From contig NIVC01000390.1 of the NCBI GenBank assembly GCA_002269645.1, forward strand, positions 248,001 through 312,000: DNA of 64,000 bases, in the 5' to 3' direction. Of this stretch, positions 1-64,000 are shown one piece after another. Source of the DNA: Macrostomum lignano. Taxonomy: Eukaryota. The number at the start of each line of letters is the position of its first letter. Positions within the stretch are counted from its first letter, which is position 1. The notes beneath the pieces were generated by a model. That model worked only from the letters and a program-made list of their open reading frames with translations. It was not told the origin of the DNA and ran no database searches. A program made the position numbers and the translations under genes.

Positions 1-37
1 TTAGTCGCATCGAGGAATGAATTCTTTGAGACCGTCT

Positions 38-640
38 TACCCCACAGTGTTTAGCCTGGCCGGACCCTGCTACCCCACAGTGTTTAGCCTGGCCGGACCT
101 GCTACCCCACAGTGTTTAGCCTGGCCGGACCCTGCTACCCCACAGTGTTTAGCCTGGCCGGACCTGCTACCCCACAGTGTTTAGCCTGGCCGGACCCTGC
201 TACCCCACAGTGTTTAGCCTGGCCAGACCTGCTACCCCACAGTGTTTAGCCTGGCCGGACCTGCTACCCCACAGTGTTTAGCCTGGCCGGACCCTGCTAC
301 CCCACAGTGTTTAGCTTAGCCGGACCCTGCTTACCCCACAGTGTTTAGCCTGGCCGGACCCTGCTACCCCACAGTGTTTAGCTTGGCCGGACCCTGCTAC
401 CCCACAGTGTTTAGGTTGGCCGGACCCTGCTACCCCACAGTGTTTAGCTTCGCCGGACCCTGCTACCCCACAGTGTTTAGCCTGGCCGGACCCTGCTACC
501 CCACAGTGTTTAGCCTGGCCGGACCCTGCTACCCCACAGTGTTTAGCCTGGCCGGACCCTGCTACCCCACAGTGTTTAGCCTGGCCGGACGCTGCTACCC
601 CACAGTGTTTAGGTTGGCCGGACCCTGCTACCCCACAGTG
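38..640. repeat. 33-bp minisatellite (CCCCACAGTGTTTAGCCTGGCCGGACCCTGCTA)n in an intron of the C2-domain gene
   Basis: About 18 near-identical units read directly; explains the repetitive ORF 341..910. Confidence 0.97.
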
Positions 641-652
641 TTAGCTTGTCAC

Positions 653-1059
653 CTTAAACTCACATCGAACACGAAGGTCTCGTTGATGTCCGGGTTGTTG
701 GTGTTTTTCCGAACCTTGGTCTGCCAGGTCCTGTTGCACAGCGGCGGCAGCTCCACGCTCACGAAGGCCGAGCAGTCTGTGTTGGTGAACCGCCGGGCCT
801 TGTTGTACAGGTTGCGGGCCTTGAACACGCTCACCTCAAGCTTGTTCTCGCCCGGTAGATTCCTCACTCGGAACCAGATGCGGCCGATGTGCTCCTCCGT
901 CACCTCGTAGTACTCATCCTGATCGAAGTTCAGGTAAAGCGTAGGATCCACGTGGCCAATCTCCTTGTTGCTGAGTCGCTGGCTCAGCGGTCTCTTGCAG
1001 GTCGGAATGACAAACGGCACCTCAGTTTGCGGCGTCTGCTGCTGGCTACTGCTCGACAT
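653..1059 (-). CDS. Exon of a synaptotagmin-like C2-domain protein; gene continues beyond the left edge of the window
   Basis: IGRIWFRV..KLEVSVFKARNL..QTKVRKNTNNPDINETFVFDV is a C2 domain, preceded by PFVIP and GHVDPTLY as in atypical synaptotagmins. Donor AAG|GTGACA at 652. ATG at 1059 is tentative; upstream exons are possible. Confidence 0.8.
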
Positions 1060-2175
1060 GAGTGAGCGGTGAGCTGAGCGGTGCAAAATACAGGCGGCTG
1101 ATTTCCCTCTGTGCCTACGCATGAGGTCTCCAGGTTCCTACTTATGATGAAGAACTGAATGGGAAGCTGAGGAGCGCCCAACGTTTCGAACCAATAGCAT
1201 TGCAGATGAAATTCGCTTCATCTCAGCTCAGCTCAACCCCCCCCCCTACTCCCGGATCGGCTTCCCATAGCAACGCATTGCAGCTTTATCCACTCGATCT
1301 GCATTGTGCGCCGTCTTTAACGGCCAGGTGCCCCAAGCACTCTCCCGCATAATCCAGGCAGCATTTTGCTTCATCTATACGCATATACGAGTATTTTAAA
1401 TCCGGCCCTGGAACTCTGCATCACGGATGGGACTGGGGGAGGGGTTGGGAGTGAATAGCTGCAGTAGCAGAGCAAGCAGTCGAGCAGGAAGTGAAGTTGA
1501 TGGAATCTCTCGTCCGTTTACTATTTTATCTCCCCGAGCTATCGGGATCAGTTTATCAGATTGCTTTTTAACTGAGCAAACGAAGCGATATGAAAATAGC
1601 AGCCTTAGCTAAATGCTCAAGACAAAAGTGTGTTCTAGTCATTTTTTGCTTTGCTTTTAGTCTCCTAGAAACTCCAACAAAGCTGTGAGCACAAAGCTGG
1701 AGCAGTCTCTGCGCCTGGGATGCTTATTATAAATGGAAATCCGAAAATACAGAGAGGATTTCTGAGACGCAAAATAGTTTTTGTAGTCACTTCCCAATTG
1801 AGGTTCGCATTTACAATGCAATTTTCACGAAGGCACAGGGACTTCTGTTCACTTCAAAGAAGCTTTAAAAATTTTTACAAATCATCTGATGCAACCAAGC
1901 CTCATTAGAGCCTTACGAGTACACAGATATATTGTTACGAGTAGGAATACGCTACATTGATTTTTAAAAATTCACTTAAAGGGACTATTTTGCAAGCAGA
2001 CTTTGGCCATAGACTAACCTGGTGCTTACAGACGCCCTCGACTCTAAGGCTAGCTCTTTAGTCTCACACCACAAAGCAAGCGTTAGTCGTCAGACACTCA
2101 CTATAGCTGCGCTATCGCTTAGTTCCATCTTCCCGCTACATCGCTGCAGCCTCCCCACTAGCCAAGCCATACGCC

Positions 2176-4349
2176 ATGTCCGGAAGAAGTCTGCCAGAGC
2201 AATGCTCCAAGTCTGGGCCAGCTTTCTGCGCTTGGCAGTTCCCCAATGTCTCCATGTCGGCCGCCACGGACGCCAAGACTCACTCGCAGCGGTGGAGCGT
2301 GCACCCGGGATTTCTCGACCCATTCCACGTGGTCTACCAGTGCGTGAAGCGGCTGAAAGCGGCCACGTACGTCAACGTGAAGTACGCCAGCAAGCTGCGC
2401 CCCGTAGAGGTCCGAGAGCAGCCACCGGATAAGACGCAGCTGTGCTTGGGTCTTCAGATCTACCTTACCAAGATCGTACCTGATGAGAAGGTGCGTTTTT
2501 GTTAACAATGCCGACTTGTTTGGAGAAAAAGATGATTCTTGAATTTTTTGCTGTTTGAGATGTTTGACTGGAACTAAAGTCATTGACAACTGTACATGCG
2601 TTAAGCTGCCGAAATTGCCCCACAACCAGCGCTGAGGCGATTCTGTCCATTCCGCTGACTCCTGAGCACAAACAAGCGCGCCAGTACTGTACGCAGGCAC
2701 GCACTCAGGCACACGCTCACACAGGGTGTACACCTTTGACTTTCTAATCGTCAGGCATGTACACTCTCTGCGGCTTGGGGGCTGGCTCTCACGGGTGGGA
2801 ATCGCGCGACAACCCTCTGCCAATTTTCGGGCACAAGCCACAAATTAATGTGGCCGCGAGAGAGTCGGGAGCGTTTACCGTTGAGCTGCTCTGCCACCAC
2901 TGATCGTTGGCAGGAAGTTGGTTCATCAAAGTCTCAAGTTTGACTCAGTGTTGACAAAACGCGTTTGCGTTTTAACTAAGGATGGGCTAATTTTGATTTG
3001 ATTTTAATTTTGACAAGTTCAATCGGGCTCTATCCTCTTAGTTTTTCTAGGTCTACTGCCCTGGCTTAAGACTTGGACTGACTTAGTATCCTATCCAGTT
3101 TATTCTCTTTCATCATTCGTGATGTTTGTGTGCAACCGGACACTTGCTAGAATCTTTCAACGTCGATGAGAATCCGTTTGGCAATTCGACACTCGCCAAC
3201 AACAGTCTCCGTGCACTGAGTAGGTGCTGTTTTGGCTGTTCTATTCAATGCTCAAAATGGATTTAAAAGTCAATCTCTCAAGCAAAGCAAAATGGTCAAA
3301 GCAAGCAACTTGTATTTCAGTGCTAAGTTATTGCCTAGTTACTGCTCAGACGGAGTTACCTGGCCATCAATATGGTGTCGTGGAACCGTTGCATTCAAAC
3401 AGGCTGTTTTTAAACCTATGTACTCGTAGATCGATAATAACTATTCTTAAACTACCCTGCACATACTACTGCTAACCAACTATGCCAGGTTAACTATGAC
3501 GTGAAGGAGCACATTAAAAACGGCTCATCCGAGAACGTGACCGCCGTGATTCGCAAATACGCCTGCTTGGAGCACGTGCTGCTGTTCCTGCTCAAGTACC
3601 TGAAAGAGCGCGGTCCGCTGATGAAGTTCAAATACAATTCCACCAGCCTGCTGAACGAGGTGACAGCCAATCCTCGCTATATGGTGTCAACTTTTCTCAC
3701 CACCCTGTGCGAATTCGAACTGGACTTTCACGCCGCTGTGGTGCTTGGAGACTACCTAAACTTCGTCCTGTACGTCGCCTACGCCCACGACCTGTTCTGG
3801 ATGAAGGAGCTGCTGTCCGAAATCTGGGCCCCGCTCCTCATCGACTTCATCAACGTTGGCGATCGAGTTGCTGACAACCTGACTGATGCGCAGAAGACCG
3901 GCAAGCAGCGCCTGATGATGCAGCGAATGATTGACACCCTGCCCTGGGAGAAGCTGAAAAGCCAGGAGAACATCAAGATCACCGTCAACCCGCAGATTCA
4001 CGATTCTTACTTGAAACGGAAGGCGGCGGAGGCAGCCAGCCTGATGCAGCGGCTGACCACCAAGCCGGTTCACCAGACCACTCTGCTGACTGGAGGTGGC
4101 GGCATCACCAAGCTGCTGGGCAGCCTCGACACCAAGGGACCGGAGATTCTCGGCGATGATCCGGCCGCAATCGCGGCTCGCGAAGCCGAGGAACTCGAGA
4201 AGAAGAAACGCGAGGAGGAGGCCGTGAAGCGAAAGGCGATGGAGGACGAGAATCGCGACTATAGCAGCGACTACGGCTACAGCCAGGACTTCCTTGAAAA
4301 GCACGCGCCTCACGGCATGTGCAAGCCGGGCTTTGACAACACATTGTGA
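2176..4349 (+). CDS. Two-exon gene (2176-2490, 3489-4349; about 391 aa), divergent RhoGAP-fold protein with a charged C-terminal tail
   Basis: Donor AAG|GTGCGT at 2491 and acceptor CCAG|GTT at 3488 join in phase 0. PFHVVYQCVKRL, LLKYLKERGPLMKF and YLNFVLYVA..M..LSEIWAPLL align by eye to RhoGAP helices. An acceptor at 2148-2149 may add 5' sequence. Confidence 0.6.
2596..2896 (-). mobile_element. tRNA-derived SINE, family A (near full length)
   Basis: Head GGCAGAGCAGCTCAACGGTAAACG and body GCGATTCCCACCCGTGAGAGCC..GAGAGTGTACATGCCTGACGATTAGAAAGTC..GTGTGAGCGTGTG are shared with copies at about 19700, 20600, 22150, 28550 and 53230. Confidence 0.75.
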
Positions 4350-6071
4350 TTTGCAGCGCATTGTCACTCCAAAGCTGCTGGAAACGAGACAAAATGGAAC
4401 AGACCTGGACTGGCACAAGCTATCTAAACTTGAATCAGTTGCTTTTATTTCTTGGATTCAATATTTTAGTTTAATTTCCAAGGTTGATTACTGTAGCTAT
4501 TTTTAGGAACGCATCGTATTGATGGAGTGCTCCCTCGTTTTCTACAGGTTTCCTGAAGTTTGTCAGGAAGCTGGTTGAATCCTGGATCCAACAACTTCTC
4601 TAGAATGCCTTTGGAGCTCGGCTTTATTCTACAAATGAAACTTGTCTTCAGTTACGGTATGTTATTGTTTTCGCTCATTAGTAAGGTCTTGTAGGGCCCG
4701 CAGTGTAGGTTTCTGACGTTGCCATGGTACGCGCCCAACCCAAGCGCATACATGTAAGCCTACGGCTATCACTGAACTTCATTTGCTAAACTTCTCTATT
4801 CAAGCGCGCTGTGATGTTCGTGGCTTCGTCTCTAGAAATTATTTTTAGTATATGGATTAGAATTCCCATATTAGGACAGTTTCTCTCCTGCTAAGCTTTA
4901 AGGATGCTGAAAAAACTATTTTGATTTCATTCTACCTTTTTTATCCTTCACTGGCCTCTCACTTTGCTTGTTGCTTTCCAGCGGCAGGGCCAAGTGCGGT
5001 TCTTTAGTTGCCACCCTCTCTGGTGCTTGCATTGCTTTCTACTTTATTACAGTGTTATTTTAATTTTAACAAATGCCTTAAAGTGTAGCTTTTAGGATCT
5101 TAGTAGCTTGCACAGGGTAGGTTCATTTTGCAACACATAAATGGATATAAATAAATATTTTTTCCAACACGTTGACGGCATCCGCTATGAAACCTGATGC
5201 ATCTAATTTATTACCTTGAAAGAGATGGCATTATATTTTCGAGCTTAATTATCTTCTGCTTGAAACTCTGGCGACCTTTTTAGATATTAAAAAATAGTTT
5301 TGCTACTTAGTTATAAGTAGTCAAATCATGCGACTCGTGTGAAATTTCTAATCATAATTTTATTTTAAAAGTTGTAATTAAACCAAATCAGATTAAACTG
5401 TGATTCAAGTTGAAAACATATTCTGTTGTATCCGTACACGATTAAATCTTTAACGTGGCCGCTAAGTGAAACATTCTAAGCACAAATTGGAAAGCAGCAT
5501 ATCTCGTACAGTTGTATCCGGGAGAAATCAGCCTTATACATGTAGCTGTATCGTATACATGTTGATAGCTCCCTATCTGCCCTCAAATACAAGCAATGTG
5601 CGACTATCTGCACACTCTGCCCTCGGGTAATAAGCTACGGATAAACTGTGCCGCGGCTCGAGACGAGAGGAACGCTCAGTTGGTCGGGTGTGAGTGTGCA
5701 CGGTAGCCAAGGTATGCTTGTTGTGCTTATGCGCCAGAAAGCTACACAAGCCGCCAGCCAAGCGGAGGGGGTGGGTGCTAGCTCCTCGCGAGTGGGCGAC
5801 CGACCACTCTATCCATATTAGTTTGTACATGCCTTCACTCCACCCTTGTCCCGACGACAGACAGCCCAGGCAGTTTCGCACAGGGCCGCCACTCTCTCTC
5901 ACCCATTCTCTCTCTCTGTGCACGGCACAACTTTTGCAAAGCTTATTACGACCTAATAGAAGCAAGCCAAATTCGCAGTGAAAAATTTCAAAATTCACGG
6001 ATAAAGAAACGTTTCTGCAGGCATCCGAAGAATAGTCCAGAGGTTTTCGCAGCGAATCGCCTGAAATTCAT

Positions 6072-9000
6072 ATGGAGCCGCTGGATCGAGATGAATACGC
6101 CAGACGGTTTCGGGCCTCACGAAATCTGATCGTCACGGCGGCGCAGAACCGACAGCGCTACCTGCAGCAGATGGCTCGCTGCATCGACGACAGCCAGGTG
6201 GCCGTGGAACAGGCTAAGCGGAAGCACCCACGAGTGACTTTCACTCAAAGCGAGGAGGAGCTGGCCCAGGCGCGAACTCAGCTACTTAACCAGCTCCCTC
6301 TGTCCCTGATTGTATTCGGTCGAAGCAACACGGGGAAGTCGACGCTGCTGAATCAGATTCTGCGCTACTGGCCGGACCAGGACGGCGTGACACTGTTCCC
6401 AACTGCGGGCCACAACTGTTCAGCCAGGGTGGCTGTTGTCAAATACGGTCCATCCAACGAGATCCAACTTCTCAGCCTGCGTCCCAGTTCACCAATGGTG
6501 CTGGAGCAGAAGGCCTTTACGACCAGCGAGAGCATCCGAGACTTTATGGACCTCGAACATAGTCGGCGAGAAGTGGAGGAAGAGTTGTGGAAGCTGGTGC
6601 AGATTCAGCTTCCACAACCGCTGCTGCAAGGTAACCTTCAGGTCGTTGACAGTCCAGGAATGGGAGAGAATGAAGTCATGAACAAGGTGGTGAAGGAGTT
6701 TTTGTCGCGGCTAAAATCTGGCATAATTATCTACGTTGTGGACGGCATGGAAGGCTACAAGCCAAATCCGGTAAGAGTTTATCATGCTTGCATTGCTCAA
6801 ATACTCATATGAAATACTCCAAAATCGGGTGAACTTAAATATTAGTCAAGTAAGCGTCTATTAAGACGACCAATGAGCACAAGTAAAAATGAAAACCGGT
6901 TTGAATTCCCAAAAATATACACTTTTATCTACATAAATCGTCTATTTATCCGCTAGGACAAGGAAAACATCAAATTTCTGATGGAGCAATCTACTGCCCT
7001 GCAACGGCTGATCGTGGCGAATCGTATCGATTTTGACTTCGTCTCATGGTTTAACAACCAAGAATTAGATTATGACCTTGAAGAAGACCCGCTTGAAGAT
7101 GTGCTCGACGGTCTCAGGGAGGATATGGGATTCGACTACGCTGAAATTTGCGAGCAACACTCGACCAAGCAGCTTAACGCGGTAAGACAGAAAGTGAAAT
7201 ATGAACATCCAGACTACCTCACAGGTGACAGGAACGTGGAGGACTTGGTCATCGGAGTATCTGCTAAGTCGGTCAAAGATTTTATCACCAACCAGCAAAC
7301 GCTGACTCATGCTCCGTACGTGGATTCCTTCCTGCAACTGGAGAGCCGCATCGCCGCTTTGGTGTATGAGAACGGTCGTCATCATCTGCAGGATGCAGCG
7401 AGGATCGCTCAGAGGCATCTGATGCAGACTAAGACTCTATTGGCGAACTTCTATGGCGACCACTCTGAGAGGGGTCAGAAGATGATGGAGTTGCTAGAGA
7501 AAAGCATCGTGACTTTAAACGAGATTTTCCGGCAAATCTGCCTATCGCTGAACAGTGTGCTTGCATGCGACTCGCTCGACCTCGGCAACCAGAACAGCGA
7601 GCTGAACCGTCTCAAGACCCGCTTCGTGCGCGAGGACGTCCCGCCGGAACAGCAGGCCATTGACACGTCACTAATGATGCGCGAGAGCGAGGCAAGGTTC
7701 ATGGAGTCACTCATCAGAACTTCCGGGGGCAGCCGCGAAGCTAAGGTGGCTATTCGCCTGCTATGCGATTTCAAAGATACAGTTGTCAGCAGGATGCGCA
7801 CCATACTGATGTGGAACTTTAAGATGATATTTATGGTGGAAGCCAACAGACCATTGAGCAAGCTAGAATCAGATTGCAAGAAGCTCTTGGACAGCCTGAA
7901 AATGCAGTCGGCTCAATTGAGCAGCGGAAACGAATGCGAATACGTAATTGGGCTGGTAAGTTCTCAGATGCTTTCACCGAATCCGGCAGTGTTTGACCAG
8001 GTGTGCACGGAAAAGCTGACTGACTCAATGCGGCAGGCGCTTGGATCCGCCGTTCACCGAGACGAGTTCCGCCGCATCATCGATTCTCTAACGCCGCAGT
8101 TCAACCGGTCCGATGAGGAGCGCGATCGAGTGCTCACCTACTTTATGAACAACGTGGATCTGACGCAGCAGATTGCCAATGTCATTACCGAGTACAAGAA
8201 TCAAATAAAAACTCAGAAGGTAGTCGTAGAAAATCTGCTTTCAGCGCAACTTCAAAACATGCGGGAGCGAAAGACGCGGAGCCAGGAGGAGCTGGATGAC
8301 ATGCGATCGCACAACGAGAAAATGTCGGCCATGAGTTTCTACATCGATGCGCTGGTCACGGAGGCTAACTGGACGGCTGATTATGAAATCAGTGAGCAGC
8401 TTTTGGACTGTTAATTTACGAGTAGTCAATTGGCTAAACACCAGCTTTTAGCTTTCAATGGTGGAATGTAAATAAACACGGGAATCAACATCTATCAATG
8501 AGATGACTAGATAGTCTGTAGTATTTATGAATTTTTCTAGAGGGGTTGTTTAACGTCCTAAGAAACGACCTTAAATGAAGTACGTATATGGTAGCTTAAT
8601 TTGCATTTTAGCCGTCAAACTTGTATACTCGAATACTCATAAACCACGCAGGTCTGCGAGAATTCCAGGAACAACTTGCCAGCATGACGTCTTCGGTATC
8701 TCCGGAGCGACTGCAGCGTCGGCTAAAGCCAAGATTTGCCAGGTCGTGCGAACAGCACGGGGCCGGCGCTACCGCAGACCTGTTGCTGCACTACCGCCTG
8801 GTCAGGATGCAGCAGGACGATGCCAGGCGATTGGCTTCAGATGTGGCTCAAGTTGGGTTAGTGCCGATGCTTTTTAAGCTCTATGAATGGGTTTTAACAC
8901 TGCTTTGTTTAGTTATGAAATCAGCAGTCTGTTCTCTCAACTGCATTTGTTTTACGAGATAAGTTGGGGTGGTAGCCTAATGGTTAGACCGTCGGACTCA

Positions 9001-10308
9001 CAACTGCAAGGTCGGGGGTTCGATTCTCGACCCACTCGGAACAATTTGTGTCCTTCAGCCAGACACTTAAATATCTGCATTGCTTCAGTTCACCCAGCTG
9101 TAGTTCCACAGCTCTTCAGTTCACGAGCTGTAAAATGGGTGCCAGAATTAAGCTGGGGTAATTGGGGGTATGTAGGGCGACCCCCCAGTCCTTGGACCTT
9201 GGATTGAACAGCCGTACCCAGCCTTCAGATGCCCCGCGCAATAGCTGCGGCTGAGCTGTCAGTTGCTCGCCTGCCCATTGGGCAGGTGCAATCAATTATT
9301 ATTACTAAGTTGAAACATGACCCAGAATGTCTTTTGAGTCTGTTTGGCTCCTATTTCAAGGTTACGAGCGTAAAATCACTAAGGCTCTGGTTCCCAAAAG
9401 CAAGCGTAAAGTAGACGAGTAAATACGAGCATACTTGAGCAAAAAAGGTAAATTATACTTTTTTATTGAAACGATGCCTAGCATAGTAAAGGAGAAAAAA
9501 GTCTGTAAAATACGCCAAGCTTTGCTAGAATAGGCCCAGGGAAAACAGTATGCCTCTGAAATGCTCCACTCTGATCTACAGGAGTCGCCTGGCCGGGTCT
9601 GTACGCCTGAGCTGGCTCAGCCTGGCTGACAACTATCGCGCTCACATGGAGGAGCCTGAGGCCCGTTTGCTAATCGGCTTCGACGGCAATTACGTCAGCC
9701 TGGCTGAGCTCCCGCCCGGGCGCCTCACCGATGCCATCCGCCTTGTCCTACTACGGCGCCTCGTAGACTGTTGGGCCAGCCTGTCCAGCCTCGCTCACCG
9801 GCCGAGCGACTACCGGCCTTCCTGCGTCCTGCTGCGACGCCGGCATCCTGACGAAGCCGAGCAAATCCAAGACATTGACGGCCTGGCCAGCGACGAGGCG
9901 TTTGCGGACCCGACTCTGACGATCTCCTCGGAGGGCGATGCCGGGTCGCTGGCCGCCTGCGCTGCGTCGCTGTTCGTTCACGAGTGCCGCGACAAGGACA
10001 ACGATGCAGTTACCAATGCTGCCGGCTGGGACGCGAGGCAGGCCAGCGAACTCCAGCTGCTGACCGGGGATCGAGACCGCTACCTGGCCGGGCTGAGGCG
10101 CCGGCTTGTCCGAGACGGCCGGCCGGAGGGTCTCATCACCGGCGTCGTTCGCTGCGTTCGCGCCTGCCTCGAAGCCTCGAATTTAGATGCAGAATCGCTG
10201 AGCGATGGTGCCGACGAGAGAGAGCAGCTGGCAGCTTTGCGGATGAAGAAAATCCAGGAGGCGAGGGCTGAGTTACAGACGGCTGCTGGCGCCATTGAAA
10301 AGCAATGA
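6072..10308 (+). CDS. Four-exon gene (6072-6770, 6957-8391, 8652-8856, 9582-10308; 1021 aa): dynamin-like GTPase, helical region and degenerate kinase domain; DSTYK-like
   Basis: G1 GRSNTGKS, G3 DSPG, G4-like NRID. Donors GTAAGA 6771, GTGAGC 8392, GTTAGT 8857 and acceptors at 6956, 8651, 9581 give phases 0, 1, 2 and an open 3066-nt CDS. The C-terminus resembles the DSTYK kinase (KPRF, LTDAIRL, HRP, RDGRPEGL). Confidence 0.8.
8966..9306 (+). mobile_element. tRNA-derived CORE-type SINE (family B), intact copy in intron 3 of the GTPase gene
   Basis: A-box GGTAGCCTAATGG, B-box GGTTCGATTC, MIR/CORE-like TGTGTCCTT..AGACACTTAA..TTGCTTCAGTTCAC..CTGTAAAATGGG and an (ATT)n tail. A second copy is at 31955. 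Confidence 0.85.
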
Positions 10309-11199
10309 GCTGGAGGGCAACTCAAGTGCCGACTCTGGTACTTCATAAAGTTTCCGCTGATAGTTCAGCTACCTTAATATTACTCTTGAAAAGAATCACC
10401 CCCGTAATAAGGGATCGTTTGATTTTAACAATTATTAACTACTTTTGAATCGGTGCAGGGTGAATGTTCGGGCGAACGAATTTCTTGCTTTCCTACTGCG
10501 CCAGCTCAGATACAAACTTAGCTTTAATGGCATCCTTTTGACGCACGCTTTGATAAAGTAGTCCATGCTCCGACTTACCTATTCGTCATGCAACTAAACG
10601 ATAGATTCTCTACTTCTCTAGCTACCCGTGACCGCAAGCATAAGAGTTTGAAGCAATGCTTTGACACGAAAAGCCTTTGGCCACCACTGCTAGTCCTATA
10701 TGTTGCTATACTCGTATGTTCGTGTAATAGCAATTACATATCAATCAGAATCATATAAAATAGGAATCATATAAGTATAAGAATCGCGAAAATATTTTTA
10801 CATAGTATTGACAACATATTATATAAATTAGACAAATGTGCTGCGCCAATGTTTGTTATATTCGATAGATATTTTTAGAGATCGCTCAGTACTTAATAAA
10901 TGCTATTTATGAATGATGCCGCCCCTTTTCCTGACTAGCCGCGTGCATATTCAATAATTCAAAATTCTGTCCGAATAAATACACACAATTTAATAACCCG
11001 TCATCTGCATTGCAATTCACAATTTATTTCGTCCATTTTTTTTCATATTCAATTCCGTCACGACTACAGATCTAAGAACAGCAAAAACATGTGATCTGGA
11101 ACAATAGCTCCTATGGGTACTGTAAGATACTCACGAAAGTAGCTTCTTCTAATTTTTCTATTTCTTTCTTCAAGCATCGATGTAGTCAGACAATCATAA

Positions 11200-11395
11200 A
11201 GATGATTTCGCAGGCGCTCTTATGTGCCGGTGGCCTAGGTTCGATTCCAAGTGCGATCGCATTGATTTGGGTCGACGGAGGGCCGCTGTACGTATTCGCG
11301 TGCTCAGGGGAGTCTGCGGAATGTTTAATAATGCCCCTCGCCGGTTCTGGGACATGTCGCTTAAAGTGCGCTAGGGTGCATGCAGCCCCCCGTAT
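11200..11395 (+). mobile_element. Internally deleted SINE family A copy
   Basis: B-box GGTTCGATTCC at 11238-11248, then GTGCTCAGGGGAGTCTGCGGAATG..GGTTCTGGGACATGTCGC matching the 3' part of other copies. Confidence 0.55.
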
Positions 11396-11858
11396 TTACT
11401 AAAAAATTCAACTCGTCCAGACTCACTGTTCAATAATCATGTATCAATAAAAGTTAAAATCAAGGACGACTCGTAGAAGTAAACTGACATATTTGCGAAA
11501 TGTAGCAAGGAAAAGTTTCAAAGGCCACATTTAATGGAAATCGAATAAGATTGGACTGAGAATCGGACATTATTCGATTTTTTCAGTTGTTGTCTCTATG
11601 CTTTCATCCACATCCTGGTCTCAGCTGGGCCATTTATGCGTGTACAATAAAAATTCTATTGTAATTTTACAAGCCGTGCTTAAACTGACAACTTCTTTAA
11701 GCATCTCCTATCGCCCATAGACAGGCGTCAAGTTTTCGAGTAAATGCTAATAACGCGTTTGACAATATTAGCAGCATAACAAACACCAACTAACTGACAT
11801 GGTGAATTGCAGATTGTAGCAATTTGCATTGCTATTTACCAGCCACACACGGCTAGCC

Positions 11859-12329
11859 ATGCACGGCACTGACTGTTGCGAAAACTGGCCGGAACGGGAG
11901 CAGCAAGAGCAGCTTCTGCAAGAAGACGCAGTGAACTGGAAGGACTGCATCCACCGTTGGAAGTGTAGCCGAGAGAAATGGCGCCAGGAAACGGTGAAGC
12001 TGCAAAGCCAGCTGTACGACATGACACACAGCGCCTTTCACTGGCGCAAGCAGGTCTCCATAGTCCACAGCGGGCTGACCAAGATGCACGAATCTTTGCT
12101 TAACTGGCAAGCCGAAGCTCATCGTTGTCGGGAAGCGTCGCAGCAATGGCGGAATGAGAGCTACCTGTGGCGAGAACAGGCACAGCTGTGGAAAAAGCAG
12201 TGCAGCGAGCTGATGGAGCGAGTGGACAATCATCAGATTGCTCAGCTGCACCAGGCCAGGCACCTGTATTGCGCACAGATGAGGCAGCAGTACGAAGGCC
12301 AGTCGCAGTCCTGTTGTCCGGCGCACTAA
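11859..12329 (+). CDS. Single-exon 156-aa coiled-coil protein with a tryptophan heptad repeat
   Basis: GC-rich coding-like ORF with an acceptor-like TTTACCAG about 17 nt before the ATG. Trp lies at residues 27, 34, 41, 62, 83, 97, 104 and 111, all in one heptad register. Confidence 0.75.
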   Translation: MHGTDCCENWPEREQQEQLLQEDAVNWKDCIHRWKCSREKWRQETVKLQSQLYDMTHSAFHWRKQVSIVHSGLTKMHESLLNWQAEAHRCREASQQWRNESYLWREQAQLWKKQCSELMERVDNHQIAQLHQARHLYCAQMRQQYEGQSQSCCPAH

Positions 12330-13279
12330 GCCTCGACAACCTGCTGCTGCAGAGAAGCGACTGAAGGTGCCTAAAAGAGGTATGGAACTACCGGTAGAGA
12401 TATGGCAAATAGGAAAATTATTTGGATCGCCCGTATGTCATAAAGTATTTGCTTTTTCATGTCCTCATGTTTATTTTTACCCTATTCATTTTCAAATACC
12501 CGTGGCTATTTCATATTGAGAATATTGTTGCAGGATTTCAGCCAATGTACTTGAACACACTTTGTAGACATAATATGTATTACAAGCACTTACCTTAAAC
12601 AAGGTTCATATTAACAGATATTTTTCATGAAAACACTTTTTTCATCGAAGCATTTTTGTGCGCTTCTGTAGACTCGGGTCTCCAACTCAGCGAAACTTGC
12701 GAATTGGCTAGCTGTGCAGACCGCGAAAATAGCAGACTATAAAAGCACTGTGCCAGAGTTTGGCCTACTTTCAAGCTTTATGCACAGCTCTCGGTCGGTG
12801 TGCCATGTACTTATTCACTGTCGGTTATTTTTCGTTTAAAAATGTTAGCCCTACATTTACTGAGCAGTGTAGGAATGTAAAAAGTATCTACAGTAAATAA
12901 ATATACTGTATTACCTTTTTATGCTTGAATAAAAACCGTAATACAGTTTGTTGTTAACAAGCCGAGTGTTATTAATGAATTGAGAAGGCTTCGCAAGAAT
13001 CGCATGTACTCGTAGCTTATAGTTCGGCACAATACTGTCGGAAGTTTTGGTGGATATTTACACGAAATTGGTAAGTTTTAAACAAACTAATAAAGCAAAC
13101 TTTAACGTTAACAGAGCATTACATGAACAGATCCTATATAGAGATGTTCGCTTTAAGTTTCTAAATAAAAGTAAATTGTGCACTTGGTCATTCTAAAGAA
13201 AGTACATAGTATCTCACAATCGCATAAAAACAGTCAGAAAACGCGATGATTACGCGTAAATTAGCCATTGCTGCAAAAT

Positions 13280-16200
13280 TCAAGCGCCTCGTTCGATTTG
13301 GTATCGTCCACCAGCTGGCTGGGCAGCGAATTCCATCATTTCCACCTCCGACCGCGGCTTCGGTTCCGCAGCGGCTTCGCCAGCGGCCGATTCGCTCACG
13401 GGAACGTCGTATTCCGGCTCGGCTTCCTTCGCGCCGCACGCTCCTTTCTTAGACATGCAGTTAATCAATTGTACAAGAGCTACGCCAAGAAGGATTCCTA
13501 GAATGCCAAGCAGCCCCCACAGGCCCTGAAGCTGCTGCGATGCCAGTGTTGCACTCGCAGTACTGGCTGAGGTAGGAGAGGGAGAGGCAGCCGGTTGGGT
13601 GTCGCCGGTTGCGAGGCAGGTGAGGCCGGCGCACGCTCCCTCTGCAGCCTGCTTGGTGCACCAGCCGTCGCCTCCAGCTGGTCCGGATCTGAGCTGGGAA
13701 CTCAGGGATTCGGCTGACTTGCTAAATGAAGTAGTGACTCCATTGTAGTTCCCCACCTGGGAAATTAATAAAGTCGGATTTGCATATTTTTCTAGGTAAA
13801 TGCACCTAGTATAATCTTCAAGTCCTAATCACGTCTTTGTTCAGAATCAATTTACTAACAGTATTTTTTGCTTTCTATGGGTAAGTGTGCTTTGACAGTT
13901 TTCGTTCAAATATCTTCAACGTCCTTAATTAAGTCTTCTTCAGAAGTCCTTAGGAGCCATCACTAAGTTATTCGGCTAACATCAGAATCATCGCACCTGC
14001 ACGTATCGATATCCTCCGGTGGATTCGTTGCGGTACTGCCACACAGATACAGAAAGCCGGCCCATTCGGTTTTCGAAAATCTTCTGGTAAACCCATGGCG
14101 TGCCGGCACTTGTTCCGGAGAAACGTTGCGGATCTCCTACGACTTCGGTGCCATACATAATCAGATTCGCTCGCTTTGCCTGTCCAGACTTTCCAGCTTT
14201 GTAGAATGCCGAGCACACCGGCTCACTGGTCACTGTTGAGCAGAGGTAGGTCACAGCTGTCAGCGTTCCCAAAACAAGCGTTTCAGTGGCGTGGATTACC
14301 AACGGCGTTCGGGACTCCAAGCTGTCCACCGCAACTCGACTAGCTATCACATCGCCGATGCACGGTTGGCTGTACAGCGAATTTCGAATGAACGACTTAG
14401 CAAGGTAGCACCGATTGAGGCTCTCGAAGTGCAGTCGGTCCCACTGGCTCAGCCGGTTTGGATTGGTCGGCATCGAAGCTGCCCAGTAGCGCTCGTAAGC
14501 CAGAAATGCCGGCGACTCGGCCGCTTCAAACTGCATAGACAATGCCCCAATGCCGACACTGTTGCGACCTGCATAGGCGGCTTCGGACGTGCCAACGGAC
14601 TGTGTTGTAAGAAATGTCACGTTTCCAATGTCAGTCACGACCTGGTCGTAGTTTAGAATCGCCTGAAAGCTGCTCAAATCGGCTAAAAATGGAACGTAGC
14701 GAGCTTTCGATTCACGCAGACGAGCTAGAACCACTTTTTTGCATGCATCATCACCCGTTTTGCAGTTGTGCAGGATTATCTGGCCAATGCAGAGGCCATT
14801 TTCTGGAGCGCGCTGAATCATTTCATCTTTTAGTGACGTTCCAAATGCCGTATCAACATAGACTACAACAATGTACGTCACTTTTAGATGTTTGAGTATG
14901 TTGAGCATGATCTGAACAACAGTACTTGTTGAAACTCCAGTTCGAAGTACATTAGGATATTCTGCAAAGTTGCTCAATGAGCCTGCAGTTGAGCCATATG
15001 TTATTAGAGGTAGGTTGTAGGTCTTAAGCAGCTGTGAAGCCTGAGCTGTCTGGGAGCTGCCGTGTGCGCCGACAAAGCCGACCACCTTAGTGAAATTGAA
15101 GCCGGGCGCGGAGGCCAGGGTGCCGTCCAGCAGGCTGCCCAGACGCCGCACGGTGCAGCTGGGCGAGTAGCAGGTGTCCAGCACAACGTAGCCCCAGCGG
15201 AGCTTTTTGGTGCGCCCGTCGTGAACTCGCTGCAGCAGGTCTCTCACTCCGCGCAGGAAATTTTGGTCCACTTGCGACGTGTTGAAGCCCTGTGGCATTG
15301 GAGAGCCCTGGCTCAGCGCGTCCACCAGATCGACAACGAACTTGAAGGCCATCGCAAACTCGTAGCCACCTACGTTTTGAGTTCTAAAAGTGCCGTCTTT
15401 GCAGTTAAATCGGTCATTTCCTCTGTAGAAAATTGGAATTAAAACTCCCAGGTAGATGTCTCCCTCCTTGAATTGGATGAACTGCTTCTCAGATTCGCTC
15501 ACGCACTCAGGGCAACTGGCCGGACACTCCGAGGCGGTGCTGTTGGTCTCTTTAGGGAAGATGTCCGGATTCCCGCTCGTCAGCTCGTAGAATCGGCTCC
15601 TGCCGGAGACATCCAGCTCGTAGGTCTGCGCGATTGTACCCGCCTGCCTGACGATCATCTCGCCGAGTTTCACCAGCGAGTAGCTTGTGCCGCTCAGCTG
15701 GCTCTGGTAGATCTTCGCTATTGGCTGCCAGAAGCCGCGAGTGCTGTGCTCAAGTCCTCGTTCCATCGAGTACGAGGTAAAGCCAGCCCTGATAAATGAG
15801 TCCAGAATCGTGAGATTAGTTTTCAGCGATGACAGAGTAACGGACTTTTGCCTCAGCCTCTGAATGTCAATTATCGTGCTCAAGCTCGGAACTCCATCGG
15901 CCAGAAGCGGCGCAAGGCTGAGGGCGTGAAAGTCGTAGCGAAGAGCCAGCAGGTAGCAGAGGCTGTTGGGATCCGACCAGGTGCAAAGGCTGCTCGTCGA
16001 CTGCTTGAGCGAGTTCAGCCGACTGTGGGTGTCCCGCAGCTCGGAGAAGCGGCCCATGGACGCCGGGTCGGAGGTGATGTTTGAGAACAGCAGCCGAAGC
16101 TCGTCAGTGGCGACATCGGGGTCCAGAATTCCAGGAAAGATGAAGACCGTACCAAGGGCGAGGTTCCTCCGTCGGGGAGTGTCGGACATCCGGTGGAAGC

Positions 16201-17544
16201 TGCTGAAGGCGGCGCCAACCAGCACCAGCTGGTACCGCTTTTCGGTGTCCGCGAATGCGCTGTCGCTTCCAGACACGAGGTCCCACAGGCGCAGGAAGGC
16301 CGCTCCGGAGCCGACGAAGGCCACAGTGAAGCGGGGCAGCCGCCGGCTGACGTACACGAAGTCCTTTAGTGACCGAGCAGCTTCCTTCACGTTTCTGCTG
16401 GTGAAGCTCAGCAGCAGCGGGAAGCAGACGCTACCGTCTGAGCGCCACTGCGACTGCAGCTGCTGGGACAGGCGGGTCGAGCCGGGCTCCGCCTCCCACA
16501 GGAGGCCCACGTAGCTCCAGCCGCGATCAACGAGAAAACTGTAGGTGACCTGAAGCAAACAGGTGATGCAATGACAATACGATAATAGATATTTGGTAAA
16601 ATCCCGAAATTCGTCTCTCCTTCAAAGCAGAAAAAATCAACACGTCAATCAGTCTCACATTAGACAGCTCGCTAATTGATGGCGCAGCGGTGAGCTGTCC
16701 CAACCGGTCTGTCCGAAAGAATCCTCGCTGCGTACGACCGGGGTCGCTAGTGTAGTCCGTCAGGGCGGGAAGGTAACCGGTCACTGCTGGACGCGAATTG
16801 ACAGCGTCTTCCGACTGTCCGATCAGAGTGAAGTAGGTGCTGACCGAGTTCAACTCTTCAAACTGGCTGGGCGACAGGTGCACTGGGGATGTCAATTTAC
16901 CGGGTTAATGTTTGCTTGGGGATACATTTATTAGTTCTGTGTCGAAAATTTCTTATATTCCATGGTGGTACATAGAAGTACACACAAGCGCTACAAGTTG
17001 GTCGGTTGTACAGTCAATAGCATGTCCGAGGGGTACTACGCTCGTAAACACAAAATTGAACTCACCAAATGTTTGGTTAGTCCTGGCCTTGACCTGGTCA
17101 AGTATATTCGATACCAGCTGACAGGTTTCCACTATGGAGCCGCCACGGTCTGCATCAATTTCGGAAATCTGATTTGATACTTGACCAGTAAACAGAAATT
17201 ATCGTCAGTTTTAGTGCATTGGTGCATTTTTTGCATTGCAATAAGCTCACCTCCCAATGCCTGGAACAGCATGACGTCAAGCAGAGCTTCGCCAAAGTGC
17301 AGACTCAGATCCGGCTGGAGGCTGGCTGTGCACAGACTGCCAGATGAAGCGTTCAGGTTGCGTGTGTGCTGGTACCATGGCTCCGCTGAGGCTGCATTGT
17401 TTAAATACAAGTGTATAAAACTATATTTAGAGTCAAATTTCTAGTATGAAAGGTACGAAGACATTACAAATTACCTGACGTAATAGCCAACAACAGTGCG
17501 CCAAACGCTGCACGCATTGCCAGGTTGAAGCTTAAAGCCCGCAT
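13280..17544 (-). CDS. Six-exon gene (17544-17475, 17391-17251, 17179-17066, 16882-16659, 16549-13997, 13756-13280; 1192 aa): type I membrane protein with two tandem mGluR-like Venus flytrap domains and one TM helix
   Basis: Signal peptide MRALSFNLAMRAAFGALLLAITS. The second VFT has EGDIYLGVLIP, LDTCYS, VVGFVGAHGSS, ITYGST and YVQVGNY. Single TM LWGLLGILGILLGVALVQLI. All splice phases are consistent (3579 nt), though one acceptor is a weaker AAG. Confidence 0.82.
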
Positions 17545-19024
17545 GGCGCAGTGCTCCGTCTAACTCGATGGAACTCGGTTGTTCTAATACGAGCTAGCTT
17601 GTATTTTGTCTAGTTTTAATAGTCCACCTGGGTGAACAAGCCCTTCTAAATTTATGGCTCTACTGCTGAGCAGGTTAAATATAAGCGGTTAGCCTCTTTA
17701 AACGAGAGCACAGTCCATTGTGCAGTTAGTGCGCATTCTCTGCGATGTGCACTCCACCCCATCGCTCCTCAGTCAGTGAGCCCTCGGCAGCTTTTGTGCC
17801 CTGTCTAACCTTGTAGCAGGCTTTGGGCTGCTTTTTCTCTGGCCCTCTACCCCTTTGCGCAAAACAAGCGTCTATGCGTATTTTTATCATCGAGGACTGC
17901 ATATCCGGGATGTCAGTTTAGCAATTTCACTTTCTCACTATTGAGTAAACAGCCGCTAGAATATGGAAAGCTTGTTTGTTTTTCTTCGGGCACTAAAATT
18001 GAGATTAATTTTGAACTGAAGCCTCGCTGATACCAGTAATCATCCACCTTCTGCTGTGAGCTGCCCATATTTTAGGAGGAAGACCACTCAGCTGCTTGAG
18101 CTGCCATTGCGCTAGGTGATCTGACCGCCTGGAAGGCCTGGTGGTGCCACTGAATGTATTCAATCTTGAGGTGGCCCGAGCATTGACTCCTGGAGGACCC
18201 ACCCTTATTACAGCAGCAGTGCGCACACTTGAGCTGACCCCCGTTTGACAACAACAACAACAAAGCCAGGCAGCTGCGGGGGTTTTAATCAGCTTCTATT
18301 TCAAACACGGATTTGAAGCAATTGTAACCAGTGTGCAAACAACGCGAAGGAGAAACACAAAAGCACTGTTTTTATATGGTCTTCAGTTGGGTCATCAAGC
18401 ATGGGCGGCAGTAATTGTATGTATGTACAGTGCGACCCCGCCGTTCAGAGCGTGGACTTTTAATGAGGTTTTTGCATTCGATGAGGCAGTACAGGTGAAT
18501 TAAGTACCGCAGGTTCAACGACGAGGTAAATAAACAGATTGCATTCAGCTCTCAAGGTAACCGACGGGTCAGTGATTGGAGTCGCTACTCCTTGCTAATC
18601 GTCCATCAGATAAAAATAGTAACACCTATTGTAAGCCAGTTGATTTCTGCACAAGTGCAGCGCGATAAAAGCTACTTACAGTAGTCTAGGATAAATGAAA
18701 TTCTTGCTGCTAAATCAGACGAGAGGATAAGCGCATAGCTGAAGTAAAACGAATTTTTTGGACTAAATTTTAAACGAACTGCCATCAGTTACACACGCAG
18801 GGGGTTCAGACAAGAACGGGTAAAAATCAAGATTGGAGTAGGACAGAGACTAGAACGTACTTCTGTATGGGATGCGCGAGGCATTGATAGAATGGAAGTA
18901 GACTGTTTGAGTCGATTACGGCATGAAGAGATTTAATAGACACGAAGCGAATTAGGAGCAGAGAGCAAGACTATCCACAGGTCTCCTTTGCTGTCCGAAG
19001 TCACCGACCAGTTAGTTGGTCCGG

Positions 19025-19092
19025 CTATTTTCCCAGCCTGCCAGACCGCCTGCCCCTTCGGTCAGCTGACAATTTGCGAGCGCGTCGAAACA

Positions 19093-19123
<31 letters not shown>

Positions 19124-22100
19124 GCTGCCGGGACACTCGCGCTGCCGGACGCATGCGCCGTTGTACAGCTGGCGGCGGCCCCGACAGACGCAGCCCGGTC
19201 GGCAAGGCTGCGGACAAGCCGGCTGGTGCGACCGGGGCAGCCGGTGCCCGCAGCGGGACTGACAGGCGCAGTCGGAGTAGCGGAAGCCGCGCGGGCACAC
19301 CTTGTTGGCGCCGGTGCACGGGAACTGAGCGAGGTCCAGCACCGGCGACTTCTTGCGGGCGCACAGCTTCAGCACGGTGCGCACCACCGGGCAGATGCAC
19401 TTCGTGACGCTGTCCCGGTGGCATTTGCACATCTCCTCGACGCACCAGCTGAAATTTCGCGGAAGCCATGGAGATAAAGCATTTGAGTATACGAGCTTGA
19501 TTCAAATTCATGAGCCTAACTCCAGTGACTCAATAAATTCGATGAATTGCATGTCAACGGGAAAGTCAGGAGCGCCTGCACGGCCGGCGGGTGTTTAATA
19601 GCTTTGGTAAGACGGTGAAAAGGACGGTGATTGGAAGTGACGACTCGTCACGTTGTAGTCCCCTACTCGGATTCCGCCAAATACCGCACGCAAATTTGGC
19701 GTTCGTGCCCTTGCGTCGCGGGGGTACTTGTACATACCCAGACGATGAAAAAGCTAGAGCACCCTCTGTGTTAGCTTGTGCCTGCGTAAATATCTGCGCG
19801 AGTATGACTGTCACTTTGGTTTGCGATTGCACCCCAAACTATCAATAATTAACTAGCTAAAAGAAACTAAAATTAAAAAACCCGCGCCAGCCTACTTGTA
19901 GTAGGGCGTCATGTTGACTGCGCCGGCGCACTCGAGCCGGCGGAGAGGGCGGCAGTACTGCCGGGCCCAACGGCGTTGCCGCCCGTTCAGCAGGCAGTTG
20001 CTCTTAGTCCGATGGTCGGCTCTGCAGAAGCCTTCGCGCCAGGCCCGCGTGAACTCCCGCTGCGAGTGGAACATCTCGCCGTTGACGCCGAGCGAGTCGT
20101 CGTCCGACCTGCCGTTGTAATTTCCGCAGAGGCCGCACAGGTAGCCGCCGAGGCTCTTCGGCGCCTGAACTTCTAGGAAGCTGCGGCCGTCCCAGACTAT
20201 ACGAACGCCGTTTAGTAGACGCACCTGGACGAATGAAATTAAACGGGACAACTTGTAGTTTACACAGAGTTTAGACAGCAGGGACAATTAGTTTGTGCGT
20301 TTCGCAGTTTATGGAAATTTATTAAAAGGTATAATTTTGCTTCAAAATTCATAGGCTAGATAGACCTAGACAATTTTTAGGTTTTATCACTTAAATGAGC
20401 TACTTTCTCACTTTTTAAGGTTGCGAATATACGAGCGTATTTTGAAGTCAGGGCTGAAGTGCCTCAATTTTTTTAAATTAGTTCAGAAAAAAATACCATG
20501 GAGACGGGCAAACAAACAAAATTTAGCCAAATATTGTTGCTCCTCCTTTCTATTTTTTAATCAACCTTCAATCAATTTAGGAAGCATAAAAAGATTTACT
20601 GAAGTGCTGCGGCCACCTACCGCAACGCCTTCAGGGACATTGTCCCAAACAATCTTCCCGCGACAATACTGTGCGCAGACACGCACTGATACACACGCTC
20701 ACACAGGATGTACATCAGCCCTGACTTTCTAAACATCAGGCATGTACACTCTCTGTGCCTTGAAGGTTGGCTCACATGGCTGTGAATTGCAAGACAACCC
20801 CGGCCAAAGTGGATGCGAACTTGAAAGTCAAAATGGAGCCTGCAGCATTGATTTCTTTACGCCAATTCCTTCATTTGGAGCTTCAAATGCTTAAATTACG
20901 AGATTACCGTGATAAACCCTTTTCTATTTTTTTGAAGAATAGGATCGATAGTAATGTTCTTTTATGCCCCCATTATGTATCTCTTAATAATGTTTATGTT
21001 ATTCCCCCACCCCAGCTCTCATTGTGTTTTTCCCCCGCCTTGACAGAGACATACATGGCGTCAAGGGGGTTTGTAACACACATTTTAGACAGACGACTTC
21101 TACGAGCGGAGGTTAACCCGACGTTTTGAGACGGAGAACTACCTTCTTGACGAAAAAATACGCTGAAAGAAGTCCCCGAGACATTTGAGACTTTGATATG
21201 CGTAAAACCACAGCTTAAATCGTTCAAATAATACAGGAAGGTTTCCAATCGCATGAAATCCCCATTTATCCCATAAAGATCTCGGGTTTTCAGCATAACG
21301 GGAGCTTTTTGGCTCCAAATGAAGGGATTGGCTTAGAGAAATTGGAACCCAATGCTTCAGGCTCCATTTTGACTCGTAAGTTCAACATCCCCTTTTCTTG
21401 CTCAAGCTCCCAACTAATGTGCCCGCGCACGGCATCGAATCAGGGGTCCTGTCAGACGCGTTTGCCGCTGAGCTGGTCTGCCCCTGAGAAGGTGAAAAAT
21501 AATAGTTTTCAAACGCATCTGAACCGGATTCGAACACTATCGACAATAGTAACCTTACGTGCTCGTGATACAGGATTTTGAAGCTTGTCTTTACTCTTAC
21601 TGCTCACCTGCAAGTAGCCGTTCAGCGTAGCGACAGAGAGCCAGCCGCCGTTGCGAATGCTGCCCAGGCTGATGCGGCGGCCGTTGAGTCGCAGCTTGAA
21701 GCCGGCCCCGACACTCAGCCGGTTGCGCAGGATGGCGATCTGCAGCGCCCGGCCACGCCTGCCGTACGCAAAGCGAATGCGGAACTTCGAATAGCGTTCG
21801 ACGCACAGCTTAACCAGGGTATACCTGCACCGTTCTCGCATGTGCACTATGCTGGCATCGAAGGTGCGCAGCAGCGGCCGACCGAGCACCGAGCAGGAGC
21901 CGAACTTCTCCACGCACTGGGGGCAGCACTGGCCTGGCCGAGTCTCCAGCTCATAGCCAGGCGCGCATCCGTTGCGCTGATCGGCGCAGTCTGGCTTGCG
22001 GCACGAGATCTGTCCGGCGCGGCAGATGCAGTGCGAACAGGTGTCCGGCTGCCACTGGGCCGCGTGCTGCGGAAGTGAATGAGTTGGGACAGACACAGGG

Positions 22101-25100
22101 CGTGGGATTTTTCTGTTAGTTAGTTAGTGGATCGGTTTGTATCTGCTATGACCATTCCGCTGCCCCCCGAGCGGGCACACAATAAGGGCGAGAATCGCCC
22201 GACAAGCCTTAGGCCAATTTTCGGAATCCAACCCGGGGGCACTTTGCGCAAGAGTTATCTGTCAGCGATCTACGCTCGTACGTTGTCTCTGAGTTCTCCT
22301 CTGAGCAAGCCAAGTAAGTGAAACTGTCTTCTGTTCTTGATCGACGGGGAAAGTATTGATTTTTAGGATTAGTGCCAACTCCCATATTGTAACTTACAGC
22401 AATGTAACTTAGTTCTACCAGCGATCGAGTTCAGCTCGTTAGTCGCTTATCAGTCATTAAGAAGTTGCACTTCTATCCCAGACTGACGGGTTAAGAATCA
22501 GGCCAACTACCAGTTGCTTGAAATTGCTGAATCAGCTTACAATGTAATCTTGGCTTGGCCTTCCTTGTACTCGTCCTTCCCCGGTGATTAAACAGAGTTG
22601 AGTTGAAGCGCTCACTACTAGTAGCATAGGCGCCTTCCACTTGCAACATGGCACAGGCTCATGCCTTAATGAGGCCTCCGCGCCCCACCCCCAACCCCCC
22701 CCCCCCTGAACCAGGCAGTTCATGGGGTCAGTCAGCGGTCGCAATCAACGAGCAATTTCGTCGCATTCATTCGGCATCCCCAGCAGCTGCCCAGCGGCTC
22801 TCCCCACCTAACCCGAAGAAGCAGCTGTCGAAAGGCTGCAAAGCAAACAGTGCGCGCTTGCCGACGGATGGTAGAAGAAATCCTGGCCAGCCTCCCCTAG
22901 CTTAGTAAGGAGAGCTGCTGCAAAGTGTAAATTTGCCTCAAACCCCTTCCCGACCACCGAAGCGGGTGTCGAGCTTTACCAGCTTTGCGCAAAGACTGAG
23001 GGCCGGCGGACTTAGTTAAAACAAACTCTCTCTCTCTCTTGTCGAGTGCGTGCGAAAAATTAGCCGCCCACCCCCTGCTGCGCAAGCGATTTTAAAGCCC
23101 AATAATCCAAGTCGCCGCGCGTGAGCCACCTGGTGCGCATTCCCCCTGTGCCTCATAGTTATGCCTATTATTTTATGGCCCGAGCCTGACTTTGTAGCGG
23201 CTTTTTTAGGCTCATTATAAATTTCTTACCTACTTACGACTAGATGTGAGCGGGCGGTGGCCTTTGGTGGAAGGCTCCTTGACCCTGTGCAGGGTGTACA
23301 CAAATACATTTATACTGTGCCTTGGGTTGCCTCAGGGTGATTGCGCCAGCAAAACAGACCCGTTGTACAGCTACCAGAGTCTTCAGGTGCCCTGGTCTTT
23401 CGCTATTCTACATGTAGCTCTCTTTTCAAAATCCAGTCGCCAATAGTCATCAATAGGTGTTAATGTCCAGCTGAAGTTATTGTGTGTTCCAATTAGCCTC
23501 TGAAGCTAGAAATTCACTTGAATAGTCAAAAGCTCAGTGCAATGTGGGGACCAACTGTGTCAGGTTTTTACATTGAGAAGGCGCTGCCGGGACATGACAG
23601 AATGACGTAAACTGATGGAACATTAGCAAAATATTTGCTTAGATGAAACACGGCAGCGGATTGGTCGATTAGCGAAAGCAACTGGAAGAGATTTTTGCAA
23701 GACAGCCGATTCCAAGAATCACAAATGCAGGCCGTAGGCTCTATTTCGGCTTCATTCGATGCTTCATCTCTCGGCCATCGCGGGACGGGCGGCCCCGTCA
23801 GGACCGGGGGCTGAAGTCATTCTTACCTTGTACCGCCTGCCGCTCGGGTCCACGCAGTCCCGGCTGTCGCGACACACCGGACAGCAGTCGCCCTTCGGCT
23901 GGAAGTAATCCTTCTCGGCGCATTCCAGCACCGGACAGTTCTGGCGTCGGCACACAATGGTCCCGTGCTGCGGGAGGGGACAGACAGGGATAGGAGGCAG
24001 CGCCGCGTCAGGTTGGGAAAACTATACGGTCTAAATGGATCCTTGAGTGGCCCTCCGCGGGTGGTGGAGGGGGCCCGCTAATGGCCGGCCCTTGGCATCA
24101 TCAACAACATCAGGGGGGGGATAGCGGAGCGGGCGGAGACGGAATTCCAGACCAGATCGGAATCCCTTAAGTGGCTCCCCCATCTTTCCGCTTGTCCGGC
24201 CGCTGTGTCTCTCATGTTGGCAGCCGGCCACCGGGCCCGTGGACCCTCCTGCGGGTCCGGTGTTTACATTAGTAGCAGCATTTGCCACGCAGCCTCAAAT
24301 CCCCCCGCCGCCGCCGTCACCGGCCAGTGGTTAATTTTCGATGTAGCCGCATTTAGCTTATTTAGCTAAGGCTAAGAATAAAGCTATAATCAACAGTAAA
24401 CTCTCGAATATTTTTCAGGCGTTCAAGAGTATGCTCCAATTTCTTGAATCGTAAAATAAAAGTAAATTCGAAAAAGAAAATTGCATCAGTTCAAGCCGTT
24501 ACATTTTTAATGTTGCTGGTTTGACTGACCTTGAAACAACTAGTTTCGTAATTTTTGTTTAAAATTGTCGCTTGCTGCTCTTTTGTCTAGCTAGAGCACC
24601 TTCAATGGCTGAAGAGAAGCTGAAAGGGGCTGCACAAGGAGTGCTGAACAGGGAGTGCTGAACAGGGAGTGCTGAACAAGGAGTGCTGAACAGGGAGTGC
24701 TGCACAAGGAGTGCTGAACAGGGAGTGCTGCACAAGGAGTGCTGAACAGGGAGTGCTGAACAGGGAGTGCTGAACAGGGAGTGCTGAACAGGGAGTGCTG
24801 AACAGGGAGTGCTGCACAAGGAGTGCTGAACAGGGAGTGCTGCACAAGGAGTGCTGAACAGGGAGTGCTGAACAGGGAGTGCTGAACAGGGAGTGCTGAA
24901 CAGGGAGTGCTGAACAGGGAGTGCTGCACAAGGAGTGCTGAACAGGGAGTGCTGCACAAGGAGTGCTGAACAGGGAGTGCTACACAAGGAGTGCTGAACA
25001 GGGAGTGCTGCACAAGGAGTGCTGAACAGAGAGTGCTGAACAGGGAGTGCTGAACAGGGAGTGCTGAACAGAGAGTGCTGAACAGAGAGTGCTGAACAGG

Positions 25101-28100
25101 GAGTGCTGGACAGGGAGTGCTGAACAGGGAGTGCTGAACAGGGAGTGCTGAACAGGGAGTGCTGAACAGGGAGTGCTGGACAGGGAGTGCTGAACAGAGA
25201 GTGCTGAACAGGGAGTGCTGAACAGAGAGTGCTGAACAGAGAGTGCTGAACAGGGAGTGCTGGACAGGGAGTGCTGAACAGGGAGTGCTGAACAGGGAGT
25301 GCTGAACAGGGAGTGCTGGACAGGGAGTGCTGAACAGGGAGTGCTGAACAGGGAGTGCTGAACAGGGAGTGCTGGACAGGAGTCGCTGTAAAGAGATTTG
25401 AGTGCTGTACGGGGGGTGCATGGCCTGTTAACTTGTGTGGGCGACTCGTAATAAAACGATTCGCGCGATGCCGTCTCAGCGAAGATTATTAAAGCATAGA
25501 AAATTTTTATATAGCAGCTTCTTGTCAGTATTGTGTGCTTTGAGAAGGCTAGGCCTCAGCTAAGCTACACATCACTGGAGCACACAATAAAAGGCTTTGT
25601 AGCAATAAATTTGCAGCATAAACCAGCATAAGCCTCAACAGTTTACAACCGCGCCGCCTTGCAAAAGAGAAAGCGAAAAAGCGCAGCAGCAGATGAAAGA
25701 GACTAAAAAGCGATTAAACAGACCCTCATTAAAACCAAAACATGGGAGGCTGTTGAAACTGGTGTGGACATATTCATATTAAACAGTCCTATCAACCACT
25801 TGAGCATTTTTGAGACAACAACCTGCCTGTCTATCCGGTGAAGAGGCTCTGAGAACGCGTCGCTAAGTCGCTTAGATTCTCGGGTCAATCTCAGGGGTCA
25901 AGAGATCCATTTTGACTCACCCGGCACGAGCAGTCGGTGCATCGGTCAACACTCCAAGCCGTAGTGTTTGAGTAGGTTTGGCCCTGGAACAGGCACTGCT
26001 GCTCGGCGGGCTTCGCTCGAGCCTCGGCGCCTGAAACGGCTGAAAACGGACAGAATGGGACCGAAGTGGCCTCAGTTGGCAGTGATAGAAATAGCGATGG
26101 GTTAAAGTTATTAAAACCACTGGCAAGCGGTGGGGTTAAATCAACCGATTGTGCCAGGAAAGGGTCGAATATTTTGGGATAGGATTAGTCGGAGCGGGAT
26201 TCGGCCATTTTCACCGATAATTTAGGTAGGACAAGGGCTAGGCCAACTCCATCCGGTCCTTCGGCCCCCATAACTTCACAATAGCAATCATTTATCTACG
26301 GAAACGAGTATGTAGCTTTTGAGCTATTTTTACTTGAAGAAACATTTTGAACTTTCGACTCTTTAACGGTTTTTTCTCGTTCCTGCCATCCCGGACAACT
26401 TTGAACGCTTGTGGAATGGCTACCTGAAAAGTAATATTGAAAAAAACTTTTTCCTGATTCTAGTTTGCTATATGATCCAAACCTGATGCACACCTAACAC
26501 CTGGTGGATTAATGATTAGTAGAACCTTCACCTGGCTCACTAGCTTGTTTTCTGTGAGTTCTCTAGGCAGTCCTAAGGGATTGCTAGACTGACGCATGGC
26601 CTTGGATACCTGTGGAGTATCAGGTGATTCTGGCTACGGTTCCGAGGGATGGGGCTACCTACTGACCTATAACAGAGTATACGGCCAGTCCAGCGAGCAG
26701 TTCATGAACCTTTGCCTGTGCACTTGGGTTCGGGGCCCGCTTTAGCCGTGCCTCCCCGATGCATCCGCACTAAATCCGAGCAAAACTAAAGTTATCAACT
26801 GTACTACTCTCACCTGAGCACGCGAGACAATGCCCGCTGTGGGTCTGCTCAGCTGGCGGACAGTTCACCAGCTGGCAGGCGTCCTTGAAGCAGCTCAGCA
26901 TGCCGCCCTCGCAGCGACAGACAACCGACTGGTCTTCGAATGGCCGAACGTTCTGATCAGGACTGACCAGCATGTTCTTCACAGTGCAGCCGAAGCAGCT
27001 GAAACGGTTGATGATGGATCGGAGTCGCTTTCAAGAGCAGCTTCAGGCAACAGGAAATTCCTGCAAACTATTCGCTAATTCAAAATTCATTCCCGAGGAC
27101 GAAGGCCCGGCCATTATTTTTGATGATCTTAAAAACAGCTCTGTCCCTCTCTCTGCCCCGGTCCCTTCCCGGCATCACAGGAGAAAATGCAAAATGCAAA
27201 GGTGTTGATAAAGCTCAGGTGGAGGCTTCAGCAGTTCCGCTTTAATCATCGGAGCTCCCGAGGAAAAGCTCCCTTCCCGAGGAGATGAGGCCGGCAGGAA
27301 AGAAACGCGAGTATGTCGTAATTGACAGCCAGCCCATGCAGCCGGGCTCTGGGGGACTGCTGTATTCCTATTTCAACTCCCTTAAGACCTTCCGCCTGCT
27401 TCGTTAAAATATTTTAGCAAAAAAGCCTCTTGCATGGACTCAAAGAGGCCTCTGGATTTTACTGACTGGCCAACCGAAGCATTTATGTTTTAGATCAAAG
27501 GAATGCGCTCTTAGATTAAATATCTACGCATTTAGACTAGAGATTTACACATTTAGACTAGAGATCTACGCATTTAGACAAGAGATCTACACATTTAGAC
27601 TAGAGATCTACGCATTTAGACAAGAGATCTACACATTTAGACTAGAGCTCTACGCATTTAGACTAGAGCTCTACGCATTTAGACTAGAGATCTACGCATT
27701 TAGACTAGAGCTCTACAAATTTAGACTAGAGATCTACGCATTTAGACTAGAGCTCTACAAATTTAGACTAGAGATCTACGCATTTAGACTAGAGATCTAC
27801 CCATTTAGACTAGAGATCTACAAATTTAGACTAGAGATCTACGATTTAGACAAGAGATCTACACATTCACGCCCTAAAAATCTACACATTTAGACTAGAG
27901 ATCTGCACCTTTAGACTAGAGATATATGCATTTAGACTAGAAATCTACACATTAAGACTAGAAATCTAAGCATTCAGACTAGAGATCTACGCATTTAGAC
28001 GAGAGACCTACACCCAGCAGAACTGCAGAAAGCGCCCTAATCAGACATCTGTGCATGAAGTAACTACTTATCAAATAAAACACCATAGCACCCATTCGCG

Positions 28101-29582
28101 CACCTGGGGCAGCACTGTCCAGGCCGACGGACCTGGTACTCCTCCACACAGGTGGGGTGGCAGATTCGGGTCTGCTGGGTGATCAGCCCCGAGTGGCACC
28201 GGAAAACCTGGCATGGTTCGTCCGCGCTGTGCCAGGCCTGGCCGTGCGGCAAAGTGAGGAACCGGCCATTGCGCAGCTCCAGACGGCAGCTGCGGCAGCT
28301 TTCGCAGCAGCCGTTATTCTCGGTCACGTGACAGTCTGGCGGGACCGGCTCGCACACTTGGCGAGTGCAGGTCAAACGGTCGTTCTGTATTGTTTAATTA
28401 GTAAAATTTGAGGTTGAAAATTTTGACTGTGTATCTTTGGGTTTTACGAGCTATATTCCTCATCCAGTAAACAGAATGTACTGTGAACATTCCAGAGCTT
28501 ACTTCCTGAAAGCAATCATTCCCTGCCTGCTGACATGCGAGCACACACACACACACACACTGACAGATACGTACGCAGACACACGCTCGCACAGGATGTA
28601 CAGCGGCCCAGACTTTCTTATCGTCTATAATCGAATAGACGATAGACGAGGATCGAATATTTTACAACTGTTCAATGGTGCCTTGGACAATGTCCCACAG
28701 TATACTACAAGTTTCAATGCAGAATTTCCGGCCCCATCAACCAAAGAGAAACTTGCAATCCCGGGCAGAAAGCGCGGTTAGGATTGTATCCATAGCGAGC
28801 GAGGTGGCGTGTTGGGGTGCATCTGTGCCATGCTGAGGAGTTGAGGTAGCTAAGGCGGTTACCCGGTAACTGGTAGCTCTTCAACTTACAGAAACCCCCC
28901 TTGTGTTCTGAGGAGGTTTGCATTGAGGTTTGCCCCCGCTTGCTTTTGCCTAAACACATTGGGGCGCGAACCCCGGGGTAGCTCCCTTGTTGTTCTTCTT
29001 CGCGTGGCCAAAGCTCGCTACATTTGTTGCCTCTGTGCAAGTCTTGACTTAGCAGCGGCTTGCGGTCCCAGTGCGCACCTGCTAGGCCACGGGCAGAATT
29101 CGGGCTGCGCTGTCCGGGCCTTTTCTGAGTTCGAAGTTTGGCACCTTCCCTTGTCCATCCCTTTCCTATCGGCTTTCTATTTTGTCATTCTCTGACTCTC
29201 TTTTGCCATCTACCCCGTCCTCTCTACAAGCGGAAGACCGCTCGCTCACATTGCAGAAGCATTTGTGACATGGCATGCTGTGCAGGCTGGCAACTCCTGG
29301 CGGCTGGCCTCCGTTGAACTGGCTGCAGCTCGTGCGGCGCACCTCTGCGGGGCCGGGCGGGTTGGTGGAAAACATCAATAAGGTTTATTAAGTTACTGCT
29401 TATCTGGTCTAAAGGTGAACATTGCTAAAACGTCACAAATGTAGGATATTTCAGATTGTCCAAGTTTGAGCACAGAAATTCTATCGGCAATTCTTACCCA
29501 GAACCTCTCTCTGCTGCGCCTGGGTCGCCAGGCTGAGAAGGTAGGCGGCCAGCAGCGCGAGGCCAGCAGCGGCAAGTCTCAT
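19025..29582 (-). CDS. BMPER: BMP-binding endothelial regulator / Crossveinless-2 orthologue; nine exons (29582-29498, 29344-29250, 28384-28104, 26998-26814, 26039-25921, 23967-23827, 22066-21608, 20224-19896, 19448-19025; 705 aa)
   Basis: Signal peptide MRLAAAGLALLAAYLLSLATQA, exactly five VWC domains, VWD (LCGLCGNYNG), C8 and TIL, which is the BMPER architecture. All eight introns are GT-AG with matching phases (2118 nt). Confidence 0.88.
19700..19810 (+). mobile_element. Diverged SINE family A fragment
   Basis: TGTACATACCCAGACGATGAAAAAG..CACCCTCTGTGTTAGCTTGTGCCTGCGTA matches the family body. Confidence 0.55.
20604..21483 (-). mobile_element. SINE family A copy split by a MITE: body 20604-20810, tRNA head 21395-21483
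   Basis: The head GGCAGACCAGCTCAGCGGCAAACGCGTCTGAC..TGATTCGATGCC and the body AAGGCACAGAGAGTGTACATGCCTGA lie on either side of the inverted-repeat element. Confidence 0.7.
20811..21390. mobile_element. MITE-like non-autonomous DNA transposon, about 580 bp, with imperfect terminal inverted repeats of about 80 bp
   Basis: Left GAACTTGAAAGTCAAAATGGAGCCTGCAGCATTG..TTCCTTCATTTGGAGC; reverse complement of the right end GAACTTACGAGTCAAAATGGAGCCTGAAGCATTG..TCCCTTCATTTGGAGC. No clear TSD and no transposase. Confidence 0.75.
22145..22290 (-). mobile_element. Deleted SINE family A copy
   Basis: CCATTCCGCTG and GAATCGCCCGACAAGCC..GCCAATTTTCGG match 2647-2660 and 2798-2830. Confidence 0.5.
24629..25381. 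repeat. 14-bp minisatellite (GGAGTGCTGAACAG)n in a BMPER intron
   Basis: About 54 units with blocks of variants (GCTGCACAAG, GCTGGACAG). Confidence 0.97.
27527..28010. repeat. 21-bp minisatellite (TTAGACTAGAGATCTACGCAT)n in a BMPER intron
   Basis: About 23 units; period 21 measured at 27723 and 27744. Confidence 0.95.
28550..28630 (-). mobile_element. SINE family A fragment
   Basis: CACACGCTCGCACAGGATGTACAG..GACTTTCTTATCGTC matches 2710-2755. Confidence 0.55.
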
Positions 29583-30694
29583 ATTTAAAATTTCAAGGTT
29601 TGCTCCTGAATGCGCTGCTGTATGCTTGGCGGGCCAGCCGGCGCCGTGCTGAATAAATGAATAAATTCAACGTGGACGAGGCAAACGGACTGGGGAATCG
29701 AGTCAGCGAACTCGGCCAACTGATAGGAGCGGAGGCCGGGGTTGGCTGTGAGGAGGAGGAGAAAGAGGAATTGATGGGGCGCCCAGCCAGCTTCTCTACC
29801 GGCCACTTGACTGCCAGGCCACCCCAGTCCATTAGTTACGGTCGCCCATACACCCCGCACCTGTGGAGTCTTCGCCGTCTGCCAGCCAATAGCAGCGCAG
29901 CTGGGGGGGGGCGGATGACAGGCAAACTGCAGAGCCGGAATTGTCTGCTAAAATGGTATTCGTCTGGCTCAGTGTGGGCTGCGCATCGTTTTAAATACGC
30001 ACGGATTGTGCAATTGAGGGAGAGCTGAAGCTAGAGAGCTTGGAAAGGGCTAGAGGCAGGTAGGCAGGCAGATGTAAAGATGTTAAAATGCGATAAAAAT
30101 CGAGTAGATGGCCTGCAAAGAGAGCAAGCGAAGGACAACAGGCATAGACAGAGTAGAAAAAAAGCAGAGAATTATTTTCAGTCGGCTCATTTTTATCAAG
30201 ATCATTAAAATGTTGGTGGCGGCCGAGACCCATTATTGTATACAATACCTGAGCCAACCTTGCAGGGACATGCTCACAATTGGTCTTTAATCTCTTCTCC
30301 AGCTTACGTCATCCGTCGTTTGATGCTGATAGACGCCAATAGCTGGATCACGCAACTTTCGCAGATCGGTATCGCTGGCCTCACATGCAATAAATTATTG
30401 TTAAGAGAGGCCTTGACATTGAGCCAACATTTGCCTGGTTCCATTGTCTTCTTGTTGTGTAAAATTTAGCCTTAATCGAGAGTAATTTTCAGCCTAGAGG
30501 CACACTGTAAATTTGGTTTCATCACAAAGCTGAGTAAAGTTTCCTTATTCGAGCTTTGAGCAATAGGCTATGAGCTAGCGTTTGTAGACACATACATCAG
30601 AGAAGTATTTGGACCGGTTTTCCAGCGACAGAGCTAGATTAAGCCGCCTGCTTGAGTGCAGTCAAGCTTGTAGGCTGCAGGGAGTTCTCGCCAT

Positions 30695-30910
30695 AGCGTC
30701 ATAACGCCGGGAGAGCGGACCCTATATATATCATACTTTACTTCTATTACACTGTACCACTGTATAAGCATGATAGAGTGTCACAACACCTCTGGGAGCA
30801 ACGCTAGTTCTGTGTGTCATCACGCCAGAACGAACAATTTCGTACCAGAGCGTCATTACGCCTGTCAGTAGCAGTACGAGCGTATCCCATTGGCAGAGCG
30901 TCACAACGCC
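30695..30910. repeat. Five copies of a 14-bp semi-palindromic core (consensus AGCGTCAYWACGCC) separated by unrelated spacers
   Basis: Cores at 30695, 30777, 30813, 30849 and 30897; spacings 82, 36, 36 and 48 bp. Confidence 0.65.
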
Positions 30911-31954
30911 TGCTGGTACAACCGTATAGTACTTGGGCTGGGCACCCGAACCGACCTTGGTTACTACATTAGACTAACAATTAAACTACTCCAGTAAAAT
31001 GAAGTTTTGGTCGTTTGGTCAACTTTTGCTCCACACCCACCCAAATTCCACTTGATAGCATAGGAATCAACCTTGTACAGAACAACTCATATATCCTAGT
31101 TTTCGATTTAAAAGTCCAGACTGTGAGAGAACAATTACAGACAGTAATTAAAGACAATAAAATCTCAAGTTTCTTTAGGATTTGCACTTGTATGATGATC
31201 TCGCTCTGCTACTGAGAGTAGTGCTAATGGGATAATTCCAAACGAACCGGACAAACGTAAGTAACAAATCCAGTTGCATCCAGATAAGCCAGTTCTTTAC
31301 ACAGCCAGTGATAAATTATACTGTTCTTCCTGATCGTACTGAAACGGTCAGGTGTAACATTTTAATTAAATTTCTAGGACTCACGAGAATAGCTTTGTTG
31401 GATGGGTCCCTTGCTGGCATACGCTCGGAACATAATTAGCGATCCTTGTCAGAAAAAGACTAGACAATATTTTTTTCCACAGTGATTATTGAAAAAAGCA
31501 ACAATTTTTTACTCGATATGTACATTCCATGCCATGCCATTTAAGTACGAGTATTTAAAATCAGTACTTTGAAGCTTCGTTCCGTTCCAAAGAAAATTCC
31601 CTTGCTTGTAAGTCAGACAGAAAGTCATTCGAAAAATTTATCTAATTTTTCAGAGCACTTCGCTTTGCATGCCAATCTGCTAATGGGCTGAGGGCCTCGA
31701 GTCAGCATTCATGTTTACGCCCTTAGCTAATGACATTTTAATCTATCTAATACTTCTGCGACTTAGCACCTCAGGTCTGTTAGCTTTGAGTTGTAGGATT
31801 TCTTCCGGTCCGTCTTTAACTCATTTCCACTCGGACAAGTATCTTTTGTGAGCGCAGCGGGCGCTGATATGCATATTAAAGGATTTTGCATCGATGAGTC
31901 ACTACTTTTGAAACTGTTTTAGCTCTAATTAATGGCACATTCAAAAAGTACACT

Positions 31955-32163
31955 GTAGCCTAGTGATTAGAGCGTCGGACTCACGACATGAAGGTCGGGG
32001 GTTCCATTACCGATCCCACTGGAACTATTTGTGTCCTTGAGCAAGACACTTAACTCTGCATTGCTTCAGTTCACCCTGCTGTAAAATGGGTGCCAGCATT
32101 AGCAGGGGTAATTGAGGGTGTGTGTGGTGACCCCACAGTTCTTGGACTGAACATCCGTACATC
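31955..32163 (+). mobile_element. CORE-type SINE (family B), 5' part, interrupted by a LINE
   Basis: tRNA-like head and the CORE block TGTGTCCTTGAGCAAGACACTTAACTCTGCATTGCTTCAGTTCACCCTGCTGTAAAATGGG at 32030-32090; colinear with 8966-9215. Confidence 0.85.
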
Positions 32164-32642
32164 CGTGCCGGGGCTGTTGCCCCCAGGACCCCGGGTCCTG
32201 CACGTAATGGCGTGGTGAACTATCTGTGTAGTATGAGACTGGTATGGCCTTTATCCCAGCCAGCGATGCTCACACCTGCCTCCCCTGGCGGGCCGATAGC
32301 TCAAGAGACTCTGTCTCCTGATTTTCACCTTGCAAGGCGCACTTCGAAGGGTACTCATCCCGTGGGTGTTAAGGCAGGCCCCTTTGGGCCCTGCCGAGCT
32401 GATTCGTTGGCGCCGGGTCCTGGTGTGACCATAAACGCACCCTCTAATGTCCCAGTGTAACTCCGTGCTGATGGACGCTTGGCCAGGGAGTAGTCTGGTC
32501 GCTAACGGTTCCCCTTGCGCTTTTGGGTCCCCCCGCAGGGTGGTATTTTGCTTTTTGGGGGCCTGCCGCTTGGTTTGGGGTTGCGGCCTTGCGGCTCTTT
32601 GCCTGTGTTCTGCAGGAAGTCCCACTTTTTTACTTCCAGCCA

Positions 32643-34146
32643 ATGGCTTCTAACCGAAGTAACAAACCGGCTGTGGATGACACAGTGCCTCCGGCCTCGG
32701 CTGGGGCCGTGGACTCCTCGGCCATACCACCTGCTACCATCGGGGACGCCTCGGCGAGACCCGTGGAGCCAACTCTGAGCGGTGCCTCCGAGAAGACACC
32801 TGCTACTCCAGCTGCTAAGCAACGCAGCACCACCTCTGGAGCTGCCCGCCGTCGACTTAACAAGGCGAGGCGGGCCAAGGAGGGCGGAAGCCAAACCGGT
32901 GCCAGGGGCCAACGGCCCGCGGCAGCGGAAGCTTCCCAGTCTGGGGCGGTGGCGGAAGAGGGCCTCGAGCCCACGGAAGCCCCTGCCCAGGATAGGGAGG
33001 CCGATGCAGCCGGGAGGGTGGACAGCCCACCTGAAGAAAGCTCCACTGACCCCCGGCCTCCTACGCTGATGCGGCAAAGAGGCAACCGGCGGTTGTCATC
33101 CTGGGAAAGGACGCGCGCCTGTCTCCCGATCAGCTGAAGCAGGTGAGAAGTGCCGTTGATGGCCTCCTGTGGAAGCTTACTCTGAAGGGCACGCCTCTGA
33201 ACATTCATTCGAATGCGACGAGGGACTCGTGCCTTCTCATTTGGCCCAGTGATGCTGACTCGGGTCGGCGGCTCCTTGAGCTGCTGCCCGAGCAGAGCTG
33301 GGACCTCAACCTAGCCTTCTGCAGAGAGGACGAGCGCCCCCGGACCAAGAGGCATCGAATCTGGGTCCCGGCCAGGAGCGTTGTTACCTCTGCTGACGAG
33401 CTCCGGAAAGGACTGCTAGCAGTCAACCGAGAGCTTCCCGCCGCGGGCTTTGTGGTGCATGACACCCTTAAGCGCACCGACGGCACTGGCTTCACAGCCA
33501 TCCTGGGGCTGTCGGACGCCTGGATGAGGCGTTATCCACACGGCGCCTTTGGAAGCTGCGCATCCGCTCCTACGAGGCCGACCCTCCCCGTGGCAGTGAG
33601 CAGGGCGGGCGGGATGCGGAGGCGGCCGGGGCCGAGGCGCAAGCCTCTGCTCAGACTGCCAAAGCAAACCGCCCTGCCCGGCAGCACGGCCGCGCGGGCA
33701 AAGCTGAGCGCGCTGCTGAGGGCGGAGGCGACCGACGCCCGGCGCGCAGCACCAAGCGGCGCGGCCTGTACCAGCGTGCAGCTGAGGCAGTCCGTACCGC
33801 CAAAATCGCCCAGCTGAGGCGAGAGGTCGCCGGGACGCCTAGGCGCACCAGTTCGTCCAGGGAGGGTGGGGACGTCCCAGCTGGGCCCAACCCCTCGGGG
33901 CAGGGCCGACTGGAGACGGACCCGCCTGCCCAGGCGGCTGGCTGCTCCAGGGCATTGGGCCAATCTGAGGCGGAGGACCCCATGGATGGTGGGCAAAGGG
34001 CGGCGAACGCTGCCTACTGCCTTCCAGCCAATCGGGGGCCTTTTGCTGAAGAAGAGCCCATGGACACCGGCGACCCCGACCCGAAGCCGGTGAGCGCCGA
34101 GGAGGAGGAGGAACTCCTGGCGGCTGCAACATCCGATCTGCAATGA
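32643..34146 (+). CDS. LINE ORF1 (gag-like), broken by at least two frameshifts (about 33060 and 33540)
   Basis: MASNRSNK start, SGAARRRLNKARR basic motif, SYADAAK and RHRIWVP..GLLAVNREL as in LOA-type ORF1; ends at TGA 34144-34146. Confidence 0.7.
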
Positions 34147-37100
34147 TGCCAGCGACTACCTGGTGTCTGCAGATCAACACCCAGCACTGCGTGGCGGCGT
34201 CGGTCAATCTGATGCGCACGGCAGAGCAACAGCTTCCGGGCCTGGTCTTCGTACAGGAGCCCTGGATGACTAAAGGTAAGCCAAATAATGTGCCATCTGG
34301 CTACCACTGTTTTTGCATGGCGGGCTCTCAGCCTCGCCCAAGATCTCTGGTCTTTGCTGCGAAAGCTTTTGAGGCATGGATGAGACCTGATCTCTCGTCT
34401 GGGGACATCTGTGTTGTTCAAATCAATAACCTCATTCCCAATAAACCTGTGCTGGTAGCATCTGCCTATTCCCCGGGCGATGCCCCAGTTGTCTGCGACG
34501 CGCTAGTCAACCTTATTGACTATGCTGCGTCCCATCGGTTCGAGCTGCTCATTGCAGGGGATGTGAACGCACACCACCTGCATTGGGGCAGCAAAAACAT
34601 CAATAGCAGAGGCGAGGAGCTGCTGGCCTATGTCAGCAGCACTAACCTCAATTTCTGTAACGTGGGCAATGCACCAACGTTCAATAATGGGCGGTGGGCC
34701 GAAGTCATCGACACCACCATCGCCTCACCCGGACTGCTTTCCGCAGTTACGGGCTGGCGAGTGTGGGACGAGGACTCGCTCTCGGACCACCGCTTTATCC
34801 GCTTTTGCATTGGGCCGACCAAGCAAAAGCCTAAGGTCACTTGGAGTCGGAACGTCAGGAACACCGATTGGGCCGCCTTTGGCTCGAAGCTGAGCCGCGG
34901 CCTTCGGGATCTTGACCCCCCAGTGACCTCTCTGACTGCCAGGTGGTGGATGATCTCGCCTCCTCCCTGGGCGGGCGATCACCACTGCCTTTGAAGCAGC
35001 CTGCCCTCTAAAGCCTATAAAGGCAAGAAATCTGCTCCCTGGTGGAACCCAGAGCTCGGGGCCCTTCGGCGCCGAGCCAGGACCCTCCAAAGGCGAGCGC
35101 TCAAAACCAAAGACCCATCTGACAGAGAGGCCTATACCCGTGCGATCCACGAGTTTAAGGGCCAAGTCAGAAGGGCCAAGATGGCCAAGTGGCGCCAATA
35201 CTGCGAAGGGCTTGAGGGCTCTCGCCCCGTAGCCCGCGTGGTTAAGGCACTCACGAATGACCGTTTTTCTAAACTCTCTGTTGTAAAGAGACCTGACGGC
35301 TCGGTCACAGGGAGCTCTGAAGAGACTCTGGAGCTAATGCTCAACAGTTTCTTCCCTAAATCTCCGACTCAGCAGGGCCCGCCTGACCACACAGTGGGAG
35401 GGCAAGGCCTAGCAAAGTCTATAATCACCAAAGACCGCATTATTAGAGCGGCAAGGTCCTTTAACCCGTTCAAGGCGCCTGGGCCCGACGGCATCTACCC
35501 AGCGTTCTTGCACGAGGCGGCGAAAAACCACCGCTTTCTGGACCTCCTCTGTCGTCTCCTCCGAGCTTGTGTGGAACTGGGCTATGTACCAGTTGCGTGG
35601 AGAGAGGCCCGGGTGGTCTTTATCCCCAAGCCTGGAAAGAGCGATCACCAATCGGTGAAGGCCTTCAGGCCTATCAGCCTCACTTCTTTCTGCCTCAAGC
35701 TCCTCGAGAGACTGGTGCTCTGGCGCCTACTTTCAGTCGAGCTGAAGCGCTTCCCACTCTCGCAGAACCAGGACGCCTTCCGCGCGGGCAGGTCTACCGA
35801 GAGTGCCCTCCATGTCATTGTTGACTTCCTGGAGAGGGCCGTTCTTGGCAGCGGCTTTGCCCTCTCGCTTTTTCTGGACATTGAGGGGGCCTTCGACAAC
35901 GTCATCTTCGAGGCCTTTTGCAGAGCCCTGGAATCCAGGGCCACGCACCCTCACCTTGTCCGGTGGATCATGTTCATGATCCGGAACCGCACTGTTGTGG
36001 CCCACCTGAACGGCAGCTCTCTTTCGGCGCCTGTCCAAAAAGGGGGCCCCCAGGGCGGAGTTCTCACCCCCGTTCTCTGGAACATGGTCATGGATGAGCT
36101 GCTTTGCAGTGATCTCCACGACCCCATTCTCAAGGTGGGCTATGCCGATGACGTGACCGCGATCTGCGCGGGCCCCTCGGTTGACACCATCAGAGATCTT
36201 CTGCAGGGCTTTCTGGGACGAGCGGAGCGTTGGGCAAACCAATGTGGTCTTAGACTCTCAGAGTCGAAGACCACAGCGGTCATGTTTACCAACAAACTGC
36301 TCTGGACCATTAAGCCCCTCACCCTCTATGGAAAGAACATTTCCATGGAGAAGCAGGTCCGCTGCCTGGGCCTCACTCTGGACCACAGGCTCAACTGGAC
36401 TCCGCACACTCAAACTAAAGCCAAAAAAGCCCTGGCTGTCCTGGCTCAGATCAGGCGCGCCGTGGGCACCACCTGGGGGCTCACCCCCAGGAAGCTGTGG
36501 TGGATTTACACTGCAATCATCCGCCCCTCGATCAGTTACGCCAGCCTCGTGTGGGCTAGCGGTCTGGGCGTCAAGAGTAACCTCGACGCTCTCTACAAAA
36601 TCCAGGGCAGAGCCTGCCGCATGACTATGGGCGCTCCACCCTCTACTCCTTTTGAAGGCATGAATGCCTTCCTCTGCACCCCTCCTCTGGATATTTATAT
36701 CAAAGGAGAGGCGGCGAAGAGCACCCGGCGTCTTCTGGATGCTGGGGTGGCCTTCAAGAAAGTGCGGGCCTTTAAGAAGCGGTCGCTTATCCCGCACTCT
36801 GACCTCTGCCTCAAGGCTCTAGAAGAATGTGGCGGGCTCAACATCCTCTCGGACTCGATCCCAGCCACCCTTCTCCTGAGCCAAAGGTATAAGGTCACTA
36901 TTCAGCCTCGACATGAGGCGAGTGACAGCTGGAGCGATTCTGAAGTCCACTGTTACACTGACGGCTCTATGAAGCATGGTCTTTCAGGCTTCGGAGCGTG
37001 CGTCTTCTTCAAGGGAGAAGTGGCGTGGAGCTACTCCCAGCACACTGGGCTCAACTCCAGTGTTTTTCAGAGCGAGGTGCTTGCCATCAGCTCCTGCGCG

Positions 37101-37842
37101 GCAGAACTGCGCCGAAGGCAGCTTAGCGGTCGGAAGCTTATTTTTCACTCTGACAGCCAAGCAGCCCTTCGGGCCCTCTGCCGCTGCACCACCAGCTCCA
37201 GGTCTGTCCTGGACTGCAACACCCAGCTCAACGGGCTTGCGCTAGGCAACCAGGTAGAGCTCAGATGGATCCCGGGCCACGCCGGTTTCCTCGGCAACGA
37301 GCGCGCCGACCTGCTGGCCAAGGCTGGCTCCGCCGGCGCGCTGCTGGGGCCGGGCCCGGGGCCCCCATCCCCGCCTCGGTGATCAACTCCCGCGTTAAGC
37401 GCTGGGCTGACTCCGAGCATCTCCGCAGGTGGCACGACACCCGGAATTGTAGGCAATCCCGGGCGGCCGTCCCTGCCCCTCCCCTCTCCTGCGTAGAGCC
37501 CTCCTCAGGCTCAACCGCAGAGACCTCAGAGCAGTTAGCATGGCCCTCTCCGGGCATGGCTGCTTCTCTCGCCACCGCTTCCTTCAGGGCCAGGTACCCG
37601 AGGAGCGGTGCCCCTTCTGCCGCTCAGGCAGTGAAAACGCCGAGAATTTTATCTGCCACTGCCCGGTTTTCACCAGGGCCAGGCTCACTCACCTCGAGCC
37701 AAACCCGGTTCTCTCCAACGTTTGCAGGCCCGAGAGCATCCCGTTGCTCGCCCGGTACCTCAGGGACACGGGACGAGCCGATTTCTTCCCCACTGTCGGT
37801 GAGGAGGATCGCGCTGCAGGCGAGACCGACGGGTCCCCCTGA
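34143..37842 (+). CDS. LINE ORF2: AP endonuclease, reverse transcriptase, RNase H and C-terminal Cys/His motif; several single-base frameshifts
   Basis: QINTQHC, VQEPW, GDVNAH, DSLSDH (APE); KAPGPDG, FRPISL, FLDIEGAFD, GPQGGVL, YADD (RT); YTDGS, QSEVLAI, HSDSQAAL, WIPGHAG..GNERAD (RNase H); CPFC..ENFICHC. Confidence 0.9.
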
Positions 37843-37958
37843 GCGACTTCACTTCAACGGAAGTCATTGGTCGCCAGGGGCTAGCGGAATGGGCGGTCTC
37901 CTCCGCCTCCCCGCTGCATCCGCCGGACGCCCCCTGCAGCTAAGTCAAGTAAGTCAAG

Positions 37959-38075
37959 TCCGTACATCTGTACGCAGCCTTCAGATGCGCCGCGCAATAG
38001 CTGCGGCTGAGCTGTCAGTTGCACATCTGGCCATTAGGGCAGGTGTAATCATTTATTACCATTATTGTTATTACG
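37959..38075 (+). mobile_element. CORE-type SINE (family B), 3' part resuming after the LINE
   Basis: GCAGCCTTCAGATGCGCCGCGCAATAGCTGCGGCTGAGCTGTCAGTTGC..GGGCAGGTG plus an ATT-rich tail; matches 9220-9306. Confidence 0.88.
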
Positions 38076-38235
38076 CAATAAAAAAATAATTGCATCAACG
38101 GGACGCCGCTCAAATACTTTCCATTGCAAAATAGCCTTGTTAGCTAACTCACAGAAGCTATTGTACTCGTAGTTATCGTAGCTTTGCGTTTCTAAATAAT
38201 TGTGGACTTAGTTTGAAAAACCCTTGGAAAGAAGC

Positions 38236-41200
38236 TTAAACTTGGGTTCTGCTGAAGTTTCTGTTCTGCAACTGCTGCTTAGGCACTGGAGGCACAATAG
38301 ACTGAGCTCCGGTCTCTGCTTCAGTTGGCCTGTGGCCTGGCTCAACGTCAAACTCGAGGTCGAGGCCGGTGTTGACTCTGCCAGCGCTCTCGGTTGTCGT
38401 TCGAGTGGCTCCCTGCGACCGGGCGATCCGCGTAAAGGCGGACAGTTGAAGCAGCAGCTCGGCCATCTCGCACAGGGTGAGCAGACTCATGCCCAGGTAG
38501 AGGCCCAGTATGCCGCCAATGTCAGACAGCAGGTCATAGATCTCGTAGCCCCAGCTCTCCTCGGTGCGCAGGCCAAGGCCCTGTGCGTCCCCAACTCGTA
38601 TTCGCAGAGACAGAAGGTTTTTAAGAGCTTCGCCGCTACCTATCGTGTTGTAAGCGGAGTACAAGTTCCAGTTGGTGCGTCGAACGAACTCAGTGTTGAC
38701 GCCACCACCGAAGCCCGTTGATGAGTTGTTCAAATAGTAGACATTCGACTGCAGCCAGCGCTGCACTAGCGGACGAAGGAATTCAACGCTTGCCACTGGC
38801 CAACTGTTGGACATGAAGTCGGCTGAATAGGCTCGGCTGACGCAGCGGTTCAAACAGCTGGAGAGGCGGCTGTCATTGCTCGCCAGGATCCGAGCACGTC
38901 GCAGGCAGGTCTCGTTATCAAGCAGGCGTTCCAGCACAGCCGGCAGCTGGCGGTAGACAGATGCATTCTCAGCGGAGGACGCGTTGCCCCATACTGATTC
39001 GAATGCTGCAATGACCTACAATGTTATCAATGTTGATTAGAGTATATTCAACTTTTAAAATCAATAATTATTGACTTCTAATGGCAGGAATCTATGAATA
39101 TATATTAGTAAGAGCTACGAAGAAACGACAAGGCATCAATAATCCAGCAGATTGTAATTCACCCAGCGCATGTACCTCGTCGATGACTTTTCCCGGATTA
39201 GAGCTCACGATGCCGTCGATCAGTCGCGACAAATTCGCCCGTCGCGGCTTAAGTAGAAACTCGTCGCTAATTGGCAGACTGGGATCGATGAAGCCGCAGG
39301 TCTCTAGCAGCACCTGCTGGGCCACCCGGATGCGACAATCCAGGGGTTGACTTGAGAACTCCGCCAATGTGGGTTGTCCGTCCTGAATTATCATGTACTG
39401 CTCAGTGGTTCCGGCGTCTGCTTCAGAGAGGCAGGATTCTTTGCGACGGTTCTTCGCTGAGTACTCCTGGATAATTTTTCATTGAGCAATGCGTTTAGGA
39501 TGGTTTACAGAAAAATATTTTGTCAATTTCCATATAGTGCGAAAAATCGCAAAAAAATCACATAAAACAAAGATAGAAAAAGAGTATCAACAGTCGAAAG
39601 ACCAGCGTTCTCACTAACAATTAAGCTTTTGGTCAGCTCGTAAAAGCGTCATCAAGAGGCATGCTTTATGCCCCAGGGATTACTGAATACCGGAAACTAC
39701 GAAAGTTGGAGGCCGATCTATTAATAACTTAGTCCTCGAAGAGCATTGCTTGGATAGGTTAACGTTGTAAGTCAGTGAGTTTGTCTGTGGTAGTATTCGA
39801 TAGTTTTCCATCCCTAGTATTCAGTAGTCCCTGAATGCCCTCATGAAGACTATTGTCTTAAGCTAAGCTGAGGGAAGCCAAATGACAGACCTGATAGCGG
39901 ACATCCACTACTGTCTCCTGATTGCAGGAAGCCTCGACTGACTGTCCGTTTGTCGGATAAGTACCGGGCTCGTGCACAAAGACCACCGCGCCGCCATTGG
40001 TCTGCATGTTGAAGATATCGCCAGGCAATTTGGCCAAAACGGCGGTGACCGCCGGCTCTTGAGAGGCCGCGTCGGCGAACAGCACCAAGTGCAGCTCGTT
40101 GAGATTGCTGACGTCGGTGCCGGGTCGTCGGCTGACGAACTTTGCCGTGCTGAAGCTCAGACAAGAAGCATACGCTGGCAGAGTCAGGTGCGTAAAGTCG
40201 CGATAGTCGCAGGCCAGGCTGCCAAAGGAACAGCGAAGAAGCATCTGGCTGGCTTGGGGGCGTACTGGGACACTCGCGACATGCCGTAGGTGTCCCGGAT
40301 CACAAGGTCTGTGGGGTGGTGGGGGGAAAACACTACTCTTGCAGTGCTTTTGTTGTTTTTTCCGCAGTTCCGCAGCAGTTTAGTTAGTTAAATTGGCAAG
40401 TTGCACAGCCAGTGAGTAAGCATGCAGTCAGGAGGCCCATTGTCGATTGACCACGCGCGCGTGCAAGATTTCATTCCTGCACACTTATGCGTGCAGGATG
40501 TTATTCGTGCGATTTATTCAAGAGTATACTATGGTGGAATGTAATGAACTTCTTCAGGCCGTCTCGCTTACTGTACATTTCACAGCCATCAATTATCGAT
40601 CGTTAGACCCACCTAGACCCACCCCCCCCCAAGCCCTCGCTGCGTCTGCCATAAAATATTTTTACCCTTAGCCGCGCCTCTCAGTCTGACACCCCCTTCC
40701 GTGCACAGCCAGCCCTAAAAATTAAGTTAATTTGTCTACCTAGACCTTATCCGATCGACTGCTGCAGCTCTGGTCAGATTCATACCAGAGAGAGAGGGGG
40801 CCCTCTTACATAGTCAATCATTTTGATAAGCGCAGCATTTTGATAAAACTTCTTAATGTTAGTATGTGGGGGCTCTGTTTGTGTCTGTGGTAGTATTCGT
40901 CCCTAGTATTCCATTTTTCCATCCCTAGTTTTATTCAGTATACTGAACTCGTGCTTTTCTGCCATTGACGCACTCATCATCAATCCATCCAAAAGGAGCT
41001 AGAGTGATGTAGTGAGTCAAAATAAAACTCTCAGGTTTAACTATGGAAACTGTAAAACGAGCTTAGTTTTAACAGTGTCACGCACACAGCGATCAATTGG
41101 GCCGGAATGTCATCTATATTTACTTTGATACCCACTGAAATCTCCAGTCATTGTCCAAGAAACCGGATCCGATTTCTCACGGAATTCTAAATGCTAAAAC

Positions 41201-43872
41201 CAAAAGCCAGCATATACTCGTAAAAGTACTGTTTTAGTTTCGAATCACTTTCCTGCTAAAGAATCGTAGCTGTACTCGTAGGCATAGTGCAAAATTATGG
41301 TGGAAACCATCAGTATAATAGAAAAAAGAAGACAGTACATTCGCACCTGGGAGCCGGGTAAACCTTGCCTGCATAGCCTCATGGCCTTATTAATTCAATA
41401 GGGATTTTGTTGTCCGCTCCCAGGGGAAATTTCTTAGAGGAGACCATCGTAATATCTTTCATTTGGACTTGATCAATCATTTCGTTTCATTTTGTTTCTT
41501 GGCGAGGCGTCAAGATAATAAAAGCAAAAAGGATAATGAAATTCTGTTTTTGAATCCTTGAACCCGGAGGATTTATAAAATTCATAAAGGCACAGCTCCC
41601 TTTCCAATGACTAATTTCTCGAAAACATCTCGCCATTTCGGGTTTGCAATGCTTTTACTCAGCCTCTCACTAAATTTTCATATTCACTTGGTCTCACCGT
41701 CTCATTTGAGCTCGTACCCTCGAATGCACGCTCGAAGCAGCTCAGTAAGTACGTTGTGCGTCGAACTGTAGCCAGAGAAAGTTTCACCAGAGAGAACTCT
41801 TCAGTAATCTTAGTTTTTATTACGAGTATTCCGGAAGCTTCCTCGGGAGGTAACCCAACTTTTTTCCTCGGGACTAAGCCCAGAATACTCCGTAAAGACT
41901 AGTCGCATACGCGGTGCTCCTATTCCATTTCTATGCCCCAATCTGCACGCATTTGGTCCATCTAAAAACTGTTTATTGCCAGATTCCAGCAAAGGCTGGG
42001 ACCGCTCCTGTGAATAATATCCGCAGGAAACTTCCTGATTTTTAAATGTTCTTTTTGCTGGAAAATTCTGGCTTCATTTCAACTAGAAAAGTACTCAGTA
42101 CTCTGAAGAAACCCTTCTGAACTAAGAGAGGCCTCAATATAGCTCACAATCGGACTTGTGCGGACTAAATCGAGTTTAGTATAGTTCAACTCAAGGCTCA
42201 TTTGAGTTCATAATAGATTGCATTTTCCCCCAAGGCAATGCTTGTTCCCGCGTCTGGCCTGAGCCAGAATCGCGCATTAAACTGATTAAATTGACACTCT
42301 TTAGCGCAATGGAAAGGCAGTTCATCGAAATTTTCTCATTATAGGTACCGATTCTTTCCATGATAATGGACTTTCATCAATCCTAAGTCCTAATACTGTT
42401 GTAATTACCCTTGAAGGCAAGCCACATCAATTAGTTTTGGGGAGATTAGGCGTGAAGTCTTAAGTAGGCCCGATGTTTCCTTTCAAACAGCCTTGAAAGA
42501 AATTTTTCAAGTCTCCAATGGAAACTTACTCGGCAGGTTATATACAGTGTCGTCTTTCACTCTTAGCAGATCAAGGTCCAATTCGTAGGCTCCAAAGTTT
42601 TCTATCAGGTACTGGCGCACAGTCCTGTTCAGTATGCCTCGCACCTTTTGAATGTCCTCGAACAGCGGTTGAAACTCCGGCCTGAGGCTGTAGGCGTACC
42701 CTCCGTCGGAGCTGGCGCCAGACGGGGGCTCCTGGTTGATGATGTTGCTAATGCCGAACATCATCTTGTTGCAAACGGTCACATCCGGGTAGACAAACTT
42801 GCTGCCCTTTGGGTCCACCTTGGTTGTGATCGGCTCGTCATAATACTTGATCACCAGGGTGGAAAGGTGTACAGCCAGGCCGCAGAAGGCGCAGGTGATG
42901 AGACCCAGCCAGCTCAGCTGGAGGCCTCTGGTCGGCTGGTTGAGCTTGTGAAATCCGTGGGCAGTTGTGCTGGCAGCGAAGAAGCGCAGAGCATCTTTGC
43001 GACGCGTTGGTTGTTCGGAAGAACCGGAGTGACCGTTGTAGGATTGCTGCTGCTGCTGCTGCTGCTGCTCTCTAGACGACAGCGTCTCACCATTCGGTGT
43101 CTCATCACTGGTTAACCTAAGAAATAAGAAAAAACACAATTAAAACAAAAACGGTCACAAGTCCAAGTGTTCATAAGTCCAAGCGTTCACAAGTCCAAGC
43201 GTTCACAAGTCCAAACGGTCACAATTCCAAGTGCTCACAAGTCCAGGCGGGGACAAATCTAAGCGGTCACAATTCCAAGTGTTCACAAATCCAAGAGGTC
43301 ACAAGTCCAAGCGGTCACAAGTTCAAACGGTCACAAGTCCAAGTGTTCACAAGTCCAAGCGGTCAAGAGTCCAAGCGGTCACAAATCCAAGTGGTCACAA
43401 ATCTAAGCGGTCACAAATCCAAGCGGTCACAAGTCCAAGCGGTCACAAGTTCAAACGGTCACAAGTCCAAGTGTTCACAAGTTTAAGCGGTCACAAGTCC
43501 AAACGGTCACAAATCCGTCTTTACAAGTCCAAGCGGTAACAAATCCAAGCGGTCACAAATCTAAGCGGTCACAAGTCCAAGTGTTCACAAGTCCAAGCGG
43601 TCACAAGTCCAAGTGTTCACAAGTCCAAGCTGTCACAAGTCCAAGCGGTCACAAGTCCAAGCGGTCACAAGTCCAAGCTATCACTAAATAGTTTAAATGG
43701 TTGGTATTCAGAAGTGCTTAAAATGTCTTGAACAACTTGTCCATTTTATGACATCACTAAGTAGTCTGTATGCTTCTTTCACGTACTGTCAAGACACAAC
43801 AACAAAAGTGATAGGATCACCTTACCCAGCATCATTTTGCTGTTGATTCTGGTGATTTTGCCTCTCCTGCAT
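38236..43872 (-). CDS. DEG/ENaC-family amiloride-sensitive sodium channel; exons 43872-43826, 43116-42530, 42057-41860, 40308-39891, 39466-39176, 39015-38236
   Basis: STTAHG pre-TM1 motif, TM1, YPDVTVCN, MLLRCSF, FVHEPG and TM2 DLLSDIGGILGLYLGMSLLT. Phases fit except at the exon 3-4 join, which needs a 1-nt indel near 40250 or a weak donor. Confidence 0.88.
43153..43678. repeat. 16-bp minisatellite (AAGTCCAAGCGGTCAC)n in ENaC intron 1
   Basis: About 33 units with variants. Confidence 0.95.
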
Positions 43873-44434
43873 GGTTAGTTTTCAGAAAGCGCCACTTCGA
43901 GCTAATGGCTAAGGGATGAAGAATTTCTCAGTTAACACTCGTTAAGCTTAGGCCACAGCTTATGGAGAGAACTAAACAGGCATTCCAGAAAGTTCCATGC
44001 ACCGATTTCGCTAGCGTCTGTCTGCACGCATATTTTATTAGAAATCCCATTTTGAGCAAAGACGTATTTTCCCAAATGCTGTCCCAGTCCAATGGGAAGT
44101 CGGATGAAAGCCACCGGGGTGAGTCGCATCCGCAGTCAGTTCTGATTTGCCCCCTGCAGCTGCTGTCCCATTAAGTGCAGAGTTCAGTCCCCCTCCCTTC
44201 TCCTCGGCAAATGTGAGCAATGAAAAACCCTATTGTGTTGGTTTCTGGCTAGTAAATTAGTTCTATGCAGCTGCGCACTAATGGTCTGGTCCACTACAAT
44301 CAACCAAGGAGGCCCAGAACCAGAACCTGGAATAGACGCTCCTCCCCAAATCCTAAAATCTCAGATAACTGTAGGCTGAATGCAGAGCTTCAGTTCACAA
44401 TAGCCGATCAATAAGCCATCAAATAAGCCAAAAA

Positions 44435-45058
44435 ACCCAATCAAGCTGATAAAGAGTCAATCAAGCAGCTTGAGCCAATCAAGCTGATAAAGAGCCAATC
44501 AAGCTGATAAAGAGTCAATCAAGCTGATAAATAGCCAATCAAGCTGATAAAGAGCCAATCAAGCTGATAAAGAGTCAATCAAGCTGATAAAAAGCCAATC
44601 AAGCTGATAAAGAGCCAATCAAGCTGATAAATAGCCAATCAAGCTGATAAAGAGCCAATCAAGCTGATGAAATGCCAATCAAGCTGATAAAGAGCCAATC
44701 AAGCTGATAAAGAGCCAATCAAGCTGATAAAGAGCCAATCAAGCTGATAAAGAGCCAATAAATCTGATAAAGAGTCAATCAAGCTGATAAAGAGCCATAA
44801 AGTTGATAAATAGTCAATCAAGCTGATAAAGAGCCAATCAAGCTGATAAAGAGCCAATAAATCTGATAAAGAGTCAATCAAGCTGATAAAGAGCCATAAA
44901 GTTGATAAATAGTCAATCAAGCTGATAAAGAGCCAATCAAGCTGATAAATAGCCAATCAAGCTGATAAATAGCCAATCAAGCTGATAAATAGCCAATCAA
45001 GCTGATAAATAGTCAATCAAGCTGATAAAGAGCCAATCAAGCTGATAAATAGCCAGTC
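44435..45058. repeat. 20-bp minisatellite (CAATCAAGCTGATAAAGAGC)n with a duplicated 99-bp higher-order block
   Basis: The variant AATCTGATAA recurs at 44761 and 44860. Confidence 0.95.
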
Positions 45059-45967
45059 AGTTCGTGAGACTAATTGCATTCAGGGTTCATCTATTGTTTC
45101 TGTGGCATCATCTAGGCAGGAAAGTTGTCAAATCCTTTTGACTGTTTTTGATTGCCCCACCAACTATTTGGTTTGTTGGTTAACTTTGCAGCTCGCACTT
45201 TACTGATTGATTACAGAGATTTAATTAGTAACCTAATAAATAGCTTCTGTCCCCTGCCGGGCTCCATGACAGGAGTGTCACTCAAAAAAATAGCACAAAT
45301 CGAAGAGGAAGCCTAGAGTGCGCTTGGCTGCACAAGAAAATACATCTGCTCCGTAGCAATACAATAGCTAGCCTAGAAAAATTCCATTAGCATAATAACT
45401 AATAACTATCTCATCTATCTGACTTTGTAGTTTTCTGTCTGAACCTCATTCTTCAAAAGGCAATTATCTGATGGACGCAAATCCTTTCTAATCTTTTTAT
45501 TCAGTGAGAAGCTTGTGAGCACTATGCGATCAGTTTTCTGAATGGTGGCGGGCATAGACACAGTATACGCTCGGTGTATTGACCGAACTGTATTAGAGGG
45601 GGGGGGGTGGGTAGCTGGTCTGCCCAGCAAGACTCATGCACAAAGCGCAAAACAATCAATAATGCTTCACCCGTCTCTGTCTCGGTTGTAAGTCAGGACT
45701 GGCTGCGGGCTGAAATGTAGTCCAGGGGACTCAGGGAGTGACTCAAGCCAGTGTGAGATAAGCTTTTACTTCAATTTACTAATAACTCGGTAAGTTACTA
45801 ATAATTTTACTTGGAAAGAATCGCTTTGCAAGTAAAACAGCCTCGCTGAACTTGAAAAGCCAATTTTGTTCTTCTCGGATCTGGATTCTTAGAGCATCCT
45901 ACTTGTGAGTACGAGTTGCACATCGAAATTTTCTGGAATGCCATGATGCAGCTCAATCTATACTGAT

Positions 45968-46285
45968 AGCCACAAATATCCACAGAGAAAGCATTGTAAC
46001 CACAAATATCCACAGAGAAAGCATTGTAACCACAAATATCCACAGAGAAAGCATTGTAACCACAAATATCCACAGAGAAAGCATTGTAGCCACAAATATC
46101 CACAGAGAAAGCATTTTAGCCACAAGTATCCACAGAGAAAGCATTGCAGCCACAGATATCCACAGAGAAAGCATTGTAGCCACAAATATCAACGGAGAGG
46201 GCATTGTAACCACAAATATCCACAGAGAAAGCATTGTAATCACAAATATCCACAGAGAAAGCATTGGAGGCACAGATATCCACGG
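45968..46285. repeat. 30-bp minisatellite (AGCCACAAATATCCACAGAGAAAGCATTGT)n just upstream of the ABHD14 start codon
   Basis: About 10 units ending about 35 nt before ATG 46320. Confidence 0.95.
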
Positions 46286-46319
46286 ATATCTTACAGCATT
46301 ATATTACAATCAGCAGGCA

Positions 46320-49300
46320 ATGCGACAAGAACAGAGGCTGCTAGCGGCCCTGCTCACGGTAGCCGTTCTCCTGCTGTTGTACTTCGGCTTGAGTAGGCGA
46401 TCAACTCGAACGCCAGTTGTGTCGGAGGGGCTCAAAAAGTCAAAGCCGGTGGCGCCGGGCAGTCAGCGAGACGAATCTAGCGTGCTCATCAGCACGGAGC
46501 TGTACACCATGCGCCAGGTGAATGCTTCGATTAAGCACAATGACGTACCACTGCGCTTAAGCCTAGTGGCCGTGGAACCTAGAAAGCACATCCAAGCCAA
46601 GGTGCCCTCGGTGCTGCTGCTGCACGGACACGAACAGTCGGCCATGATGTGGGAGAAGATCGGCACCCTGCAGGTGCTGGGCGACACGGGGCACAAGGCC
46701 TACGCTATTGATCTTCCTGGTGAGAGTTGAACCAGTGTCAGTAATTTCTTACTCAATGCTGTCTTCGGCAGTATCAGAAAGCGACGGTGAATGTCCAATG
46801 GTGCCACTTCCTCGGAAATGAGGAATTCAATCACTAATCTTTGTCGCTTTAATAATTGGGGATTTATGTTACGAGTATGTTTAGGGTTAGGTTCAGCTTT
46901 GTAGCAGTCAATTTTTTAGTGATCGAATAATGGCAGTTGGGGCAGTCAAATGTCTTGGATTTCAATCTTTACTCAACCACCACCTTTCCAGTCCCTTAAT
47001 AATATTTCATAAGCTTGCATAAATAAACATTGGCACGAGGGCTGCGGGCACCCTGGCGCAAAGCCTTCGGCGACATCGTCCCACAACCAGATGAGACCGG
47101 AAAATTTGACCGGCACAATTTGACCGGGATATTTGGGACCAACAATCTGATCGCCCTATTTTTCTGCCGCGAGAGTGATTATTCTTTCAAACTGTGAATA
47201 CGCTAGCTGTTATTATGTTTTTCGAGACTTTTTGAGGAAGTGACATTAAAAACGCATACTGACTACTATACTATACTCTAAGAGTTTTTTGAGCAAGATC
47301 TTCTGTTCTATCAGAAGATTTTCTGGTAGAAATCCCTTAGATTCCATCCCTTAGAATTATACTGTAGACTTTACAAATAGTACAGATTGTACAAAGTATA
47401 AATAGACTGTAAAGTTTTAATTTTGAAGTGCCGTAAATGGTGCGGTAAAAGTATAATTTTGTACCCTTTCTGAGCATCGCATCTTTTTTCCTGCTTTGGT
47501 TCCGGGGCAAGGGAAAAATGTAATGAATCAGCCAGAGGTCTTTAATGCATAAAAAATCCAATGAATATGAATGAAAATTACAGTCAAAATAAGTAAAACT
47601 GTCTGTGAAATTGTCGGCGGTGAAATTAAGGCGGTCAGGCTGGAAATGTTTGAGTAGGTGGGGTCTGATCTGGCTTTATATGCCAATCTTCTAAATAAAC
47701 ATTGGTTTGCCAAGCATTGCCTGGCCGTTGAGGATATCCCACGCATACTACTACAGCAACCAAATTACTAGTAACGTGTAAATTTCAAATTTATTTTTTA
47801 ATGAATTTAACCGACTATCGACTTATTTTCAGGTAAAACTAAATTAGCTGATTAGGCTGAAATTTTGAGATAGAAAAATCTATAAAAACGGATTAGTCAT
47901 TCCTTGAACTTCCCAATGGTGTATTGGACAGGATTATAAGGTAAAATTTTGAAAATAATAGACGCGAAAATCTAAACTAAACTGAATATATTATAGCCAA
48001 TATAGCTAATGTAGAGTAGCCAATATAGCCAATGTAGAGTAGCCAATATAGCCAATGTCAATAGCCAATATAGCCAATGTCAATAGCCAATATAGCCAAT
48101 GTAGAGTAGCCAATATAGCCAATGTCAATAGCCAATATAGCCAATGTCAATAGCCAATATAGCCTATGTCAATAGCCAATATAGCCAATGTAGAGTAGCC
48201 AATATAGCCAATGTAGAGTAGCCAATATAGCCAATGTCAATAGCCAATATAGCCAATGTAGAGTAGCCAATATAGCCAATGTAGAGTAGCCAATATAGCC
48301 AATGTCAATAGCCAATATAGCCAATGTCAATAGCCAATATAGCCAATGTCAATAGCCAATATAGCCAATGTCAATAGCCAATGTAGCCAATGTCAATAGC
48401 CAATATAGCCAATGTCAATAGCCAATGTAGCCAATGTCAATAGCCAATATAGCCAATGTCAATAGCCAATGTAGCCAATGTCAATAGCCAATGTAGCCAA
48501 TGTCAATAGCCAATGTAGCCAATGTCAATAGCCAATATAGCCAATGTCAATAGCCAATATAGCCAATGTCAATAGCCAATATAGCCAATGTCAATAGCCA
48601 ATATAGCCAATGTCAATAGCCAATGTAGCCAATGTCAATAGCCAATATAGCCAATGTCAATAGCCAATGTAGCCAATGTCAATAGCCAATATAGCCAATG
48701 TCAATAGCCAATATAGCCAATGTCAATAGCCAATGTAGCCAATGTCAATAGCCAATATAGCCAATGTCAATAGCCAATGTAGCCAATGTCAATAGCCAAT
48801 GTAGCCAATGTCAATAGCCAATATAGCCAATGTCAATAGCCAATATAGCCAATGTCAATAGCCAATATAGCCAATGTCAATAGCCAATATAGCCAATGTC
48901 AATAGCCAATATAGCCAATGTCAATAGCCAATATAGCCAATGTCAATAGCCAATATAGCCAATGTCAATAGCCAATATAGCCAATGTAGAGTAGCCAATA
49001 TAGCCAATGTAGAGTAGCCACTGGCTGCACCAAAATACGGTTATAAACCATCGTTCTCTAAAAATCGAGGCACCAACCTTATTCGAATTTTTTACTACAC
49101 ATCGCAGAAGCAAAGCATAAGAAAATTGAATCAATCGATTTTAAAAAGACAATCCATCGGTTTCCGGTCTCACCTGCTAACCGCGAGCCAGGCTTAATTA
49201 GGGAAGTCAATTAGCCGCAGACATTCCCGGGCGCTTCCGCCCCCCTGGTGCATGATGGGCATTCAGGAACGCGGCATTCTCTGTCAGAGCTGACTGACGA

Positions 49301-50867
49301 TTTATGAAAATGAATTGGCCAAGATCTGGTCTGGTGCTGCCACCCACCCACCCACCAACAGAATTTCACGGAACCCCCCCCCACCAGGTATGGATTTCAA
49401 ATTATCACCTCGGCCCTGGGCAAATTTCTGCTCGTTATTCAGCTGGAAAATCCTTTGCTTTTAGCTTGCGTGCCTGTCTACCCGTTCAACCGGTGCCAAG
49501 CCTGCTTTTGTTTAGCAAAACGATTGCTGCAGCTATTGCTTTGAGCACAGTAAAGTAAATGGATTATTATATGAGAAGAAGACGAATAGAAAAGCAATAC
49601 CTATCAAATATGGAGAAAATATGATTCTTAGTTCACTCAGATCACTGATGGAACGCATAGCAACTGTAGTCTCGCTATATACTGCAAGGCGGTGCTCTTG
49701 GATGCGGTTAGCACTGATGTTGCCAATCCAGCTGTATTTATCTAAGGGATTTTTTAATAAAGCTCCCCACTGTTAAATCCCAAACCGCACACCCTCGCTC
49801 TGCTCAAACTAGGCTCAGGCCACACCCGGCTGTTGGGGAAGCTGGCGCCCACTGATTTCATCCAAGCCGTAGTGGATTACTTGGACCTCGACCGGCCGCT
49901 TCTGGTGGCCCCGTCAACCTCCGGGGTCTTCGCCTTCGCCTACGCGCTGGAGGACCCGCACGGTATGCAAGCGAGGCTGTCCGGCTTCATCGGACTGTCG
50001 CCGTCGCACGCGCTGGCCTACGCGCAGGAGGACTTCGCGCACTTCAAGGTGATGGCGGCTTGTTTTGAAATCGTTTTCTTCCGATGCCCGACTCTTGATG
50101 ATTCCCAATGTCCCATGATTCGCAATTTCCCATGATCCCCAGTGTCCCATGATTCCCAGTGTCCCATGATCCTCAATGTCCTATGATCCCCAATGTCCCA
50201 TGATTCCCAGTGTCCCATGATCCTCAATGTCCCATGATCCCCAATGTCCCATGATTCCCAATGTCCCACGATTCCCAATGTCCCATGATTCCCAATGTCC
50301 CACGATTCCCAATGTCCCATGATCCCCAATGACCCATGATTCCCAATGTCCCGTGATCCCAATGTCCCATGATCCCCAATGTCTTATGATCCCCAATGTC
50401 CCATGATCACCAATGCTCCATGATCCCCAATGTCCCATGATCTCCAATGTCGGATGATTCGCAGTGTCGGATGATCCCCAATGTCCCATGATTCCCAGTG
50501 TCCCAAATTCCAAATTCTCAATGTCCCGCTGTTCTCAATGTCCCGCTGTTCTCAATGTCCCGCTGTTCTCAATGTCCCGCTGTTCTCAATGTCCCGCTGT
50601 TCTCAATGTCCCGCTGTTCTCAATGTCCCGCTGCTCTAAATGTCCAATGTTTCTGTTCTAACCCCCTTCGCCATCCAGAAAGTGTACACGGTGCTCTTGT
50701 ACGGCACGGAGAATGACCTGCCAGGCGAGGAAGCCTACAAGCGCTTCCGTCTGATCCCTTCCGCCCGGGTGATCCCAGTTGATTCGGCCAGCCACCTGCA
50801 CTATGTGGAGCGGCCGGATATTGTTAATGACATCATTATTGACGCGCTGAAGGCTCTGGAGGACTGA
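46320..50867 (+). CDS. ABHD14: ABHD14-family alpha/beta hydrolase with N-terminal membrane anchor (ABHD14A-like); exons 46320-46719, 49813-50048, 50679-50867; 274 aa
   Basis: VLLLHG..WEKIGTLQVL..AIDLPG, nucleophile motif APSTSG, LLYGTEND (Asp) and ASHLHY (His); phases 1 and 0 are consistent; anchor LLAALLTVAVLLLLYFGL. Confidence 0.88.
47030..47110 (-). mobile_element. SINE family A 3' fragment
   Basis: Reverse strand GGTTGTGGGACGATGTCGCCGAAGGCTTTGCGCCAGGGTGCCCGCAGCCCC matches the tails at 11345-11390 and 20604-20655. Confidence 0.5.
47993..49020. repeat. 22-bp minisatellite (TAGCCAATATAGCCAATGTCAA)n in ABHD14 intron 1
   Basis: About 46 units built from a TAGCCAAT sub-repeat; a GTAGAG variant occurs near the ends. 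Confidence 0.97.
50100..50645. repeat. Two adjacent related 17-bp arrays, (CCCAATGTCCCATGATT)n then (CTCAATGTCCCGCTGTT)n, filling ABHD14 intron 2
   Basis: Period 17 in both; shared CAATGTCCC core; switch at about 50500-50513. Confidence 0.93.
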
Positions 50868-50957
50868 TTTGTTTTAGTTGGACAATATTTTCCTCTCGCA
50901 TCGTCATTTTTCTCTTAGGAAATTTAAAGTAATTTAAATTTAAAGTAAATATAACAG

Positions 50958-52845
50958 AGAGTGAGACAGTGAGGCAATGAGACGGGCAGACAGTGACACA
51001 GTGAGACAATGAGACGGGCAGACAGTGACACAGTGAGACAATGAGACGGGCAGACAGTGACACAGTGAGACAATGAGACGGGCAGACAGTGACACAGTGA
51101 GACAATGAGACGGGCAGACAGTGACACAGTGAGACAATGAGACGGGCAGACAGTGACACAGTGAGACAATGAGACGGGCAGACAGTGACACAGTGAGGCA
51201 ATGAGACGGGCAGACAGTGACACAGTGAGACAATGAGACGGGCAGACAGTGACACAGTGAGACAATGAGACGGGCAGACAGTGACAAAGTGAGACAATGA
51301 GACGGGCAGACAGTGACACAGTGAGACAATGAGACGGGCAGACAGTGACACAGTGAGACAATGAGACGGGCAGACAGTGACACAGTGAGGCAATGAGACG
51401 GGCAGACAGTGACACAGTGAGGCAATGAGACGGGCAGACAGTGACACAGTGAGACAATGAGACGGGCAGACAGTGACACAGTGAGGCAATGAGACGGGCA
51501 GACAGTGACACAGTGAGACAATGAGACGGGCAGACAGTGAGACAGGCAGACAGAGTGAGACAGGCAGACAGTGAGACAGGCAGACAGTGAGACAGGCAGA
51601 CAGTGAGACAGGCAGACAGTGAGACAGGCAGACAGTGAGACAGGCAGACAGAAAGACAGGCAGACAGAGAGACAGGCAGACAGAAAGACAGGCAGACAGA
51701 GAGACAGGCAGACAGAGAGACGGACAGACAGTGAGACAGGCAGACAGTGAGACAGGCAGACAGTGAGACAGGCAGACAGTGAGATAGGCAGACAGAGTGA
51801 GACAGGCAGACAATGAGACAGGCAGACAGTGAGACGGGCAGACAGTGACACAGTGAGGCAATGAGACGGGCAGACAGTGAGACAGGCAGACAGAGTGAGA
51901 CAGGCAGACAGTGAGACAGGCAGACAGTGAGACAGGCAGACAGTGAGACAGGCAGACAGTGAGACAGGCAGACAGTGAGACAGGCAGACAGTGAGACAGG
52001 CAGACAGTGAGACAGGCAGACAGTGAGACAGGCAGACAGTGAGACAGGCAGACAGTGAGACAGGCAGAAAGTGAGACAGGCAGACAGAGTGAGACAGGCA
52101 GACAATGAGACAGGCAGACAGTGAGACAGGCAGACAGTGAGACAGGCAGACAGTGAGACAGGCAGACAGTGAGACAGGCAGACAGTGAGACAGGCAGACA
52201 TTGAGACAGGCAGACAGTGAGACAGGCAGACAGTGAGACAGGCAGACAATGAGACAGGCAGACAGTGAGACAGGCAGACAGTGAGACAGGCAGACAGAGA
52301 GACAGGCAGACAGAGAGACAGGCAGACAGTGAGACAGGCAGACAGTGAGACAGGCAGACAGTGAGACAGGCAGACAGTGAGACAGGCAGACAGTGAGACA
52401 GGCAGACAGTGAGACAGGCAGACAGTGAGACAGGCAGACAGAGAGACAGGCAGACAGTGAGACAGGCAGACAGTGAGACAGGCAGACAGTGAGACAGGCA
52501 GACAGTGAGACAGGCAGACAGTGAGACAGGCAGACAGTGAGACAGGCAGACAGTGAGACAGGCAGACAGTGAGACAGGCAGACAGTGAGACAGGCAGACA
52601 GTGAGACAGGCAGACAGTGAGACAGGCAGACAGTGAGACAGGCAGACAGTGAGACAGGCAGACAGTGAGACAGGCAGACAGTGAGACAGGCAGACAGTGA
52701 GACAGGCAGACAGTGAGACAGGCAGACAGTGAGACAGGCAGACAGTGAGACAGGCAGACAGTGAGACAGGCAGACAGTGAGACAGGCAGACAGAAAGACA
52801 GGCAGACAGAGAGACAGGCAGACAGAGAGACGGACAGACAGTGAG
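50958..52845. repeat. Compound satellite: a 32-bp unit grading into the 16-bp unit (GTGAGACAGGCAGACA)n
   Basis: Period 32 at 51001 and 51033; 16-mer from about 51540; source of the 300-677 aa repetitive ORFs. Confidence 0.97.
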
Positions 52846-53225
52846 GGTCAGCGGCTCCATTTTCTTCACTGGTTTGAAAAGTACAGAAGCACTCGCTCCA
52901 GCCGAGAAGCAGACAAATTGTCAAAGGCGTTGCTGCGCTGTTTTAAAAATTGATGAAAGTGAATAAACAGCTCGTATTGACAATTCAGCCGGCTCTAGGA
53001 ACTCATTTATTCGATAAAGCAGGCAATTTCCTTCTGTGTCCGTTTGACTACGAAATTAGCTGCTGTTGATCTGGAGAGAAAAAAATACGGTAATAAATTT
53101 AAGCGAATAAGTTTTGGAAGTTTTGGAAGAAAAAAACAAGAAAAACAAGCAAAGCTTAGCCAAAAGAATCCAAGATGATCCAATTGAAATACATTTTCTT
53201 GATTGTCCTACACTGCAGGAAGCAG

Positions 53226-53730
53226 GGCAGCTCAGCGATAAACGCATCTGACACTCGCCCCACAGGTCCCTGGTTCGATTCCGTCCTCGATCGCAGTCAT
53301 TTTTGCACTAAAATTAATCCAAGGTTTGTTCTGCGATTCCCACCCATGAGAGCCAACCCCCCAAGGCACAGAGAGAGTGTACATGCCTGAGAGAGTGTAC
53401 ATGCCTGAGAGAGTGTACATGCCTGAGAGAGTGTACATGCCTGAGAGAGTGTACATGCCTGAGAGAGTGTACATGCCTGAGAGAGTGTACATGCCTGAGA
53501 GAGTGTACATGCCTGAGAGAGTGTACATGCCTGAGAGAGTGTACATGCCTGAGAGAGTGTACATGCCTGAGAGAGTGTACATGCCTGAGAGAGTGTACAT
53601 GCCTGAGAGAGTGTACATGCCTGAGAGAGTGCACATGCCTGAGAGAGTGTACATGCCTGAGAGAGTGTACATGCCTGACGATTAGAAAGTCAAGGACGCT
53701 GTACACCCAGTGTGAGCGTGTGCGTGCCTA
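53226..53730 (+). mobile_element. SINE family A copy with an internal 18-bp minisatellite expansion
   Basis: Head CAGCTCAGCGATAAACGC..GGTTCGATTCC, body GCGATTCCCACCCATGAGAGCC; the SINE resumes after the array with GACGATTAGAAAGTC. Confidence 0.8.
53371..53676. repeat. 18-bp minisatellite (GAGAGAGTGTACATGCCT) x17
   Basis: 306 bp, 17 units, one variant unit. Confidence 0.97.
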
Positions 53731-55169
53731 AAGTTAATAATGACAAGATTGAGAAGACTCAGTACTGACTTCCAACAAGGCATTTGAGGTTGATACACAA
53801 TTTTATCAACTATCTTGCTGTATAGATGGGCAACAAGTGAAATACACAGAGACGATTCTCAGTAGAGAATAGTCCATTGAAAAATCTATAATCAATACAC
53901 GGAAGGTAGTGTAATTTGGCTGGGCTTTCCTGAGTCTGGAGTGAGCTTATTCTTCAAAGAATAAATTAACTAATTGAATTGACAGTTTGGGCGCGAACGT
54001 ACATGTTGACAGTCGACGAAAACGCCTGCACCCGCTGAGGGCTGTCCGACTCGGCGCGGGTGATGTGGCCTTCCAGCTGGAGTAGCTAAACGGGATGCAG
54101 TACTTCACGCCTGCCCCCCTCTGGTTTGCACTCTGCGGGTGTTCTGCACTCTCTTTTCACCTCTGGGAGTCGCAGACTTCTCCCAAGCTGTCTCGCAAGC
54201 CGACCCCGGCTACACGTTTCCGCGGAAATTCAAGTCATTCTGGGCTCCGGCGCTGGCGACCCATTCAGTAGCCTCGGTCGAACTTGGGTCACTCGGCTCG
54301 TCTGTCGGCTGTAGTACTGCGGAACATCTTGTAACCCAATATAATTCCTAAGGCGAGAACTTCTGGTGTCACGCCAGACGTGAAGCTTATTTTGGCCTAC
54401 TGCCCGGACAGGTGGAGTGGCCAAGTGGGTACCGTCCCCTTTTTGGACAGCCCACCAACCTCTATCAGCTTTTTAGCTGCTGGCAACAGGTCGCTTGCAC
54501 GGGCCAGGCTGGCACGGGCGGCACAGCGCCGCGCTTGTGACTCGATTGTTGTCCAATTCAACTGGTACCCCCTTGAATAGCATTTTCTGCATTAGCGCAA
54601 AGAAGTAGATGGATAGTTTCTGACTGATATAACTTTGAATGGCTTGATTGAACTGAGTCCCTTTTCCCACTGTCAACTCTGAATTTAAAATTTCAGAAGC
54701 ATAATTTTTTGTAACCACCCGTCCCTGCTTTTGAATCGTCTGCGGCAGCAAAGCGTTTTTTATACCTTTTCCATTTTTGTTCTCGTAGCGCATCCAGCAG
54801 GTGAAATGATGAAAGGCGAGTCACGAAGCTCAGCTTGAGTCAGTTCAGGTCAAGCAGAGCAGAGTGATAAAACAATAGCTTAGTATCGGAATGAAAGGGC
54901 TTAGTCACTACTGGCACAGGGTATTGATAAGGAAAAGCTGTATATGCAAGATTTGCGCTGTCTGTAGGATCAGAATGATTTATGAGCGCAGACAGCGCCT
55001 AGGTGTTATCAAACTCAAACTAAGGTAAGTTTTATGGACTCCGATTTTGTCAAGCACCGACCTGCCTGATGGGAGGCCAAACCGGGCAGTTGCTGGGCTT
55101 AAAAACGTCTCTTTCTTTCCAGGAACTCCAATATAGGGGAATCCAGATGCAGAAAATTCTGGCTTAGCT

Positions 55170-55560
55170 GCTAATCCTGAATTACGATAATCCTGGTTTG
55201 GGAGAATCTTGAATTGTAGGAATCCTGTTTTTAATCCTTCAAAATTTAGGAATCTCCAGGGATGAACCCCTTTTTGAGCATTAGGAGAATACTGTTTTGG
55301 GGGAATCCTGTTTGGGGAATCCTTAATTGGGGAGCCCTGTTTGGGGGAATCCTTAATTAGGGGAACCCTGTTTGGGGGAATCCTTAATTTGGATAATCTT
55401 TAATTTAGCGGAATCCTTAATTATGGGAGTCCTGATTTAAGGAAATCCTTAATTAAGAGGATCCTGAGTTGAGGGAATCCTTAATTAGTGGAATCTTTAG
55501 TTAGGGGAGTCCTTAATTGACGGAAGCCTAGTTTAAGGGAATCCTGATTTAGGGGAACCC
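55170..55560. repeat. Degenerate repeat of about 20 bp (GGGGAATCCTTAATT-like)
   Basis: Recurrent GAATCCT cores. Confidence 0.7.
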
Positions 55561-56586
55561 CTGTCAAGGGCTTGCTGTCTTAATCATTTTTATTGTCTTA
55601 ACTACCCTCGTATTACAGCTATAATGTGCTCTTAAAACAGTTAATCTGCCTGTTTAGATAAAAAAATTTGGAGCTGGCTTGTATCTGTTATTTTCGGTGA
55701 GAAAGTTGCCGGATGTCTATGGCCCAACCCCATCCTTTTCTACGAGTATACATTTCTATAATATGGACCATAGGGTCCCTTCGCTTTCCAAGAAGCGACA
55801 CGCGAATTCATGTTAGAGTCTCTTCCCAGTTTTATCGGTTCGCAATTTTTTTAATCCGATGAAAAAGACACCGAGAAGCAAAGTACTTTACTTTCGTCTT
55901 TGAAAAGTACATTCGTCAGATATCTGTGTATATAGTGACAAAGAAAGGTTTTTTCAAATAATCTATCTACCGTGGTCAATATGCGACAGGCAGGTAATCA
56001 TCAATATAAATGATAAGGAGGCGGGTATAGCATAGTATCTATCAGAAGTACGCGAGCTACTTCTAACCACACGGTGGGGACAGAGCCTAAATAGTACGCG
56101 AATTACGAGCTAAGATACACGCATAGGCGCGTTGCAAATTTGTTCCATTGAATTGAGAAGTTCGCAACTAGAAACGGCTGGTGTTTTTTGGTGCACGTGA
56201 CGAGGAGATGAAGGACAGACTCGGAGAGCGGGGAAGTGTTCGGGTCGATGTGGCCCACACATATATATCACCGAAATCCCCTCGTCTCTATTGCCACCAG
56301 CACTCACTAAGCCGGGCTCCTCGCGGTCCACTAAATCGTGGCATTGAAGACTCCAGGCTCCGGGTTAATTATGTAATTAGCTAGCTGCGGCTCCAGCGCG
56401 AACTCATGAATTATTAATTACCTAGACTTGAAGAACTGGAGGCCTGGCAGTTGAGTTTATTGCTCTGTGAGAAAAAAGAGTTGAGTATAGATGAGGGCAG
56501 AGGGCACGAACCCTGTTATGCACTTTTGAACTTGTCAGGGTATCTGTTGCCAGACTCCGCCTCAGGCCCACGATTCACCAGTACAG

Positions 56587-57111
56587 TTAGGCAAAGCAAA
56601 AGCCCCTCAGGTGCAACAGGTTAGCGAAAGCTTTCCGAAAGTCCACATTGAAGATGGTGTAAATAATGGGATTGATTGCTGAGTTCAAATAGCCCAGCCA
56701 AACGAATAAACTGTAGACGCCTTTGCGTGTCTGATAGTCGGCAGCTTCGCCGAGGTACACAACGAAGAATGGCAGCCAGCATAGCATGAAGATGCCCATG
56801 ATGATGCCGAGGGTTCTGAGAGCGCGTCGCTCCCTGCTCAACGAGATTTTCTGCCTCTGTCGAGAATGCTGCTCAAGCATGCGGCGTCGCTCCTGATAGT
56901 TGGTGCCGTCGGCGTCAGCTGGAGCAGCTCCGCCTGCGTCCTTTGCTGTCGACGTCGCCGCCGCGGTTTCAGCAGCTGGCGAGTTTCTGTCGATGGCGGC
57001 GGTGGCAGCTGCCGTAGCCGCAGCGGTTGCAGAGGCGACCATCGAGGTCGCGACCGGAGCAGCGCCTTCGTCTCCATTGGGCTCGTCGTCTTTGCCATCG
57101 CTGCTGTCATC
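56587..57111 (-). CDS. Last exon (ICL3 end, TM6, TM7) of a tyramine/octopamine-type biogenic amine GPCR
   Basis: ISLSRERRALRTLGIIMGIFMLCWLPFF and WLGYLNSAINPIIYTIFNVDFRKAF closely resemble type-1 tyramine receptors; acceptor TCACAG|GAT in phase 0. Confidence 0.88.
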   Translation of the reverse strand, partial: DDSSDGKDDEPNGDEGAAPVATSMVASATAAATAAATAAIDRNSPAAETAAATSTAKDAGGAAPADADGTNYQERRRMLEQHSRQRQKISLSRERRALRTLGIIMGIFMLCWLPFFVVYLGEAADYQTRKGVYSLFVWLGYLNSAINPIIYTIFNVDFRKAFANLLHLRGFCFA

Positions 57112-57170
57112 CTGTGACAGACACGGTGCGGAGTACGCTTGAACTTTGCTCATCACTTTTAATCGCCTCC

Positions 57171-57710
57171 TCTCATCCCATCTCACCTCATCTCACCTCA
57201 TCTCATCTCATCTCATCTCACCTCATCTCACCTCATCTCATCTCATCTCACCTCACTTTACCTCATCTCACCTCACCTCACCTCACCTCATCTCATCTCA
57301 TCTCACGTCATCTCACCTCACCTCATCTCATCTCACCTCATCTCATCTAATCTCAACTCATCTCATCTCATCTCACCTCACCTCACCTCACCTCATCTCA
57401 CCTCACCTCACCTCACCTCACCTCATCTCACCTCACCTCACCTCACCTCACCTCACCTCATCTCACCTCATCTCACCTCATCTCACGTCATCTCTCCTCA
57501 CCTCATCTCATCTCACCTCACCTCATCTCATTTCATCTCATCTTATCTCATTTTATCTCATCTTATCTCATCTCACCTCACCTCATCTTATCTCATCTCA
57601 CCTCACCCCATCTCACCTTTCTCATCTCATCTCCCCTCATCTCACCCCACCTTATCTCATCTCACTTCATCTCACCTCATCTCACCTCAGCTCACCCCAC
57701 CTTATCTCAT
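57171..57710. repeat. Pentamer microsatellite (TCTCA/CCTCA)n
   Basis: Read directly; begins about 60 nt from the GPCR acceptor. Confidence 0.96.
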
Positions 57711-60700
57711 GTTACTGTGTTGTATTTAATGTAGAAAGTTTCATTTTCATATGGTTTTCTTTTCATTTCATAAGCCCAGCCGAATTTTTTTAAATGCTCA
57801 AAAGTGAAATATCTGTTCTGTTTCTTCTTGAATAAAGTATATTTGTTTTAAAAAACCTGCATACAGGCTCTCCTAAGCCACTATTGTCAGAATAGTTTCA
57901 TTTAAATGCATATTAGTAGCTAATCCTAGACCTTTTTAAATAATTAAATGTAGACAATGCTTGTCAATATCATTTTTTAAGCTTAGGCCTAGCTTAAAGC
58001 CAATCTAAGAGTACCTGAATGCACCAATTTTATTACAAAGATACTTGTGCCGACTCCATGGATCGAATTCGATATGCGGCATGAATTTTGGATGCACATT
58101 TTTCTTGTCAAGCATTCGGCATAAATTATTGAGAAAAGCGTTCTTAGACACAGGTGAGTAGCAAAGCTGGTGTCTTCATTTTAAATAAATGGAGATTAAA
58201 AATAAAGACTCGAAACTACCTCGGGAGCCGTGATTTTGGCTTCCGCATTTTGCAGAAGCAGCGCCACGTACTTCAGACCTCATCTACCGCCAAGTGTGCT
58301 TGGACCACAAGGAGGAGGAAAAAGAGTGGGCGGCCTTATAAATGTCCGACCGGAGGTGGAGGCGCCCTGCCGGCCGCTCTCGACGGCTGCTGAAGAGCCT
58401 CGACGAAGCATTCAGTGCCGCTAATAGAAGGATGAGAGAGAGAGACAAGAGACCGGGCGGAAAAAGGGGGGAGATGGGCGGAGGAGGAGGCAAGCAGAGG
58501 AGCCAGAGAAGAGAGTGAGCGAGGCGTGTGTCCTCATCCAATTAACTGGCTCCACCCCGGATAGATAGGGAGAAAAGCTTGACGCAGGCTGGAGAGGGCG
58601 GCATAGTTGAAGATAGGAAGGAAGCTGCAGACTCCCATTTCTCACCATCTTCTCAAGCGCCCCCTCGCTCGCTTCGCTTCAGGGGGAAAAAACGGACGCA
58701 GGAAGCCCGCTTGATTCGCCGACCCCCGCGCCTTTTCATTCTATGCCCCGACTTGCTTTGGGTTCGAGATTCCACGGGGTGGTTGGCGTCGGAGCCGAGG
58801 ATCAGGGGGGCATACTGGCACTGGGAGCAGACAGTGCTTGAGTCCTATATAGAAGCAAAGTAGTTGCTCCGCAGCTCTCCCTCCCAGTCTAGTACTCCTG
58901 CTGGTCTGCCCTATAAGTTGTTCGTGTGCGATAAAAAATTGCGTTTGTTAAACCCCGCCCTGCCTCCCGGCCACTTTGCAGGGCTGTGATTCCCCACTAG
59001 ACCCAGCGGCACACTAATCCTATTCGTTGAGAGCCGGCGAGTTCCTCTCCTATGCTCTTGCATTAATTTTCCATTGGGGGAAGGCCAGTTTCCCGCTGAC
59101 TTTTTCGCACCGTACTCTCTTCTCAAGCGGCCTCTCCTTCCTTGAAAACTTCCGCCCTTGTGTTAGAGGAAGTTTGTTCAAAGGGTTCTCAGAGAACGCT
59201 TCCGGTACTTAAATTAACCGAGCAACTGACTGAGCAGAGGAAAATTATTCTAGTTATCATTCGCATCACCCTTTGAGGCTATGGGGTCTTCGTTAGCGTA
59301 ATCTCTTCTTTAAAATCTTCCGGCTATACTGACTTGACTGTCCTTTTAGCTGAACGCTTGGAGGCAGTCGATTCTGGAGTTTCTTGCTGAAGAAACCGGG
59401 TGGAGCACCCGATTCAAATGCTAATATATTTCTTCCTACTTGCAGAAAGTGCTTCAAAAAGGCGTAAAAAGTTTTTATGAGGCTGTCAGCTCGACTCGCT
59501 ATCCAGTCAACGAACTTCGAACTATGTAGCCAAGTCAGGTCAAGTCAAAGCATTCAAGCGCAAAAAGACGAGGACAAGAGCAAGCTGAAAATTCTTCTTT
59601 CGGGCAAACGGTTTTGTGCTCGATTTGCACTCATCAGATCGATGGCCGGAGCGGCTGTAGACACTTACCGCGGGTGGCCAGGCGGGGTGAACAGCTTCTT
59701 GGGATTTCAGGACTGCCTGGTCGACTCTAGCAAATCAAGGTTCTTCTCCCACCCGGTTTTTTTCAAGTGTCATTGCGCCCCACTTCGATACAAGAATACA
59801 AGTTAGCGGTTGACTAAGACGTAATTTCAGGTAACTTTTCCGCACTTATGGAAGATTTCCTCGATGCGGCTGAGTCTAGCAAGTGCTGGGCAACAGACCG
59901 TTAAAAAGCGTTAAAGATTTTTTTAGTAACGTTAACAGACTTGAGTTGAGACATTTTTGATTAACTTATTAACAAATTCGCATTAGAAATTTTTACTGTT
60001 AATGATATGTTTAGCGCTATTGAGCACACGGACACACGGGTGTGCTACAGCAGCCCTGAATTTGACATCGGCCTAAAAATTAATATAAAAGTTATAAATA
60101 TTCCACAAACATTGAGTACTGCAAGTGTTATGAAAGTCCGTAAATAAATAACTCTTAGAAAAGCAGTCAAATAACAATGAAGGACACGGCAGTATCTCTT
60201 TAGTCCTAAAATTGACGTCTGCATTGATTTACCATTAAGAGTTTTTTATGTTTACGAAACTTTTGTTTAAAAGTTCTTGCCATCAACAAATATTTCCTTA
60301 AGGATGCCTAATAGTGAGCCTAACTTAAACTCTCCAGCCTAGCCTAGGAAATAATTATATTTCAATATGGCGACTGTAAGTTTGCAGCGATTCAATCTTT
60401 TTTGGACTGAAATTTCGGCCATCTAATGAAGGTAAGCAGCACAGCTCCTGCTAGCGGATGCTGCCGAACAATCTCACTTTCCTATCTAAATGGAATAATA
60501 ATAAATGGATTTTTGTGAATCAAGAGAGAGCGATGTTTGGGACGACTCATAGTTGTCTGCTCAACCTGACTTTTCGCCCAGATTTATCCTGATTTGCTGT
60601 TCTATTAGCTAGCTATTTTTCAACCAGCTCGAGGCGATTGTCGATAAAAAGTGCAAGGGCTTTGGAATAGGTGGGCTTGAAAATAGAGCTGCTCTGTACT

Positions 60701-60887
60701 TTTCTGGGCTTTGTCGCAAAAATGATAGCGAGAACACTACTAATTGAGCTCTATTCCCGTTCCTGAAAATTATCGGATTAGCGTTAAGCTCCGATGCTCT
60801 CTTCCTTCTAAGGAATTCTAGCAAAAGCACTTGAAACACTTTTTCTGGGATTAGAGTTGATTGGGTGTGCCTTGGAAAAATGAGGAG

Positions 60888-61400
60888 CGGGGTGGGTGCT
60901 GAGAGAGACAGGGAGTGGGGTGGGTGCTGAGAGAGACAGGGAGTGGGGTGGGTGCTGAGAGAGACAGGGAGTGGGTGGGTGCTGAGAGAGACAGGGAGTG
61001 GGGTGGGTGCTGAGAGAGACAGGGAGTGGGTGGGTGCTGAGAGAGACAGGGAGTGGGGTGGGTGCTGAGAGAGACAGGGAGTGGGGTGGGTGCTGAGAGA
61101 GACAGGGAGTGGGGTGGGTCCTGAGAGAGACAGGGAGTGGGGTGGGTGCTGAGAGAGATAGGGAGTGGGGTGGGTGCTGAGAGAGACAGGGAGTGGGGGT
61201 GGGTGCTGAGAGAGACAGGGAGTGAAGTGGGTGCTGAGAGAGACGGGAAGAGTGGTGGGTGCTGAGAGAGACAGGGAGTGGGGTGGGTGCTGAGAGAGAC
61301 AGGGAGAGTGGTGGGTGCTGAGAGAGACAGGGAGAGTGGTGGGTGCTGAGAGAGACAGGGAATGGGGGTGGGTGCTGAGATAGACGGGGAGTGGGGTGAG
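60888..61400. repeat. 28-bp minisatellite (GGGGTGGGTGCTGAGAGAGACAGGGAGT)n
   Basis: About 18 units; G-run rich. Confidence 0.95.
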
Positions 61401-63221
61401 GTAAGTGTTGAGAGAGATGAGAAGTGGGACGAATGCTGAGAGAGTCATCTTGTTATGGCCTCTCGAATTTCAGTGTTCCAGCCTAGTTATCATTGGTACG
61501 TATCTTTCTCGCAAGAAATAGTAAAAATCAACACCAAAATTAATGCATGCTTGAAATACATTCCTGTAAGCCCATAAATCCACATAGATTTTTGGGCTTT
61601 GATTTGACCGCCTGGTAACAATAAAAAGCCAGGATTTTACCTAATAAGGTAGATTTTTACTGAAGTCAGTGTTCTAATGGCTAAAAAATCTTCATCTTTC
61701 TGGAGTGGCACGATGGACTCCCCCCCCCCCCAATTAACGCTAGTCCTGCGGGGACAACAAAATTAAGGAAATACGCGGTAGTTACTAAAAGATGAGCTGA
61801 CGAGCTTATCAGATTTTTGCTTCATCCAAAAAAGTGAAAACTCGGCTTTTGCCCTCTTCTCTACAGTTTTAGCTCGTCCTGGCTTCCAGGGTGGGATAGA
61901 GGTACAAAGCTCGGATCGCCATCCGTTCGCCTTTGCCGCAGCTAATTATCCAACAAAATAAAACGCCTTCAATACCCGAGCCACGGCCTCTACTATCGCC
62001 AACGCCCTGAGGGAAAATGTGTTTTTTCTCTTTATAGGCCTGGGGTGAAAATATTTCCTGTCATCCGCGCGAGATTGAGATATAATCGGCTTTCGAAGCA
62101 GCCTTTGCAGCCTTCCGCTGACCTCCGCTAATCTTCCTCACAGTGACAGGCGCGGACACAGCAGAAGTGACTGCTGTGTGAGATGCCAGTGTTGATGAAG
62201 CTCCCGGATAAACATACGTCGCAGCCTTCTCAAAGCGTTGATCTATTTTTTTAGCTCAGATAAAAACTTCGCTGTTGCACGACTTGTTGAGTCTCCCACT
62301 GACCGGAGACTCAACTTTCGATGCAAGGCTTCCAGAAACTCGCCAAGTTAAACAAATATTAGGCATCCCGAGCAAAACAAACTGTGGTTATAAAGAGCAG
62401 TGTAAATAAGCAAGTACTACTCATTTTACGCCCAGTGAGTTGTGAAAAAATACATAGCACGGAAGCAAAAAATTCTATTTTCTGCTGTTCAACCCCGATG
62501 AGGGGCTTAGAGCTAGTCCACTACACTAAACCTATCCTCAAGCCTAATTCCTATTCCTATCCTCACTTACCCCGAACCCGCGCGCTAAAAACGGTAGAGT
62601 GCGCTTACTCCATGCGAAAAAGCCGATGTTTACGTATTTTTGGAGCGATTGTTTCTAGAGAAAAACCCCGTTGAGTGTTCAACCTCAAGAGTACTCTGAA
62701 TGCTTTAGTAACTTAGAAAAGCAGAAAAATAGAGAGCACAGTGAGCTGAAGCGACTGTGAGTCTGGGCCTTCGTCATGTTGGCTAGGCTTGTATTAAAGA
62801 CGCTTTGATAAGCTCGCCTTCAGGCAACCGTCGCTGTATATTTACAGTACAGCTCAACGAAGTAGCAGTGCAAGACGCCACTTCAAGCTTCGCTTAAATG
62901 AGAGGAAAGACTAGGATAGGCAGATCCCTACTCGCTGCTCATGGAGTTCTAGCGACATTGATTTCGGATAGCTCTTATTGTATACCGCGTTCCATCGCGT
63001 CCTATCTTCTCGTTTTAGGGAATTCGAGACAGAGAAATTAGAGGGTATGAAAACAACAAAGGATGGTTATGGCTACCTATCCACTGTTAACCAGACTCTA
63101 GCACTCAAGAAAAAGCTTTTTTTAGCCATGCATTTGTATCGGGCTAGGTCTTTGTCAGACTAATTTAAACTAGCGTCAGACTGGCTACAGTCTGCGTCAG
63201 TTTGTCTGTCTCCTTGGTTAG

Positions 63222-63365
63222 GCTAGCTACAATTTATGTCAGACTAGCTACAATTTATGTCAGACTAGCTACAATTTATGTCAGACTAGCTACAATTTGT
63301 GTCAGACTAGCTACAATTTGTGTCAGACTAGCTACAATTTGTGTCAGACTAGCTACAATTTGTGT
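63222..63365. repeat. 21-bp minisatellite (GTCAGACTAGCTACAATTTAT)n
   Basis: About 7 units, next to the GPCR donor. Confidence 0.92.
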
Positions 63366-63427
63366 CATACTTTATATTCGACTTTCTCTTATGTTGTCAA
63401 AGTCCGGTAAAAATCATTTGAACTAAC

Positions 63428-64000
63428 CGGATTCGGTGCGTTGTGAGCCGACGGCAGCCGGGTGAGTCGCCCAGCCGCTGACGCGGCCGCTCGCTTTTTG
63501 AGCCGACGTCGGAGAGCAAAAAAGATGCTGATGTACAGCGACACGATGATAACAGCGGGGATATAGAAGCTGCCAAGAGCGCTGAACACAATGTAGCCTT
63601 TGTCGTTGGGAAGCTGGCAGCGATCGACAGAGTCGGTGCCGTTAGGAACACTTGAGCCTCTGGCTGAGCCCCAGCTCAGCACGGGCCCGACGCTGATGGC
63701 GCCGCTGAGGCCGAAGACGGCGGCAATCATAATCAGCACGGTGGTCATCGTCCGCTTGCTGGCGTACAGAATCGGATACTTGATGGCGCAGTAGCGATCC
63801 ACAGCGATGGCCGCGAGGTTCAAGATGCTGGCCGTGCAGAAGAAAATGTCTGAAGTGGTGAACACGGTGCACACAATGTCCGGCAGTAGCCAGACGTCGT
63901 TGGTCAGGTAGACTTTGACCTGCAGCGGCAGCACCAGGAGGCCAACCGCCATGTCGGCGCAAGCCAAGCTAACGATGAGAAAGTTCTGCGCCTGCCGGAG
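63428..64000 (-). CDS. Exon encoding TM2-TM5 of the same biogenic amine GPCR; gene continues beyond the right edge of the window
   Basis: NFLIVSLACADMAVG (TM2), SDIFFCTASILNLAAIAVDRY (D3.32 and DRY), GYIVFSALGSFYIP (TM5 serines); donor CCG|GTTAGT at 63427. Confidence 0.9.

Follow-up and report, generated by a model that had tools for sequence, protein, structure and literature searches.

In the window (the whole 64,000-nucleotide stretch of DNA analysed), the Macrostomum lignano gene Mlig020050.g1 encodes a 1021-residue protein for which the favoured reading, by a modest lead over even odds, is a soluble BDLP/mitofusin-like GTPase of the dynamin superfamily, most likely a descendant of the DSTYK lineage that has retained the GTPase and carries a dead kinase. 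The DSTYK lineage is an animal family in which an N-terminal dynamin-type GTPase is followed by a long helical stalk and a C-terminal protein kinase. Four exons join in phase into 3066 nt (1021 codons and a stop; Table 1) across junctions 6770/6957, 8391/8652 and 8856/9582, and all three introns are bounded by GT and AG (donors gtaaga, gtgagc and gttagt). Exon 4 is rich in Arg and Ala, with a GC3 of 0.74. The original prediction that separate open reading frames splice into one protein of 1021 residues was borne out: the product is identical at 1021/1021 residues (100%) to PAA84057.1 (BOX15_Mlig020050g1), which GenBank labels 'hypothetical protein'; RNA-seq-guided transcripts are the source of that annotation (PMC5730564). 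Both junctions that it had marked for confirmation in RNA-seq (8391/8652 and 8856/9582) are present in RNA-seq-derived deposited models, and a second such model (P0001) has the identical three junctions. A paralog of 987 residues (P0002) aligns with the protein from end to end, tail included, and the start ATG at 6072 is conserved between the two. A g2 copy of the gene shows three 1-bp deletions in exon 4 (window positions 9718, 9867 and 9904), which may be genuine or PacBio homopolymer errors. Intron 3 holds a tRNA-like, SINE-type element at ~8965-9036, where a tRNA scan found no tRNA and an Rfam scan gave one sub-threshold match that is surely spurious. The identifier Mlig020050 is absent from the searchable literature. 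Mlig020050.g1 is an ordinary, already annotated gene, and its worth is comparative.

Table 1. Exons, introns and protein motifs of Mlig020050.g1 (positions in the window; residues of the 1021-residue protein).
Feature	Positions	Strand	Description
Exon 1	6072..6770	+	Residues 1-233; N-terminal helix plus initial half of GTPase domain; start codon at 6072
G1/P-loop GRSNTGKS	6318..6341	+	Residues 83-90; G83, G88, K89 and S90 invariant in 25 family sequences
Switch I/G2 NCSAR	6414..6428	+	Residues 115-119; Ser117
G3 DSPG	6648..6659	+	Residues 193-196; family-invariant E199 and nearly invariant N200 come next
Intron 1	6771..6956	+	gtaaga...gctag, phase 0; junction also in deposited models P0001/P0259
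Exon 2	6957..8391	+	Residues 234-711; remaining GTPase (G4, G5) and ~365-residue predicted helical middle/stalk
G4 NRID	7020..7031	+	Residues 255-258; family form N/T/S-K-x-D
G5 SAK	7260..7268	+	Residues 335-337
Intron 2	8392..8651	+	gtgagc...cgcag, phase 1; retention gives in-frame stop at 8412-8414
Exon 3	8652..8856	+	Residues 712-780; start of tail, position of kinase N-lobe; lacks Gly-loop and beta3 lysine
Intron 3	8857..9581	+	gttagt...ctacag, phase 2; exon 3/4 junction at G780
Exon 4	9582..10308	+	Residues 780-1021 and stop; C-lobe-like part of tail and C-terminal helix
RLTDAIRLVLLRRLVDCWASLSSLAHRPSDYRPSCVLL	9721..9834	+	Residues 827-864; sole tail stretch with reproducible kinase profile match
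DIDG	9871..9882	+	Residues 877-880; spacing puts it at the DFG position; paralog does not conserve it
RDGRPEGL...RAC	10111..10167	+	Residues 957-975; candidate alphaH-I equivalent

Judged by its motifs, the N-terminal part of the protein is a predicted dynamin-type GTPase with G1, G3, G4 and G5 intact. The Dynamin_N domain covers residues 60-345 (Pfam match at residues 80-226, 44.7 bits against a cut-off of 27, E=2e-11), and the nearest solved structure for the G domain is that of the bacterial dynamin-like protein BDLP (PDB 2j68, E=2.6e-8). GRSNTGKS, DSPG and NRID were recovered as the canonical G1, G3 and G4 expected from the original prediction, together with SAK as G5. Switch I carries Ser117, whereas the paralog and all 23 aligned DSTYK-like sequences (23/23) have Thr; since this Ser replaces an otherwise invariant residue, full GTPase competence is not assured. 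With BDLP from Nostoc the protein shares the switch-I region PxxxC[TS]A and DSPG, and we take the NRxD form of its G4 to resemble the NRWD of mitofusins. It differs from BDLP/mitofusin-class dynamin-like proteins (DLPs) in an additional C-terminal domain of ~300 residues and in having no paddle and no Pfam helical-domain match after the G domain, Dynamin-like_hel_bact included. No transmembrane or obvious membrane-binding element was found (maximum of 1.14 for a 19-residue Kyte-Doolittle window), unlike the membrane-anchored mitofusins and atlastins with their transmembrane segment(s).

We searched 1.84 billion representatives exhaustively with HMMER. Nine of the ten best named matches outside Macrostomum were invertebrate DSTYK or DSTYK-like proteins, and the tenth, uncharacterised, also combines Dynamin_N with Pkinase. 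The same combination was found in the top full-length matches outside the genus (P0004-P0008 and P0011) and in the other matches of ~880-960 aa that were checked; most of these relatives are named DSTYK or DSTYK-like and a few nemertean ones 'uncharacterized'. The flatworm protein is collinear with DSTYK-like proteins in its GTPase, stalk and C-terminal domain. Compared with those of Lingula (XP_013414082.1), Nematostella (XP_032222785.1), Saccoglossus (XP_006822239.1) and Tubulanus (XP_074648888.1), it has the same flavour of Dynamin_N motifs (GxxNxGKSxL, P..CT/SAR, DSPGxxEN and N/T-K/R-x-D), the same long, predicted helical middle and ~290-residue C-terminal domain, and the same total length of ~900-1000 aa. 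Degenerate kinases also occur in the DSTYK-like protein of Nematostella and in hemichordate and nemertean paralogs (several in Ptychodera, Glandiceps and Tubulanus), and kinase decay is common within the family.

A family GTPase-domain HMM trained without Macrostomum gave the protein 132 bits, which is in the range of other dynamin-like proteins, core DSTYK-like proteins scoring 220-320 bits. Dynamin_N and Pkinase are also combined in a second clade (P0053, P0076 and P0085). In a neighbour-joining tree the two Macrostomum proteins took a basal position in the DSTYK-like clade, with bootstrap counts of 37/100 for a sister relationship to the DSTYK core, 30/100 to the core plus others and 25/100 to other DLPs. 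Residues 352-705 are modelled as almost all helix (DSSP of an AF2 model with pLDDT of about 30-50). A stalk-only DSTYK HMM scored just 6.1 bits on the flatworm protein (E 0.09 in 264 sequences), against about 50-230 bits for members outside its training set; the DSTYK-specific stalk signature is absent, and strict membership of the DSTYK family therefore fails. A 170-bit 'collinear' family-HMM alignment over residues 25-702 had been considered as evidence of full-length DSTYK homology; the stalk-only control traced its score to the G domain, and the claim of a recognisably DSTYK stalk was withdrawn. The label DSTYK-like given originally thus stands for the nearest relatives outside Macrostomum and not for the stalk, and the neighbour-joining phylogeny yields the basal position but no stable placement by bootstrap.

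The tail of ~300 residues is collinear with the kinase of DSTYK-like proteins, and a weak profile signal suggests that it may descend from one. Pfam kinase models had no match at E<=10 in the tail of either paralog, nor did PDB sequences match the tail alone at E<=10. The family kinase HMM, trained on aligned DSTYK-like members, found nothing in the 1021-residue protein, Smith-Waterman comparison of both paralog tails with 16 kinase domains was not significant against shuffles (z about 0), and a tail HMM matched no kinase region among 264 local sequences. When the tail alignment served as query in a word-index search for homologs, nothing matched, not even the paralog; the 25-sequence family alignment as query brought up mostly generic kinases and not a single DSTYK. 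The strings cited in the original prediction are all present (KPRF at 737, ARLLI at 807, LTDAIRL at 828, HRP at 852, DIDG at 877 and RDGRPEGL at 957); its view that they follow the DSTYK kinase subdomains did not rise above chance in these Pfam, HMM and pairwise comparisons, and its four motif pairs are no evidence by themselves.

Profile-profile comparison with hhalign gave a different result. The best match of the tail to the family kinase block joined tail positions 108-153 to kinase positions 104-149, that is, alphaE and the catalytic loop, with a score of 24.0 against a mean of 13.2 (sd 2.25, maximum 20.2) in 150 shuffles. The match recurred at that position, on the zero diagonal, with each of three non-overlapping subsets of kinases and with a profile made from 33 unrelated kinases. 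The signal is weak and reproducible (P about 0.01) and limited to alphaE and the catalytic loop; hhalign gave probabilities of just 1-5%, one negative-control profile scored as high as 18 versus 20-24 for kinases, and the generic-kinase score was equalled by 1/100 shuffles. In the matching stretch (residues 827-864), D856, R858 and C861 occupy the positions of the HRD Asp, the Lys and the Asn. In the MAFFT alignment L820 and C975 fall in columns that are invariant across the family, the latter that of the kinase 'CW' Cys, and the spacing from beta5 through alphaE and the catalytic loop to the DFG position is 21/28/20, compared with 20-21/26-28/17-20 in real members. AF2 models reached a pLDDT of 47.9 for exon 4 only and 34.6 for the full length, and Foldseek of these models against PDB returned nothing below E=0.6, an uninformative rather than a negative outcome because alignment depth was lacking. 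The N-lobe-like part (residues 712-806) consists mostly of helices and not beta strands in DSSP of a low-confidence AF2 model. Identity between the paralogs is 41% in the C-lobe-like part, 36% in the stalk and 29% in the exon 3 part, and the tail remains under constraint.

The Gly-loop and the beta3 (VAIK) lysine, originally predicted to be gone, were found in neither paralog. Both hhalign and MAFFT favour an ungapped alignment in which D856 of 'DYRPSCVLL' falls at the aspartate of HRD, and PSD-Y-R-P-S-C is therefore a better reading of the loop than the change of HRD to HRP proposed earlier. Conditional on that alignment, D-Y-R-P-S-C keeps the Asp and replaces Lys by Arg and Asn by Cys. The APE region is degenerate, and the Arg/Ala-rich tail has 5 Lys in 310 residues. 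Without Gly-loop, beta3 Lys, catalytic-loop Lys and Asn or a conserved DFG, the tail is therefore no conventional kinase. Among the invertebrate DSTYK-like proteins compared, the flatworm protein stands apart in its undetectable stalk signature, its switch-I Ser, its Lys-poor composition and a tail more decayed than that of any aligned member.

The comparison with human DSTYK runs the other way. A provisional version of its sequence (Q6XUX3) was checked against HMMs from real family sequences, on which it scored 37 bits for the GTPase, 95 for the stalk and 244 for the kinase; the flatworm values of 132 bits, 6 bits and no kinase HMM match amount to reciprocal decay and are consistent with the 'inversion' relative to vertebrate DSTYK that was originally proposed. 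This human sequence has the same three-part layout, and the candidate alphaE, catalytic-loop and alphaH motifs lie at near-constant offsets; its P-loop is presumably 'GQDCNVKC' and its G3 'VVAPCQG'. ROCO proteins (LRRK1/2) provide an analogy only: they too carry a G domain and a kinase or kinase-like domain in one chain, and members with dead kinases are known, but their G domain is a Ras-like Roc-COR and not of the dynamin type, and the architecture is unrelated. At late endosomes, human DSTYK works as an active kinase (PMC11933320).

A less probable reading, which we nevertheless take seriously, is an independent DLP of the BDLP/mitofusin class that acquired a helical C-terminal domain specific to its lineage, with both 'DYRPSCVLL' and the spacing of the motifs being coincidental. 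It would account for the failure of the stalk HMM, a GTPase HMM score within the non-DSTYK range, the unstable tree placement, a tail silent in HMMER, Pfam and pairwise kinase comparisons, and the helical residues 712-806. It sits poorly with the DSTYK-like identity of the top full-length matches in 1.84 billion representatives, with an architecture and tail length that match the family, and with the agreement of four different kinase profiles on one segment, along the expected diagonal; bona fide DSTYK members with decayed kinases are, moreover, documented. That the tail is instead an active atypical kinase or an ATP-binding domain is very unlikely: D856 stands where HRD has its Asp, and the Asn of the catalytic loop is preserved in the paralog, but both paralogs lack the beta3 Lys and Gly-loop, the loop has lost its Lys to Arg and its Asn to Cys, the DFG region differs between the paralogs, the APE region is degenerate and Lys is scarce (5 in 310).

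We give hardly any credence to a gene-model artefact in which the transcript stops at 8414 and a different gene occupies 8652-10308. Retention of intron 2 would indeed expose the in-frame stop at 8412-8414, but the junctions occur in two deposited models derived from RNA-seq, and the paralog carries the homologous tail within a single protein. It seems improbable that the protein is an effector GTPase of immunity or defence comparable to Mx, GBP or IRG, with the tail as sensor. The circumstantial points for it are single contigs of Saccoglossus and Ptychodera that carry several DSTYK-like paralogs, and the action of mammalian DSTYK on STING at late endosomes (PMC11933320); against it, PADLOC and NCBIfam matches were P-loop noise only, a single paralog locus was present in the data, and no immune genes were seen in the neighbourhood. 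The defence role with a pseudokinase sensor originally suggested thus found no backing in PADLOC. Nor is this an undescribed system, since the protein is already deposited and similar GTPase-intact, kinase-degenerate relatives exist in Nematostella, hemichordates and nemerteans.

As a probable, divergent descendant of the DSTYK lineage that keeps the GTPase and has a dead kinase, the flatworm protein presumably has GTPase activity and a membrane role. It would act, like other dynamin-like proteins, through GTP-dependent dimerisation of its G domain and rearrangement of its stalk, probably at endomembranes; it would have no phosphotransfer output, and the tail may serve as a structural or interaction module.

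For the family, we put at even odds a reading in which DSTYK is an ancient animal fusion of dynamin-type GTPase and kinase, paralleled by ROCO/LRRK, whose lineages killed opposite halves. In vertebrates the G motifs would have been lost and the kinase kept; the kinase would have been lost and the GTPase kept in Macrostomum, in Nematostella and in many hemichordate and nemertean paralogs; and Tubulanus, Branchiostoma and Saccoglossus would be among the invertebrates retaining both. The literature searched yielded no statement of this reading, and the accessible literature no discussion of the N-terminal two-thirds of DSTYK. Human DSTYK is a disease gene, associated with urinary-tract malformations and the spastic paraplegia SPG23, and has recently been linked to STING signalling. 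If the reading is true, the flatworm protein is the extreme GTPase-only end-member, and the two-thirds of human DSTYK outside the kinase are a defunct dynamin-like scaffold, a possible reason for the localisation of human DSTYK at late endosomes. RNAi and transgenesis work in M. lignano. This, together with the bona fide G domain of dynamin type in invertebrate relatives and the natural occurrence of 'GTPase-only' versions, the flatworm protein being the most extreme of them, makes an ancestral, GTPase-based function of the DSTYK N-terminal region testable.

The four open reading frames of Mlig020050g1, a gene of the free-living flatworm Macrostomum lignano, splice in phase into one 1021-residue protein, as originally predicted. 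All three joins have GT..AG-type borders (donors gtaaga, gtgagc and gttagt; acceptors ending in ag), intron phases are 0, 1 and 2, and the spliced coding sequence of 3066 nt gives 1021 codons plus a stop. The product matches PAA84057.1 (BOX15_Mlig020050g1; UniProt A0A1I8J8J9, 'Dynamin_N domain-containing protein') at 1021/1021 residues. Since the GenBank annotation of the M. lignano assembly was built on an RNA-seq-based, genome-guided transcriptome (PMC5730564), these junctions have transcript support, and the two singled out for checking (8391-8652 and 8856-9582) are used both in that annotation and in P0001, the 840-residue product of the second copy, Mlig020050g2, which shares all three junctions. 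P0001 stops early, after 'ELPPG', because of 1-bp deletions in its contig (NIVC01004419.1) matching window positions 9718, 9867 and 9904. All three lie within exon 4, which encodes the tail, and none in exons 1-3; they reflect homopolymer errors of PacBio sequencing or else a damaged duplicate losing its tail. Further differences lie in intron 3 of this copy, where one base is deleted at 9014 and indels and substitutions cluster at 9282-9303. We considered 8652-10308 as a separate gene and rejected it, because the paralog P0002 (Mlig033244; 987 aa; identity 35-38%) can be aligned all the way from Met1 to the tail end and thus carries a homologous tail within one protein. That one gene encodes one protein is virtually certain.

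Other features of the window are collected in the table. ARAGORN called no tRNA at the element in intron 3, which is single copy in the window and folds no better than shuffles (z = -0.8). Dense short-period tandem repeats explain the strong GC/AT skew at 48-61 kb, and the arrays account for spurious 666-677-aa ORFs at 50.8-52.9 kb.

Coordinates of features in the window and GTPase motifs of the window protein
Feature	Position	Description
ORF pieces (ORF track)	6072-6812, 6981-8414, 8621-8962, 9550-10308	
Exon joins	6770/6957, 8391/8652, 8856/9582	
tRNA-like element (+)	8965-9036	intron 3; GGTGGTAGCCTAATGGTTAGACC...GGTTCGATTCTCGACC; has what look like A and B boxes; probable tRNA-derived SINE
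ORF (-)	13988-16555	uninterrupted, 855 aa; ANF_receptor / periplasmic-binding-protein ligand-binding domain, E=4.6e-23; likely a receptor-gene exon
ORF (-)	24591-25418	matches DAN domain (BMP-antagonist family), E=3.9e-11
GC-rich block	32-38 kb	GC 0.58-0.64 vs ~0.47 elsewhere in window
Non-LTR retrotransposon (+)	34143-37379	inside GC-rich block; Exo_endo_phos endonuclease ORF, then 733-aa ORF with RVT_1 and RNase H
Tandem array	48000-49010	period 22 bp
Tandem array	50098-50645	period 17 bp
Tandem array	50955-52845	period 16 bp; unit CAGACAGTGAGACAGG, ~118 copies
Tandem array	53371-53678	period 18 bp
Tandem array	57167-57710	period 5 bp
Tandem array	60884-61398	period 28 bp
G1 (family alignment)		GRSNTGKS
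Switch I (family alignment)	Ser117	NCSAR
G3 (family alignment)		DSPG, then E199 (invariant in family) and N200 (near-invariant)
G4 (family alignment)		NRID
G5 (family alignment)		SAK

Pfam Dynamin_N matched residues 80-226 (E=2e-11, 44.7 bits against a cut-off of 27), and among solved structures, sequence matching ranked the bacterial dynamin-like protein of Nostoc first (2j68, E=2.6e-8) and IniA second. The motifs read off a 25-sequence family alignment include the canonical G1, G3 and G4 that had been predicted. The GTPase (G) domain looks competent from these motifs, with Ser117 as the one caveat, this position being Thr in the paralog and in 23/23 aligned DSTYK-like proteins. We are highly confident of a dynamin-type G domain with intact motifs. 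No transmembrane segment was found in the protein (maximum KD19 = 1.14).

Direct searches with the tail (residues 712-1021) came back empty for both Pfam (E<=10) and PDB sequences; the family kinase HMM and the reverse HMM search likewise gave no kinase match, and Smith-Waterman scores against 16 kinase domains were at chance level. In profile-profile comparison, the best local alignment placed tail positions 108-153 (SLAELPPGRLTDAIRLVLLRRLVDCWASLSSLAHRPSDYRPSCVLL) on columns 104-149 of the family kinase block, which span the alphaE helix and catalytic loop, with a score of 24.0 (P=0.012; 150 column shuffles, mean 13.2, sd 2.25, maximum 20.2). Three disjoint family subsets, with intact, intermediate and degenerate kinases, had their best match at the same tail site (scores 20-22), whereas the family G domain and stalk, as negative-control profiles, scored 13 and 18. 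When 33 unrelated kinases, bacterial and eukaryotic, were combined into one profile, it aligned DYRPSCVLL with DLKPxNILL at the same coordinate (score 24.6, matched by 1/100 shuffles). The profile-profile signal is weak but reproducible. Unguided MAFFT also rendered the entire tail collinear with the kinase domain, L820 and C975 falling in invariant family columns, and the spacing of candidate beta5, alphaE, catalytic loop and DFG position, motifs picked post hoc, was 21/28/20 compared with 20-21/26-28/17-20 in real members. The proposal that the tail follows kinase subdomains in order is not established: pairwise and Pfam/HMM searches do not support it, and the profile-profile signal is weak.

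On this alignment the Gly loop and beta3 (VAIK) Lys are absent in both paralogs, as predicted for the window protein, and the catalytic loop reads D-Y-R-P-S-C, with Asp retained, Lys replaced by Arg and Asn by Cys; P0002 retains the Asn. To read HRD as HRP, as was done earlier, a gap of two residues has to be opened, and that register has less support. 'DIDG' does stand at the DFG position, although the paralog shows no conservation there, and the APE region is degenerate. The tail contains 37 Arg but just 5 Lys, and no other exon is as GC-rich as the one encoding it (GC3 0.74); such compositional drift would by itself remove Lys-containing kinase motifs. Paralog identity is nevertheless 41% over residues 821-980 (stalk 36%, G domain 45%), so this domain is not decaying freely. 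AF2 models, from alignments of 3-4 sequences, reached pLDDT 47.9 for exon 4 and 34.6 at full length, and Foldseek with the low-confidence model found nothing in the PDB below E=0.6. The modelled exon-4 order (two short strands, long helix, strand, gap, four helices) would be compatible with a kinase C-lobe and carries little weight at such confidence. On balance, we moderately favour a decayed kinase domain.

An exhaustive HMMER search of 1.84 billion representative proteins with a two-paralog profile returned only Macrostomum proteins below 1e-30. The next-best matches, whose alignments lay in the G domain (E 7e-19 and weaker), were ~880-960 aa proteins with N-terminal Dynamin_N and Pkinase / PK_Tyr_Ser-Thr at about residues 650-920; most are named DSTYK or DSTYK-like, and a few from Tubulanus and Lineus are labelled 'uncharacterized'. 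Kinase integrity is graded across these DSTYK-like relatives, from complete to no Pfam match. Tubulanus P0011 keeps all motifs (GKGAQG, AVK, HRDIKSSN, DFG, APE), as do some other members; Nematostella P0006 and Ptychodera P0008 had no Pfam kinase match, and the activation segment is missing from a group of hemichordate paralogs. An intact GTPase with a degenerate kinase is therefore not flatworm-only. Several DSTYK-like paralogs share one Saccoglossus contig (296,890 bp), and several share one Ptychodera contig (50.6 Mb), with near-consecutive accession numbers and a mix of intact and degenerate kinases, a pattern suggestive of tandem expansion in hemichordates in which kinases decayed repeatedly.

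Against an HMM built from 23 DSTYK-like proteins, the window protein scored 170 bits over residues 25-702, the alignment ending exactly at the kinase start. Reading this as full-length DSTYK homology was undercut by a stalk-only HMM, which gave 6.1 bits, compared with 50-227 for non-training family members. A G-domain HMM trained without Macrostomum gave 132 bits against 220-320 for core DSTYK-likes, placing this domain among miscellaneous dynamin-like proteins (DLPs). When 73 G domains were placed in a neighbour-joining tree, the Macrostomum pair was basal in the DSTYK-like clade, with a Lingula protein on a long branch as its sister; this sister group shifted on bootstrapping, to the DSTYK core in 37/100, core plus others in 30/100 and other DLPs in 25/100. 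A second clade of ~1000-1100 aa proteins with Dynamin_N and strong Pkinase (P0053, P0076, P0085, P0035) adjoins the DSTYK-like clade and is distinct from it, and bacterial-type DLPs lie farther out. Given these controls, the protein is best described as a highly divergent DSTYK-lineage relative, not a demonstrable family member; descent from that lineage is likely.

No vertebrate DSTYK was among the 150 matches listed. For comparison we used a human DSTYK sequence (929 aa) that does not come from a database, validated against HMMs of real invertebrate sequences only. It scored 244 bits for kinase, 95 for stalk and 37 for G domain, with P-loop GQDCNVKC and G3 VVAPCQG, whereas the flatworm protein has a G domain at 132 bits and no kinase match. 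Provided that this human sequence is right, the predicted inversion relative to vertebrates holds quantitatively.

In the literature searched, we found no paper that identifies the N-terminus of DSTYK as a GTPase of the dynamin type. Reviews name only the 'dusty' kinase domain (PMC10492769; PMC9573974), and a 2025 study, in which mammalian DSTYK is located to late endosomes and phosphorylates STING there, makes no mention of GTP or of the N-terminal region (PMC11933320). Nothing in our analysis supports the suggested defence role or undescribed system. Tentatively, and at somewhat less than even odds, we infer that the window protein may have a GTP-driven endomembrane role, from which kinase output would be absent.

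What the first reader, a model, noticed from the sequence alone, without database searches (positions are those of the whole stretch)
11859..12329. Natural tryptophan-zipper coiled coil
Seen: residues 20 to 118 in steps of 7 read L W W W L M W V M W C W W W L, an unbroken run of 15 heptads with 8 Trp. The partner position (+4) is mostly small (T, A, S, A, C) after Trp and larger (L) after non-Trp residues. Both ends carry CC pairs. Known: Trp in coiled-coil cores favours higher oligomers such as the engineered Trp-zipper pentamer and is rare in nature. Inference: a lineage-specific fibre, pore or adhesive structural protein.
Basis: partly seen in the sequence, partly recalled or inferred. Interest (0 to 1): 0.7.

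Follow-up and report, generated by a model that had tools for sequence, protein, structure and literature searches.

The report
Flatworm coiled-coil family with tryptophan core
This is a real gene of the flatworm Macrostomum lignano, one of five old paralogues encoding a small protein that is almost entirely one long helix with eight never-changing tryptophans spaced exactly seven residues apart, an unusual natural coiled-coil core whose biological role is still unknown.

Summary
ORF 11859-12329 (+) encodes 156 aa whose residues 20-118 in steps of 7 read LWWWLMWVMWCWWWL. No shuffle out of 200,000 puts 8 of the 9 Trp in one register.

The window is Macrostomum lignano (assembly Mlig_3_7). The gene is annotated there, and that annotation was built from RNA-seq. 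It belongs to a family of five intronless, dispersed paralogue types, found only in M. lignano among 5.8 and 1.84 billion proteins searched.

All eight Trp are invariant, although synonymous sites are saturated (pS 0.55-0.76) and pN is 0.26-0.37. Only the sense frame is open in all five, so the antisense ORF is not the gene.

AlphaFold2 gives one continuous helix (27-121 here, 15-132 in a paralogue; pLDDT about 97), not a hairpin.

Trp sits at heptad position d, position a is mostly small, e is conserved Lys/Arg, and g is polar or acidic. Mean core volume is about that of Leu. This, the invariant Arg at an a position and the g-e' charge pattern favour a parallel, low-order (dimer or trimer) coiled coil, not a Trp-zipper pentamer or pore.

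There is no signal peptide, so a secreted adhesive is unlikely. Oligomer state, expression site and function were not testable here.

The parts
11859..12329 (+). Single-exon CDS of the 156-aa Trp-heptad protein (P0001), stop TAA at 12327-12329. It is a called gene on M. lignano contig NIVC01000390.1.
   Evidence: ORF and translation. Exact protein is a called gene in GCA_002269645.1. Paralogues share the start and the frame. Purifying selection in this frame.
11859..11930 (+). Variable, low-confidence N-terminal segment (residues 1-24). It contains C6C7 and W10. One Cys plus W10 are roughly conserved as C-x3-W in 4 of 5 paralogues.
   Evidence: Alignment A2. pLDDT 44-52 for residues 1-20. No hydrophobic stretch.
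11931..11984 (+). Most conserved block, residues 25-42 (VNWKDCIHRWKCSREKWR). It holds the first Trp triplet W27/W34/W41, invariant C30 and H32, and invariant R38 at an a position. Surface positions are conserved too, which suggests a partner-binding site.
   Evidence: Invariant columns. The only stretch still alignable at DNA level with paralogue loci starts exactly at 11931 (11931-12067, 75% identity).
11916..12224 (+). Unbroken heptad run, residues 20-122. d = L W W W L M W V M W C W W W L; a = A I R T L A V L L A S S A C V; e is mostly K/R; g is polar or acidic.
   Evidence: Heptad tables and conservation by position (d 0.87, e 0.87, a 0.77). No indels within this run among the paralogues.
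11937..12221 (+). Predicted continuous alpha-helix, residues 27-121 (about 14 nm), with no hairpin at G72.
   Evidence: AF2, pLDDT about 95-97 over residues 31-110. Paralogue P0003 gives a single helix 15-132, pLDDT about 98. G72 is not conserved (A/E/S in paralogues).
12147..12203 (+). Second Trp triplet W97/W104/W111, each followed at +4 by a small residue: S101, invariant A108 and invariant C115 (all a positions). In paralogues this module gives the weak Pfam AChE_tetra (WAT) resemblance.
   Evidence: Alignment. Pfam PF08674 19.1 bits, E = 0.0011 for P0008 residues 92-114, below the cut-off of 25.
12228..12296 (+). C-terminal helix, residues 124-146, after a short break at V122-D123. It contains the conserved D-x-Q-I-A-Q-L motif and C138.
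   Evidence: AF2 secondary structure. Alignment.
12312..12317 (+). C-terminal Cys pair C152C153. It is specific to this paralogue.
   Evidence: Sequence. Alignment shows no conserved CC.
11853..12326 (-). Antisense 157-aa open frame, a by-product of the codon composition and not a gene.
   Evidence: It has 3, 1 and 1 stops in the equivalent frame of paralogues P0002, P0003 and P0007. The most variable codon position is the third position of the sense frame.
11840..11842 (+). CAG acceptor-like site after a pyrimidine-rich tract, 16 nt upstream of the ATG. It is a possible spliced-leader or cis acceptor and is not verified.
   Evidence: Sequence tgctatttaccag|cc. The M. lignano SL acceptor motif [T/C]TNCAG (PMC8629364) is matched at 5 of 6 positions only.

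Best explanation
The ORF is a real single-exon gene of Macrostomum lignano. It is one of five old, dispersed paralogue types of a family known so far only from this species.

The product (136-156 aa, no signal peptide) is essentially one alpha-helix of 95-118 residues. Its heptad seam has invariant Trp at eight d positions, mostly small residues (Ala/Ser/Thr/Cys) at a, conserved Lys/Arg at e, and polar or acidic residues at g.

Inference: the helices associate in parallel and in register into a low-order coiled coil. A dimer is most likely, a trimer is possible, and homo- or hetero-typic pairing between paralogues is open. In this model the bulky indoles of each d layer are accommodated by the small flanking a layers ('big-small' knobs-into-holes, so core volume is about that of Leu-Leu). 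They would be capped by the aliphatic or cationic e' side chains of the neighbouring helix.

In such an assembly the invariant Cys115 at an a position would face its twin and could form an interchain disulfide.

The near-invariant, basic N-terminal heptads (residues 25-42), conserved even at surface positions, probably form a docking site for a partner. The protein would then act as an intracellular rod-like adaptor or scaffold rather than a secreted fibre, pore or glue.

Shown here: gene reality, selection, Trp invariance and the predicted helix. Inferred only: parallel orientation, oligomer number, disulfide, docking function and cellular role.

The confidence of 0.6 is for the statement as a whole. 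A real, selected gene encoding a Trp-core coiled-coil-type helix is about 0.9. A parallel low-order oligomer is about 0.6. The adaptor or scaffold role is about 0.35.
For: - Heptad pattern and its non-randomness.
- Source organism and called gene. The GenBank annotation is derived from RNA-seq assemblies plus TransDecoder (PMC5730564).
- Family is restricted to M. lignano in word-indexed (5.8 billion) and full HMMER (1.84 billion representatives) searches.
- All 8 Trp, R38, A59, A108, C30 and C115 are invariant across the paralogues.
- pS is 0.55-0.76 (saturated) against pN 0.26-0.37. The third codon position is the most variable. The sense frame is the only frame open in all five.
- AF2 gives a single long helix at pLDDT about 97-98 in two paralogues, with no hairpin.
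- d and e are the most conserved heptad positions. Mean core volume is 150-159 A3 against 167 A3 for Leu.
- Parallel g-e' pairs: 2-4 attractive, 0 repulsive. Centred antiparallel e-e'/g-g' pairs: 4-8 repulsive.
- No hydrophobic N-terminus or TM segment.
- From established coiled-coil rules (my own knowledge): Arg/Lys at a positions and polar e/g flanks are typical of dimers, or at most trimers and tetramers. Barrels of 5 or more helices need hydrophobic e/g positions.
- A natural trimeric coiled coil (phage T7 gp17 shaft) shows the analogous Phe/Trp-xxx-Ala heptad: alignment, E = 0.11, a resemblance and not homology.
Against: - Orientation and stoichiometry therefore rest on simple rules only.
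- The middle heptads (residues about 66-94) have a weak, poorly conserved core (Ala/Thr/Gly at d in some paralogues), so the rod may be interrupted or flexible.
- No gene-level expression data were found. The supplementary tables held are truncated.
- The window copy is the most divergent member (pI 7.2 against 9.1-10.4, K+R 20 against 27-29, single contig). It may function differently or be under relaxed constraint (dN/dS up to 0.41).
- The function itself has no direct evidence.
Confidence: 0.6

Rival explanations
1. WAT-like sheath. The two Trp triplets (W27/34/41 and W97/104/111) work like the tryptophan amphiphilic tetramerisation (WAT) peptide of acetylcholinesterase. Several parallel helices would wrap as a supercoil around a proline-rich (polyproline II) partner, with the indoles stacking on prolines. 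The Trp ladder would then be a ligand-binding surface, not a self-packing core.
For: - Pfam AChE_tetra (PF08674) is the family hit by the most members (4 of 7). The best hit is 19.1 bits, E = 0.0011, on P0008 residues 92-114. The window protein is hit at residues 26-43.
- In WAT, equally spaced Trp and a nearby Cys build a four-helix supercoil around the PRAD polyproline II helix (PMC1285061).
- From my memory of the WAT peptide sequence, the local motif (R-Q-W-K-x-E-x-x-R-W-x6-W-K-x-Q) looks shared beyond the Trp themselves. No tool alignment was obtained to confirm this.
Against: - All hits are below the Pfam gathering score of 25; the window protein scores only 8.5 bits, E = 2.2.
- Hits of similar strength (E about 0.003-0.05) go to de novo designed TIM barrels that merely share W..W......WK. 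Trp-rich matches at this level are therefore noise.
- The WAT chain itself did not appear in the PDB sequence search.
- By my recollection WAT has large aromatic or hydrophobic residues at W+4, whereas this family has Ala/Ser/Cys there.
- WAT acts in the secretory pathway, and this family has no signal peptide.
- The helix is about three times longer than WAT.
Confidence: 0.08
2. High-order Trp-zipper bundle or pore. The Trp residues drive assembly of five or more helices into a barrel, fibre or channel.
For: - The engineered Trp-zipper (PDB 1T8Z, Liu et al. 2004, cited in PMC4619341) is a pentamer.
- Eight Trp lie in one seam.
Against: - Trp occupies only d; a is small, so the average core volume is not enlarged.
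- e is Lys/Arg and g is Ser/Glu/Gln, so there is no widened hydrophobic seam.
- An invariant Arg sits at an a position.
- There is no TM segment or signal peptide.
Confidence: 0.07
3. Antiparallel dimer or intramolecular helical hairpin in which each Trp (d) packs against a small residue (a') in the same layer, bringing the Cys-bearing N and C termini together.
For: - In antiparallel coiled coils the layers are a-d'. Trp against Ala/Ser in one layer would then be sterically complementary.
- A fold at G72 would pair W41-S101, W34-A108, W27-C115, W83-A59 and W97-T45 (by inspection of the sequence).
Against: - AF2 predicts one uninterrupted helix through residue 72 with pLDDT about 97 in two paralogues.
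- G72 is not conserved.
- The e positions are almost all basic, so antiparallel e-e' contacts would be repulsive: 4-8 repulsive pairs against 0-2 attractive.
- The small-after-Trp association is not significant.
Confidence: 0.12
4. Not a functional protein: a spurious ORF, or the antisense ORF is the gene, or the window copy is a decaying paralogue.
For: - The antisense frame 11853-12326 is fully open in the window.
- The window copy is the most divergent member, with dN/dS up to 0.41 against P0007.
- It occurs on one contig only.
Against: - The sense frame is open in all five paralogues, while the antisense frame is broken in three.
- Synonymous sites are saturated while pN is 0.26-0.37.
- All 8 single-codon Trp are retained.
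- The gene is in an RNA-seq-based annotation.
Confidence: 0.04

Closest known systems
Canonical alpha-helical coiled coils (a/d heptad, knobs-into-holes), e.g. tropomyosin-type or leucine-zipper-type parallel dimers
   Same: Unbroken heptad periodicity over about 14 heptads, a hydrophobic a/d seam, charged e/g flanks with favourable g-e' pairs, and a predicted long single helix per chain.
   Different: The d positions are dominated by invariant Trp instead of Leu, and a is dominated by Ala/Ser/Thr/Cys. The e position is unusually conserved and basic. There is no sequence relationship to any described coiled-coil family.
Engineered tryptophan-zipper pentamer (PDB 1T8Z; Liu, Yong, Deng, Kallenbach and Lu 2004)
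   Same: Trp in heptad core positions of an alpha-helical coiled coil.
   Different: The design is recalled (from memory) to carry Trp at all a and d positions, which enlarges the core and gives a pentamer. Here only d is Trp and a is small, so core volume is about that of Leu. This protein is natural, about 100 residues long and conserved in a gene family.
WAT (tryptophan amphiphilic tetramerisation) domain of acetylcholinesterase/butyrylcholinesterase, Pfam PF08674, with its PRAD partner
   Same: Trp spaced by exactly 7 on a coiled alpha-helix, Lys/Arg next to Trp, a Cys nearby, and a weak profile match (up to 19.1 bits).
   Different: Below the family threshold. There are two Trp triplets plus two isolated Trp on a helix three times as long. 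Small residues stand at W+4 where WAT, as I recall it, has aromatic ones. No signal peptide and no attached enzyme. A proline-rich partner is unknown.
Coiled-coil shaft of bacteriophage T7 tail fibre gp17 (PDB 7BOZ, 7EY7)
   Same: A natural coiled coil with aromatic residues (Phe/Trp) repeated every 7 and Ala at +4, e.g. FRNEAETFRNQAEGFKNE against WREQAQLWKKQC (alignment).
   Different: E = 0.11, so not homologous. It is mostly Phe rather than Trp, is viral, and (from my knowledge of T7) is trimeric and part of a large fibre protein.

Membership tests
Alpha-helical coiled coil (generic structural class) | Heptad periodicity of apolar residues at a/d maintained without stutters | tested here: met
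   15 consecutive d positions and 15 a positions are in register. There are no indels among the five paralogues in this run.
Alpha-helical coiled coil (generic structural class) | Alpha-helical conformation of the repeat region | tested here: met
   AF2 helix 27-121 (pLDDT about 97) and helix 15-132 in P0003 (pLDDT about 98). This is prediction only.
Alpha-helical coiled coil (generic structural class) | Two or more helices actually associate (oligomer) | not testable with these tools
Engineered Trp-zipper pentamer type | Trp at both a and d core positions | tested here: not met
   a = A I R T L A V L L A S S A C V, with no Trp at a. That the design has Trp at both positions is recalled from memory.
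Engineered Trp-zipper pentamer type | Pentameric stoichiometry | not testable with these tools
   No multimer modelling or biophysics was available.
AChE_tetra / WAT domain (PF08674) | Profile score at or above the Pfam gathering score (25 bits) | tested here: not met
   Window protein 8.5 bits (E = 2.2); best paralogue 19.1 bits (E = 0.0011). Comparable noise hits go to designed TIM barrels.
AChE_tetra / WAT domain (PF08674) | Three or more Trp spaced by 7 on one helix face | tested here: met
   W27/34/41 and W97/104/111.
AChE_tetra / WAT domain (PF08674) | Secretory-pathway context and assembly around a proline-rich attachment domain | tested here: not met
   No signal peptide in any paralogue. 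The partner was not tested.
Single alpha-helix (SAH, ER/K) domain | Very high Glu/Lys/Arg content with i to i+4 salt bridges and no hydrophobic seam | tested here: not met
   K+R+D+E is 26-35% of residues. A conserved Trp/Leu/Met seam is present.
bZIP transcription factors | Pfam bZIP profile match, or the basic-region signature N-x7-R/K immediately N-terminal to a Leu zipper | tested here: not met
   No bZIP family appears among the Pfam hits even at E of 10 or less.

The most novel reading that the evidence does not exclude
The family represents an undescribed natural coiled-coil core type: invariant Trp at d, small residues at a, and Lys/Arg at e capping the indoles. This geometry would fix a particular oligomer state and paralogue pairing code. 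The Trp ladder might additionally (or instead) clamp a partner such as a polyproline II helix, as WAT does, but in the cytoplasm and over about 14 nm.
Probability: 0.25. Interest if true: 0.7.

Novelty: new variant of a known kind. Interest (0 to 1): 0.5.

Why it matters
Trp is among the rarest residues in natural coiled-coil cores. What is known about Trp cores comes mostly from designed peptides and from the 40-residue WAT peptide.

This is a natural helix of about 100 residues in which eight Trp at d positions have been held invariant through duplications old enough to saturate synonymous sites. It offers a ready-made test of how big-small (Trp/Ala) layers and cation-pi capping set coiled-coil radius, stoichiometry and partner specificity, which is useful for protein design.

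For flatworm biology it adds a taxonomically restricted multigene family (at least five types, 1-4 copies each). Macrostomum lignano has RNAi, in situ hybridisation and transgenesis, so the function of such an orphan family is directly testable.

Tried and rejected
- Pfam on the window protein and all paralogues: nothing above threshold.
- PDB sequence search with the family profile and with P0008: only chance-level hits to T7 gp17, Nup133 and designed TIM barrels.
- Foldseek of the AF2 model against the PDB: nothing, as expected for a lone helix.
- Gene-level expression in papers and supplements. The Mlig IDs of the paralogues are absent from main texts and from the held parts of supplements of PMC5816591, PMC7336406 and PMC12896417. 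Those tables were truncated when stored, so the absence says nothing.
- Mlig-sperm1 family considered and rejected. It is conserved in planarians and has a beta sheet plus several alpha-helices, unlike this family.
- A conserved neighbouring partner gene: rejected. The 145-aa neighbours at two paralogue loci are unrelated to each other, and one is a secreted Cys-rich protein. Flanking genes differ at every locus.
- Hairpin at G72: rejected.
- Tandem copies in the window: none.
- Phyletic distribution. The protein collections list these proteins only from NCBI, UniRef and NCBI nr, and every contig retrieved belongs to the one GenBank assembly GCA_002269645.1. It appears that no run-level assemblies of M. 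lignano or other Macrostomum species are included. Absence from other Macrostomum species therefore cannot be concluded.

Full report
**1. What is in the sequence**

The plus-strand ORF from the ATG at 11859 to the TAA at 12327-12329 encodes 156 aa. Writing the protein in seven registers shows one register reading C R L W W W L M W V M W C W W W L H Q A E C. Residues 20, 27...

Eight of the protein's nine Trp lie in this register. None of 200,000 shuffles of the same residues reached that (analytic p about 1e-5).

The residue three positions after each Trp is polar, and the residue four positions after is apolar or small. Trp therefore occupies heptad position d, and +4 is the next a.

The Cys pairs C6C7 and C152C153 are present in this copy.

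**2. Source and gene status**

The exact protein is a called gene on contig NIVC01000390.1 (637,780 bp) of the Macrostomum lignano assembly Mlig_3_7, GCA_002269645.1. It lies between a dynamin-family gene (+) and an ANF_receptor-family gene (-).

The annotation deposited for that assembly was derived from RNA-seq-based transcript assemblies (StringTie/TACO, the TBONE boundary pipeline, TransDecoder; novel transcripts below RPKM 0.5 were discarded). This is described in PMC5730564. An annotated product is therefore indirect evidence of transcription.

I could not obtain gene-level expression values. The relevant supplementary tables are held only in truncated form.

**3. Family**

Three searches were run:
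- a word-indexed search of 5.8 billion proteins;
- a full HMMER profile search of 1.84 billion cluster representatives;
- a cluster look-up.

They returned only M. lignano proteins: Mlig029657 (P0002, four contigs), Mlig013763 (P0003, three contigs), Mlig026474/Mlig005078 (P0007, and P0004 which is truncated), and Mlig023814/Mlig033173 (P0008, and P0005 which is truncated). The one further hit, P0006, is a generic Trp-free coiled coil.

With the window copy that makes five paralogue types, 42-55% identical to it. All are single-exon and sit at loci with unrelated neighbours.

The multiple near-identical copies fit the known redundancy of this assembly.

All sources listed for these proteins are NCBI, UniRef and NCBI nr, and every contig retrieved belongs to the one GenBank assembly. 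Run-level assemblies of Macrostomum therefore appear not to be included. 'Only in M. lignano' means only among annotated genomes, not necessarily species-specific.

**4. It is a selected protein in the sense frame**

- Among the five coding sequences, synonymous differences are saturated (pS 0.55-0.76) while pN is 0.26-0.37.
- Mean pairwise differences by codon position are 0.36, 0.31 and 0.49.
- The sense frame is the only one of six frames open in all five genes.
- The antisense frame that is open in the window (11853-12326) carries 3, 1 and 1 stops in P0002, P0003 and P0007.

**5. Conservation pattern**

All eight in-register Trp are invariant, as are R38 (a), A59 (a), A108 (a), C115 (a), C30 (g) and H32. 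Almost the whole block 25-42 (VNWKDCIHRWK[R/C]SREKWR) is invariant, including its surface positions.

By heptad position, the mean majority fraction is 0.87 for d and for e, 0.77 for a, 0.74 for c and for g, 0.60 for f and 0.53 for b.
- Position e is K K R Q T R x R R R K R K M in most members.
- Position g is C S E Q S Q x x E x E Q.

The terminal CC pairs are not conserved.

The claimed rule 'small after Trp, large after non-Trp' is not statistically supported (Fisher p 0.13-0.62). Overall, though, the a positions are small (mean 120-127 A3) and the d positions large (183-195 A3). This gives a mean core volume of 150-159 A3, close to Leu at 167 A3.

**6. Structure**

AF2 models the window protein as a continuous helix 27-121 (pLDDT about 95-97) followed by a second helix 124-146, with disordered ends. 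It models paralogue P0003 as a single helix 15-132 (pLDDT about 98).

There is no turn at G72, and that residue is not conserved, so the hairpin idea I considered is not supported.

None of the five proteins has a hydrophobic N-terminus or a TM-like segment.

Four paralogues are basic (pI 9.1-10.4). The window copy is neutral (pI 7.15; 11 His; K+R 20 against 27-29) and is the most divergent member.

**7. Most likely mechanism (inference)**

A strict 3.5-residue periodicity kept over about 14 heptads can only stay buried in a left-handed supercoil. A coiled coil is therefore much more likely than a single alpha-helix domain or a membrane-surface amphipathic helix. Charged residues are also only 26-35% of the sequence.

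Several features point to a parallel, in-register, low-order assembly, with a dimer most likely:
- the narrow a/d seam;
- the polar e/g flanks;
- the invariant Arg at an a position;
- the absence of repulsive g-e' pairs (2-4 attractive);
- 4-8 repulsive pairs in a centred antiparallel arrangement.

The dimer-versus-higher-order argument rests on classical coiled-coil rules recalled from the literature, not on a test made here.

Because core volume is not enlarged, the pentamer precedent (Trp at both a and d, as I recall the design; PDB 1T8Z, cited) does not transfer.

In a parallel dimer the invariant C115 at a would face its twin. The conserved e-position Lys/Arg would lie over the neighbouring chain's Trp.

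Surface conservation of residues 25-42, and the basic charge of most members, suggest a docking site for an acidic or otherwise specific partner. My working model is an intracellular rod-like adaptor or scaffold. No experiment or dataset available here addresses the function.

**8. Comparison with known systems**

Pfam gives no significant family.

The most consistent sub-threshold match is the acetylcholinesterase tetramerisation (WAT) domain: 4 of 7 members, best 19.1 bits with E = 0.0011, against a cut-off of 25. WAT is a natural Trp-heptad helix, four copies of which supercoil around a polyproline II helix.

I treat this as a resemblance and not as membership:
- the threshold is not met;
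- equally strong hits go to designed TIM barrels that simply share W..W......WK;
- the W+4 residues are small here, where I recall aromatic or hydrophobic ones in WAT;
- there is no signal peptide.

The family profile also aligns, at chance level (E = 0.11), with the T7 gp17 coiled-coil shaft. That shaft has Phe/Trp every seven residues with Ala at +4. It is a convergent natural example of aromatic/Ala cores.

A review states that about 10% of coiled coils contain aromatic residues at core positions (PMC9698212). I found no description of a run of eight conserved Trp.

**9. Verdict**

The gene is real and under purifying selection. The coiled-coil reading is well supported by prediction. The 'higher oligomer, pore or adhesive' reading is not supported.

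It is a new variant (Trp-d / small-a / basic-e core) of a known kind of structure, carried by a taxonomically restricted gene family of unknown function.

Interest is moderate. It is attractive for coiled-coil structural biology and design, and directly testable in a tractable flatworm, but there is no functional lead yet.

Noticed in passing
window 32000-38100: A GC-rich block (GC 0.58-0.64 against about 0.45-0.52 elsewhere) carries a non-LTR retrotransposon on the + strand. ORF 34143-34994 has AP-endonuclease domains (Exo_endo_phos). ORF 35181-37382 has reverse transcriptase plus RNase H.
   Followed up: partly
window 38-642, 24629-25380, 27511-28011, 43152-43678, 44437-45059, 47993-49010, 50098-50645, 50955-52845, 53371-53678, 57167-57710, 60884-61398: There are many minisatellite arrays with periods of 5-33 nt, up to 118 copies (50955-52845, period 16). 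They explain the strong GC/AT-skew spikes and the long spurious ORFs at 50836-52924 (-).
   Followed up: partly
window 11209-11391; also 2610-2794 (-), 20673-20794 (-), 28566-28624 (-), 53344-53388; L001 9151-9472: A dispersed repeat of about 180 nt lies about 0.5 kb upstream of the Trp-heptad gene. It is in the same orientation at a similar distance (0.5-0.85 kb) upstream of paralogue Mlig029657 in three of its four loci. With synonymous sites saturated between the paralogues, this is more likely independent insertion than shared ancestry, but it could carry regulatory sequence.
   Followed up: no
window up to 10308 (+) and 13280-16558 and beyond (-): The flanking genes are a dynamin-family GTPase (1021-aa product, last exon ORF 9550-10308) and an ANF_receptor/Peripla_BP_6 receptor (1182-aa product). 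The receptor's last exon, 13280-13756 (-), encodes what by eye looks like a hydrophobic membrane-spanning stretch and a tail. It converges on the Trp-heptad gene with about 950 bp between the stop codons.
   Followed up: partly
L009 3336-3856 (-), L010 2482-3002 (-): Next to paralogue Mlig026474 lies a small two-exon gene for a Cys-rich protein with what looks by eye like a signal peptide (start MSQLPCLSAIACLLLAAAIGCQA...; no signal-peptide predictor was run). It is unrelated to the Trp family and is not found next to the other paralogues.
   Followed up: no
window 11859-12329 compared with the paralogues: The window copy has lost much of the family's basic charge (pI 7.15 against 9.1-10.4). 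It has gained His (11 against 2-5) and a Cys in place of the conserved Arg36. It is present on one contig only, whereas three of the other types occur on 2-4 contigs. This may indicate sub- or neo-functionalisation, or relaxed constraint.
   Followed up: partly
P0004 (118 aa) and P0005 (70 aa), other M. lignano contigs: Two annotated family members are C-terminally truncated versions of P0007 and P0008. They may be pseudogenised or mis-annotated copies. I did not inspect their loci.
   Followed up: no

What the first reader, a model, noticed from the sequence alone, without database searches (positions are those of the whole stretch)
13280..17544. Class C GPCR ectodomains in tandem on a single-pass receptor with no 7TM
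Seen: signal peptide, a degenerate VFT1, a CPASCPEC linker, an mGluR-like VFT2, a second short Cys linker (WCTKQAAEGACAGLTC), a Ser/Thr/Ala stalk, one TM and a short tail, then a stop. There is no nine-Cys domain, 7TM, guanylyl cyclase or ion-channel domain. VFT2 keeps the Ser (GAHGSS) and Thr (YGST) that bind amino-acid ligands in mGluRs; VFT1 does not. Known: flytraps normally sit on 7TM, iGluR or guanylyl cyclase receptors. Inference: an undescribed amino-acid or chemosensory receptor, co-receptor or decoy class.
Basis: partly seen in the sequence, partly recalled or inferred. Interest (0 to 1): 0.8.

Follow-up and report, generated by a model that had tools for sequence, protein, structure and literature searches.

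The report
Tandem flytrap single-pass receptor, flatworm
This is a real flatworm (Macrostomum lignano) gene for a membrane protein with two glutamate-receptor-type "Venus flytrap" ligand-binding modules on one membrane helix, and it belongs to a large, unnamed family of such receptors in molluscs, brachiopods and this flatworm for which I found no published study.

Summary
Window 17544-13280 (minus strand) holds an intact six-exon gene. Its spliced product is identical to GenBank protein BOX15_Mlig025594g1 of Macrostomum lignano (1182 aa). Its parts, in order:
- signal peptide
- degenerate VFT1
- CPASCPEC linker
- mGluR-like VFT2
- second 3-Cys linker
- Ser/Thr/Ala/Pro-rich stalk
- one TM helix
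- 57-aa tail

It has no NCD3G, 7tm_3, kinase or cyclase domain. No class C 7TM coding potential exists anywhere in the 64 kb.

It is not a one-off. Of the 150 best representatives from a 1.84-billion-protein search, 42 share the architecture 2 x VFT + 1 TM with the same two Cys linkers. All 27 that I looked up come from molluscs or Lingula, and every one is labelled "uncharacterized". Relatives in a nemertean and in amphioxus carry 2-5 VFTs on a 7tm_3 domain.

Most family members keep the five-residue amino-acid-binding signature in both VFTs. This gene has lost it entirely in VFT1. Its VFT2 reads S-T-T-F-Q, against S-T-D-Y-E in its paralogues, so an ordinary alpha-amino acid is an unlikely ligand. 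The tail carries EPEYDVPV, one instance of a YxxP motif enriched across the family.

I found no paper describing the family. Verdict: new variant of a known kind, interest about 0.6.

The parts
13280..17544 (-). Whole gene, ATG to stop. Six coding exons: 17544-17475, 17391-17251, 17149-17066, 16882-16659, 16549-13997, 13756-13280. Encodes the 1182-aa protein BOX15_Mlig025594g1.
   Evidence: Spliced translation identical to P0001. All introns GT..AG. Annotated the same way on NIVC01000390.1.
17387..17544 (-). Signal peptide, aa 1-25. The span includes intron 1 (17474-17392).
   Evidence: N-terminal hydrophobic stretch ending in an ASA motif. Read directly from the sequence.
15554..17386 (-). 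VFT1, aa 26-505: degenerate distal flytrap. Lobe 2 is well preserved (aa 168-312, window 16676-16133). Lobe 1 is poorly modelled. All five amino-acid signature positions are lost.
   Evidence: hhalign against family VFT1: probability 98%, E=1.7e-13. AF2 pLDDT 78-89 in lobe 2 only. Foldseek top 50 hits are all class C receptor flytraps, E about 3e-8, TM 0.29-0.38. Alignment A3.
15503..15526 (-). Linker 1, CPASCPEC (aa 515-522): a 3-Cys mini-linker between VFT1 and VFT2.
   Evidence: C515, C519 and C522 are invariant in all 20 sequences of alignment A2 and in A3/A4.
13724..15481 (-). VFT2, aa 530-1035: mGluR-like membrane-proximal flytrap. The span includes intron 5 (13996-13757).
   Evidence: Pfam ANF_receptor 1e-23. 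PDB mGluR4 1.6e-16. AF2 pLDDT 70-88. Foldseek TM-score 0.82-0.84 to mGluR1/2/3/5/8 ectodomains.
14600..15058 (-). VFT2 pocket positions, given by mGlu1 equivalent: S165 = S671 (15058-15056), T188 = T694 (14989-14987), D208 -> T714 (14929-14927), Y236 -> F742 (14845-14843), D318 -> Q823 (14602-14600).
   Evidence: HMMER alignment to mGluR4. Family alignments. The five-residue signature is as listed in PMC2680970.
13616..13660 (-). Linker 2, CTKQAAEGACAGLTC (aa 1057-1071): second 3-Cys mini-linker, between VFT2 and the stalk.
   Evidence: C1071 is invariant; C1057 and the C1064 column are nearly invariant in A2. The same motif precedes the TM in family members.
13529..13615 (-). Stalk rich in Ser, Thr, Ala and Pro (aa 1072-1100).
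   Evidence: 72% S/T/P/A.
13454..13522 (-). Single transmembrane helix (aa 1103-1125).
   Evidence: The only strong internal hydrophobic segment, Kyte-Doolittle 2.35. AF2 helix 1099-1126.
13283..13453 (-). Cytoplasmic tail, 57 aa (aa 1126-1182). The stop codon follows at 13282-13280.
13397..13420 (-). EPEYDVPV (aa 1137-1144, Tyr1140): juxtamembrane acidic-Tyr-x-x-Pro motif, a candidate phosphotyrosine/SH2 docking site.
   Evidence: YxxP occurs in the first 60 tail residues of 26 of 46 family members, against 6.7 +/- 2.3 in shuffled tails (maximum 17 in 2000 shuffles). Pro at +3 is the outlier among all 20 residues.
15003..16554 (-). Gene-conversion tract shared with paralogue P0002, about 190 kb away on the same contig. 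It covers VFT1 lobe 2, linker 1 and the first ~150 aa of VFT2.
   Evidence: 94% nt identity over 1556 nt, with flanks that blastn cannot align. 95-100% aa identity against 20-50% outside the tract. Core dS 0.05 and whole-tract dS 0.126, against saturation outside.
16982..17065 (-). In-frame 84-nt extension of exon 3 that would result if a weak GTAC donor at 16981 were used instead of GTGAGT at 17065 (+28 aa). Probably intronic.
   Evidence: Both donors keep the frame. The annotated protein uses 17065. The P0002 locus has a stop two codons after the equivalent donor. Another M. lignano model, P0004, carries a comparable insertion.

Best explanation
The locus is an intact gene for a type I membrane glycoprotein. 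It is a divergent flatworm member of an unnamed family of tandem Venus-flytrap single-pass receptors derived from class C (mGluR-type) ectodomains and found in molluscs, a brachiopod and this flatworm.

Proposed working, with shown and inferred steps marked:
1. Shown: the ectodomain is two stacked flytraps, each followed by a conserved 3-Cys linker.
2. Inferred: each linker is tied by a disulfide to the conserved lobe-2 Cys (VCFP C215 in VFT1, GLCIGQ C760 in VFT2). This would mirror the lobe-2 to cysteine-rich-domain disulfide that couples flytrap closure to the effector in mGluRs. The ectodomain would then be a rigid relay.
3. Shown: VFT1 has lost every ligand-signature residue. Inferred: it serves as a structural, assembly or protein-binding module, like the N-terminal domain tier of iGluRs.
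4. Shown: VFT2 is a well-formed mGluR-like clamshell. It keeps the residues equivalent to mGlu1 S165 and T188 but has T, F and Q in place of D208, Y236 and D318. Inferred: VFT2 is the ligand site, and the ligand is a small carboxylate-bearing molecule other than a free alpha-amino acid. The sister genes P0002 and P0152 (S-T-D-Y-E) remain amino-acid-type sensors.
5. Inferred: the protein acts as a flytrap-mediated dimer, as class C receptors do.
6. Inferred: output passes through the single helix to a short tail. Its conserved acidic-Tyr-x-x-Pro motif (EPEYDVPV) would be phosphorylated by a cytoplasmic Src- or Abl-type kinase and would then recruit an SH2 adaptor of the Crk/Nck type. On this view it is a kinase-less, G-protein-independent sensor.
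For: Real, intact gene:
- Exact match to the annotated protein.
- Canonical splice sites.
- dN/dS about 0.2-0.25 in the tract shared with P0002.

Family membership:
- 42 sequences with 2 x VFT + 1 TM among the 165 held, which are the 150 best representatives plus cluster members.
- Invariant linker cysteines C515/C519/C522 and C1071.
- The best non-Macrostomum hits of VFT2 are the second flytrap of 2 x VFT + 1 TM proteins, and no first flytrap of such a protein appears in the 45 hits listed.
- VFT1 matches family VFT1 (E=1.7e-13) better than family VFT2 (E=1.4e-4).
- Pfam shows ANF_receptor x2 and nothing else in members P0019 and P0022.

Flytrap folds.

Pocket residues. The family signature is intact in 31/42 VFT2 and 27/42 VFT1 domains.

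Disulfide bookkeeping: VFT1 plus linker 1 holds 8 Cys, an even number, which fits three intradomain or linker pairs plus one lobe-2 to linker bridge. C215 and C760 are invariant.

Tail motif: 26/46 observed against 6.7 expected.

Topology: ten N-glycosylation sequons, all in the predicted ectodomain.
Against: - No expression, localisation, ligand or phosphorylation data are available here.
- Lobe 1 of VFT1 is modelled at pLDDT below 50, and the Foldseek TM-scores for VFT1 are only 0.29-0.38. VFT1 may be only partly folded as a flytrap.
- The two other M. lignano paralogues lack an exact YxxP (EYANNE, SDYAYG), and 20 of 46 family tails lack it. Tyrosine signalling therefore cannot be universal.
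- YxxP as an SH2 or kinase motif is a consensus argument from vertebrate proteins, not a test.
- VFT2 with T/F/Q could equally be ligand-dead.
- VFT2 plus linker 2 holds 13 Cys, an odd number, so one Cys (for example C638) is unaccounted for.
Confidence: 0.5

Rival explanations
1. Non-signalling ligand sink, decoy or dominant-negative partner. The protein binds a ligand, or a 7TM class C subunit through flytrap-flytrap dimerisation, and only buffers, clears or blocks it. Precedents are NPR-C and truncated mGluR or GABA-B1 ectodomain isoforms. The short tail would serve only trafficking.
For: The tail is short (57 aa) and has no catalytic domain. There is a flatworm precedent for a 7TM-less membrane-associated mGluR flytrap that binds glutamate, SmGBP (PMC3206071). 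Tails differ greatly in length and sequence across the family, from 15 to 752 aa.
Against: A juxtamembrane YxxP motif is enriched about four-fold over shuffled tails across molluscs, the flatworm gene included, which argues for a cytoplasmic interaction. The two-tier ectodomain and both Cys linkers are kept with high fidelity across phyla, which is more than a sink would need. No 7TM partner has been identified.
Confidence: 0.25
2. Obligate heteromer subunit. This copy has a crippled VFT2 pocket. It would pair with a pocket-competent paralogue such as P0002, as GABA-B1/B2 or T1R3 do with their partners. One subunit would bind ligand and the other would tune or transmit.
For: P0001 has S-T-T-F-Q whereas P0002 and P0152 have S-T-D-Y-E. 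A conversion tract keeps aa ~170-670 nearly identical between P0001 and P0002 (VFT1 lobe 2, linker 1 and the N-terminal part of VFT2 lobe 1). Everything from the Ser loop onward has diverged.
Against: The only evidence is sequence pattern. Gene conversion needs no functional reason. The dimer interface was not mapped. No co-expression data are available.
Confidence: 0.15
3. Adhesion or matrix/protein-binding molecule. The flytraps would have been co-opted for protein-protein contacts, as in the N-terminal domains of iGluRs, with no small-molecule ligand.
For: VFT1 lacks every ligand-signature residue and VFT2 lacks three of five. Among M. lignano paralogues the degenerate VFT1 lobe 2 region is at least as conserved as VFT2: P0001 against P0152 is 42-58% versus 30-55%.
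Against: Most family members keep complete amino-acid signatures in both flytraps. The sister genes keep it in VFT2. S165 and T188 are retained here.
Confidence: 0.07
4. Annotation artefact or decaying pseudogene: a class C GPCR whose 7TM exons were missed or lost recently.
For: Relatives with 2-5 flytraps on a 7tm_3 domain and the same linkers exist.
Against: - The reading frame is open across six exons with consensus splice sites.
- After the TM helix there is a 57-aa tail and then a stop.
- The next genes downstream are convergent on the other strand, leaving about 950 bp between them.
- No 7tm_3-like sequence occurs in any frame of the 64 kb: no tblastn hit better than E=0.55 and best HMM hit E=0.095, below the inclusion threshold.
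- Three paralogues and 42 of the sequences held from other phyla end the same way.
- Purifying selection acts in the shared tract.
Confidence: 0.03

Closest known systems
Metabotropic glutamate receptors / class C GPCRs (Pfam ANF_receptor + NCD3G + 7tm_3)
   Same: VFT2 is an mGluR-type flytrap: E=1.6e-16 to mGluR4 and TM-score 0.82-0.84 to mGluR ectodomains. It has cysteines at the alignment positions I assign, from memory of the mGluR1 disulfides, to C67-C109, C378-C394 and C432-C439, plus the lobe-2 Cys in G-x-C-I. S165 and T188 equivalents are kept.
   Different: No nine-Cys NCD3G domain; there is only a 3-Cys linker. No 7tm_3; there is a single TM helix. A second, distal flytrap is present. 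D208, Y236 and D318 equivalents are T, F and Q.
Unnamed 2 x VFT + 1 TM 'uncharacterized proteins' of molluscs and Lingula (e.g. XP_062604070 Saccostrea, XP_067663582 Haliotis, XP_013382567 Lingula, XP_005105500 Aplysia)
   Same: Same order of parts: signal peptide, VFT1, C-x(2-4)-C-x2-C, VFT2, 3-Cys linker, stalk, one TM, variable tail that often carries YxxP. The linker cysteines are invariant. VFT1 pairs with VFT1 and VFT2 with VFT2.
   Different: Only 16-20% identical overall. In the flatworm genes VFT1 is degenerate, whereas 27/42 family VFT1 domains keep the full amino-acid signature. This copy has also lost three of five signature residues in VFT2.
Multi-flytrap class C GPCRs of a nemertean (XP_074641006, 5 x VFT + 7tm_3) and amphioxus (XP_035696128, 2 x VFT; XP_035691717, 3 x VFT)
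   Same: Tandem ANF_receptor modules joined by the same short Cys linkers. No NCD3G.
   Different: They end in a 7tm_3 domain; this protein ends in one helix.
SmGBP, truncated metabotropic glutamate receptor of Schistosoma mansoni (PMC3206071)
   Same: A flatworm, membrane-associated, mGluR-like flytrap without cysteine-rich domain or 7TM. It is a precedent for 7TM-less class C flytraps in Platyhelminthes.
   Different: SmGBP is 488 aa with a single flytrap and no C-terminal TM helix or tail. It keeps Arg, Ser, Thr, Tyr and Asp and binds glutamate.
Venus kinase receptors (VKR; PMC2680970, PMC3703292)
   Same: An invertebrate receptor, flatworms included, with an extracellular flytrap, one TM helix and tyrosine-based signalling.
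   Different: VKR has one flytrap and an intracellular insulin-receptor-like tyrosine kinase domain. No kinase domain is present here.
NPR-C (natriuretic peptide clearance receptor) - own knowledge
   Same: ANF_receptor-fold ectodomain, one TM helix, short non-catalytic tail.
   Different: NPR-C has a single flytrap that binds a peptide at the dimer interface. Here the 60 listed PDB matches (of 90 at E<=0.01) are all mGluR or T1R, with no natriuretic peptide receptor among them.
BvgS/EvgS bacterial sensor kinases (PMC4352136, PMC5573083)
   Same: Two flytraps in tandem outside the membrane, on one TM helix.
   Different: Bacterial, with a different periplasmic-binding-protein class of flytrap and a histidine-kinase output. 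This is an analogy only.

Membership tests
Class C GPCR (glutamate family) | ANF_receptor-type Venus flytrap | tested here: met
   Pfam PF01094 E=1e-23 in VFT2. Foldseek TM-score 0.82-0.84 to mGluR ectodomains.
Class C GPCR (glutamate family) | Nine-cysteine domain (NCD3G) | tested here: not met
   No NCD3G hit at E<=10. There are only 3 Cys between VFT2 and the TM helix.
Class C GPCR (glutamate family) | 7tm_3 heptahelical domain | tested here: not met
   One hydrophobic segment after VFT2, then a stop. No 7tm_3-like coding potential in the 64-kb window. The downstream genes are convergent.
Tandem-VFT single-pass family (unnamed; molluscs, Lingula) | Two ANF_receptor-type flytraps in tandem | tested here: met
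   VFT2 directly. VFT1 by hhalign to family VFT1, probability 98%, E=1.7e-13, and by Foldseek class C hits. VFT1 is degenerate and its lobe 1 is poorly modelled.
Tandem-VFT single-pass family (unnamed; molluscs, Lingula) | C-x(2-4)-C-x2-C linker after each flytrap | tested here: met
   C515/C519/C522 and C1071 are invariant; C1057 and the C1064 column are nearly invariant in A2.
Tandem-VFT single-pass family (unnamed; molluscs, Lingula) | Single C-terminal TM helix and non-catalytic tail | tested here: met
Tandem-VFT single-pass family (unnamed; molluscs, Lingula) | Juxtamembrane YxxP motif (present in about 57% of members) | tested here: met
   EPEYDVPV at aa 1137-1144. Family count 26/46 against 6.7 expected. 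Absent from paralogues P0002 and P0152.
Tandem-VFT single-pass family (unnamed; molluscs, Lingula) | Five-residue amino-acid signature (mGlu1 S165, T188, D208, Y236, D/E318) in the flytraps | tested here: not met
   VFT2 reads S-T-T-F-Q and VFT1 has none. The family has it in 31/42 VFT2 and 27/42 VFT1 domains. It is typical of the family rather than universal.
Venus kinase receptor | Intracellular tyrosine kinase domain | tested here: not met
   No kinase hit in Pfam at E<=10; the tail is 57 aa.
Receptor guanylyl cyclase / NPR | Guanylate cyclase domain, or a natriuretic-peptide-type ectodomain | tested here: not met
   No cyclase domain. The 60 listed PDB sequence matches are all mGluR or T1R.
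Ionotropic glutamate receptor | Lig_chan pore domain with S1/S2 ligand-binding domain | tested here: not met
   No Lig_chan or SBP_bac_3 hit. Only one TM helix.
SmGBP-type truncated mGluR | Single flytrap of about 490 aa with no C-terminal TM helix; binds glutamate | tested here: not met
   The architecture differs: 1182 aa, two flytraps and a C-terminal TM helix. Sequence relatedness to SmGBP was not tested because no SmGBP sequence was available.

The most novel reading that the evidence does not exclude
The tandem-flytrap single-pass proteins are a distinct metazoan receptor class. They would sense amino acids or metabolites with two stacked class C flytraps. They would signal without G proteins or an intrinsic kinase, through a phosphotyrosine YxxP docking site that recruits Crk/Nck/Abl-type SH2 proteins. 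In M. lignano the family would have specialised into a pocket-altered subunit (this gene) and pocket-competent subunits (P0002, P0152) that work as heteromers. A gene-conversion tract would keep their shared scaffold identical while the ligand pocket diverges.
Probability: 0.2. Interest if true: 0.8.

Novelty: new variant of a known kind. Interest (0 to 1): 0.6.

Why it matters
Class C flytraps are the textbook amino-acid and nutrient sensors, and almost everything known about how they transmit closure comes from 7TM receptors.

This family has dozens of sequence clusters in molluscs, a brachiopod and a flatworm. It stacks two such flytraps on a single helix with a conserved Tyr-x-x-Pro tail. 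That would be a second, G-protein-independent way of reading out flytrap closure. It would also be an unexplored set of candidate chemosensory or nutrient receptors in animals of aquaculture, neurobiology (Aplysia, Lymnaea) and regeneration research (Macrostomum).

The same search showed class C GPCRs with up to five flytraps in a nemertean and amphioxus. These use the same mini-linkers instead of the nine-Cys domain. Flytrap-to-effector coupling through a minimal 3-Cys module is therefore directly testable.

M. lignano can be made transgenic (own knowledge), so the gene is experimentally tractable.

Tried and rejected
1. Word-indexed homologue search. It returned only the M. lignano proteins for the full-length query, nothing for VFT1 alone and three proteins for the family profile. 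The exhaustive HMMER search was what revealed the family.
2. A 1210-aa model using a GTAC donor at 16981 (+28 aa). I rejected it in favour of the GTGAGT donor at 17065. That donor reproduces the deposited protein exactly, and the P0002 locus has a stop just after the equivalent donor.
3. Hidden 7TM exons. tblastn with eight class C 7TM regions and an HMM built from them, run against all six frames of the window, gave nothing better than E=0.55 (tblastn) and E=0.095 (HMM).
4. Pfam on the isolated upstream exons and on the full protein at E<=10. Nothing appeared beyond ANF_receptor and Peripla_BP_6.
5. Literature. I searched for phrases for tandem, double or multiple flytraps and ANF_receptor domains, for flytraps in Lophotrochozoa, for the three M. 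lignano locus tags, and for Branchiostoma plus Pfam names. The searches found only SmGBP, VKR and bacterial BvgS/EvgS.
6. Checking the proposed lobe-2 to linker disulfides in the AF2 models was not possible, because no coordinates are exposed.
7. An endocytic YxxPhi reading of the tail motif was rejected, because position +3 is Pro rather than a bulky hydrophobic residue.

Full report
**What is at the locus**

On the minus strand, an ATG at 17544 opens a six-exon reading frame. An in-frame TAG lies six codons upstream of it. The exons are 17544-17475, 17391-17251, 17149-17066, 16882-16659, 16549-13997 and 13756-13280, ending in TGA at 13282-13280. All five introns are GT..AG and measure 83-240 nt.

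The spliced product is identical, residue for residue, to GenBank protein BOX15_Mlig025594g1 of the free-living flatworm Macrostomum lignano (P0001, 1182 aa). The window is 100% identical to contig NIVC01000390.1 of assembly GCA_002269645.1 over the 5001 nt compared.

**Anatomy**

The protein has these parts, from N- to C-terminus:
- A signal peptide (aa 1-25).
- A 480-aa region that Pfam does not recognise (VFT1).
- CPASCPEC (aa 515-522).
- A flytrap that Pfam calls ANF_receptor at E=1e-23 (VFT2, aa 530-1035).
- CTKQAAEGACAGLTC (aa 1057-1071).
- A stalk that is 72% Ser/Thr/Pro/Ala.
- One hydrophobic helix (aa 1103-1125).
- A 57-aa tail.

All ten N-glycosylation sequons lie in the predicted ectodomain.

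*VFT2.* Its closest solved relatives by sequence are mGluR4, 7, 1 and 6, with E down to 1.6e-16. An AlphaFold2 model built on a 20-sequence family alignment has pLDDT 70-88 across VFT2. It superposes on mGluR1, 2, 3, 5 and 8 ectodomains at TM-score 0.82-0.84.

*VFT1.* It is a true but degenerate flytrap.
- A profile of the M. lignano VFT1 regions matches a profile of family VFT1 domains at 98% probability, E=1.7e-13, over 212 columns. The match to family VFT2 is much weaker (E=1.4e-4).
- The VFT1-only model is confident only in lobe 2 (aa ~168-312, pLDDT 78-89).
- All 50 top Foldseek hits of that model are class C receptor flytraps (49 mGluR entries and 2 calcium-sensing receptor entries), with E about 3e-8 but TM-scores of only 0.29-0.38.

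**No 7TM**

- Pfam finds no NCD3G, 7tm_3, kinase, cyclase or channel domain at E<=10.
- The deposited annotation places the next two genes downstream on the opposite strand. They are a 156-aa protein (window ~11859-12329) and a Dynamin_N protein (window ~6072-10308). Only about 950 bp lie between the convergent 3' ends.
- tblastn with eight class C 7TM regions, and an HMM built from them, find nothing in any frame of the 64 kb.

**It belongs to a family**

An exhaustive HMMER search of 1.84 billion representative proteins gave 785 hits at E<=1e-3.

- 42 have two full flytraps followed by a single TM helix. They are 918-1829 aa long.
- I looked up 27 of these. All are from bivalve or gastropod molluscs or from the brachiopod Lingula. 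The molluscs are Saccostrea, Haliotis, Solemya, Patella, Bulinus, Lymnaea, Potamilus, Dreissena, Batillaria, Aplysia, Pecten, Sinanodonta, Mya, Mactra and Mytilus.
- Every one is named 'uncharacterized' or 'hypothetical'.
- Pfam sees ANF_receptor x2 and nothing else in two of them.
- In a 20-sequence alignment the linker cysteines are invariant (C515, C519, C522, C1071) or nearly so (C1057 and the C1064 column). So are the lobe-2 cysteines C215 and C760 and several intradomain cysteines: C633, C887, C943 and C952 invariant, C556 and C903 nearly so.
- The best non-Macrostomum matches of VFT2 are the second flytrap of 2 x VFT + 1 TM proteins. No first flytrap of such a protein appears among the 45 hits listed.

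Related proteins carry more flytraps on a 7tm_3 domain, again with the short Cys linkers and no NCD3G. These are five flytraps in the nemertean Tubulanus, and two or three in amphioxus.

M. lignano has at least two further paralogues with the same architecture, P0002 and P0152/P0003.

**Ligand pocket**

The five main residues that hold the alpha-amino-acid moiety in mGlu1 are S165, T188, D208, Y236 and D318 (PMC2680970).

| Flytrap | Residues at the five positions | Source |
|---|---|---|
| P0001 VFT2 (this gene) | S671, T694, T714, F742, Q823 | |
| P0002, P0003/P0152 VFT2 | S-T-D-Y-E | |
| Family VFT2 | canonical S-[TS]-D-[YF]-[DE] in 31 of 42 | |
| Family VFT1 | canonical in 27 of 42 | |
| All M. 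lignano VFT1 | none of the five kept | |

The three positions that hold the alpha-amino group in mGlu1 are replaced in this copy.

**Tail**

I aligned the tails of 46 family members. A Tyr-x-x-Pro motif lies 9-44 residues into the extracted tail in 26 of them.
- Shuffled tails give 6.7 +/- 2.3, with a maximum of 17 in 2000 shuffles.
- Pro at +3 stands out from all other residues: 26, against 9 or fewer for any other.
- Two flavours occur: Y-[IL]-x-P-[IVT] and [IV]-Y-[DENA]-E-P.
- This gene has EPEYDVPV, with Tyr1140.

From general knowledge, YxxP is the Abl-type substrate consensus and the docking motif of Crk, Nck and Abl SH2 domains. YDVP is the repeated motif in the p130Cas substrate domain. 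This link is an inference, not a test. The other two M. lignano paralogues have acidic-Tyr motifs without the Pro.

**Most likely mechanism**

The steps that are shown:
- Two stacked flytraps, each followed by a conserved 3-Cys linker.
- A lobe-2 Cys in each flytrap, in the G-x-C-I context. In mGluRs, from my own knowledge of the mGlu2 and mGlu3 literature, the Cys in this context bonds to the cysteine-rich domain.
- An even number of Cys (8) in VFT1 plus linker 1.

The steps that are inferred:
- Each flytrap is disulfide-tied to its linker, which makes a rigid relay.
- The protein dimerises through its flytraps, as class C receptors do.
- VFT2 is the ligand site and VFT1 is a structural or assembly tier.
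- Rearrangement is passed through the single helix to Tyr1140, which is phosphorylated by a cytoplasmic kinase and recruits an SH2 adaptor.
- Because the amine-binding residues are gone, this copy's ligand is probably not a free alpha-amino acid. The sister copies look amino-acid-competent.

I put about 0.9 on 'real gene, member of this family' and about 0.35 on the tyrosine-signalling output. The combined confidence given is 0.5.

Rivals are a decoy or clearance role (0.25), an obligate heteromer subunit (0.15), an adhesion or protein-binding role (0.07) and an artefact or pseudogene (0.03).

**Comparison with what is known**

- Class C GPCR: it fails two of three defining features (NCD3G and 7tm_3), so it is not a member.
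- VKR: no kinase domain.
- Receptor cyclases: no cyclase domain.
- iGluR: no pore domain.
- SmGBP-type truncated mGluR: SmGBP has a single flytrap and no C-terminal TM helix (PMC3206071).
- Bacterial BvgS/EvgS have tandem flytraps on one helix, but that is an analogy only.
- Eight literature searches found no description of the tandem single-pass family or of the multi-flytrap 7TM receptors. The library covers open-access papers only, so this is not proof of absence.

**Verdict**

The architecture is real and apparently undescribed in the literature. It is a family trait across at least three phyla, not a peculiarity of this locus. The 'amino-acid receptor' reading fits the sister genes better than this one. 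I rate it a new variant of a known kind, with interest 0.6.

Noticed in passing
window 16554-15003 versus L002 14156-15707: A ~1.55-kb gene-conversion tract links this gene and its paralogue P0002, which lies about 190 kb away on the same contig. It begins within 5 nt of the 5' boundary of exon 5. The core is 97-99% identical (dS 0.05, dN 0.011), while the flanking coding sequence is 20-55% identical with saturated dS. The tract ends just after the Ser loop of the VFT2 pocket, so the two genes share a scaffold but differ in pocket residues.
   Followed up: yes
window 17065 versus 16981 (exon 3 donor): Two in-frame donors exist: GTGAGT at 17065 (the annotated form) and GTAC at 16981 (+28 aa). 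The longer form would supply a hydrophobic strand (DQLVALVLHLSP) that aligns with the family's IIGIIGPE strand. Another M. lignano model, P0004, has a comparable insertion. The P0002 locus, however, has a stop right after its equivalent donor.
   Followed up: partly
P0005 (Tubulanus), P0011 and P0037 (Branchiostoma); also P0007, P0009, P0015, P0017 and others: Class C GPCRs with two to five tandem ANF_receptor flytraps ahead of a 7tm_3 domain. They lack NCD3G and are joined by the same 3-Cys linkers. They are annotated 'uncharacterized' or 'mGluR3-like', and I found no literature on them.
   Followed up: partly
window 38-642, 24629-25380, 27511-28011, 43152-43678, 44437-45059, 47993-49010, 50098-52845, 53371-53678, 57167-57710, 60884-61398: The window is dense with minisatellite arrays of 14-33-nt units. 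Examples are a 16-mer x118 at 50955-52845 and a 22-mer x46 at 47993-49010. These account for the strong local GC and AT skews in the composition profile.
   Followed up: no
window 6072-10308 (+) and 11829-12329 (+): The convergent downstream neighbours are a 1021-aa Dynamin_N-family GTPase gene and a 156-aa Gln/Trp-rich protein, which is probably a coiled coil. Upstream on the same strand (about 19025-27544) is a VWC/VWD-domain gene.
   Followed up: no
window 32001-38000: A stretch with markedly higher G+C (0.58-0.64) than the rest of the window (0.41-0.54).
   Followed up: no
P0001 aa 161-520 versus 521-1040, compared with P0152: Among the M. lignano paralogues, the ligand-dead VFT1 lobe 2 and C-terminal part is at least as conserved (42-58% identity) as the ligand-type VFT2 (30-55%). 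This hints at a constrained non-ligand role such as protein contacts.
   Followed up: partly
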